From positions 1 through 14,016 of the forward strand of contig PEVN01000166.1 of assembly GCA_002779825.1 (NCBI GenBank): DNA of 14,016 nucleotides, written 5' to 3'. The notes beneath the pieces were generated by a model that did not search any database, was not told the origin of the DNA, and worked only from the letters and a program-made list of their open reading frames with translations. The position numbers and the translations under genes were made by a program. This document shows, piece after piece, positions 1 through 14,016 of this stretch; position 1 is the stretch's first letter, and each line of letters starts with the position of its first letter. Source of the stretch: Armatimonadetes bacterium CG06_land_8_20_14_3_00_66_21. GTDB lineage: Bacteria > Armatimonadota > Abditibacteriia > CG2-30-66-41.

Positions 1-214
1 GCACGTGGTCGGTCCCCACCGCGAGATGGGCGAGTCACACGTGTTCGAGGACATCATGCAGCTTGTCGACTGGGCGCGCGAAGGGAAGCCCAGCCTCGCC
101 ACAGCCGAGCACGCCCGCCACGTCATTGAGATCTTCGAGGCCGGCTACCGCGCGGCGGAGACCGGCGAGACCCAAACGCTCACGACAACATTCGCGCCGC
201 CCGAGGGCGCCTGA
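1..214 (+). CDS. Gfo/Idh/MocA-family oxidoreductase, C-terminal fragment (5' end lies outside the window; reading frame runs from position 2, stop TGA 212-214)
   Basis: Translation ...HVFEDIMQLVDWAREGKPSLATAEHARHVIEIFEAGYRAAETGETQTL matches the C-terminal alpha/beta domain pattern of Gfo/Idh/MocA oxidoreductases (h-v-ie-i-eA-y-Sa-tG-kt-v-L). The frame is open back to position 2, so the real start is upstream of the window. Confidence 0.55.
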   Translation, partial: HVVGPHREMGESHVFEDIMQLVDWAREGKPSLATAEHARHVIEIFEAGYRAAETGETQTLTTTFAPPEGA

Positions 215-300
215 GGACCCGCGCCCTTACACGACCCGCTACCGGCAGACCAAGTGCGCGGGCGGCAGGAGAGCTGGGCCCGCTGCGGAGGGGCGGCCGG

Positions 301-1155
301 TCACCCCTTCATCCCCGTAACGGCAATCCCCTGGATGAACGTCCGTTGGGTGAAGAAGAACAGGATGATCACCGGGAGCACGATGATGGTGCAGGCGGCC
401 ATGAGCATGTTCCACTCGGTGCCGCCGTGCTGGCTCTGGTAGAACTGGAGACCGAGGGCGAGGGTGAAGTGCTTCTGGTCGGTCAGGTAGATGAGCGGCC
501 CCAGGAAGTCGTTCCAGGCGTAGAGGAAGTGGAACAGGGCGACGACGGCCAGGGCGGGCTTGGCCAACGGCAGGATAATCCGCCAGAAGATACCGAACTC
601 GGAGCAACCGTCGACTCGGGCGGCGTCGGATAGCTCTTCGGGAATGGTGCGGAAAAACTGCCGGAGCAGGAAGATGTTGAAGGCGCTGCCGAAGAACGCG
701 GGCACCCACAGCGGCTTGAACGAGCCGATCCAGCCGAGGTGCTTGAACAGCGCGAATACGGCGACCATGGTCACTGGGAACGGCACCATCATCGTCGCCA
801 GCGTGACTGCGAACAGCAGGTCGCGGCCCTTCCACTTCAAGCGGGCGAAGCCGTACGCGACGAGTGCGTTGGACAGCACCGTGCCCGCCACGCCGAGTAC
901 TGCCAGGTACAGCGTGTTCAGCGTGTACCGCAGGAAGGGAATGTAGCCGACCTGATCGCTCTGGTAGGTGATGGCCTTCCAGTAGTTGCTCAACTGAAAG
1001 GTGGACGGGATCCACTGCGGCGGGACCTTCATCGTCTCCTCGATGGGCTTCAGCGAAGTGGAGACCATCCAGAACAGCGGGAACAGGAACACGATCGACA
1101 AGCCGATCAGGATCGCGTGGATGAGGAACTTGGCCTGGGGGGATTTGGCTTCCAT
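301..1155 (-). CDS. carbohydrate ABC transporter permease, MalG/UgpE-like (CUT1 family)
   Basis: 284-aa polytopic membrane protein with an EAA loop motif (EELSDAARVDGCSEFGIFWRIILPLAKPAL). It is the last gene of the SBP-permease-permease operon. ATG start at 1153-1155. Confidence 0.9.
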   Translation of the reverse strand: MEAKSPQAKFLIHAILIGLSIVFLFPLFWMVSTSLKPIEETMKVPPQWIPSTFQLSNYWKAITYQSDQVGYIPFLRYTLNTLYLAVLGVAGTVLSNALVAYGFARLKWKGRDLLFAVTLATMMVPFPVTMVAVFALFKHLGWIGSFKPLWVPAFFGSAFNIFLLRQFFRTIPEELSDAARVDGCSEFGIFWRIILPLAKPALAVVALFHFLYAWNDFLGPLIYLTDQKHFTLALGLQFYQSQHGGTEWNMLMAACTIIVLPVIILFFFTQRTFIQGIAVTGMKG

Positions 1156-1215
1156 GGGGGCAGGGCAATAGGTCGTATGAGTCCTATGGGTCCTTATGAA
1201 GGGCGCGGTGCCCGC

Positions 1216-2100
1216 TCACCCTCCTTCGTAGTACACCAACCGCTCCGAAAACTTCAGCGCCAGCAGCGTCAGCACCAGGATGATCAGGAACATGATCCAC
1301 GCCATGGCGCTGGCGTAGCCCATGCGCAGGTACGAGAACGCGTTGTCGTACAGGTACATGGCGAAGAAGTAGGTCGAGCGCGCCGGCTGGCCGCGCGGCG
1401 ACATGACATAGGGCACGGCGAAGAACTGAAACACGCCGATCAACCCCATGATGGTGTTGAACAGAATCACCGGCGAGACCATGGGGAGGGTAACGTGACG
1501 AACCTTCTGCCCCCAGTTGGCACCATCCAACTCGGCGGCTTCGTAGAGCTGCTGCGGGGCGCTTTGCAGACCGGCAAGGTAGATGACCACGGCGTGACCG
1601 ACGCCCCAGAGCGTGAGGAGAACCAGCGCCGGCTTCGCCCAGAACGGATCGCTCAGCCAGCCAGGTCCCTTGATCCCGATCAGGCCGAGAACGTGGTTGA
1701 GCACTCCGTGCTCGCCGTTGAAGATCCACAACCACAGGATCGCCAACGCCACCATCGGCACCAGCGAGGGGACGAAGAAGATGGTCCGGTAGACGGTCAT
1801 CCCGCGCACGCCCGTATTGAGCAAGATCGCCAATCCGAGCGACACCACCACGCCCAACGGGAGAGCAAACGCGGCGTAGCCGAGCGTGTTCCCAAGCGCC
1901 TTCCAGAACACTTCATCAGTGAACAGGTCGGCGTAGTTGCCCAGCCCGATGAACTGCGGCTTCATCAGGACCGAATACTCGCACAGGCTGAAGTAGAACG
2001 AGGCGATGATGGGGTAGAGCAGGAACACGCTCAGCCCGACGAACCAGGGGGAGACGAAGCCGAGACCGTTGCGGAGGGTGCGTTTCTCTTGCCTAGTCAT
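1216..2100 (-). CDS. carbohydrate ABC transporter permease, MalF/UgpA-like (CUT1 family)
   Basis: 294-aa membrane protein with an EAA motif (QLYEAAELDGANWGQKVRHVTLPMVSPVI). Its ATG at 2098-2100 lies 3 nt from the SBP stop codon (2104-2106), so the two are tightly coupled. Confidence 0.9.
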   Translation of the reverse strand: MTRQEKRTLRNGLGFVSPWFVGLSVFLLYPIIASFYFSLCEYSVLMKPQFIGLGNYADLFTDEVFWKALGNTLGYAAFALPLGVVVSLGLAILLNTGVRGMTVYRTIFFVPSLVPMVALAILWLWIFNGEHGVLNHVLGLIGIKGPGWLSDPFWAKPALVLLTLWGVGHAVVIYLAGLQSAPQQLYEAAELDGANWGQKVRHVTLPMVSPVILFNTIMGLIGVFQFFAVPYVMSPRGQPARSTYFFAMYLYDNAFSYLRMGYASAMAWIMFLIILVLTLLALKFSERLVYYEGG

Positions 2101-2103
2101 GGC

Positions 2104-3435
2104 TCAGTGCTCCAGCCGCGCTTCGCGGCGGAGACCGCGGTCGAGCTTCTTCTGCATCCGCTGTTGGACGATGTCCAGGGCTTCCTTGGGCGCCCTCTTC
2201 TGCAGCCAGAGGTGATCGAACGCGTTGTTCATCTCGTCGGCGTATTCGTTCCACATGCCGAGCTTGGGGGTGCTGAAGGCGTTCTTGCTCTTCGCCAGGT
2301 CGATGAAGACCTCGATGTATGGGTTTGGGTGCTTTCTCAGAAACTCCGCGCTTACCTTCCGGAGCGGCGTGAACTTGCGCTGCCCCATGTTGAGCAGCTC
2401 GCTCCCGCCCTGGGAGTTCACAAACCGAATGAACTCGAACGCTTCGTCGGGATGCTTGGCACCCGTCGGGATGACCAGCACATCGGCTTCGGCGTCGGTC
2501 ACGTTGGCCAGGTCGGGCCGACCGGCTGGGTGCGGGAAGGGCGCGGCGCCCCACTCGAGCTTAGGCGCGTACTTGCTGATGAAGTTGTGCATCCAGACGC
2601 CCTGAATCTCCATCGCGACTGTTTCGGACAGGAACGCGTTCTGCGGCGAGGAGAAGTTGCCGAAGCCGCTCTGGAATGTCTGCAGCGCCGTGGCTCCGTA
2701 CTTCTTGGAGTAGGACTGCACCCACTCGAATGCCCGGATATTCTCCGGGGAGTTGGCTGTGATCTTCGACTTGCCGTCCCACATACGGCCGCCAAAGAAG
2801 TACCCCCACGCCCAGTTCCACCAGCCAGGCTCGGAGGGCATGAAGCCCATCCGGACGATTTTGCCGTCCTTGTCCCGCGTGGTCAGCTTCTCGGCGAAGG
2901 CATCCAGTTCCTCGATGGTCCGGGGCGGGCGGTTTGGGTCCAGACCGGCTTCGCGGAACAGGCGCTTGTTCCAGTGCAGGGCGATGGTCGCCGGAGTCGT
3001 GAGCAGTGCCCACGTTTTCCCGCGGTGCCTGCACAGATCCCAGAACACCGGTAGGAAGTCCTGCTCACCGATTCCTTCTCGCTTCAGGTAGGGGTCGAGG
3101 CAGAGCACTGCGTTCTTGTCCGCGTAGACGTTGACGTTGGAGGACCACAGCCCTGCCACGTCGGGCGGGATCCCACCCGCGGTCGCCATCAGCATCTTCC
3201 GGTCGACCTGGCTAACAGTGAGCAGGTTTACGTGAATGCGGCTCTGCGACTCGTTGAAGGCATTCACAGTCGCCCGCATCGCGTCGCCCTCGAAGCCGGT
3301 CCACTTCTCCCAGTAGTCGATGGTAATCGGGCCGCCGGAGCGGCCGTCGTGGCGGCAGCCGGTAGTGGTGGCGACTACAAGGATTGCAGCGATCATCAAC
3401 GACGGGAGTGCAGTTGCGCGAGAGGGCTTCAGCAT
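2104..3435 (-). CDS. ABC transporter substrate-binding lipoprotein (extracellular solute-binding protein family 1, sugar/oligosaccharide type)
   Basis: 443 aa. N-terminal signal peptide followed by a Cys (…AILVVATTTGCRHDG), consistent with a lipobox. Size and Trp/Tyr/Asn-rich composition are typical of CUT1 solute-binding proteins. It sits directly upstream of the two permeases. Confidence 0.88.
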   Translation of the reverse strand: MLKPSRATALPSLMIAAILVVATTTGCRHDGRSGGPITIDYWEKWTGFEGDAMRATVNAFNESQSRIHVNLLTVSQVDRKMLMATAGGIPPDVAGLWSSNVNVYADKNAVLCLDPYLKREGIGEQDFLPVFWDLCRHRGKTWALLTTPATIALHWNKRLFREAGLDPNRPPRTIEELDAFAEKLTTRDKDGKIVRMGFMPSEPGWWNWAWGYFFGGRMWDGKSKITANSPENIRAFEWVQSYSKKYGATALQTFQSGFGNFSSPQNAFLSETVAMEIQGVWMHNFISKYAPKLEWGAAPFPHPAGRPDLANVTDAEADVLVIPTGAKHPDEAFEFIRFVNSQGGSELLNMGQRKFTPLRKVSAEFLRKHPNPYIEVFIDLAKSKNAFSTPKLGMWNEYADEMNNAFDHLWLQKRAPKEALDIVQQRMQKKLDRGLRREARLEH

Positions 3436-3476
3436 GGTGGAGCAGCAATGGAGGAGTTGCCGGAGGAGTACGCGGT

Positions 3477-4937
3477 TCAGGGGCTGCCATCCTTCTGTGG
3501 GTCTGAATCAGCCGTGTTCGGCCCTCTACTCGCGTCGAGCGCTTCGACCAACCCACGCGCTTTGTCCAGCGTCTCCTGGTACTCCGCTTCAGGGACTGAG
3601 TCGGCCACGATGCCTCCCCCGGCGTGGAAGTAGGCAACGCCGTCCTTCACAACCATGGTCCGGATGACGATGTTCAGGTCCAGGCTGCCGTCGAAGCCCA
3701 GGTAGCCGAGGGCGCCGGTGTAGACACCGCGTTTCGTCGGCTCCAGTTCGTCGATGATCTCCATCGCGCGGATCTTGGGCGCGCCGGTGATGGAGCCACC
3801 GGGAAATGTAGCCCGGAGCAGATCGACCTGGTCGCAGTCTTCGCGAAGCGTTGCCTCGATGGTGGACGTTAGATGATGCACGGTGGGGAATGTCTCCAGG
3901 GCCGCGTGCTCCGTGACGGCTACAGAGCCGGTCTCGGCCACGCGCCCCAAGTCGTTGCGCTCCAAGTCCACGATCATGAGGTGCTCGGCATGGTCCTTCT
4001 CACTGGCGAGGAGTTCCTGAGCGTTCCGCCTGTCTGAGTCGGCGTCGGCGCCCCGCGGGCGAGTACCCTTGATGGGGCGCGTGTGCATTCGGCGGGAGTT
4101 CGGGTCGAGCCACAGGAAGCGTTCCGGCGAGGCGCTGAGGAGCTGGAACGGTCCGTAGTCGAGGTAGGCAGCGAACGGGGCCGGGTTGCCGGATCGCAGT
4201 CGTCGGTACAGGTCCCACGAAGGCACCGGCATCGCCGCGGCAAACCGCTGCGACAGGTTCACCTGGTAGATATCCCCGGCGAGGATGTAGTCCTGTGCGC
4301 GCCGGACGGCGTCGACATACGCCTGGTGGGTGAAGTTGCTGGTGAGGGGAGGAGCGTGGTGGGCGTCGCGCGAGGCGAGGGGCGGGACGGGGGGCAGCGG
4401 GCTGGGGGGGGGGTCGGTCAAGAGGCGCGTGGCGAGTTCCTCCGCGAGGCGGGCTTCGACTCCCTGGCCGGTGTCCGTCCAACCGACCCAACTCCGGCCC
4501 GACTCGTGGTCGAACGTCACGACCACCGGGCAGAAGTGGACGAACATGTCGGGTAGCCCCAGGTCGTCCACAACCGTCCGGGGCAGCTCCTCGACGAAGT
4601 GGCAGAGATCGTACCCGAGATAACCGACGGCGGCCCCGCACAGCGGCGCACCAGGGCCCGGCGCCGGCGTGCTGAACTCACCCAGCAAGTCTCGCAGAAC
4701 CGAGAAGGGGTCACCGACGAACTGCTGCCGCAGGCCGCCGCGTGAGACGGTCACTTGCCGGCCGTGGCACCGGACCGAGGTGCCCGAAGAGAAGAGCAGG
4801 AGGGAGCGCTCTGCGTGCCGGCCCAACCGCATGCCGCTGTCGAGAAAGGCGTCTCCCGGTCCTCGCCTGAGAAGGTCAAAGGCCGCATGCGCAGCAATCG
4901 GGGTGGAAAGTTCGGTGAGCTGGGTGGACCAAGCTGC
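3477..4937 (-). CDS. pabB: aminodeoxychorismate synthase component I (PabB-type chorismate-binding enzyme). The 5' boundary is uncertain: probably the TTG at 4935-4937 or the ATG ~105 nt further in. The tracked ORF reaching 5351 is over-extended.
   Basis: The C-terminal 300 aa align closely with E. coli PabB as I remember it: SPERF, TRPIKGTRPRG, DRRNAQELLASEKDHAEHLMIVDLERNDLGRV, FPGGSITGAPKIRAMEIIDELEP, GGGIVADSVPEAEYQET. The Lys in PIKGT is typical of ADC synthase, where TrpE has PIAGT. The first ~138 codons of the tracked ORF are R/P/S-rich, overlap the upstream gene by 350 nt in another frame, and have no homology. The homologous N-terminus begins near …LAAWSTQLTELSTPIAAHAAFDLLRRGPGDAFLDSG, which parallels E. 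coli MKTLSPAV…AMLLHSG. Confidence 0.75.
   Translation of the reverse strand, partial: AAWSTQLTELSTPIAAHAAFDLLRRGPGDAFLDSGMRLGRHAERSLLLFSSGTSVRCHGRQVTVSRGGLRQQFVGDPFSVLRDLLGEFSTPAPGPGAPLCGAAVGYLGYDLCHFVEELPRTVVDDLGLPDMFVHFCPVVVTFDHESGRSWVGWTDTGQGVEARLAEELATRLLTDPPPSPLPPVPPLASRDAHHAPPLTSNFTHQAYVDAVRRAQDYILAGDIYQVNLSQRFAAAMPVPSWDLYRRLRSGNPAPFAAYLDYGPFQLLSASPERFLWLDPNSRRMHTRPIKGTRPRGADADSDRRNAQELLASEKDHAEHLMIVDLERNDLGRVAETGSVAVTEHAALETFPTVHHLTSTIEATLREDCDQVDLLRATFPGGSITGAPKIRAMEIIDELEPTKRGVYTGALGYLGFDGSLDLNIVIRTMVVKDGVAYFHAGGGIVADSVPEAEYQETLDKARGLVEALDASRGPNTADSDPQKDGSP
4404..4413. repeat. G10 homopolymer run inside the pabB coding sequence (C10 on the coding strand, encoding DPPPS)
   Basis: Read directly from the sequence: gctgggggggggg tcgg. 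It lies within a Pro-rich linker insertion (TDPPPSPLPPVPPLASRD). Confidence 0.9.
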
Positions 4938-5001
4938 CAAGGTGTTCGCCGTTGACCAATCGCTGCCGGGCGACGACTGTCGTCCCCGCGCCCGTTGCGG
5001 G

Positions 5002-6813
5002 CTACTTGCAGATTCGCTCCATCTCTCGGTAGGCGCCTCGCTCTGCGCGGACGACCTCCTCCAGGGCGCTTGCGGAGGCGTCGCACTCCTGCTTGAATGC
5101 CTCGCCCGAGGAACTCTCCGCGCGGGCCGAGACCGACGTGGCTCGAGGCGCGCCGAGGGACACCAAGCGAAGCTTCTCGACGGCTTGGTCGAAGTTGGCG
5201 GCTGCCGCCAACGCTGGACCGCGCTCCTGATTGGGGAGTTCGCTGCCCGCGGTGCGCAGGAACGCGGCGGCCGCCTTTCGAGCCGCAATGAGGCGAGGCA
5301 GGGCGGAAACGGCCCAGCGGACCAATTGGTCGCGGTCGCCCTTGTCGACACCCGAGTAGTCCCGCGGTGTGCGGAGATCGTCCGTCAACTCTCCGTAGGC
5401 GCGGAACCCGGCCGCAAAGGAACCGGACCGCGTGTCTTGCATGATCCGCGTGCCGGCGAGGATCGCGCGTTCGGCCGTCTGCGCCGGACTCTGAGGGGTG
5501 CCGCTCTTTCGGAACGCGTACCAGGAGTAGCGAGCGCCACGACCGCTCATGGGGTCAAGGGAAGGGCAGGACGCGGTCGACCAGCTCTTCGCGAGTTGCT
5601 CCCAGGAGATGGAGCGGGTGACGCCTTGGGCGTCAACCAGAGCCACCGTCTTCGCCGCCTCGTCGTAGCCGGCAACTGTAACCCAACTGGGTGGCGGGAG
5701 CACCAGTGGCACAAAGGTGGGTTGCTTCTCCTCCAGGGCTTTGCGCAGAGACTCGAAACCCTCCTGGAAGTTCGTGGCTTGCTGCTGCGTAGCCTTGAGT
5801 CCAAGCGCGCGGCAGATGGCCTCGAGGGGGTTCTGCGGCAGATAGTCGGCGCCGCCCAGGCGGTCATTCCTGTCGTAGTAGAACTGAAAGGCCAGCCCGG
5901 AGATGCCCATCAGATGGCTGGCCGAAGCCTGCACACCAAGCGACCGGAGGCAGTCTTCGACGCTCCGAACGAACGGAGGAGGCGTGAAGTGCTCCCGGGC
6001 TCCTCCCGGCGCGCGCCGGATGTCGACGAGAACCTGGCGGGGTTCGGCCTTCTCCTCAGCCGCCTTCGTTCGGTCAGTGTAGTAGTAGATCCACCCGACG
6101 GCCTTCTTCGCTTCCTCAGCCCATTTGGTGTTGGGGTACTTGTCGATGACCTTCTGGTATTCCTCGATTGCCCGGGAGGCGTCGCGCCGAACATTCTCCT
6201 GAGCCCGAGCGAGGTAGAACTGAGCTTCGGCACAGTGCGGCAGGTCCGCAGCGTAGTCCCGAAGGACCGCGGTGAAATGCTCGGCACCCTCCCACTTGCC
6301 CTCCTCGTAGTCGATCTTCCCCAGTGCCAGCCGCACTTCGGCCGATAGTGCCGGATCTCCGCCGTAGTCCGCCAGGGCCCGGTTGTACGCGGCCACTGCT
6401 TCCTCGTAGCGGTGCAGTTTCCGGTAGGACAGCTCGCCGATGCGCAACTGCGCCGCCGGGGCGAGTTTGCTGTTGGGGAACTGGGAGACGAGGCGCTGGT
6501 AGGCGCGCACTCCCTCGGCGGGTTTGTCGAGGTGATTGGCGAGGACCTCCGCCTGTCGCTCGAGGGCGCGGTCTGCCCATTCACTGTCGGGATGGTCGTC
6601 ACTCAGCAGCCGGTAATAGCGGAGCGCCTCCTGGTATTGCTTGCGGGCGTAGTGCTGTTCCGCCTTCTCAAAGATGTCCTTGTCCGACGCGCCGCAGCCG
6701 ACCAGTGCCACCACTGCCAGGAGCGCAAGGGCAGTACGCGCGGCTCGAGGAAAGGGACGCCTCCAGCGGGATGCCGTCGATGAGTTGGGTGGGTGGCTTG
6801 ACATCTGAAACAC
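5002..6813 (-). CDS. outer-membrane-type lipoprotein: N-terminal TPR repeats (BamD/YbgF-like) fused to a C-terminal ~330-aa domain resembling BtrH_N/DUF4872 (papain-like fold). The tracked start is GTG at 6811-6813; an in-frame ATG lies at 6802-6804.
   Basis: Signal peptide with lipobox (…ALLAVVALVGCGASDKD). After it come several TPR-like helices (YARKQYQEALRYYRLL…, YRKLHRYEEAVAAYNRAL…, AEAQFYLARAQ…, EEYQKVIDKYPNTKWAEEAK). The C-terminal half carries DCLRSLGVQASASHLMGISGLAFQFYYD and later SWVTVAGYDEAAKTVALVDAQG. These resemble the BtrH_N consensus (C..aL…G…sE…GLgsGLgFfY … HavvvvGYDe) as recalled from memory. Confidence 0.7.
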   Translation of the reverse strand: MFQMSSHPPNSSTASRWRRPFPRAARTALALLAVVALVGCGASDKDIFEKAEQHYARKQYQEALRYYRLLSDDHPDSEWADRALERQAEVLANHLDKPAEGVRAYQRLVSQFPNSKLAPAAQLRIGELSYRKLHRYEEAVAAYNRALADYGGDPALSAEVRLALGKIDYEEGKWEGAEHFTAVLRDYAADLPHCAEAQFYLARAQENVRRDASRAIEEYQKVIDKYPNTKWAEEAKKAVGWIYYYTDRTKAAEEKAEPRQVLVDIRRAPGGAREHFTPPPFVRSVEDCLRSLGVQASASHLMGISGLAFQFYYDRNDRLGGADYLPQNPLEAICRALGLKATQQQATNFQEGFESLRKALEEKQPTFVPLVLPPPSWVTVAGYDEAAKTVALVDAQGVTRSISWEQLAKSWSTASCPSLDPMSGRGARYSWYAFRKSGTPQSPAQTAERAILAGTRIMQDTRSGSFAAGFRAYGELTDDLRTPRDYSGVDKGDRDQLVRWAVSALPRLIAARKAAAAFLRTAGSELPNQERGPALAAAANFDQAVEKLRLVSLGAPRATSVSARAESSSGEAFKQECDASASALEEVVRAERGAYREMERICK

Positions 6814-6884
6814 ACCAGCTTGCCCGGCCAGTCGCGATAGCCGACGAACAGCTCTCGCCGGACCCTCGCACGCCGTAACCTCCG

Positions 6885-6914
6885 AGTATAGCGCTCCCCT
6901 TCACAGGCTGTCAA
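6885..6914 (-). promoter_or_regulatory. sigma70-type promoter on the minus strand: TTGACA-N18-TATACT, driving the TPR-lipoprotein/pabB/ABC cluster
   Basis: The minus strand reads cgttcgTTGACAgcctgtgaaggggagcgcTATACTcgg. TTGACA is the reverse complement of 6909-6914 and TATACT of 6885-6890. The pair lies 65-75 nt upstream of the start at 6804/6813. Confidence 0.45.
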
Positions 6915-6968
6915 CGAACGCACCGGCGCTTTGCCGCGAGCCGGGCAGGGGAAGGGCCTGGTTGCCGA

Positions 6969-6997
6969 TTGACACCGAAACCTCTCGGCGTTAGAAT
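6969..6997 (+). promoter_or_regulatory. sigma70-type promoter on the plus strand: TTGACA-N17-TAGAAT, driving the NfeD-like/flotillin operon
   Basis: The plus strand reads gccgaTTGACAccgaaacctctcggcgtTAGAATcgttcc. TTGACA is at 6969-6974 and TAGAAT at 6992-6997, with the optimal 17-nt spacer. The predicted transcription start is near 7004, 48 nt upstream of the first candidate start codon at 7052. Confidence 0.5.
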
Positions 6998-7051
6998 CGT
7001 TCCTCACGTAGCTCGACGGCAAGAGGCAGTGCGCTTCGCAAGCTCCATCGG

Positions 7052-8134
7052 TTGACTCCGCAGCCGCGAGACCTTCCGAAACTCACAGCAGCAGGGCGCG
7101 ACGGCCTTCCCGGCCTCTTCGGTGCACAACAGGTGGTGTTCTCCGTGCAGGGACTCAAGACGCTGTTCGAGTGGTACAACCTGATCTACACGCTCCCGTT
7201 TGGGCTTTCGGTCCTCCTCATGATCGTCTCCGCCATGGGGCTGGGAGGGCACGACCACGACGTTTCCCCCGACGGCGGCCACGACCTCGACGCCGACCAC
7301 GATGTGGACGTAGATCATGACGTCGACGTAGATCACGACGTGGCCCTCGACCATGACCTCGACGTCGACCACGACCTGGCCGTGGACCACGACGTAGACG
7401 TGAACCACGACGTGGACATGGACCACGAAGTGGATCTGGACCATGACGCCGATCTGGACCACGACCTGGATCATGAGGTCGACTACGACTTGGCCGCCGA
7501 CCACGACGCTGACGCGGACGCGGACCACGGCGCAGACCACGAGGTCCATGCCTCCTCGAATGGAACGCACCACGGCGCGGATCATGGGGAAGGCATCTTC
7601 AAGGCACTCCTTTCACTGCTGGGTGTCGGCAAGGTACCGATCACCGTGCTTGTTCAGTCCTTCATGATCGCGTGGGCGATCATCGGGTGGAATGCGAACA
7701 TCTGGCTCGCCAAGGCCATGCGCGTGCCGGAGGTGTACATCCTCCCCTCCATGGCGGTCTCGTTCTTCGGCGCGCTCGCGGTGACGCGGCTCATGGCGAC
7801 GTGTCTGCACAAGCTCATGCCCAGTTCCGAGACCTACGCAAGGAGCCCGCTGGAGCTGCTCAGTGCTTCGGGCACCGCCCTCTTCAGGATTGACGGAAGC
7901 GGGGGGTACGCCGATGTCTACGATGAACAAGGAACGCTCCACCGGGTCCGCTGCCGTAGCCGTTACGGCGAGGTGCCGAAGGGCGCCAAGGTGACGCTGG
8001 TGGACTACCATGGCGACGGCCTCTACGAAGTAGCCGCCCCTACCCACAACGGTAGTAACGGCAACGGAGAAGCCAAAACGGGACCCGAGCCGCGGACGCG
8101 CTCCGTGGAAGTGCAAGCCGAGACGAGAAACTGA
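7052..8134 (+). CDS. NfeD-like (YuaF-type) membrane protein carrying an inserted His/Asp-rich hexapeptide repeat module. TTG start at 7052; GTG 7133/7136 is an alternative.
   Basis: Topology: TM1 (LIYTLPFGLSVLLMIVSAMGLGG), then a ~112-aa H/D-rich low-complexity region, then TM2/TM3 (VPITVLVQSFMIAWAIIGW…, VYILPSMAVSFFGALAVTRLMATCL). The C-terminus (GTALFRIDGSGGYADVYDEQGTLHRVRCRSRYGEVPKGAKVTLVDYHGDGLYEVAAP) has the pattern of the NfeD OB-fold beta-barrel. It sits immediately upstream of a flotillin gene, the canonical NfeD-SPFH pairing seen in B. subtilis yuaF-floT. Confidence 0.7.
   Translation: MTPQPRDLPKLTAAGRDGLPGLFGAQQVVFSVQGLKTLFEWYNLIYTLPFGLSVLLMIVSAMGLGGHDHDVSPDGGHDLDADHDVDVDHDVDVDHDVALDHDLDVDHDLAVDHDVDVNHDVDMDHEVDLDHDADLDHDLDHEVDYDLAADHDADADADHGADHEVHASSNGTHHGADHGEGIFKALLSLLGVGKVPITVLVQSFMIAWAIIGWNANIWLAKAMRVPEVYILPSMAVSFFGALAVTRLMATCLHKLMPSSETYARSPLELLSASGTALFRIDGSGGYADVYDEQGTLHRVRCRSRYGEVPKGAKVTLVDYHGDGLYEVAAPTHNGSNGNGEAKTGPEPRTRSVEVQAETRN
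7280..7525 (+). repeat. In-frame degenerate 18-nt tandem repeat, about 10 full units plus 3 partial, encoding (H-D-x-D-x-D)n. The whole H/D-rich region spans 7250-7585.
   Basis: Units read from the sequence: cacgacctcgacgccgac / cacgatgtggacgtagat / catgacgtcgacgtagat / cacgacgtggccctcgac / catgacctcgacgtcgac / cacgacctggccgtggac / cacgacgtagacgtgaac / cacgacgtggacatggac / cacgaagtggatctggac / catgacgccgatctggac, and so on. Units differ mainly at synonymous third positions (cac/cat, gac/gat, gtg/gta/gtc). Confidence 0.9.
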
Positions 8135-8172
8135 CCGCAACGAGATCGGCGCGGCACACCCGCGCACAACAA

Positions 8173-8179
8173 AAGGAGG
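8173..8179 (+). promoter_or_regulatory. Shine-Dalgarno site AAGGAGG, 8 nt upstream of the flotillin ATG
   Basis: The sequence is aaAAGGAGGagtcgcagATG. This is the canonical core with ideal spacing. Confidence 0.8.
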
Positions 8180-8187
8180 AGTCGCAG

Positions 8188-10098
8188 ATGAGTTGGGGGA
8201 TTCTGTTAGGCATGTTGGGCGTGGCGCTGATGATCACGCCATTCGTGAAGGGGAGCGTCGGCTCGCTGGGAGGCCTTATCCTCATGGGGTTCGGCGGGCT
8301 GCTCTTCGTGATCGACGTGCTGGTAATGGTCATCACGAAGCTGTATGTCAAGACCAGCGCCAATCAGGCATTCGTGCGCACGGGCAGCGGCGGGTCCAAG
8401 GTCGTGCTGGACGGCGGGTGCTTGGTCGTGCCCATCATCCACCGGGTGGTCCCGGTCTCGCTGGAAACCATGAAGCTCGATGTCGACCGGCGTGACCAGG
8501 AAGCGTTGATCACCAAGGACAACCTGCGCGTCGACGTGACCGGAGAGTTCTACATCAAGGTGGAGCCTGCCCGAGACGACATTCTCGCCGCCGCCCGCTC
8601 GTTGGGTGAGAAGTCGATCAACCCGGCGAATGTCTCGCAACTGGTCTTTGAGAAGCTGGTATCCGCGATTCGAAGCGTGGCTGCCACCATGGACTTGGTC
8701 GACCTGCACATGCGCCGAGACGACTTCGCGACCGCTGTCTTCGACAGCGTCCAGAACGAGCTGAAACCCAATGGTCTCACGCTGGAGACGGTCACCATCT
8801 CCCAGTTGGACCAGACCGACCCCAGCATGCTGAGCGATGAGAACATCTTCGATGCGCAAGGCAAGAAGAAGATCACCGAGATCACGGCTGCGGCCAAAGT
8901 CGAGCGGAACCGTTTGGAGCGCATGGCGGAGCAGGAGACAACGAAGCAGGACGTCGAGACGCGACAGCGCGTGCTGGACCTGGAGAAGGCCCAGAAGGAG
9001 GCCGAAGCGACCCAAGCCGCCGAGGTTGCCAACATCCAGGCTGGCAAGCAGCGCGAGAAGCAGGCGTACCAGATCGAGCAGGACCGGGCCGTGCTGGAAG
9101 CGGAGATCGCCAAGGACCAGCAAGTGAAGGAGCGGCAGATCGCCCAGGAGCAGTCGGTGGAGGTCGCTTCCATCCAGCGCGACAAGGCGTTGATCCTGCA
9201 ACGCCAGGAAAAGGAACAGACCGACATTGCTCGCGAGCAGGCGGTCCAGTCGTCGGAGATCGCCAAGGCGCAGGCCGTCGAGGTCGCCGAGCGGCAGAAG
9301 CAGATCGCCGTTGCCGAGCGGGATGCAGAACGCGCTCGCGCCGAGGAAGAAGCCCTGAAAGCTCAGGCTGCTCGGGAGTCCGCCAACCAGCAGGTCATCA
9401 CTGTTACCGCCGTCGCCGAAGCCGACCGCCATGCTCAGACCAAGCTGATCGAAGCCAAACAGGTGATCGAGCAGCAGAAGATCAAGGACCAGACGGAAGC
9501 CGACGTGCTGGCCTACACCGCCGTCAAAGAAGCTGAAGGCGACCAGGAAGCCGCCCAGCGAAAGGCAGACGCCCAACTCACCCTCGCCCAAGCCGCCGCC
9601 GAATCGAAGAAGCGCGAATCCGAAGGCGACAAGGCCATCAAGATGGTGGACGTCGAAGTCGAGCGCGAGCGGGTCAACGTCGAGCAGGCTCGGGTTGAGG
9701 TCGAGCGGCAGTCGCTGGAGAACACGCAGACCTTCGATAGGGCGGGCATTGAGCTGCAGAAGATCAAGCTCACCATCGAGGCCCAAAAGGAAGTGCAGAT
9801 CGCGCTGGCCAACAACATTGGTCAGTTCATGAGCCGCGGGCAATACACCGTGTACGGCGACCCCGACACGATGGCCAGCATGATGGAGCGGTTCATGAAA
9901 GGGCTGTCAATCGGGACGTTCGCCGACGGTCTGATAGCGGGCGCCTCGGAGGACGCCAAAGACGCCGTCCGCGGCCTCGCGCAGACCCTTGGCGGCCCAG
10001 TGGGCGCAGCCGTGGAGAAGCTCGTTGGCTCGGACACACCCGACGAGCCGGCACCCTCCGCGCCGGCCGATGCCGAGCCCGCCACCGCGGAGGCATAG
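8188..10098 (+). CDS. floT: flotillin-like protein, FloT/YuaG family: N-terminal membrane hairpin, SPFH/band-7 domain, long coiled coil
   Basis: 636 aa. Hydrophobic N-terminus. The SPFH region (FVRTGSGGSKVVLDGGCLVVPIIHRVVPVSLETMKLDV…ALITKDNLRVDVTGEFYIKV) aligns with B. subtilis FloT (VRGGGTFVLPVFQQAEPLSLLSSKLDV…) as recalled. After it comes ~350 aa of E/A/Q/K-rich heptad-like sequence (EAEATQAAEVANIQAG…ERQKQIAVAERDAERARAEEEALKAQAA…) and an acidic Pro/Ala tail. A strong RBS precedes it and the NfeD-like gene sits just upstream. Confidence 0.88.
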   Translation: MSWGILLGMLGVALMITPFVKGSVGSLGGLILMGFGGLLFVIDVLVMVITKLYVKTSANQAFVRTGSGGSKVVLDGGCLVVPIIHRVVPVSLETMKLDVDRRDQEALITKDNLRVDVTGEFYIKVEPARDDILAAARSLGEKSINPANVSQLVFEKLVSAIRSVAATMDLVDLHMRRDDFATAVFDSVQNELKPNGLTLETVTISQLDQTDPSMLSDENIFDAQGKKKITEITAAAKVERNRLERMAEQETTKQDVETRQRVLDLEKAQKEAEATQAAEVANIQAGKQREKQAYQIEQDRAVLEAEIAKDQQVKERQIAQEQSVEVASIQRDKALILQRQEKEQTDIAREQAVQSSEIAKAQAVEVAERQKQIAVAERDAERARAEEEALKAQAARESANQQVITVTAVAEADRHAQTKLIEAKQVIEQQKIKDQTEADVLAYTAVKEAEGDQEAAQRKADAQLTLAQAAAESKKRESEGDKAIKMVDVEVERERVNVEQARVEVERQSLENTQTFDRAGIELQKIKLTIEAQKEVQIALANNIGQFMSRGQYTVYGDPDTMASMMERFMKGLSIGTFADGLIAGASEDAKDAVRGLAQTLGGPVGAAVEKLVGSDTPDEPAPSAPADAEPATAEA

Positions 10099-10182
10099 CG
10101 CAAGCCGCAACAGACTCGACCAGGGAGCCGGCAGAGGGCTGGCTGGCTGCGCGCTTCGCGACTCCGGCCAGTCCCGCACCCC

Positions 10183-10189
10183 AAGGAGG
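10183..10189 (+). promoter_or_regulatory. Shine-Dalgarno site AAGGAGG, 8 nt upstream of the GTG start at 10198
   Basis: The sequence is ccAAGGAGGgacccgtcGTG. The core and spacing are identical to the flotillin RBS. Confidence 0.7.
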
Positions 10190-10197
10190 GACCCGTC

Positions 10198-10683
10198 GTG
10201 TCAACCGGACCACACGCCGTGCCAAGCCAGGAAGCCCTCACCGATCCGGTGGCCCAGTGGACGGGCCCGGCCGTGGACACCTTGGCCGTCTTCTGCAGCG
10301 ATGGGCGCTTCAAGCAGATGGTCGACCAGTTCCTCCGCGACGGGCTGAAGATTCCCAACTGCGATGTCTTCGCCGTGCCGGGCGGAGCAGGCTGGCTTAC
10401 CGTCGGGATGTTCAATCACAAGGAATGCGATGTCGCCAACCGCTGGCTCGACGCGCTGATCCAGAAACACAACCTGAAACGGGCCGTGCTGCTCGCCCAC
10501 GAAGATTGCGCCTTCTACAAGGAGAAATGCAAGGGTTCCAGCCCCCTGGAGATCCAGAAGCAGCAACTCACCGAGCTGCACGAGGCGGGCGACCGTCTGC
10601 AACGCATGGCCGGCAGTGTTCAGGTGGAGCTGTACTATGCGGACATCGTTGACGATCACGTGACGTTCAAACGGGTGAAGTAG
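10198..10683 (+). CDS. small (161 aa) protein with beta-carbonic-anhydrase-like zinc-ligand motifs (CxDxR … HxxC); a divergent or truncated beta-CA-fold protein
   Basis: FCSDGRF (C33, D35, R37), then CDVFAVPGGAG, then AVLLAHEDCAFY (H101, C104). Order and spacing mirror the beta-CA signatures C[SA]DSR … VxRNAGN … hhhhGHxxCG (compare E. coli CynT ISCSDSRL…VIRNAGN…IVICGHSNCGA, recalled). Third codon positions are GC-rich on the + frame, and an RBS precedes the GTG. The length-matched antisense ORF 10201-10686 is rejected. Confidence 0.45.
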   Translation: MSTGPHAVPSQEALTDPVAQWTGPAVDTLAVFCSDGRFKQMVDQFLRDGLKIPNCDVFAVPGGAGWLTVGMFNHKECDVANRWLDALIQKHNLKRAVLLAHEDCAFYKEKCKGSSPLEIQKQQLTELHEAGDRLQRMAGSVQVELYYADIVDDHVTFKRVK

Positions 10684-10727
10684 CACGGGACCGCCTCAAC
10701 CGTCCTCAACTGCCGCGGCGCGACCTC

Positions 10728-11699
10728 GTGTGGTTTGGGCTGTTTGCATTTGTCTACGTCCCTTTGTGCGTGACCCTCGAGGCCTCGGTGCCCTGCCGAG
10801 GCGGCCCCGACGAAGGGGACCACTACCTCTACATCCGCGCCCTGGGCGACACCTGCCGCCTCCCTATCCGGGCTCCGGTGTATGCGGGCCGCCTGGGAGG
10901 CGGTGACCGCGTCAGTCGCCAGATTCAGCATCCGCCCCTCTACTACCTGGTCGGAGCGGTGGTCTATCGGCTGGCAAAGCCTTGGGGACCGGCCGCGACA
11001 TGGAAGGCAGTGCGCGGCCTGAACATTGCTCTGGGTGTCGCAGCGCTGTACTTGTTGCTTCTCACCGCGCGCTTGGTCCTTTCCCGTCGTCGCGACCTCT
11101 CCTTCGCCCCGGTTGTGCTGTGTGCCTTGGTGCCCGCCTCCGCCTACTTGTCGTGTGTGGTCACCAATGAGACGGGGGCTGCGCCGTGCACCAGCGCAGT
11201 TCAGTATGCTTTGGCGCGCGTGATCTGGCTGGGACCGTCTCGACGCCGACTCGCGGCCTTGGCGCTGCTCCTCGGCTTGGGGGGGCTGACCAAGTACACG
11301 GTGCTGGTGTGGCTCCCTGCCTGCTTGTGCGTGGTGCCAGTGGTCGTGTGGCGTGCCCGGCGCAGTTGGCGCTTGGTGGCGGAGGGCGTAACGACCATCC
11401 TCACCGTCCCCTTGGCTGTGTGTGGGGGATGGTTCGTCCGGAACTACCTTCTCTACGGAGTCCCGGTGTTTCGCAACGTGATCAGCCCGCCCCTGTTCCC
11501 CGGCGGCTTGCCGCAGATCGCGGCTCTCCCTGACGAGCTGCTCCTGTCCTGCTGCCACTTGATCTACCGCTCGATCCCGATGGCGTGGACCCCCTATTGG
11601 CTGATCGCGCAAACCCCGGGCTGGACACGACTGCTCTGCAGAGGATCGTTCGTGATCACCGCGCCTATTGCGCTCGGCGCGGTTTTCAGGGCGGTTTAG
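10728..11699 (+). CDS. GT-C-fold glycosyltransferase, ArnT/PMT-like (GT83/GT39 type). This is the N-terminal 323 codons and it ends at an in-frame TAG (11697-11699).
   Basis: The first-loop motif PDEGDHYLYIRALGDT…KPWGP parallels E. coli ArnT [20 protein letters not shown]…KPIAGYW (recalled). A LLLGLGGLTKYTVLVWLPA segment parallels the ArnT GMGVMTKGFLALAVP motif. About 9-10 TM helices. GTG start. Confidence 0.7.
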   Translation: MWFGLFAFVYVPLCVTLEASVPCRGGPDEGDHYLYIRALGDTCRLPIRAPVYAGRLGGGDRVSRQIQHPPLYYLVGAVVYRLAKPWGPAATWKAVRGLNIALGVAALYLLLLTARLVLSRRRDLSFAPVVLCALVPASAYLSCVVTNETGAAPCTSAVQYALARVIWLGPSRRRLAALALLLGLGGLTKYTVLVWLPACLCVVPVVVWRARRSWRLVAEGVTTILTVPLAVCGGWFVRNYLLYGVPVFRNVISPPLFPGGLPQIAALPDELLLSCCHLIYRSIPMAWTPYWLIAQTPGWTRLLCRGSFVITAPIALGAVFRAV

Positions 11700-11717
11700 G
11701 TTCGGCGGCGGTGGGCC

Positions 11718-12041
11718 GTGCGCCGGCTCCGCCGCCGTGAGCTGTTCTTCCTGACCTCCACGCTGGCACTCCTCCTGCTCATTCTGGGGGGCTTCCGAGA
11801 GGCGTGTCTCGTGGATATGGGGGTGATGGTCTTCGTGGGACGCTACTACGTCGCCCTCTTCCCTGCCACGGCCCTATTGGCGGTGTGGTGGCTTCTCTCG
11901 CTGGGTAGGGCTTGGCGTCGTGCACCGCGGGCCGCCGCGTGTCTCGGCGTCTGCCTCCTTCTGGCCGTCTGGGCGGCCGCTTACCTGGGGGTCTCTCGGT
12001 TCTACAACCTCTACGGAGTCGGGGCGCCGCCGGAGTTGTAG
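11718..12041 (+). CDS. C-terminal three-TM segment, most likely the continuation of the GT-C glycosyltransferase. It is in the same frame as 10728-11699, separated only by the TAG and six sense codons.
   Basis: 11718 and 10728 are both multiples of 3. Reading through TAG gives …FRAV*VRRRWAVRRLRRRELFFLTSTLALLLLILGG… with 3 further TM helices. The combined length of ~438 codons and ~12-13 TM helices matches full-length GT-C enzymes. Confidence 0.5.
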   Translation: MRRLRRRELFFLTSTLALLLLILGGFREACLVDMGVMVFVGRYYVALFPATALLAVWWLLSLGRAWRRAPRAAACLGVCLLLAVWAAAYLGVSRFYNLYGVGAPPEL

Positions 12042-12085
12042 TCCGCCGCCGTCTGGCTCCCGCCCCGAAGGCCACAGGGCAAACG

Positions 12086-14011
12086 TCAGAACGAGAAGAT
12101 CTCGTGCCCCCGCACACCGACTGCGAAGTCGATGAGCACCCACAGCCCAGCGCTGACGAACTCCCCGAGGATCAGTCCGAAGGCGCCGGGCAGCACTTGG
12201 CGGTAGACGGCGCTCCCGCCGTACTTCATTACAGCGCTCTTCGCAGTCCACCCCAGCAGGATGGCGAACCAGAAGTTGACCATCGGCCACGTGGCGCCCA
12301 TGAGGTAGCCGATGGGATGGAACGGCCACCACAAGAACGTCCGGTGCAGGACCTGGATGAAGACCATGCTGCCCGCACCCGCCAGCATCGTCCAGACCGA
12401 CGGGAGCGACCGCGGCTCGCCGTTGACCAGCAGGTTCGCCGTCCACGAGCAGTACAGGTTCTTCGTGTAGTAGGTGGTGAACCACGTGTTGAGAGTCAAC
12501 CCGCCGTTGGCGTACACGAGGCGCATGTACGACCAGTACGACACCGCCGCCGCCACCACCACGCTCGCCGCCATCGCGCCGAGCAGCCTGCGTCGCTGGA
12601 TGCCGGCCATGTCGCCGATCTTCAGCCCCTGCACCAGGCAGGGCATGAGCGGGCTGCGGTTGTCCAGCATGAGCAGGTGGTCGAAGAACACCAGCATGGT
12701 CACGCGGGCCGGCCCGAACGCTTTGCTGCCGACGGCCGCGAAGAGCATGTTGATCGGCCGGAACGGGTGCTGTACATACAGCATCCCGCCTTCGCACACC
12801 AGCCGAACCGCGACCGTATGCACCAGGAAGAACAGCACGAACAACACGGTCGTGCTCCCCGCGCCCGCGCCGGCTGCGCCACCCCAGGCGATGATCGTCG
12901 CCATTCCCGCAACCAGGCAGAGCAGCGTGCCGCGCGCTGAGAGCGCTTCCTTCGCGGTGTAGTCGCGCTGCCGCCCCAGCACGCACTCCCACCACTGGCG
13001 CAGGTGCGGCCGCATCCCCCAGAACCCATACAGCCCGGCGACGACGATGCCGCCGATCATCTGGTGGGCGACGAACGCCTTCACCGGAAAGGCCTGCACG
13101 TTGGGCATCGGGAACCCCGCCATTGCCCCGAGGAGCTGCTGCACCAGGAAGAAGAAGTAGAAGAACCACAAGCTGAACGACAGGTTCGTCGGCAGCAGGA
13201 ACGTCAGCCCGATGATGCTGAACAGCACGCGGAGGCGCAGCAGTTGAAGGGTGTCCCACGGCTTCCCCGTGAAGTACTGGCCCAGCGGGATGAGGTGCAC
13301 GTTGATCGCCGGCACAAAGGGGAAATGGAAGTGCAGCCCGTTGAGGGTGTGGAGGCAGAACGGCAACAGGAAGCACCACCACATGAGCTTGTTGCGCACC
13401 AGCGTTGGCAGCGCCCACCGGTGCCCCGCCTCGACCTCCGCAAACTGAACGGGCAACTGCACCAGCGGGAACACCAGCTTCTCGTTCTCCACCCACTGCC
13501 GCCGCAGCAACGCCGACAGCCCGAAGAGCACCAAGTACACACCCGCAATCAGGATGCCCCACCCCAACACCGGACTCCACCAGGCACTCCACGGAATCGG
13601 CGACGAGGGCGCCCCTTCGTACAGCCCGATCACCGCCTGTTCGGAGCCGGGATGTAGCCACTTCGGGAGGTTGGGGAGGATCAGCTCATCCCACCGGTTC
13701 TCCGGTCCGGCGAAGTAGAAGGGCCCGGCGATGTACGGGATCAGCAGCCCGACCAGCCCGAACGACGGGATCCCCGCCGCGACCAGCAGCATCACGAACA
13801 CAGTCAGCAACTCAGCCCGCGTCAACTGCTTGCCGAGGCGCGCCAGCAGCGGGTTGACGCCGACGGACAGCACGAGAAACAGGAAGAAGCTGGCAACGGG
13901 GAACGCCGTCAGACCCACCCATGTGCCCTTCATCACCAGGTCGCTGTAGGGGATGGCGAGGGCGAGGGCGGCTGAGAGGAGGAGACCGAGGAGGAAGGAG
14001 CGGAGGGTCAT
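12086..14011 (-). CDS. large polytopic integral membrane protein of unknown function (641 aa, at least 14 predicted TM helices, Trp/Phe-rich)
   Basis: ATG at 14009-14011. Strongly hydrophobic segments run along the whole length (LLGLLLSAALALAI, LTAFPVASFFLFLVLSV, LLTVFVMLLVAAGIPSFGLVGLLIPYIAG, WGILIAGVYLVLFGL, and others). The overlapping same-strand ORF 11874-13661 is R/G/A-rich junk. I recognise no family confidently. Confidence 0.75.
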   Translation of the reverse strand: MTLRSFLLGLLLSAALALAIPYSDLVMKGTWVGLTAFPVASFFLFLVLSVGVNPLLARLGKQLTRAELLTVFVMLLVAAGIPSFGLVGLLIPYIAGPFYFAGPENRWDELILPNLPKWLHPGSEQAVIGLYEGAPSSPIPWSAWWSPVLGWGILIAGVYLVLFGLSALLRRQWVENEKLVFPLVQLPVQFAEVEAGHRWALPTLVRNKLMWWCFLLPFCLHTLNGLHFHFPFVPAINVHLIPLGQYFTGKPWDTLQLLRLRVLFSIIGLTFLLPTNLSFSLWFFYFFFLVQQLLGAMAGFPMPNVQAFPVKAFVAHQMIGGIVVAGLYGFWGMRPHLRQWWECVLGRQRDYTAKEALSARGTLLCLVAGMATIIAWGGAAGAGAGSTTVLFVLFFLVHTVAVRLVCEGGMLYVQHPFRPINMLFAAVGSKAFGPARVTMLVFFDHLLMLDNRSPLMPCLVQGLKIGDMAGIQRRRLLGAMAASVVVAAAVSYWSYMRLVYANGGLTLNTWFTTYYTKNLYCSWTANLLVNGEPRSLPSVWTMLAGAGSMVFIQVLHRTFLWWPFHPIGYLMGATWPMVNFWFAILLGWTAKSAVMKYGGSAVYRQVLPGAFGLILGEFVSAGLWVLIDFAVGVRGHEIFSF

Positions 14012-14016
14012 GGAGT

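Follow-up and report, generated by a model that had tools for sequence, protein, structure and literature searches.

The stretch of DNA analyzed here (the window; 14,016 nucleotides) comes from a MAG of the Armatimonadota, not from the Planctomycetota, the setting assumed in an earlier note on this sequence. It contains three open reading frames on the + strand, at 7052/7145-8134, 8188-10098 and 10198-10683, with intergenic gaps of 53 nt between genes 1 and 2 and 99 nt between genes 2 and 3. A sigma-70-type promoter, TTGACA-N17-TAGAAT, is found upstream (6969..6997, + strand) and matches the consensus at 11 of 12 positions. Two promoter-like sites were observed in 4.7 kb, versus 0.5 expected from shuffled sequences, and the relative L009 has kept the promoter in the form TTGACG-N17-TAGAAT, followed by CGTTCC. 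The same Shine-Dalgarno sequence, AAGGAGG, precedes the last two genes (8173-8179 and 10183-10189, + strand), 8 nt 5' of ATG 8188 and of GTG 10198, respectively. No terminator-like site was found on the + strand in the region scanned, from 6500 to 11200. The layout described in the earlier note, i.e., the promoter, the two gaps on a shared strand without a terminator, and the identical AAGGAGG-N8 sites, was seen in every detail, and genes 1 to 3 are probably co-transcribed.

Between the promoter and gene 1 is a leader of ~140 nt (6998..7144, + strand) with a putative Shine-Dalgarno sequence, AGGTGG, at 7131-7136, 8 nt 5' of the GTG codon; the leader of L009 is ~100 nt shorter. An Rfam scan of the leader returned no family at E ≤ 1, and its folding was no improvement over that of shuffled sequences (z = +2.1). 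Neither the 140-nt leader nor the 99-nt gap gave an Rfam match or showed unusual folding, and a riboswitch or attenuator at these sites was therefore rejected. Two membrane-protein genes of 323 and 107 aa (10728-11699 and 11718-12041, + strand) follow 44 nt after gene 3. Because of this short gap and of the lack of a + strand terminator-like site up to 11200, they possibly form the end of a transcript shared with genes 1 to 3. Neither of them matched a Pfam, NCBIfam or PADLOC family, and both are missing from the relatives L009, L012 and L013. A role in anti-phage defense was also discarded, since PADLOC gave no match for any of the five genes.

The first gene (7145..8134, + strand) codes for a YqiJ-like protein of 329 aa. 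GTG 7145 is most likely its start codon, because the homologues begin with MQG(L/I)... and the gene callers concur; the upstream TTG 7052 was rejected on the same grounds. The homologues, with E values down to 1e-157, are named YqiJ/DUF1449 family, and most of those in the databases carry a precomputed match to Pfam YqiJ_N (PF21001). The protein itself scores 21.2 to 21.7 bits with this profile, just below the gathering cut-off of 23, and 11 of the 12 relatives in alignment A4 match it (best E value, 1.4e-08). We assign gene 1 to the YqiJ/DUF1449 family of NfeD-class flotillin partners. Its previous description as NfeD-like was right as to the class, with the proviso that the closest Pfam family is YqiJ_N and not NfeD (PF01957).

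A hydropathy scan placed the first transmembrane segment, TM1, at residues 11 to 35 (YNLIYTLPFGLSVLLMIVSAMGLGG; 7175..7249, + strand), with an LFEWYNLI motif that is conserved in homologues. Directly before TM2, the homologue alignment revealed the motif G-V-G-K-V-P (7622..7639, + strand), which recurs as GxG[KR][VI]P in nearly all homologues and as IGRLP in Escherichia coli YqiJ. The C-terminal soluble domain, MPSSETYA...LYEVAAP (7814..8041, + strand), is predicted to adopt an NfeD/YuaF-type OB fold. This assignment for the family comes from a profile match, in which the C-terminal family profile aligned with the soluble domain of Bacillus subtilis YuaF (2K14; E = 0.0072 over 64 residues). 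Among the 12 relatives, 4 matched YqiJ_OB (PF07290) and 1 matched PF01957.

Gene 2 (8188..10098, + strand) encodes a YqiK/FloT-type flotillin of 636 aa, with a Band_7 match (PF01145; E = 7.9e-22) that delimits the SPFH domain to residues 55 to 244 (8350-8919, + strand). Its translation shows a hydrophobic N terminus, the SPFH/Band_7 domain and then an EA-rich region, which is the layout of the SPFH2 class. Over 459 aa, the protein shares 32% identity with E. coli YqiK (E = 1e-66); its identity to the L009 flotillin is 81%. It scores 62.2 bits with the NCBIfam FloT equivalog NF058507, for which the cut-off is 700. The product of gene 2 is thus classed as flotillin-like and not as a FloT orthologue, and of the earlier designation as FloT we retain a Band_7 flotillin of the YqiK type.

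The association of the first two genes is widely conserved. In all seven other lineages sampled (L009, L010, L011, L112, L114, L116 and L118), a yqiJ gene immediately precedes a Band_7 gene in the same orientation, and E. coli and a Bosea plasmid show this adjacency too. The pairing of NfeD and flotillin genes has been described (Hinderhofer 2009, PMC2636767), and the statement that NfeD-SPFH pairs are common holds for the lineages that we sampled. The yqiJ-yqiK type, of the SPFH2 plus NfeD2 class, is a widespread two-gene membrane-scaffold module.

The third gene (10198..10683, + strand, GTG start) codes for a protein of 161 aa with a predicted beta-carbonic-anhydrase fold. It carries the sequence CSDGR...HEDC and matches Pfam Pro_CA_2 (PF20393) at 40.8 bits, above the cut-off of 30; this was the only family at E ≤ 1, with no match to PF00484. 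Thus, the zinc ligands CxDxR...HxxC that had led to the proposal of a beta-carbonic-anhydrase-like protein are present, and the family is PF20393 instead of PF00484. The codons for the putative zinc site are at 10294-10296 (C33), 10300-10302 (D35), 10306-10308 (R37), 10498-10500 (H101) and 10507-10509 (C104), all on the + strand. These five residues are at least 93% conserved in 150 representatives, with H101 at 99% and C104 at 100%, and they are in register with C42, D44, R46, H98 and C101 of E. coli Can (hhalign probability 85%, E = 5.9e-06), which points to the beta-carbonic-anhydrase fold. Sequence comparison gave no match to any solved structure, those of beta-carbonic anhydrases included. 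The family also has invariant residues of its own: D56, PGG at 61 to 63, H91, Y107 and Q123. A first AF2 model, made from 6 sequences, was poor (pLDDT 64) and was set aside. From its signature, we place the product of gene 3 in the beta-carbonic-anhydrase superfamily, as an enzyme predicted to be soluble and located in the cytoplasm. Since the zinc-site signature is complete, it is probably a hydratase of the CO2/HCO3- or COS/CS2 type; COS/CS2 hydrolases have the same fold as this superfamily.

The third gene had been proposed to be a component of the module, and its genomic distribution does not support it as a conserved one. It lies directly 3' of the flotillin gene only in a narrow clade that comprises L013, L096 and the window; L009 and L012 have the two separated by an MTTB gene. 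In these close relatives the Pro_CA_2 proteins are 68 to 71% identical and the flotillins 77 to 81% identical, and the Pro_CA_2 reading frame of L009 is broken. Neither a flotillin nor a yqiJ gene was found in the flanks of 95 more distant Pro_CA_2 loci (0/95; the positive control worked), and none of the seven other lineages with an H/D-rich YqiJ and a flotillin has a Pro_CA_2 gene with them. What comes third varies across lineages, from MTTB to an unrelated 203-aa protein or Ion_trans_2, or is absent. The 203-aa protein of L010 and L011 was considered as a divergent carbonic-anhydrase-like protein and dismissed, given its lack of similarity and of a Pfam family. No conserved neighbors of Pro_CA_2 genes were found; CbiM/CbiO-like Ni/Co transporter genes precede them at only 5 to 7 of 80 loci. 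A metagenome scan with the protein alone gave no match, and a scan with alignment A1 detected distant relatives only. On this comparative evidence, we consider the gene a lineage-specific addition at the end of the operon rather than a conserved component of the module. Four or five lineages, now only 68 to 80% identical, have kept it near the flotillin gene, and its retention there despite the MTTB insertion would be compatible with a genuine functional link within the clade.

The most conspicuous part of the YqiJ-like protein is a His/Asp loop of 115 aa between TM1 and TM2 (residues 36 to 150; 7250..7594, + strand). It contains 21 His, 44 Asp plus Glu and no Lys or Arg, for a net charge of about -44. 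Counted over a region of 118 aa, there are 21 His, 40 Asp, seven exact HDxDxD units and 16 H[DE] pairs, which confirms the observation of an insertion of ~112 aa with such units. The 80-residue core is a strict (Asp-X)n array, acidic at 36 of the 40 odd positions and at none of the 40 even ones, and its X residues include 13 His, 12 Val, 8 Leu and 5 Ala. The hexapeptide units are encoded by a diverged tandem DNA repeat of 18 nt (7271..7470, + strand; 11.1 copies, 75% matches, no indels), also detected with a period of 36 nt.

The loop had been presented as an unusual feature, and it turns out to be the expanded form of a YqiJ/DUF1449 trait that occurs in at least six phyla. An H/D/E-rich stretch, with a median length of 63 aa, was present in every one of the 120 top-ranking YqiJ homologues, which represent at least six phyla. 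This sample is skewed toward H/D-containing proteins, since the shared words of 5 residues through which it was collected were mostly H/D words; when the same word index was queried with the H/D-free C-terminal part of the protein alone, only 3 proteins were retrieved. In 82 homologues the loops were measured and found to span 33 to 146 aa, with 14% His, 30% Asp and 0.3% Lys plus Arg. The probability of an acidic residue in them is 0.77 at position +2 versus 0.004 at position +1, and His is the most common X in D-X-D (506 of about 1,718). The loop of E. coli YqiJ has 29 aa, with 5 His and 3 Asp. The length is labile: the loop has 115 aa here and ~45 aa in L009, with 81% identity between the two flotillins. 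Among eight assemblies of the same species, all amino acid differences in the YqiJ-like protein fall inside the loop, and no length polymorphism was found in these eight population samples. The sequences thus describe the H/D loop as a family trait of YqiJ that is expanded here and drifts quickly in length among relatives, with hundreds of YqiJ-type partners bearing a long His-rich (Asp-X)n loop devoid of Lys and Arg. In the literature searched, we found no paper naming NfeD together with "histidine-rich," and DUF1449 was mentioned by a single paper, from 2006.

The location of the loop relative to the membrane was predicted from a rough hydropathy scan combined with the positive-inside rule, applied to 92 homologues with three predicted transmembrane segments. 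The mean number of Lys plus Arg in YqiJ homologues is 0.14 in the N-terminal tail, 0.73 in the TM2-TM3 loop and 2.88 in the 20 residues after TM3. From this charge distribution, the H/D loop is probably cytoplasmic and would share this side with the OB domain, the signal-less carbonic-anhydrase-like protein and the flotillin; with a four-helix topology, it would instead lie outside the cell. For E. coli YqiK, a cytoplasmic orientation has likewise been predicted (PMC10434171).

Taken together, we favor with reasonable though limited confidence the interpretation that the locus is a flotillin operon of the yqiJ-yqiK type, in which the YqiJ loop serves as a polyanionic, His-rich cation-binding tether attached to the flotillin, and to which gene 3 is a lineage-specific addition. 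The conserved sigma-70-type promoter would drive the operon. By analogy with characterized members of the family, the flotillin would be anchored through an N-terminal hydrophobic hairpin and form oligomers on the cytoplasmic face of the membrane, and the YqiJ-like protein would cross the membrane three times, N-out and C-in, with its C-terminal OB-fold domain docked to the flotillin. The cytoplasmic H/D loop could then act as a flexible tether for divalent cations, binding transition metals via His plus carboxylate and Mg, Ca or Mn via carboxylates, and oligomerization of the flotillin would bring many copies of the tether together at the membrane. Metal handling within a raft-like domain, which the earlier note gave as its alternative, is plausible.

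What bacterial flotillin-NfeD pairs do is a matter of debate, with scaffolding, protease regulation and an unfolded-protein holdase activity all under discussion. The loop might be a disordered polyanion with a physical role, as an entropic spacer or as a poly-Asp "holdase" surface for unfolded membrane clients. This fits with the absence of Lys and Arg and the strong negative charge, with the free length variation among relatives that is expected if bulk composition outweighs exact sequence, and with the report that Staphylococcus aureus FloA-NfeD stabilizes unfolded proteins without ATP (PMC11222466). A pure polyanion leaves the prevalence of His at the X positions unexplained, however, and the strict two-residue register, as opposed to a random acidic composition, is suggestive of an ordered array of ligands or of a defined conformation, either extended or of the beta type. 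We therefore view a solely physical role as rather unlikely.

Even less probable, in our opinion, is the proposal of the earlier note that the three genes form a functional unit, with a flotillin-tethered Asp-rich surface and a carbonic anhydrase engaged in carbonate/Ca2+ chemistry, or in Zn/Ni/Fe handling coupled to the zinc enzyme. The common strand and promoter, the identical Shine-Dalgarno spacing, the absence of a terminator between the genes and the complete zinc site are in its favor, as is the recurrence of the flotillin-Pro_CA_2 order in L013 and L096 and, with MTTB in between, in L009 and L012. The loop pattern also resembles that of acidic mineral-matrix proteins, whose classically proposed pattern is the (Asp-X)n register. 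Nevertheless, the adjacency is confined to close relatives, with no flotillin or yqiJ gene near any of the 95 other Pro_CA_2 loci, no Pro_CA_2 gene in the other lineages with the H/D-rich pair and a disrupted copy in L009, and the window has neither a Ca/carbonate transporter nor a metal-homeostasis gene. Moreover, as the loop and the carbonic-anhydrase-like protein are both predicted to be cytoplasmic, extracellular mineralization is unlikely and the analogy with a CaCO3 matrix is disfavored. The three-gene "mineralization module" fails the genome comparison, and the locus is better described as a typical representative of a known class of operons, with a lineage-specific passenger gene.

Finally, a neutral low-complexity expansion by slippage of the 18-nt repeat, with no function of its own, would agree with the tandem-repeat DNA of period 18 and 36, the much shorter loop of L009 and the confinement of intraspecies differences to the loop, but we deem it improbable, since the Asp register is intact over 80 residues although the DNA units match at only 75%, the same alternation and composition are seen in at least six phyla whose repeat units differ, D/H residues are kept even in the short E. 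coli loop, and the eight population samples are uniform in loop length.

A cation-binding tether would remain our preferred explanation for the loop. It can be extended to the idea that (Asp-X)n/His loops make flotillin assemblies into membrane-attached platforms for the buffering or delivery of divalent metals, with the beta-carbonic-anhydrase-fold enzyme of this clade supplied or localized by the platform. We regard this extension as speculative and unlikely to hold as a whole; if true, a metal platform would be a general and so far unrecognized function of the flotillin-NfeD2 pair.

Comparison with known systems places these features in context. The loop shares its (Asp-X)n register with acidic mineral-matrix proteins but, in contrast to them, is probably cytoplasmic and not secreted. 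It also resembles the His/Asp-rich loops of metal transporters such as RcnA in composition only, with no homology outside the low-complexity stretch, and unlike these the YqiJ-like protein is not a transporter. JGI labels two YqiJ homologues "RcnA" because of their H/D loops. The product of gene 3 shares the Cys-His-Cys site and the Asp-Arg dyad with beta-class carbonic anhydrases (E. coli Can and the Methanobacterium thermoautotrophicum "Cab" type) and with COS/CS2 hydrolases, and differs from the beta class by its size of only 161 aa, its separate family and its own invariant residues.

The closest parallel is the E. coli yqiJ-yqiK pair, a DUF1449 inner-membrane protein and a flotillin, with the same gene order and strand and the flotillin identity given above. 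E. coli YqiJ similarly has TM1, a D/H loop, the GxG[KR]xP motif, two further transmembrane segments and a C-terminal soluble domain; the difference is in the loop, 115 aa with 21 His and 40 Asp here versus ~29 aa with 5 His and 3 Asp. The E. coli operon has no third gene, as sibD/ibsD come next, and we know of no clear phenotype for the pair. The B. subtilis yuaF(nfeD2)-floT(yuaG)-yuaI operon likewise has an NfeD-class partner 5' of the flotillin gene and a small unrelated enzyme gene 3' of it, and the C-terminal domain of our YqiJ family aligns with the soluble domain of YuaF. YuaF is short and, to our knowledge, no H/D loop has been reported for it. The third gene in B. subtilis encodes a GNAT acetyltransferase, in contrast to the beta-carbonic-anhydrase-fold protein found here, and yuaI too is lineage specific, having been found in B. 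subtilis only (PMC2636767).

The same two-gene module is present in Shewanella oneidensis as SO1376 (DUF1449) and SO1377 (flotillin), and this is the only member of the module with a published metal-related phenotype (PMC1468410). Knock-out of SO1377 perturbed iron metabolism, and its neighbor SO1376 was proposed to be a metallochaperone on the basis of a few Cys and His residues (PMC1468410). Unlike the YqiJ-like protein described here, SO1376 has 212 aa and no long H/D repeat. The His-rich (Asp-X)n loop fits the published iron phenotype of the module and would offer a concrete handle on the function of flotillin-NfeD pairs.

An ORF scan placed three genes on the + strand (7052-8134, 8188-10098 and 10198-10683), separated by 53 and 99 nt, downstream of a TTGACA-N17-TAGAAT promoter at 6969-6997. 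The promoter scan gave this site an 11/12 match, and the 4.7 kb scanned contain only 2 sites of this kind, where shuffles predict 0.5. No terminator-like site was detected on the + strand in a terminator scan of 6500-11200. AAGGAGG lies exactly 8 nt 5′ of both ATG 8188 and GTG 10198; AGGTGG (7131-7136) lies 8 nt 5′ of GTG 7145 in gene 1, and the Shine-Dalgarno spacing is therefore equal in all three genes. This GTG is almost certainly the start of gene 1, giving a product of 329 aa (P1): gene callers assigned it in eight independent assemblies, and it fits the closest homologues, which begin MQG(L/I)..LFEWYNL. The promoter, the shared strand, the two gaps without a terminator and the AAGGAGG-N8 sites described in an earlier note on this DNA were thus all recovered in place.

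The closest long contig of a relative (L009) keeps the promoter as TTGACG-N17-TAGAAT, followed by an identical CGTTCC. The leader between promoter and GTG (6998-7144) is approximately 100 nt longer than its L009 counterpart (5961-6000), and shuffled sequence folds better than the extra stretch. No Rfam family matched the leader or the 99-nt gap, and unusual folding was seen in neither. A second near-consensus promoter, TTGACA-N18-TATACT (11/12), is found on the − strand at 6885-6914, facing a TPR/YfiO-like lipoprotein gene (5002-6517/6813, − strand), which makes the spacer 6814-7144 a divergent promoter region.

Further upstream, the − strand of 1-4832 encodes a sugar ABC transporter, made up of two BPD_transp_1 permeases and an SBP_bac_1 binding protein, as well as component I of aminodeoxychorismate/anthranilate synthase; for the latter the mechanical ORF (3477-5351) encodes 624 aa, far more than the 451 aa of the gene callers. 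Gene 3 is followed after 44 nt by two + strand genes for membrane proteins of 323 and 107 aa (10728-11699 and 11718-12041), which are specific to this species and matched nothing in Pfam, NCBIfam or PADLOC. A convergent gene (12086-14011, − strand) codes for a DUF6785+DUF6784 membrane protein of 641 aa. Defence-system models gave no match.

Homology assigns P1 to the YqiJ/DUF1449 family. With E ≤ 1e-3 as the limit it has 378 homologues, annotated as YqiJ or DUF1449 family and carrying PF21001. For this model P1 itself scores 21.7 bits, slightly below the cut-off of 23; 11 of 12 relatives match it. The C-terminal profile of the P1 family matches the solved soluble domain of Bacillus subtilis YuaF (2K14, E 0.007), the NfeD partner of FloT in that organism. 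The flotillin encoded by gene 2 (P2) contains a Band_7 domain (E 8e-22), as the earlier note had anticipated, and shares 32% identity with E. coli YqiK across 459 residues (E 1e-66). It falls short of the FloT equivalog cut-off, with 62 bits vs 700. In one population sample (L004), a 120-nt part of the flotillin coiled-coil region (8896-9015) has a dense cluster of 24 substitutions while the rest is nearly identical, which points to a collapsed repeat or to a patch of recombination.

Between TM1 and TM2 of P1 lies a His/Asp-rich loop (H/D loop; 7250-7594). The earlier note had counted roughly 20 His and 40 Asp arranged as HDxDxD; we found 21 His and 40 Asp within 118 residues, with seven exact units, encoded by a tandem DNA repeat with an 18-nt unit (11.1 copies, 75% identity). 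The same note had regarded this insertion as unusual, a view that did not hold: as judged from the homologues, the loop is a family trait. An H/D/E-rich stretch is present in all 120 best P1 homologues (median 63 aa; ≥100 aa in 11), which come from Armatimonadota, Abditibacteriales, Phycisphaerae/Humisphaera, Patescibacteria, Chloroflexota and Myxococcota. In the 82 homologues whose loop could be delimited, it spans 33-146 aa (median 74) and contains 14% His, 30% Asp and 0.3% Lys+Arg. Long loops can be called widespread among YqiJ homologues, in a sample that was gathered through shared 5-residue words, mostly loop words, and so says nothing on the fraction of the family that has them; a C-terminal-only query returned three proteins. 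E. coli YqiJ carries a 29-residue miniature of the loop, and a Bosea plasmid homologue a short DxDxD loop without His.

The H/D loop of P1 follows a strict two-residue (acidic-X)n alternation, absent from the earlier note. In its 80-residue core, 36 of the 40 odd positions are acidic; the 40 even positions have no acidic residue and include 13 His, 12 Val, 8 Leu and 5 Ala. Across the 82 homologue loops, the probability of an acidic residue after another is 0.77 at +2, 0.004 at +1 and 0.02 at +3, and the commonest X in D-X-D is His. The pattern resembles an extended or beta-type amphipathic arrangement in which one face consists of carboxylates throughout. Since repeat units differ from phylum to phylum and DNA identity between the copies here is only 75%, the register looks selected, not merely the product of recent slippage. 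Length is labile: the L009 loop has approximately 45 aa although its flotillin is 81% identical to P2. Eight assemblies of the same species show no indels, and all amino-acid differences in P1 fall inside the loop.

The product of gene 3 (P3) lacks a signal peptide and has the same sequence as GW911_18510 from an Armatimonadetes MAG (GCA_009994565.1), so that the source of this DNA is not Planctomycetota. It matches Pfam Pro_CA_2 (40.8 bits, cut-off 30), and its sequence retrieved neither PF00484, the family proposed earlier, nor any solved structure. An exhaustive search yielded 537 family clusters at 50% identity. In 150 of them, conservation is 91% or higher at C33, S34, D35, R37, D56, P61-G62-G63, H91, H101, C104, Y107 and Q123, and C104 is invariant. 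The AlphaFold model (81-sequence alignment) has a pLDDT of 93.6, the best 50 Foldseek matches listed are all beta-carbonic anhydrases (beta-CAs), and hhalign sets CSDGR on CSDSR and HEDC on HYGC of E. coli Can with 85% probability. On residue conservation, predicted fold and register with Can, P3 was thus rightly credited with beta-CA-type Zn ligands.

The YqiJ-flotillin pair is conserved across genomes, but the trio with the CA-like gene is not. In each of the seven other lineages looked up, yqiJ lies directly 5′ of a Band_7 gene (L009, L010, L011, L112, L114, L116 and L118), as it does in E. coli and Bosea, a pairing described by Hinderhofer et al. 2009 (PMC2636767). The gene after the flotillin varies by lineage. 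It encodes an MTTB-family methyltransferase, an Ion_trans_2 protein or an unrelated protein of 203 aa, or else it is convergent. A close P3 relative (68-71% identity) follows the flotillin in L013 and L096, and the order is flotillin-MTTB-CA-like in L012 and L009. In L009 the Pro_CA_2 gene (10300-10700) is split over two reading frames, either as a pseudogene or through a Logan-contig assembly error. In the sequence flanking more distant Pro_CA_2 genes (80 genome loci, mostly of Planctomycetota, and 15 metagenome loci), tblastn found no homologue of either flotillin or YqiJ; the same search detects both in distant Armatimonadota controls. Among the loci covered, only close relatives have the CA-like gene near a flotillin, and the 80 loci revealed no conserved neighbour of Pro_CA_2. 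Comparative genomics thus lends no support to the three-component carbonate/mineral module envisaged earlier.

Several other features were seen at these loci. The MTTB gene (trimethylamine methyltransferase-like, non-equivalog; L009 8752-10167, L012 1-1038) separates the flotillin from the CA-like gene in one sub-lineage, in which a convergent DegT/DnrJ/EryC1 aminotransferase gene follows the CA-like gene; the gene caller left 600 nt with the split L009 gene unannotated. Genes for CbiO-like (His-rich tail) and CbiM-like (MHIPDG start) components of Ni/Co ECF transporters precede Pro_CA_2 in only 5-7 of the 80 genomes (L014-L093; e.g., L052 3186-3998 and L029 3363-4553). A gene of ~193-224 aa without a Pfam family, absent from the window, lies directly 5′ of yqiJ, in the same orientation, at other Armatimonadota loci (L010 5346-5939, L011 5359-5952, L112 4299-4880 and L116 4330-5004, the last overlapping the yqiJ start) and may also belong to the conserved part of the operon.

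A crude scan of 92 homologues with three predicted TM segments gave mean K+R values of 0.14 for the N-tail, 0.73 for the TM2-TM3 loop and 2.88 for the 20 residues after TM3. By the positive-inside rule, this distribution would place the C-terminal OB domain in the cytoplasm, in agreement with the predicted cytoplasmic orientation of E. coli YqiK (PMC10434171); with three TM segments, the H/D loop would then be cytoplasmic as well. If this prediction is right, the analogy with extracellular CaCO3-matrix proteins fails.

The locus belongs to a known operon class (yqiJK/nfeD2-floT), here in an Armatimonadota MAG, with an enlarged form of the (Asp-X)n/His loop typical of the family and a clade-specific passenger gene of beta-CA fold; the earlier observations stand, and their interpretation is supported in part. 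Most likely, a flotillin oligomer on the inner membrane face would hold many copies of the YqiJ-like partner, whose loop, flexible, highly acidic and studded with His, would serve as a tether that binds cations, with the CA-fold enzyme as a lineage-specific gene co-transcribed at the operon end. The loop as a family-wide feature is the part that merits follow-up and seems undescribed, since the literature searched nowhere pairs NfeD with "histidine-rich" and mentions DUF1449 only in a 2006 paper. Flotillin and partner may also have a holdase-type role, as demonstrated for Staphylococcus aureus FloA-NfeD (PMC11222466). For a link to metals there is one published precedent: iron metabolism is altered when the Shewanella oneidensis flotillin SO1377 is knocked out, and a role as metallochaperone has been proposed for the neighbouring DUF1449 protein (PMC1468410).

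Follow-up and report, generated by a model that had tools for sequence, protein, structure and literature searches.

A hypervariable, predicted disordered His/Asp-rich loop in a YqiJ-family NfeD protein encoded beside a YqiK-type flotillin in an Armatimonadetes bacterium

The yqiJ-like gene and its flotillin neighbour

The window analysed here is a 14,016-nt stretch of DNA from the Armatimonadetes bacterium CG06_land_8_20_14_3_00_66_21 (contig PEVN01000166.1). Its + strand carries a yqiJ-like gene of the NfeD2 type (7145..8134, 329 aa), and 53 nt 3' of it lies a gene for a YqiK-type flotillin (SPFH/Band_7) of 636 aa (8188..10098, + strand). The start of the yqiJ-like gene is most likely GTG 7145: a Shine-Dalgarno-like AGGTGG, read from the sequence, stands 8 nt 5' of it (7131..7136), the resulting N-terminus matches the MQGLK N-termini of the closest homologues, and the gene callers used on the public contigs place start and end at 7145-8134. 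On the same three grounds we rejected the start at 7133 mentioned in the earlier note, as well as the start at 7052. A candidate sigma-70-like promoter (TTGACA-17-TAGAAT, 6969..6997, + strand), which is a pattern match from a consensus scan (11/12), lies ~150 nt 5' of the gene start. No Rfam RNA families were found in the window.

The product of the yqiJ-like gene is a YqiJ-family NfeD (NfeD2-type) membrane protein with three transmembrane (TM) helices and a C-terminal OB fold. Its match to Pfam YqiJ_N (PF21001) reached 21.7-22.1 bits, just under the 23-bit gathering score, probably because the long loop described below splits the match; all 8 closest relatives match PF21001 (best E 3.9e-9). 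BLASTP of the window protein against E. coli YqiJ gave no detectable pairwise identity, and hhalign of a loop-less profile against the same protein gave a probability of 96.9% (E 1.4e-10) over 135 columns, covering YqiJ residues 54-190. The homologues carry YqiJ/DUF1449 family names. One of them is auto-annotated as RcnA, presumably by way of its His-rich loop.

The AlphaFold (AF2) model gave the following order of parts, all encoded on the + strand. TM1 (residues 10-30, 7172..7234), a helix at pLDDT ~90 that is also seen in the Kyte-Doolittle profile, carries a conserved W-x-N-L-I motif in which W10, N12 and L13 are nearly invariant among homologues. The loop between TM1 and TM2 is followed by a short helix (residues 149-159, 7589..7621) and, before TM2, by a conserved G-x-G-K-V-P motif with nearly invariant G160, G162 and P165. 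TM2 (residues 166-191, 7640..7717), again supported by Kyte-Doolittle hydropathy, and TM3 (residues 195-224, 7727..7816) were modelled with pLDDT above 90, as was the NfeD-type OB-fold beta-barrel of five strands (residues 242-297, 7868..8035). Foldseek placed the model closest to the YbbJ chain of 8z5g (E 6e-5), with 3cp0 and YuaF (2k14, E 4.5e-4) also among the matches, and a PDB profile search found YuaF at E 0.004; the Pfam OB-domain models did not match the protein at E <= 0.1.

The downstream protein matches Pfam Band_7 at 7.9e-22 and is 32% identical to E. coli YqiK (E 1e-66). A co-oriented yqiJ-like and flotillin pair was present at 9/9 related genome loci, in a comparison built on an alignment of 8 close sequences, and also at locus L011 and in E. 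coli; the NfeD2-SPFH2 two-gene operon was already described by Hinderhofer et al. 2009 (PMC2636767). E. coli YqiJ-YqiK has the same gene order and strand as the window pair, and E. coli YqiJ shares the architecture, namely TM1 with an aromatic-N motif, loop, G-x-G-K/R-x-P, TM2, TM3 and OB fold, including a short His/Asp stretch (ALDAHLDHYD) at the loop position. Its loop is vestigial, however, with ~20 irregular residues, whereas the window protein has a regular (x-D)n tract of ~115 residues in which His recurs every 6, so a long loop is not essential to the core function of the YqiJ family. The earlier note on this DNA had named neither the protein family nor the flotillin operon, both of which set the context for any mechanism.

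By analogy with the QmcA-YbbJ complex (8z5g) and with FloA-NfeD pull-downs, both from other NfeD subgroups, the yqiJ-like protein would form a physical complex with its flotillin partner. Structure 8z5g is the E. coli QmcA-YbbJ SPFH-NfeD cage, reported by Tan et al. 2024. Together with B. subtilis YuaF, it provides a working model for TM helices and an OB domain engaging the SPFH ring on the cytoplasmic side. YbbJ (148 aa) and YuaF, both members of other NfeD subgroups, are much shorter than the window protein and could not accommodate a long loop. The PDB searches turned up no YqiJ-YqiK complex. The flotillin itself is acidic (net -27), with every segment net acidic except the N-terminal TM stretch (net +1), and a basic flotillin surface as a docking site for the loop was rejected for this reason.

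Composition, periodicity and variability of the loop

The His/Asp tract (7250-7594, + strand) encodes 115 residues (36-150) within the frame of ORF 7052..8134. It opens with His36 at 7250 and runs through the last Asp-His pair, which ends at 7585, into a low-complexity stretch up to 7594. These residues comprise D 40, H 21, V 14, A 12, L 8, G 7 and E 4 with no Lys or Arg, which amounts to 18% His, 38% Asp+Glu and a net charge of -44. Within the in-phase (x-D)n core (residues 46-131, 7280..7537), 39/43 positions of one phase are Asp/Glu, and the other phase holds H14, V12, A10 and L8 with a single M, a single Y and others. The tract contains 34 D-x-D, where 100,000 shuffles of its own residues gave 10.2 +/- 2.8 with a maximum of 23 (z = 8.6), and it contains no DD dipeptide. 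The description in the earlier note, with Asp at every second residue and His or aliphatic residues in the other phase, is thereby confirmed; so is its recurrence of His every 6 residues, 6 being the commonest His-His spacing (10 gaps).

We compared this pattern with several known repeat classes. The sole NCBIfam matches of the protein are the staphylococcal MSCRAMM Ser-Asp repeats (SdrC/D, ClfA/B), which are likewise dipeptide (x-D)n low complexity. The scores of 25-28 bits against cutoffs of 999-2,500 are composition-driven, and an adhesin of this type was rejected: MSCRAMM repeats are extracellular stalks of wall-anchored Gram-positive proteins, whereas the window protein has an inner-membrane 3-TM/OB architecture and neither LPXTG nor an A domain. 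A left-handed beta-helix (Hexapep) was rejected as well, with no Pfam match at E <= 0.1, no [LIV]-G hexads in the loop and coil in AF2, and so were RTX/beta-roll Ca-binding repeats, whose GGxGxD motif occurs nowhere in the protein.

At the DNA level, TRF and a repeat-family search identified a diverged 18/36-nt tandem repeat encoding the hexapeptide units (7271..7470, + strand). At period 18 the array has 11.1 copies with only 75% matches, so the repeat is old and diverged as DNA while its amino-acid pattern has been retained; its units are mutually 60-75% identical with many synonymous differences. Periodicities of 6, 12, 18 and 36 nt were present, and the period-2 spacing could partly stem from slippage of 6-nt units rather than from function. 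We rejected the idea that a strong DNA palindrome or hairpin drives the repeat: comparing the tract with its reverse complement by blastn gave no match, the DNA fold z-score was only -1.9, and just two weak inverted repeats were present. We treated the antisense ORF 7004-7585 (193 aa) as spurious: in all homologues it is the + frame that runs on into the conserved TM and OB parts. The antisense strand also stays open because the codon pairs GAC/GTC and CAC/GTG are reverse complements.

The repeat is hypervariable between strains. Among 13 near-identical Armatimonadetes assemblies, there were 49 polymorphic sites in the 345 nt of the repeat (7250-7594) and 11 in 4,566 nt of flank. The variation, concentrated at 7261..7471, forms 8 alleles that are block-wise mosaics with length and Asp phase preserved. 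In the divergent alleles A and B the Asp phase is ~91% acidic in both, with Asp losses offset by gains elsewhere in the same phase. Some of the variant 10-14-mers in allele B can be matched to other registers of the repeat, shifted by 18 or 36 nt, and a paralogous donor for this allele was not found on the same contigs. A diversity-generating retroelement was rejected as the source, since the substitution spectrum is not adenine-specific. This variability explains the frequent fragmentation of the yqiJ-like gene in metagenome-assembled genomes and, with its mosaic alleles, is a new observation at an already known two-gene arrangement.

An initial word-seeded homologue search was driven by the repeat, so its result that all 120 matches carried the loop was biased; a loop-less query returned only 2 proteins. 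The family was surveyed with a loop-blind HMM search against 1.84 billion representatives, which found 3,238. All 91 full-length proteins among the best 150 of these have a TM1-TM2 loop rich in D/E and/or H, with 0.8% K+R and a length of 17-128 aa. Acidic residues in these loops are ~2-fold enriched at every even lag to 12 and stand at 0.06 at lag 1; Ala (34%), His (20%) and Val (16%) predominate in the other phase. Overall, His makes up 13% and Asp exceeds Glu ~3:1. The family spans His-only loops (P0134, P0233, Ca. Angelobacter L005/L010) and Asp-only loops (P0243, P0261), and D+E falls to 2-11% in the His-rich loops of P0233, P0239, P0134, L005 and L010. The common feature of these variants is side chains of the metal-ligand type, not charge alone. 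The loop also changes rapidly: it has 36 aa in a 63%-identical orthologue compared with 115 aa in the window protein, it is more variable than the remaining protein in 8/8 other 90% clusters, and its length differs by 14-25 aa within 90% clusters. In the literature searched, we found no description of a His/Asp-rich loop in YqiJ/NfeD-flotillin proteins.

These data bear on whether the loop has a function at all. A neutral low-complexity expansion, in which slippage and unequal recombination of 6/12/18-nt units inflate a mere TM1-TM2 connector and period 2 is the mutational signature of dipeptide units, would account for the tandem DNA periodicities, the register-shifted matches of allele B, the fast length change between relatives and an E. 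coli protein that functions with a vestigial loop. It would not be expected to place the same unusual composition at one and the same site in thousands of representatives across several phyla whose repeat units differ (composition tallied in the 91 full-length proteins of the best 150), nor to hold K+R at 0.8%. In addition, DNA units that are only 60-75% identical and differ at many synonymous sites still leave an Asp phase ~91% acidic in both divergent alleles, and losses of Asp between A and B are balanced within that phase. We regard a neutral origin as improbable.

Predicted disorder and membrane side of the loop

The loop is predicted to be disordered. With an 85-sequence alignment, AF2 modelled the whole tract as coil with no secondary structure at pLDDT 40-50, compared with above 90 in the rest of the protein, and the loop of a short-loop orthologue was again coil, the two runs together spanning pLDDT 40-55. 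By charge-hydropathy analysis the tract falls far inside the disordered range, with a mean hydropathy of 0.38 and the boundary at 0.55. These predictions do not support a pre-formed amphipathic beta-strand as read in the earlier note, which had itself proposed an AlphaFold check.

That strand model can be extended to a hairpin or sheet in which Asp lines one face and His/aliphatic residues the other; the fold could be constitutive or triggered by cations or low pH, and could lie on the membrane or pair between subunits. Its appeal lies in the exact period of 2, with a hydrophobic moment that peaks at 0.62 at 180 degrees vs 0.05 at 100 degrees, in the frequent beta-branched Val of the window protein, and in the geometry of a many-subunit ring, where inter-loop sheets are possible. 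Apart from the missing strand in both AF2 models, 44 like charges on one face would oppose pairing without stoichiometric counter-ions, and the second face in the family consists mainly of Ala and His, with Val, and is not hydrophobic. Loop lengths of 17-142 aa that shift by 14-25 aa within 90% clusters are hard to fit to a defined sheet, the anionic lipids abundant in a bacterial inner leaflet would repel an all-Asp face, and free Ca2+ in the cytoplasm is very low. A precedent does exist in the designed acidic beta-sheet peptide PFD-5, Pro-Asp-(Phe-Asp)5-Pro, which has the same (hydrophobic-Asp)n alternation and self-assembles into beta-sheets when added Ca2+ neutralises the Asp face (PMC12002065). 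However, PFD-5 is synthetic, short and strongly hydrophobic (Phe), whereas the window loop is built of His/Ala/Val between its Asp residues, 10 times longer, tethered at both ends and predicted to be coil. A beta fold of this kind is doubtful, and a flexible cation-binding polyanion is more likely than a fixed beta-strand or a mineral binder.

According to the hydrophobic helices and the AF2 model, the tract lies between TM1 and TM2, with the short TM2-TM3 turn across the membrane from it, in agreement with the earlier note. The loop is probably cytoplasmic, because with three TM helices it shares the side of the OB domain, which we place inside the cell. Averaged over the family, the N-tail has 0.13 K+R and the TM2-TM3 turn 0.68, compared with 1.28 immediately ahead of TM2 and 4.4 from the end of TM3 onward, so that the counts favour C-in (~5.7 inside vs 0.8 outside). 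The SPFH domain of the window flotillin is preceded by K-L-Y-V-K, E. coli YqiK and QmcA are described as oriented towards the cytoplasm (PMC10434171), and the QmcA-YbbJ cage protrudes into the cytoplasm (PMC13086221). A highly acidic segment right after TM1 is unusual for a cytoplasmic loop.

The opposite topology would make TM1 an N-in anchor or signal sequence and export the loop, which could then bind envelope cations or mineral surfaces; this could matter in the carbonate- and iron-rich groundwater from which the metagenome-assembled genomes come. Abundant acidic residues without Lys/Arg would suit translocation of the loop, residues 28-30 (V-S-A) look like a signal-peptidase site, and the TM2-TM3 turn of the window protein has K190 and R193. 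We nevertheless consider a periplasmic loop very improbable. Unlike signal peptides, the family N-tail is net acidic (0.13 K+R vs 0.88 D+E), TM1 has a conserved sequence and a model pLDDT of ~90, the K/R counts favour C-in, and the OB domain would end up in the periplasm, apart from a flotillin that has K-L-Y-V-K before its SPFH domain and whose E. coli counterpart is stated to be cytoplasmic. A Sec signal peptide with an exported mature domain was rejected on the acidic N-tail, the nearly invariant W10/N12/L13 of the W-x-N-L-I motif and the pLDDT of TM1; the cleaved, signal-peptide-like region against which the earlier note had weighed its reading is thus not what we find.

A possible role at the flotillin-NfeD assembly

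We propose, at a probability of roughly 40%, that divalent cations are bound at the flotillin-NfeD assembly by the loop, acting as a disordered His/Asp polyanion tethered to the membrane. The YqiJ-like protein would be made together with its YqiK-type flotillin, with the three-helix anchor and cytoplasmic OB domain positioned as in the solved QmcA-YbbJ complex, where the equivalent domain binds the SPFH partner. The loop, tethered to the membrane at both ends and strongly extended, would act by bulk chemistry and not by a fixed fold: divalent cations (Zn, Ni, Co, Fe(II), Mn, Mg) could attach reversibly to its carboxylates and imidazoles. With each subunit of a large ring contributing one loop, the assembly would carry a cation-binding brush of high capacity and low affinity. 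Loading with cations, or protonation of His, would neutralise the loop and make it more compact, and this compaction could feed back on complex assembly or on clients. Because only composition and spacing would matter, the exact sequence and length would be free to vary, which fits a hotspot of repeat-mediated recombination.

Of the two ligands suggested in the earlier note, multivalent cations remain plausible from the His+Asp composition without Lys/Arg, and mineral surfaces are unlikely, since the loop appears to be cytoplasmic. Low-complexity, flexible segments rich in His and Asp/Glu occur on membrane and chaperone proteins such as RcnA, CDF/ZnT, ZIP loops, HypB, SlyD, UreE and Hpn, where they provide high-capacity binding of Ni, Zn or Co at modest affinity. 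The likeness to the window loop lies in a flexible segment with His and acidic residues and involves no homology; the window loop differs in being Asp-dominated with a strict alternate register, in a host protein that is no known transporter or metallochaperone, and its metal binding is putative. Any His/Asp-rich peptide binds metals in vitro, so that composition alone does not prove a physiological role, and the commonest residue between the Asp positions in the family is Ala. No single cation chemistry fits the whole family, because His is nearly absent in some members and Asp in others. Two phenotypes, both from genome-wide or pleiotropic kinds of study, are weak hints: the E. coli yqiJ deletion was a silver-sensitive hit, and a knock-out of the Shewanella flotillin SO1377 lowered free iron. 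The DUF1449 neighbour of SO1377 has been proposed as a metallochaperone.

The same polyanion could also act without any specific ligand, as a purely physical spacer or entropic brush that separates the anionic membrane surface, the subunits or the acidic flotillin wall, sets the assembly spacing or keeps clients soluble. Acidic disordered regions and polyanions are known for spacing and solubilising roles. The predicted disorder, the net charge of -44 with no Lys/Arg, the even spread of charge through almost complete avoidance of adjacent acidic residues, and the extreme tolerance to changes of length and sequence would all suit such a brush; repulsion from the loop is to be expected because the flotillin partner is acidic, and FloA-NfeD is reported to stabilise unfolded proteins (PMC11222466). 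Nevertheless, some members have His-rich loops with D+E of 2-11%, which would not be polyanions at cytoplasmic pH. The strong family-wide His enrichment (13%) would be superfluous for a charge brush, and a pure charge model does not predict a preference for Asp over Glu of ~3:1. We consider a brush without a ligand rather unlikely, and retain cation binding by the loop as our working proposal.

In a bolder and quite speculative form of the proposal, to which we give little credence, YqiJ-type NfeD loops would make the flotillin assembly responsive to cations. Dozens of loops, each with a charge of about -44, would form a dense ion-exchange gel under the membrane that stores or senses divalent metals or protons; once loaded, the gel would collapse into a cross-linked, possibly beta-rich structure that gates cage assembly or client access. 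The loops would be hypervariable through intragenic recombination, with only the ligand pattern under selection.

Roles proposed for NfeD proteins with bacterial flotillins include promoting oligomerisation and stabilising unfolded clients. Should the loop be no more than a tolerated linker, it would count as an unremarkable low-complexity tract of a known family. The mosaic hypervariability between strains offers a clean natural case of selection on a pattern of composition and spacing, not on sequence. A large part of the YqiJ branch carries a long, His/Asp-rich, Lys/Arg-free loop of period-2 spacing, probably on the flotillin side of the membrane. This loop would give a concrete handle on the role of NfeD, putatively the binding of metals or protons at the microdomain, and may tie in isolated phenotypes, among them free iron in Shewanella and silver sensitivity in E. 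coli.

The yqiJ-like gene and its flotillin operon

The His/Asp peptide is encoded in a plus-strand ORF that ends at 8134. The earlier note had let the gene start at 7133; the GTG at 7145 is the likely start instead, since it is preceded by an AGGTGG motif (7131-7136) and agrees with the MQGLK N-termini of homologues and with the starts called on public contigs. The resulting protein of 329 aa matches the YqiJ_N Pfam model near threshold (21.7-22.1 bits, cutoff 23), and this model is also matched by all eight of its closest relatives. A profile without the loop aligned to E. coli YqiJ with a probability of 96.9%, and those homologues that carry names are annotated as 'YqiJ family' or 'DUF1449 family'. 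In one of the eight close relatives, we also noted a weak Pfam match (E 5.8e-4) to the T4 gp5 C-terminal trimerisation domain, which is probably compositional.

The gene 53 nt downstream (8188-10098, +) encodes an SPFH/Band_7 protein with 32% identity to the E. coli flotillin YqiK (E 1e-66). The yqiJ-yqiK pair, which Hinderhofer et al. (PMC2636767) described as the NfeD2-SPFH2 operon, also occurs in E. coli, on the closest long contig (L011) and at nine related genome loci that span several phyla. By homology, fold and operon, the protein belongs to YqiJ/NfeD2, the below-threshold Pfam score being the single caveat. The host is an uncultured Armatimonadetes bacterium. MAGs carrying that name include the identical flotillin, which was found on contigs from 68 blocks of the public collection; a 628-aa member of its 90% cluster comes from a MAG named CG2_30_66_41.

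Upstream, 330 nt separate the yqiJ-like gene from a TPR-protein gene, and this gap holds two divergent promoter-like sites found by pattern matching, each with 11/12 matches, at 6885-6914 (-) and 6969-6997 (+). Transcription from the latter would give a leader of ~140 nt. The gene after the flotillin (10198-10683, +) encodes a 161-aa Pro_CA_2 (PF20393) protein, whose CSDGR and HEDC motifs are similar to those that supply zinc ligands in beta-carbonic anhydrases. This gene is not kept beside the pair in L011, where an MTTB-family gene stands instead. Two hydrophobic proteins without family assignment (323 and 107 aa; 10728-12041, +) follow, and then a DUF6785/DUF6784 protein of 641 aa (12086-14011, -). 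AT skew is strongly negative (~ -0.45) over 11001-12000.

Topology and composition of the loop

AlphaFold2, run with 85 homologues, placed with high confidence TM1 (residues 10-30), a short helix (149-159), TM2 (166-191), TM3 (195-224) and a five-stranded barrel (242-297). The repeat thus lies between TM1 and TM2, as had been proposed from the DNA alone. Residues 36-148 were modelled at pLDDT 40-50 and lack secondary structure, so the beta-strand that the earlier note had read from the alternating pattern does not appear; a second run on the orthologue P0003 (63% identical, with a loop of only ~36 residues) agrees. The top structural match was YbbJ of the E. coli QmcA-YbbJ SPFH-NfeD cage (8z5g), followed by the NfeD OB domains 3cp0 and YuaF, and YuaF was reached by sequence profile as well.

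Family-mean Lys+Arg counts were low in the N-tail (0.13) and the TM2-TM3 turn (0.68), higher just before TM2 (1.28) and highest from the end of TM3 onward (4.4), which by the positive-inside rule makes the topology N-out, loop-in, C-in. Only in this orientation could the OB domain meet an SPFH domain in the cytoplasm. YqiK and QmcA are described as facing the cytoplasm (PMC10434171), and the QmcA-YbbJ cage projects into it (PMC13086221). With this topology and these cytoplasm-facing relatives, the loop is most likely cytoplasmic. A periplasmic loop that binds cations or minerals is accordingly a very remote prospect, and the suggested mineral-surface binding finds no support. TM1 as a signal peptide was ruled out by the acidic N-tail and by the conservation and confident modelling of the helix; the repeat does not sit in a cleaved region.

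Residues 36-150 (7250-7594) include neither Lys nor Arg. Asp accounts for 40 of them and Glu for 4, beside 21 His, 14 Val, 12 Ala and 8 Leu. Within the core (residues 46-131), 39 of the 43 positions of one phase are acidic, and His, Val, Ala and Leu occupy the other. D-x-D triplets number 34 against 10.2 +/- 2.8 expected from 100,000 shuffles (z = 8.6), the loop has no DD dipeptide, and its hydrophobic moment is 0.62 at 180 degrees versus 0.05 at 100 degrees. The Asp alternation first noticed from the sequence alone is therefore real and highly non-random. The underlying 18/36-nt tandem array (7271-7470) has only 75% matches, with synonymous codons mixed; the DNA repeat is old and diverged, and the amino-acid pattern has been retained. 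The repeat proved to be neither a left-handed beta-helix hexapeptide, an RTX repeat nor an SD-repeat adhesin. An antisense ORF of 193 aa (7004-7585, -) spans it, with nothing to mark it as a gene; its frame is uninterrupted since the predominant codons are reverse complements of one another (GAC/GTC, CAC/GTG).

Conservation and hypervariability

Our first homologue search was word-seeded and steered by the low-complexity repeat: the full protein gave 416 matches, the same protein without the loop only 2. All 120 proteins from that search carry such loops (26-142 aa; K/R at 7 of 8,197 residues), and family statistics from it by itself would have been circular. Therefore, we built a loop-blind profile covering only TM2 to the OB fold, which with HMMER yielded 3,238 matches among 1.84 billion representatives. 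A low-complexity TM1-TM2 loop of 17-128 residues (median 54) is present in 91/91 full-length proteins among the best 150 of these, composed of D 22%, A 16%, H 13%, G 11%, V 8%, E 7% and K+R 0.8%. Across the family, acidic residues are enriched about two-fold at each even lag through 12 and fall to 0.06 at lag 1. The residue flanked by two acidics is most commonly Ala (34%), with His (20%) and Val (16%) next, and His spacing varies between 4, 6 and 8. The acidic alternate-position register is usually strict; the hydrophobic face is not conserved.

Nearly His-free loops of Asp/Ala/Val type occur in P0243, P0261 and P0206, and His-rich, near acid-free loops (His/Ser/Ala/Gly) occupy the same position in P0134, P0233, P0239 and Ca. 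Angelobacter (loci L005, 860-1603, and L010, 4001-4663). The E. coli YqiJ loop is a remnant of only ~20 residues. Since the family includes acid-only, mixed and His-only loops, what is conserved is a loop without Lys/Arg in which carboxylate side chains, imidazole side chains or both are abundant. An amphipathic beta structure, perhaps cation-induced, has a parallel in the designed peptide PFD-5 (PMC12002065), but the AlphaFold2 result, the Ala-rich second phase in the family and the free variation in loop length make it unlikely.

Thirteen near-identical, independent assemblies (L012-L024; from ENA, JGI and NCBI, with differing assemblers) were compared over 4.9 kb. Of the 60 polymorphic sites, 49 fall within the 345-nt repeat and 11 in the other 4,566 nt (odds ratio 68, p = 2e-47); the variable segment of the repeat spans 7261-7471. 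The eight alleles, all of equal length, are mosaics of a few blocks from two main haplotypes, and identical variant blocks reappear in separate samples. In both haplotypes the Asp phase is ~91% acidic, Asp losses being offset by gains elsewhere; other changes are mostly V/L/M/A swaps, and allele B has two His changed to Pro and Arg. Certain variant 10-14-mers recur elsewhere in the repeat, in registers 18 or 36 nt away, which suggests that part of the variation arose by short intragenic conversion. The loop is also where proteins of the same 90%-identity cluster (e.g. P0025, P0007, P0013) mainly differ in eight other lineages, with indels of 14-25 residues in three clusters. That the loop is a neutral product of slippage is improbable, as composition and phase are kept family-wide despite synonymous divergence.

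Several of the gene copies deposited from Armatimonadetes MAGs are partial (P0269, P0271, P0001, P0272), which would fit assemblies breaking inside a heterogeneous repeat. Separately, 13 of the few mismatches to the near-identical contigs L012 and L014 lie at 1-120, with three more in L012 at 163-170; this cluster (1-170) may reflect either a further variable site or an assembly-edge effect.

A candidate cation-binding element

Carboxylate and imidazole side chains, kept in the acid-only, mixed and His-only variants, are classical metal ligands. Apart from its N-terminal TM stretch, the flotillin partner is acidic throughout, and the inner leaflet of bacterial membranes is anionic, so without counter-ions the loop would be an extended brush. 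Tethered at both ends, predicted to be disordered, extremely acidic and His-studded, it would be neutralised and compacted by cation binding or protonation. Our preferred reading, held at roughly 40%, is that the loop binds divalent cations with high capacity and low affinity at the flotillin-NfeD assembly. Judged from sequence, the cation binding proposed in the earlier note is plausible. Weak outside support comes from the E. coli yqiJ deletion, a silver-sensitive hit, from Shewanella, where loss of the flotillin SO1377 lowered free iron, and from the metallochaperone role proposed for the DUF1449 neighbour of SO1377. A purely physical polyanionic spacer is a less probable though serious competitor, weakened by the His-only family variants.

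His-rich loops are known from RcnA, CDF and ZIP proteins, and tails of like kind from HypB and SlyD; the His/Asp loop is unrelated to them but may work in a similar manner. We found no published account of it in the literature searched. The protein and its operon are of known kinds, and the expanded, regular, hypervariable His/Asp loop is, as far as we could find, a previously undescribed feature of the YqiJ/NfeD2 kind.

Follow-up and report, generated by a model that had tools for sequence, protein, structure and literature searches.

A PF20393 protein with a predicted beta-carbonic anhydrase fold is encoded next to flotillin in several bacterial phyla

The roles of bacterial flotillins, and the proteins that they organize, are still largely open, and the literature on flotillin operons describes, besides the NfeD partner, only a small number of third genes, each restricted to certain lineages. 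A locus in an Armatimonadota metagenome-assembled genome raises the question of what a small protein with apparent carbonic anhydrase motifs does beside a flotillin gene, and whether its position there has any meaning. The gene lies at 10198-10683 on the + strand of the 14,016-nt stretch of DNA that we analyzed (hereafter, the window), and its 161-aa product is annotated publicly in the source assembly as 'hypothetical protein'. The original prediction, made from the sequence of the window, had described the product as a minimal protein resembling beta-class carbonic anhydrases (beta-CAs).

The 161-aa ORF uses GTG as its start codon and has an AAGGAGG ribosome-binding site at 10183-10189, 8 nt 5′ of the start; a second in-frame GTG at 10219 gives the 154-aa form that appears in some database entries. 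An ORF of equal length on the opposite strand (10201..10686) had no homology support. The protein is predicted to be soluble and cytoplasmic, with neither a signal peptide nor a transmembrane (TM) segment. C33-S-D35-G-R37 (10294..10308, + strand) contains the first putative Zn ligand and an Asp/Arg dyad, and H101-E-D-C104 (10498..10509, + strand) contains the second and third putative Zn ligands, so that both motifs are present, complete and in the beta-CA order that the original prediction had assigned to them. CxDxR and HxxC are recognized beta-CA active-site motifs (PMC3907363). The distance from C33 to H101 in the translation is 68 residues and the protein continues for 57 aa after C104, in agreement with the earlier estimates of ~68 and ~57. 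The spacing of ~56 that the original prediction gave for CynT fits E. coli Can (C42 to H98 = 56), Can rather than CynT being the enzyme compared here.

The protein matched the Pfam family PF20393 (Pro_CA_2, 'Putative carbonic anhydrase') with 40.8 bits against a cut-off of 30 (E=3e-10), over profile positions 7-116 of 125; searches of NCBIfam and PADLOC gave no match for it, and a role in a defense system or phage is unsupported by the PADLOC search. A word-indexed protein search recovered only six proteins (61-100% identity, its own cluster included), all of them metagenomic. When a profile of these six close sequences was searched exhaustively with HMMER, 816 cluster representatives (50% identity) had E<=1e-3, and 305 had E<=1e-10. 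The length of most of these representatives is 145-170 aa, so the 161-aa protein is typical of a family of ~150-160 aa. Some relatives carry an N-terminal GYF_2, coiled-coil or ACP-like domain, and these modules point to protein-protein interaction roles. Nothing on PF20393 was found in our literature search, which yielded no assayed member, and PDB sequences together with the literature yielded neither a solved structure nor a characterized member.

Among the best 155 representatives, H101 and C104 were conserved in all 155, C33 in 151, D35 in 149 and R37 in 146. The same near-invariance, shared between the family and the 161-aa protein, extends to S34 (143 of 155), D56 (149), P61 (148), G62 (155), G63 (149), L87 (149), H91 (153), Y107 (153) and Q123 (145). 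The 161-aa protein departs from the family at position 126, where it has Glu and 142 of the best 155 representatives have Asp, and at position 86, where it has Ala and most of the family has Phe. Across the family the last Cys precedes a Gly or Ala, comparable to the HxxCG of active enzymes. Because the CxDxR and HxxC residues are near-invariant in the best 155 representatives, we conclude that the motifs lie at the heart of a large family and did not arise by chance. The missing RNAGN block, the long Cys-His gap and the short C-terminus, which the original prediction had treated as peculiarities of this one protein, are instead traits of a large, already catalogued family. Judged by profile matches and residue conservation, the 161-aa protein is a member of PF20393, itself a distant sister family of the beta-class carbonic anhydrases.

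How distant this relationship is was apparent from comparisons with solved and canonical enzymes. A single-sequence search of PDB sequences gave only a spurious match (E=5.5) to an iota-CA repeat, and no match to PF00484 (Pro_CA) was obtained for the 161-aa protein at E<=1; two relatives (P0064 and P0151) had sub-threshold PF00484 scores of 17.7 and 22 bits against a cut-off of 25.7. In contrast to the single sequence, the family profile matched Nce103, a beta-CA of yeast (3eyx, E=1.3e-4), and the two motifs lined up, CSDgR falling on CSDSR and HedCg on HTDCG; two Candida beta-CAs matched more weakly. Alignment of the family profile with E. coli Can by hhalign (85.6% probability, E=5.6e-6) paired C33 with C42, D35 with D44, R37 with R46, H101 with H98 and C104 with C101, and placed D56 opposite the Glu of 'GELFV' in Can. 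Two insertions account for the 12 additional residues between Cys and His relative to Can; the first follows R37 and the second is located around residues 70-76.

The same alignment bears out the replacement of the RNAGN block by a VPGGAG stretch, because V60-P-G-G63 is set against H-R-N-V of Can. The family-invariant turn P61-G62-G63 (10378..10386, + strand) thus stands opposite R64-N65-V66, in place of the canonical R-N-x. Canonical beta-CAs (PF00484; E. coli Can, yeast Nce103, M. thermoautotrophicum Cab), which are 11-18% identical to the 161-aa protein, have RN(A/V)(A/G)N and an active-site Gln, whereas the 161-aa protein has PGG(P/A) and no such Gln; the family column opposite Gln33 of Can held no conserved Gln in the hhalign alignment. 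The position of Tyr83 in Can is the one occupied by Phe in most of the family and by Ala in the 161-aa protein. Can also continues for 119 residues after HxxC, compared with 57 here. Because the PF00484 threshold is not reached and the RN and Gln features are lacking, we place the 161-aa protein outside canonical PF00484.

Structure prediction gave a consistent picture. An AF2 model built from 6 close homologs was too weak for use (pLDDT 64), and a model built from 96 diverse family sequences reached pLDDT 94.9 and pTM 0.86. When this second model was compared with the PDB by Foldseek, the top 50 matches were all beta-CAs (best E=5e-6), and the modeled alpha/beta fold superimposed on solved beta-CA structures. 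In the fold comparison, true beta-CAs, including archaeal Cab, gave values of 10-12.2, and the next group, generic alpha/beta domains, gave 7.5; CsoSCA (8thm) gave 10.0 and LCIB (5k5w, 5b5y) gave 9.2 and 8.8. The 161-aa protein is therefore predicted to have a beta-CA fold, and the similarity that the original prediction implied was found at the level of family assignment (PF20393), the 3eyx profile match, hhalign and Foldseek alike. Its distance from canonical beta-CAs is about that of the other divergent lineages of the superfamily. CsoSCA and LCIB/theta-CA are much larger, differ in motif spacing and are partners of the carboxysome shell and the algal CO2-concentrating mechanism, respectively; PF20393, unlike them, combines minimal size with the classical CxDxR and HxxC motifs. 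The fold assignment itself is unsurprising, as Pfam already labels PF20393 a 'putative carbonic anhydrase'.

Two sulfur-metabolizing enzymes fell within the beta-CA range in the same comparison, COS hydrolase (3vrk) at 11.3 and CS2 hydrolase (3ten) at 10.8. With this shared fold, and a pocket unlike that of canonical CAs, the 161-aa protein might use Zn to hydrolyze a different small linear molecule, for example COS or CS2, instead of hydrating CO2. We consider this quite improbable. The COS and CS2 hydrolases known to date fall within canonical PF00484, and the papers on 3vrk and 3ten reportedly describe N- and C-terminal segments and higher oligomers that close the active site down to a narrow hydrophobic tunnel. 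Such N- or C-terminal extra segments were not found in the 161-aa protein, which ends 57 aa past HxxC and so has no extension that could close the active site. Furthermore, no sulfur-metabolism genes lie nearby in the window, and the family is widespread in soil and aquatic heterotrophs.

Immediately upstream of the gene in the window, and separated from it by a 99-nt intergenic spacer (10099..10197, + strand) that holds the AAGGAGG site, is a 636-aa flotillin of the SPFH2/FloT/YqiK type (8188..10098, + strand; Pfam Band_7 E=7.9e-22). Besides a hydrophobic anchor at its N-terminus and an SPFH domain, this protein has a long charged region rich in Glu, Ala and Gln that is typical of flotillin coiled coils; it matched the NCBIfam FloT model at E=4.6e-17, far under the equivalog cut-off. 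Upstream of flotillin is a 329-aa membrane protein similar to YqiJ/YuaF (NfeD2) (7145..8134, + strand, by the gene call of the public assembly; the longest ORF starts at 7052), with three TM-like segments and a C-terminal soluble domain, an architecture in keeping with the NfeD2/YqiJ/YuaF type. Its score against Pfam YqiJ_N, 21.7 bits, is just below the cut-off of 23, and the protein 5′ of flotillin at a related Armatimonadota locus (L027), 29% identical by tblastn, scored 27 bits. No terminator-like sites were found on the + strand from 6700 to 12200, and an Rfam search of the window gave no match. A sigma-70-like candidate, TTGACA-17-TAGAAT (6969..6997, + strand), matches 11 of 12 consensus positions and, as a match to consensus only, is a possible operon promoter 5′ of the nfeD-like gene. 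Downstream, ORFs 10728-11699 and 11718-12041 encode polytopic membrane proteins with no family match; they were rejected as members of the cassette, being found in the same species only.

The original prediction had called the position of the gene downstream of flotillin unusual, and comparison with other genomes contradicted this. On long metagenomic contigs carrying eight distant family members (24-37% identity), a flotillin gene was directly upstream on the same strand in five (P0019, P0158, P0170, P0182 and P0064); in these five, the upstream Band_7/Flot gene encodes 501-534 aa and is itself preceded by a 180-197-aa ORF. We then scanned GTDB, one genome per species, with patterns from a 10-sequence alignment, and searched the neighboring ORFs at the 80 loci obtained with HMMs built from flotillin and NfeD-like neighbors. 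The flotillin HMM, built from five flotillins, replaced tblastn with the window flotillin, which had missed Band_7 neighbors at two loci (L007 and L010). Flotillin was upstream on the same strand at 45 of the 80 species-level loci, or 45 of the 73 with enough upstream DNA, a fraction that is biased upward because the scan patterns were derived from flotillin-linked members.

At these 45 loci flotillin was immediately adjacent except at L014, where a 294-aa ORF intervenes. The median distance from the flotillin stop codon to the first aligned residue of the CA-like protein was ~33 nt at the linked GTDB loci, and therefore many of the gene pairs must abut or overlap. An NfeD-like gene preceded flotillin at 35 of 49 linked loci (the 45 from GTDB, the window locus and three further metagenome loci), and 8 more of these loci end at a contig edge. 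Most linked loci are from Acidobacteriota, with others from Armatimonadota, Bipolaricaulota/Acetothermia, Binatia and, in two cases, Planctomycetota, a phylum whose members are mostly unlinked to flotillin. In a rough NJ tree, linkage to flotillin was distributed over several deep branches, including the Armatimonadota clade of the window. What is robust is the recurrence of flotillin linkage across phyla. This gene order makes the 161-aa gene the third member of a conserved operon (nfeD2/yqiJ-like, flotillin, proCA2), whose three genes would be co-transcribed.

Another explanation for the adjacency is that the protein is an ordinary housekeeping carbonic anhydrase and that its place beside flotillin is functionally meaningless. 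Indeed, flotillin is absent from the side of many family members, among them most of those from Planctomycetota, Endomicrobia and CPR, and a separate promoter could lie in the 99-nt spacer of the window. Nevertheless, the arrangement is shared, in order and strand, by loci of Armatimonadota, Acidobacteriota, Bipolaricaulota/Acetothermia, Binatia and a few Planctomycetota whose proteins are only 24-40% identical, the spacers are often of a few nucleotides, the NfeD-like gene is retained as well, and conservation does not extend to the genes that follow the CA-like gene. Given this conserved linkage, the housekeeping explanation is already disfavored, and we think it has little chance of being correct. 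A shared neighbor sought at the unlinked Planctomycetota and Acidobacteriota loci was not found, their neighbors being heterogeneous.

Operons of SPFH2 flotillins and NfeD2 proteins have been described previously, namely yuaF-floT(yuaG)-yuaI in B. subtilis and yqiJ-yqiK in E. coli, and their third gene varies: in B. subtilis it is yuaI, which encodes a GNAT protein, and elsewhere it encodes an AAA+ ATPase or a PLD hydrolase (PMC2636767, PMC11237479). The window resembles these systems in having a putative nfeD2-like gene followed by flotillin, and its flotillin likewise combines an anchor at the N-terminus with an SPFH domain and a coiled coil. It differs from the B. subtilis and E. coli operons in that the third gene is beta-CA-like and conserved across several phyla. 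Neither of the two papers mentions a carbonic-anhydrase-like partner (PMC2636767, PMC11237479), and literature searches on operons joining flotillin, SPFH or NfeD genes with carbonic anhydrase, and on new CA classes, returned nothing relevant. The nfeD2-flotillin-proCA2 cassette therefore appears to be an undescribed variant of the known flotillin operon. The protein taken alone is a member of a known family, and its linkage to flotillin is the main new point.

A further difference from the known operons is an unusually long loop in the NfeD-like protein of the window. This loop, a His/Asp-rich (DHDVDV)n stretch, connects TM1 to TM2 and is the product of an 18-nt tandem repeat of ~11 copies within the nfeD-like gene (7271..7470, + strand); the upstream proteins at three other loci (L007, L008 and L009) have shorter His/Asp-rich loops in the same place.

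What, then, might the 161-aa protein do at such a locus? We lean modestly toward an active CO2/bicarbonate enzyme that is functionally coupled to flotillin. A single Zn(II) would be coordinated by C33, H101 and C104, and the water bound to it would be positioned and activated by the D35-R37 dyad. As in beta-CAs, the Zn-hydroxide so formed would then react reversibly with CO2, yielding bicarbonate and a proton. The protein would probably be a dimer, by analogy. Co-expressed with the NfeD-flotillin module, as the gene order suggests, it may act beside the flotillin/NfeD assembly, or on its behalf, at the cytoplasmic side of the membrane, where it could locally supply or remove bicarbonate, CO2 or protons. 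To our knowledge, the only residues universally conserved in the beta class are the three Zn ligands and the Asp/Arg pair, and all five are present in the 161-aa protein. The dyad, retained in >90% of members, favors catalysis because a purely structural Zn site would not need it. The substrate pocket, at the positions of Gln33, Arg64-Asn65-Val66 and Tyr83 of Can, is unlike that of canonical beta-CAs, and this calls for caution about catalysis. Cab-type enzymes likewise lack the plant-type pocket residues. Since these enzymes do without them and only the Zn ligands and Asp/Arg pair are universal, loss of the Gln and RN residues is by itself no argument against activity.

The dyad is not retained everywhere. 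In a strict motif tabulation, 43 of 47 linked members kept it, and the other four (L010, L082, L084 and L091) had lost the Asp and/or Arg (CSSNA, CSSSR, CSGYD) while keeping the Cys, His and Cys, which fits a role that does not always need catalysis. Other residues that seemed specific to linked members were set aside, as the differences mostly follow phylogeny. An alternative reading is that the protein is a non-catalytic or regulatory Zn subunit of the flotillin/NfeD complex, with bulk CO2 turnover not its job; its Cys-His-Cys(-Asp) site would be structural, or would act as a bicarbonate/CO2, thiol redox or Zn sensor that modulates assembly of the scaffold. The tight and phylogenetically broad linkage to flotillin is consistent with such a subunit, as are the retention of all three putative Zn ligands in the four exceptions, the missing canonical pocket residues (Gln, RN, Val), the N-terminal interaction modules of relatives and the His/Asp-rich loop of the NfeD-like partner, which could bind metal. 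We nonetheless regard this explanation as unlikely, because a purely structural site would need no Arg and the dyad is present in 43 of 47 linked members and, residue by residue, in 149 (Asp) and 146 (Arg) of the best 155 representatives. The Gly or Ala after the last Cys, as in the HxxCG of active enzymes, and the PEPCK and PurE-family genes that adjoin members without flotillin also count against it. The original prediction had offered a carbonic anhydrase, a COS/CS2 hydrolase and a regulatory Zn domain as options, and of these we give the first the highest probability.

A broader proposal, which we put forward tentatively as a possibility with less than even chances, is that PF20393 proteins are dedicated clients or effectors of flotillin-NfeD2 scaffolds. 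A Zn protein derived from a beta-CA would have been recruited to the cytoplasmic face of flotillin assemblies, where it would either create a CO2/bicarbonate/proton microdomain or serve as a CO2, bicarbonate, Zn or redox sensor; in the sensor version it would control scaffold assembly. The eukaryotic idea of a metabolon of stomatin, anion exchanger and carbonic anhydrase is a possible parallel. If the proposal is true, the bacterial flotillins of Acidobacteriota, Armatimonadota, Bipolaricaulota and Binatia would share a conserved partner with a defined biochemistry. Irrespective of this proposal, the linkage across phyla provides a candidate enzymatic partner for bacterial flotillins that is experimentally tractable. 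Should PF20393 be active, the family would be a distinct minimal subclass of beta-CAs present in abundant soil and aquatic phyla, for which CA inventories serve to infer carbon handling; should it be inactive, many automatic 'carbonic anhydrase' annotations are wrong.

Family members away from flotillin have neighborhoods of their own. Among the eight distant homologs on metagenomic contigs, an unlinked CPR gene is downstream of folD and glyA. Two unlinked Endomicrobia-type genes lie within a cluster of PEPCK, purE (AIRC), HAD, X and aminotransferase genes. PEPCK uses CO2, as do class II PurE enzymes, and we count the PEPCK and PurE-family neighbors of the Endomicrobia members in favor of CA chemistry.

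In four flotillin-linked members of the PF20393 family (L010, positions 5001-5486; L082 and L091, both at about 6001-6495; L084, at about 1959-2336), the catalytic Asp, the catalytic Arg or both have been lost, and the first motif in these proteins reads CSSNA, CSSSR or CSGYD. The putative Cys/His/Cys Zn ligands are retained in all four, of which L010 lies on a metagenome contig, one comes from an Acidobacteriota genome and the rest belong to Bipolaricaulota/Acetothermia. Some PF20393 members (P0098, P0044, P0057, P0041, P0064 and P0151) carry extra N-terminal segments, and three types were seen: a GYF_2 domain; an ACP-like domain (PP-binding, with a sub-threshold score) in which, as read by eye, Tyr-Asp apparently stands in place of the usual Asp-Ser; and a long charged coiled coil similar to the ATP-synthase b and V-ATPase G stalks. 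P0064, which has the coiled-coil form, is also linked to flotillin (locus L095).

A different setting was found in Endomicrobia-type genomes, with an overlap between the PF20393 gene and one of the HAD family; the PF20393 gene clusters there (L011, 3988-5857; L012, 2901-4747) with genes for GTP-PEPCK, one or two PurE (AIRC) proteins, DUF2784, an aminotransferase and SAICAR synthase. CO2 is used by PEPCK and also by class II PurE enzymes, so the Endomicrobia-type context is unlike the flotillin one.

Within the window, the YqiJ/NfeD-like ORF (7145-8134, + strand) contains a tandem repeat of about 11 copies of an 18-nt unit (7271-7470, + strand), which encodes a His/Asp-rich (DHDVDV)n loop of roughly 100 aa placed between TM1 and TM2. 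Upstream proteins at three other loci (L007, L008 and L009) have shorter His/Asp-rich loops at the same position. The loop could bind metal or protons, a candidate role that is notable given the neighboring Zn-enzyme-like gene. At the Abditibacteriales locus L014 (2-2757), the flotillin is 59% identical to that of the window, and between its gene and the CA-like gene lies an ORF of 294 aa that weakly resembles the flotillin HMM; this ORF is either a piece of a split flotillin or an additional coiled-coil gene of the cassette.

In the window, the TPR/BamD-like gene (5002-6813, - strand) and the nfeD-like gene are separated by a stretch that holds, at 6885-6997, two near-consensus sigma-70-like promoter candidates (11/12 matches each) pointing in opposite directions. 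Downstream of the CA-like gene, after a 44-nt spacer, are polytopic membrane-protein ORFs of 323 aa (10728-11699, + strand) and, 18 nt further on, 107 aa (11718-12041, + strand), neither of which was assigned to a family in Pfam and NCBIfam searches. Since their tblastn matches were confined to same-species contigs, we rejected both as members of the conserved cassette. A 641-aa membrane protein gene (12086-14011, - strand; DUF6785, E=2e-142; DUF6784, E=7e-29) is convergent with the flotillin-side block.

The TrpE/PabB-type chorismate-binding enzyme (3477-5351, - strand; NCBIfam) scored below the cut-off for all NCBIfam equivalogs except pabB (TIGR00553). Its gene is split or truncated in some same-species assemblies (L002, 3287-4743; L003, 3279-4064), which suggests frameshifts or differences between assemblies.

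Follow-up and report, generated by a model that had tools for sequence, protein, structure and literature searches.

The characterized GT-C families consist of polytopic membrane glycosyltransferases, which act on the outer face of the membrane, where a polyprenyl-phosphate donor supplies the sugar to be transferred. One of them is ArnT (GT83), the 4-amino-4-deoxy-L-arabinose transferase represented by the structures PDB 5f15/5ezm, and we know of no earlier natural GT-C enzyme that is made of two chains. Polytopic membrane proteins of the DUF2142 family are found in cell wall and surface-polysaccharide loci (PMC9746298), and Streptococcus thermophilus under phage pressure commonly responds with nonsense mutations in its surface-polysaccharide glycosyltransferases (PMC9746298). 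In the present work, a gene that is predicted to encode a glycosyltransferase of this general kind was found to be divided by an in-frame amber codon into an upstream part of 323 codons (piece 1) and a downstream part of 107 codons (piece 2). It lies in what we call the window, the whole stretch of 14,016 nucleotides that was analyzed, and the features that matter for the argument are as follows.

10728..11699, + strand: piece 1 of the putative GT-C gene, 323 codons plus TAG with a GTG start (ORF list, profile match, identity to OIO93824.1)
10809..10814, + strand: codons of D28-E29 (GAC GAA) in the motif GPDEGDH of the predicted first extracytoplasmic loop; invariant in the alignments
11688..11748, + strand: predicted RNA hairpin across the stop codon and the candidate restart codon (minimum free energy of -38.6 kcal/mol, z = -3.6)
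11697..11699, + strand: in-frame amber codon TAG, next base G (sequence; 21/21 population loci)
11700..11717, + strand: in-frame spacer of 18 nt encoding VRRRWA, within an Arg-rich loop between transmembrane (TM) helices (sequence, alignment)
11718..12041, + strand: piece 2 of the putative GT-C gene, 107 codons from GTG to TAG, comprising the last three predicted TM helices (ORF list, profile match)
11814-11816, + strand: codon of D363, a family-invariant residue of piece 2 (joined-protein numbering)
11838-11846, + strand: codons of G371-R372-Y373, family-invariant residues of piece 2 (joined-protein numbering)

The first-pass annotation of this DNA had described two open reading frames in one frame, separated by a single TAG and six sense codons. 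The ORF list agrees with its coordinates and with the shared frame (both starts are divisible by 3), and read-through translation confirmed the codons in between (...GAVFRAV*VRRRWA-V(M)RRLRRRELFF...). Piece 1 spans TM1 through the helix at residues 299 to 322, and the two pieces when joined give a protein of 437 residues. No promoter-like or terminator-like signal was found on the + strand between them.

Our data indicate that the two pieces derive from a single gene. A profile of 58 homologues, from which the window sequence had been left out, matched piece 1 at positions 10 to 336 (258 bits, E = 2.7e-77) and piece 2 at positions 341 to 439 (32 bits, E = 8e-9), without a change of frame. Because this profile matches both pieces, consecutively and in the same frame, the comparison shows, beyond chance, that they are colinear segments of a single ancestral gene. 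The joined 437-residue sequence was used for an exhaustive phmmer search, which returned 1238 relatives (E = 2e-27 to homologues); besides two self-hits, the best matches were single proteins of 420 to 460 amino acids that covered query residues ~5 to 430 unbroken at ~30% identity. The closest relative of the window gene is likewise ~30% identical, and no protein at ~35% to 98% identity to it was present in the databases searched. In the alignment of orthologues that the first-pass annotation had proposed as a check, the relatives with full coverage were all single polypeptides across the break point.

Residues that are conserved throughout the family are found both before and after the stop codon. 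In piece 1, D28, E29, and H32 were invariant both in an alignment of 59 sequences and in one of 12, and P70 was a further family-invariant residue in the alignments. In piece 2, R372 was invariant in the 59-sequence alignment; in the 12-sequence alignment, D363, R372, and Y373 were invariant and G371 was nearly so. The motifs GPDE..H, QHPPLYY, and GRY are common to the window protein and its PMT_2/DUF2142 homologues, and, from what holds for GT-C enzymes generally, we take D28/E29 to have a catalytic or metal-binding role. The stop column itself falls in the Arg-rich loop, which is equally long in the intact homologues, with no insertion in the window gene; by the positive-inside rule, this loop would be cytoplasmic. 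Because family-invariant residues sit in both pieces, it is unlikely, judging from the alignments, that piece 1 works alone. The contiguous homologues, the colinearity of the pieces, and the invariant residues on either side of the stop all bear out the initial view that the pieces represent one split GT-C enzyme.

The assignment of the gene to an ArnT/PMT-like GT-C family, also made at first pass, was borne out, though by remote evidence: fold and transitive homology support it, but the window sequence itself falls below the Pfam thresholds. Neither piece nor the joined sequence had a Pfam or NCBIfam match, and the PF13231 and PF09913 models were matched at an E value of ≤1 by neither piece and not by the joined sequence. 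Among the 59 aligned relatives, PF13231 (PMT_2) was present in 42, PF09913 (DUF2142) in 21, and PF02366 (PMT) in 13; membership of the window gene in PMT_2/DUF2142 would thus be transitive only, via its homologues. AlphaFold2 modeled the 437 joined amino acids confidently (pLDDT, 89.7; pTM, 0.91) as one compact GT-C domain with about 12 long helices, so that the earlier count of 12 to 13 TM helices was roughly right, and residues 336 to 422, the three helices of piece 2, had a pLDDT of ~90 in this model. When the model was compared with the PDB by use of Foldseek, the first 38 matches were all GT-C proteins (probability of 1.0, TM score of about 0.5), with ArnT (5f15) at the top (E = 2.5e-5; probability, 1.0; TM score, 0.53), followed by AglB, Pmt4, STT3, DPY19, AftB, ALG, and Emb. 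A profile search of PDB sequences gave nothing meaningful, the best match being cytochrome bo3 subunit IV (E = 0.07). The predicted fold and the homologues support the view that the gene encodes a GT-C glycosyltransferase of the ArnT/PMT_2/DUF2142 kind; within this known superfamily, it represents a new and divergent member.

The amber codon is a real and fixed feature of the population from which the window comes, that of an uncultured Armatimonadota bacterium from groundwater. The TAG codon and the 323/107 layout were present in 21 of the 21 population loci read (JGI, ENA, Logan, and NCBI MAGs), which came from at least five data sources, three assemblers, and many samples, the ENA assemblies having been made by MEGAHIT and SPAdes. 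Index entries for the exact 107-amino-acid product occur in 91 blocks of the collection. Piece 1 has the same sequence as OIO93824.1 of Armatimonadetes bacterium CG2_30_66_41, and dozens of contigs (NCBI, JGI, ENA, and Logan) carry deposited or indexed copies of both pieces; among 5.8 billion protein clusters, there was no intact 437-amino-acid version. A sequencing error had been among the candidate explanations of the first-pass annotation, and a sense codon at positions 11697-11699, misread in sequencing or assembly, can call on the prior expectation that MAG consensus sequences are occasionally wrong. The recurrence of TAG in every locus, across different sources and assemblers, excludes such an error, to which we assign a negligible chance. 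The loci that carry the split all share 99.5% identity or more, and the population is about 99.9% identical; it is one nearly clonal lineage in which the TAG allele is fixed. Since the loci are nearly clonal, this fixation says little about selection.

Termination at TAG is commonplace in this DNA. Five of the 11 genes of the window end with it, among them the gene just upstream as well as piece 2, and the Pro_CA_2 gene ends with the same TAG in the window and at the sister locus described below. No tRNA gene lies within the window. Reassignment of TAG was considered and is unsupported, given its normal use as a terminator in the window.

Comparison with a sister lineage showed that the GT-C gene is not a constant part of this region. 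The sister contig (L013; JGI 3300038439) carries TPR, YqiJ-like, flotillin, Pro_CA_2, and DUF6785 genes in the order of the window at 80 to 95% amino acid identity (DUF6785, 90.6%; flotillin, 95%; Pro_CA_2, 80%). The GT-C gene (1.4 kb) is absent from the syntenic site of this contig, and the gap of 91 bp between Pro_CA_2 and DUF6785 contains a perfect palindrome like a bidirectional terminator. Because the contig has kept these close neighbors and is without the GT-C gene, the gene is accessory and lineage-specific, having been either gained in the lineage of the window or lost in the sister lineage, and it is dispensable at this locus. A further 25 DUF6785 loci, at 42 to 57% identity, have lost the synteny with Pro_CA_2 and flotillin and have no GT-C neighbor, and they do not decide between gain and loss. 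Base composition gives no sign of a foreign origin: the GC3 values of pieces 1 and 2 (0.80 and 0.81) do not set the gene apart from its neighbors (0.79 to 0.92).

Interruptions elsewhere in the family were surveyed with a DNA pattern (QxQHPPLYY) that is independent of gene calls, in a set of 80 family loci found with the 12-sequence alignment. Among the full-length copies, 64 distinct ones were uninterrupted, one had a frameshift (L056), and one had an in-frame TAG (L049). The latter is the TAG allele of protein P0044, which is found on contigs L039, L040, and L049 (L040 and L049 being one contig); at this position, sister contig L050 encodes Tyr, through a one-base change that is the sole difference in 1348 bp. 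The P0044 site lies one helix before the TAG site of the window, and no relative in the survey had a TAG at the window's stop column. Since the P0044 TAG/Tyr difference is a simple polymorphism at another position, the survey shows that nonsense alleles arise sporadically in the GT-C family, at different positions, and that there is no conserved recoding site.

Relative to the 64 distinct intact homologues, the stop codon of the window gene is premature and cuts off the conserved residues D363, G371, R372, and Y373. We lean, with reasonable but far from full confidence, toward a recent and fixed nonsense mutation with loss of function. A single base change would have created the amber codon in the Arg-rich loop before the last three TM helices, and the amber allele would then have become fixed in the nearly clonal Armatimonadota population. 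Translation would end at the TAG and yield a 323-residue protein that is devoid of D363, G371, R372, and Y373. The likeliest outcome would be loss of enzyme activity, leaving a young pseudogene in which further lesions have not yet accumulated. We infer both the loss of function and the recency of the mutation; loss of function is the simplest consequence because piece 1 alone is without the invariant residues of piece 2. On the side of this reading we count the single-chain homologues, the invariant residues past the stop, the lack of a free-standing homologue of piece 2, the dispensability of the gene at this locus, the nonsense allele of P0044, the two nonsynonymous polymorphisms described below, the normal use of TAG as a stop, and the S. 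thermophilus precedent. Of the four explanations offered at first pass, what remains is the nonsense mutation, whether or not translation restarts at GTG 11718. By analogy with S. thermophilus, phage pressure would be a plausible reason for the fixation of the TAG allele.

Patterns of polymorphism and of sequence decay were also considered, as tests that are weak at so low a diversity (~0.1%). Across the 21 population loci, the GT-C gene has two DNA SNPs only, both of them nonsynonymous (P289L in piece 1 and G25V in piece 2), compared with 15 synonymous SNPs and 1 nonsynonymous SNP in the flotillin gene (outside a recombined patch) and the DUF6785 gene. By our own calculation, Fisher's test of 0 synonymous/2 nonsynonymous against 15/1 gives a value of about 0.02, but on two sites only, and the contrast is no longer significant once the repeat-rich YqiJ-like gene is counted in. 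Amino acid variants in the protein clusters amount to three per piece, or six in 430 codons, which is not clearly more than in the neighbors and so is uninformative. No second lesion was present in either piece in the 21 loci. The ratio of the profile scores of piece 2 and piece 1 is 0.13, which ranks at the 28th percentile when intact genes are taken as reference, so that no decay of piece 2 is detectable by profile score within the intact-gene range, and piece 2 retains all of the family-invariant residues.

There are several observations that we count against a pseudogene. The pieces have no second lesion, their coding signature as seen in GC3 is kept, the invariant residues of piece 2 are kept, and the score ratio is normal. 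In addition, the stop interrupts a loop rather than a helix, and a GTG follows 18 nt on, ahead of the next helix, as a working split would require. Further points counted on this side are the near-clonality of the loci, the polymorphism test with its two sites, and the lack of an intact allele or close orthologue by which the mutation could be dated.

The junction also coincides with a strong predicted RNA structure. The hairpin at 11688-11748 has a 9-bp stem (CGGCGGCGG/CCGCCGCCG), with GTG 11718 at its tip. Its folding energy of -38.6 kcal/mol (z = -3.6 versus shuffles) makes it the most stable of all 66-nt folds on the + strand of the window, and it does not recur as a repeated element. In a control set of 64 intact homologues, the strongest hairpin of the gene lay in the same loop in 8, with ~5 expected by chance, and the loop hairpins of several intact homologues reach -41 to -45 kcal/mol. 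The junction hairpin is probably a by-product of the CGG/CGC runs that encode arginine in this GC-rich gene. Since hairpins just as strong often occur in this loop in intact homologues, we dropped it from the evidence for coupling or read-through.

Other readings of the locus were weighed against a nonsense mutation. The first-pass annotation had observed that a genuine two-gene arrangement would be indicated by orthologues that end at the same place and are followed by a separately conserved small membrane protein. An ancient layout of this kind, in which a truncated GT-C protein has a conserved small membrane partner, would agree with the practice of the gene callers, which annotated two separate genes in all of the MAGs; however, a search with piece 2 only returned piece 2 itself and no free-standing homologue, piece 2 is colinear with the C terminus of single-chain homologues, and the layout occurs in no divergent orthologue, which together make this reading highly improbable. 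Read-through or recoding of TAG 11697 by a near-cognate or suppressor tRNA, or with pyrrolysine, would yield the full 437-residue enzyme, perhaps with the aid of the hairpin. This candidate of the first-pass annotation could draw on the very stable structure that starts 4 nt past the stop and on the frame that is open and conserved beyond it, but it gained no positive support and we consider it very unlikely: TAG ends 5 of the 11 window genes where homologues predict an end, and does so for Pro_CA_2 in both the window and the sister contig; the window is without a tRNA gene; the stop position is conserved in no relative; the family's other TAG is a plain Tyr/stop polymorphism; and the hairpin is present in intact genes too. 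Nor is TAG followed by G, to our knowledge, a leaky stop context in bacteria.

A working two-chain GT-C enzyme is a more serious candidate, albeit one that we hold to be unlikely. Translation would terminate at TAG 11697 and reinitiate at GTG 11718, and the pieces would assemble in the membrane, the three-helix C-terminal piece with D363 and GRY re-associating with the nine-helix catalytic piece. The break in the Arg-rich interhelix loop, with the next helix beginning after the GTG, would suit such an arrangement, and piece 2 carries D363, G371, R372, and Y373 and is lesion-free in all loci. The 18-nt distance from stop to start is inside the range of bacterial termination-reinitiation distances, as reportedly given by Adhin and van Duin in 1990 and Yamamoto et al. 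in 2016, and a ribosome that terminates at the TAG would melt the hairpin around the GTG, which resembles classical translational coupling. However, the split was found in no relative, and piece 2 is without a free-standing homologue. The Shine-Dalgarno-like runs before GTG 11718 (GGCGG, 8 nt upstream, and GGTGGG, 2 nt upstream) are weak in comparison with the AAGGAGG used by other genes of the window, and a nearby GTG is expected by chance in about one in two cases within 10 codons (our own rough estimate for GC-rich coding sequence). As the control set shows, such a hairpin also occurs in intact homologues and is thus not peculiar to the split; both of the DNA polymorphisms seen are nonsynonymous; and the GT-C gene is dispensable in the sister lineage. 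If the two-chain reading were true, the locus would amount to nature's own test of how modular the GT-C fold is, in which the C-terminal module folds and docks independently.

With regard to annotation, the "hypothetical protein" OIO93824.1 and its 107-amino-acid neighbor, also a "hypothetical protein," represent one interrupted GT-C gene, which is probably a pseudogene. An amber-interrupted gene in a MAG is in itself an ordinary finding. An accessory enzyme of the surface-glycan type appears to have been lost in two ways in close relatives, by truncation in the window population and by absence in the sister lineage, a pattern that fits rapid turnover of envelope-modifying genes.

The locus shares features with several known systems and departs from each. 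Like termination-reinitiation systems, it has a stop and an in-frame GTG 18 nt apart, with the start inside a structure that a ribosome could open; unlike them, it is without a strong Shine-Dalgarno sequence, its arrangement is not conserved, and its hairpin is also found in unsplit homologues. The Rgp/EPS genes of S. thermophilus (PMC9746298) are reminiscent of the window gene in that one nonsense mutation affects a glycosyltransferase gene that is variable between close relatives, and P0044 adds a TAG/Tyr polymorphism within the family itself; the allele of the window, however, is fixed and not polymorphic. Compared with PMT_2/DUF2142 proteins, the window gene is interrupted by TAG, and its nearest relative is only ~30% identical. 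ArnT is the closest structure, and, like it, the window protein is predicted to have a polytopic GT-C fold whose first extracytoplasmic loop carries an acidic motif. The two proteins are only ~18% identical, however, and the window protein, at 437 amino acids compared with about 540, is without the C-terminal periplasmic domain of ArnT; ArnT is a single polypeptide, whereas the window gene is split by a TAG codon.

Premature interruption is found in other members of the GT-C glycosyltransferase family. P0044, at ~32% identity to the window GT-C protein a distant family member, contains an in-frame TAG that lies one helix before the position of the window TAG, and a frameshifted member is present at another locus:

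L039 2936-2938 and L040/L049 2839-2841: in-frame TAG of P0044; the same position in L050 is a Tyr codon
L056 642-1405: frameshifted GT-C family member; frame 1 gives way to frame 2 at about profile position 240

In L050, a sister metagenome contig, the Tyr codon at the TAG position is the sole difference over 1348 bp; the P0044 TAG is a segregating nonsense allele. The L056 frameshift could represent either a pseudogene or an assembly error.

The N terminus of the window GT-C protein differs from that of homologues. The family profile alignment extends ~10 codons 5' of GTG 10728 (...RPQLPRRDL-; region 10653-10727), and these profile-aligned codons include no ATG, GTG or TTG; in some GenBank records the protein starts at CTG 10710 (MPRRDL...). 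When translated from GTG 10728, the protein has TM1 at its very start, without the positively charged N-terminal tail that is present in homologues. The missing tail could reflect an unusual start codon or be a second sign of erosion.

The whole GT-C gene is missing from the syntenic locus of L013, a relative from a sister lineage (JGI 3300038439) in which the neighboring genes are ~90% identical; the wider neighborhood carries mannose-activation and glycosidase genes:

L013 11776-11866: 91-bp spacer at the site of the GT-C gene, counterpart of window 10684-12085
L001 9346-12482 and L013 3062-8935: wider neighborhood of the GT-C locus, with mannose-activation genes and a GH172 glycosidase gene

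The spacer contains a perfect palindrome (cataatcgcggacttc...gaagtccgcgattatg) and is flanked by convergent Pro_CA_2 and DUF6785 genes. The difference between L013 and the window may be the result of either gene gain or gene loss. Elsewhere, the family is present in multiple copies: three tandem paralogues were found in L072, L081, L083 and L084 (at about positions 1-3730), which are among the low-GC relatives, and two copies each in L063 and L082. The mannose-activation gene of the wider neighborhood encodes a type I phosphomannose isomerase, and L013 additionally carries a ManC-like NTP transferase and a PGM/PMM; together with the GH172 glycosidase, these mannose-activation genes hint at sugar chemistry around the GT-C gene.

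Two other genes at the locus carry polymorphism:

7052-8134, + strand: YqiJ/NfeD-like membrane protein gene
8896-9015: 120-bp substitution patch in the flotillin gene, in loci L004 and L010

The patch comprises ~25 clustered, mainly synonymous substitutions in a region that is otherwise at least 99.9% identical, and resembles a short tract introduced by recombination with a diverged relative. In loci other than L004 and L010, synonymous changes form a further, less dense cluster at 8299-8544. On the - strand, antisense to the flotillin gene at its 3' end, lies a local fold (~10021-10092; -38.5 kcal/mol in 66 nt) equal in stability to the hairpin at the GT-C junction. Most nonsynonymous polymorphism of the locus lies in the long, highly acidic His/Asp repeat (HDVDVDHDVDVDHD...) of the YqiJ/NfeD-like protein (codons 70-79 and 140). 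The flotillin (SPFH/Band 7) gene is located directly 3' of the YqiJ/NfeD-like gene, and this arrangement is the usual NfeD-flotillin pairing.
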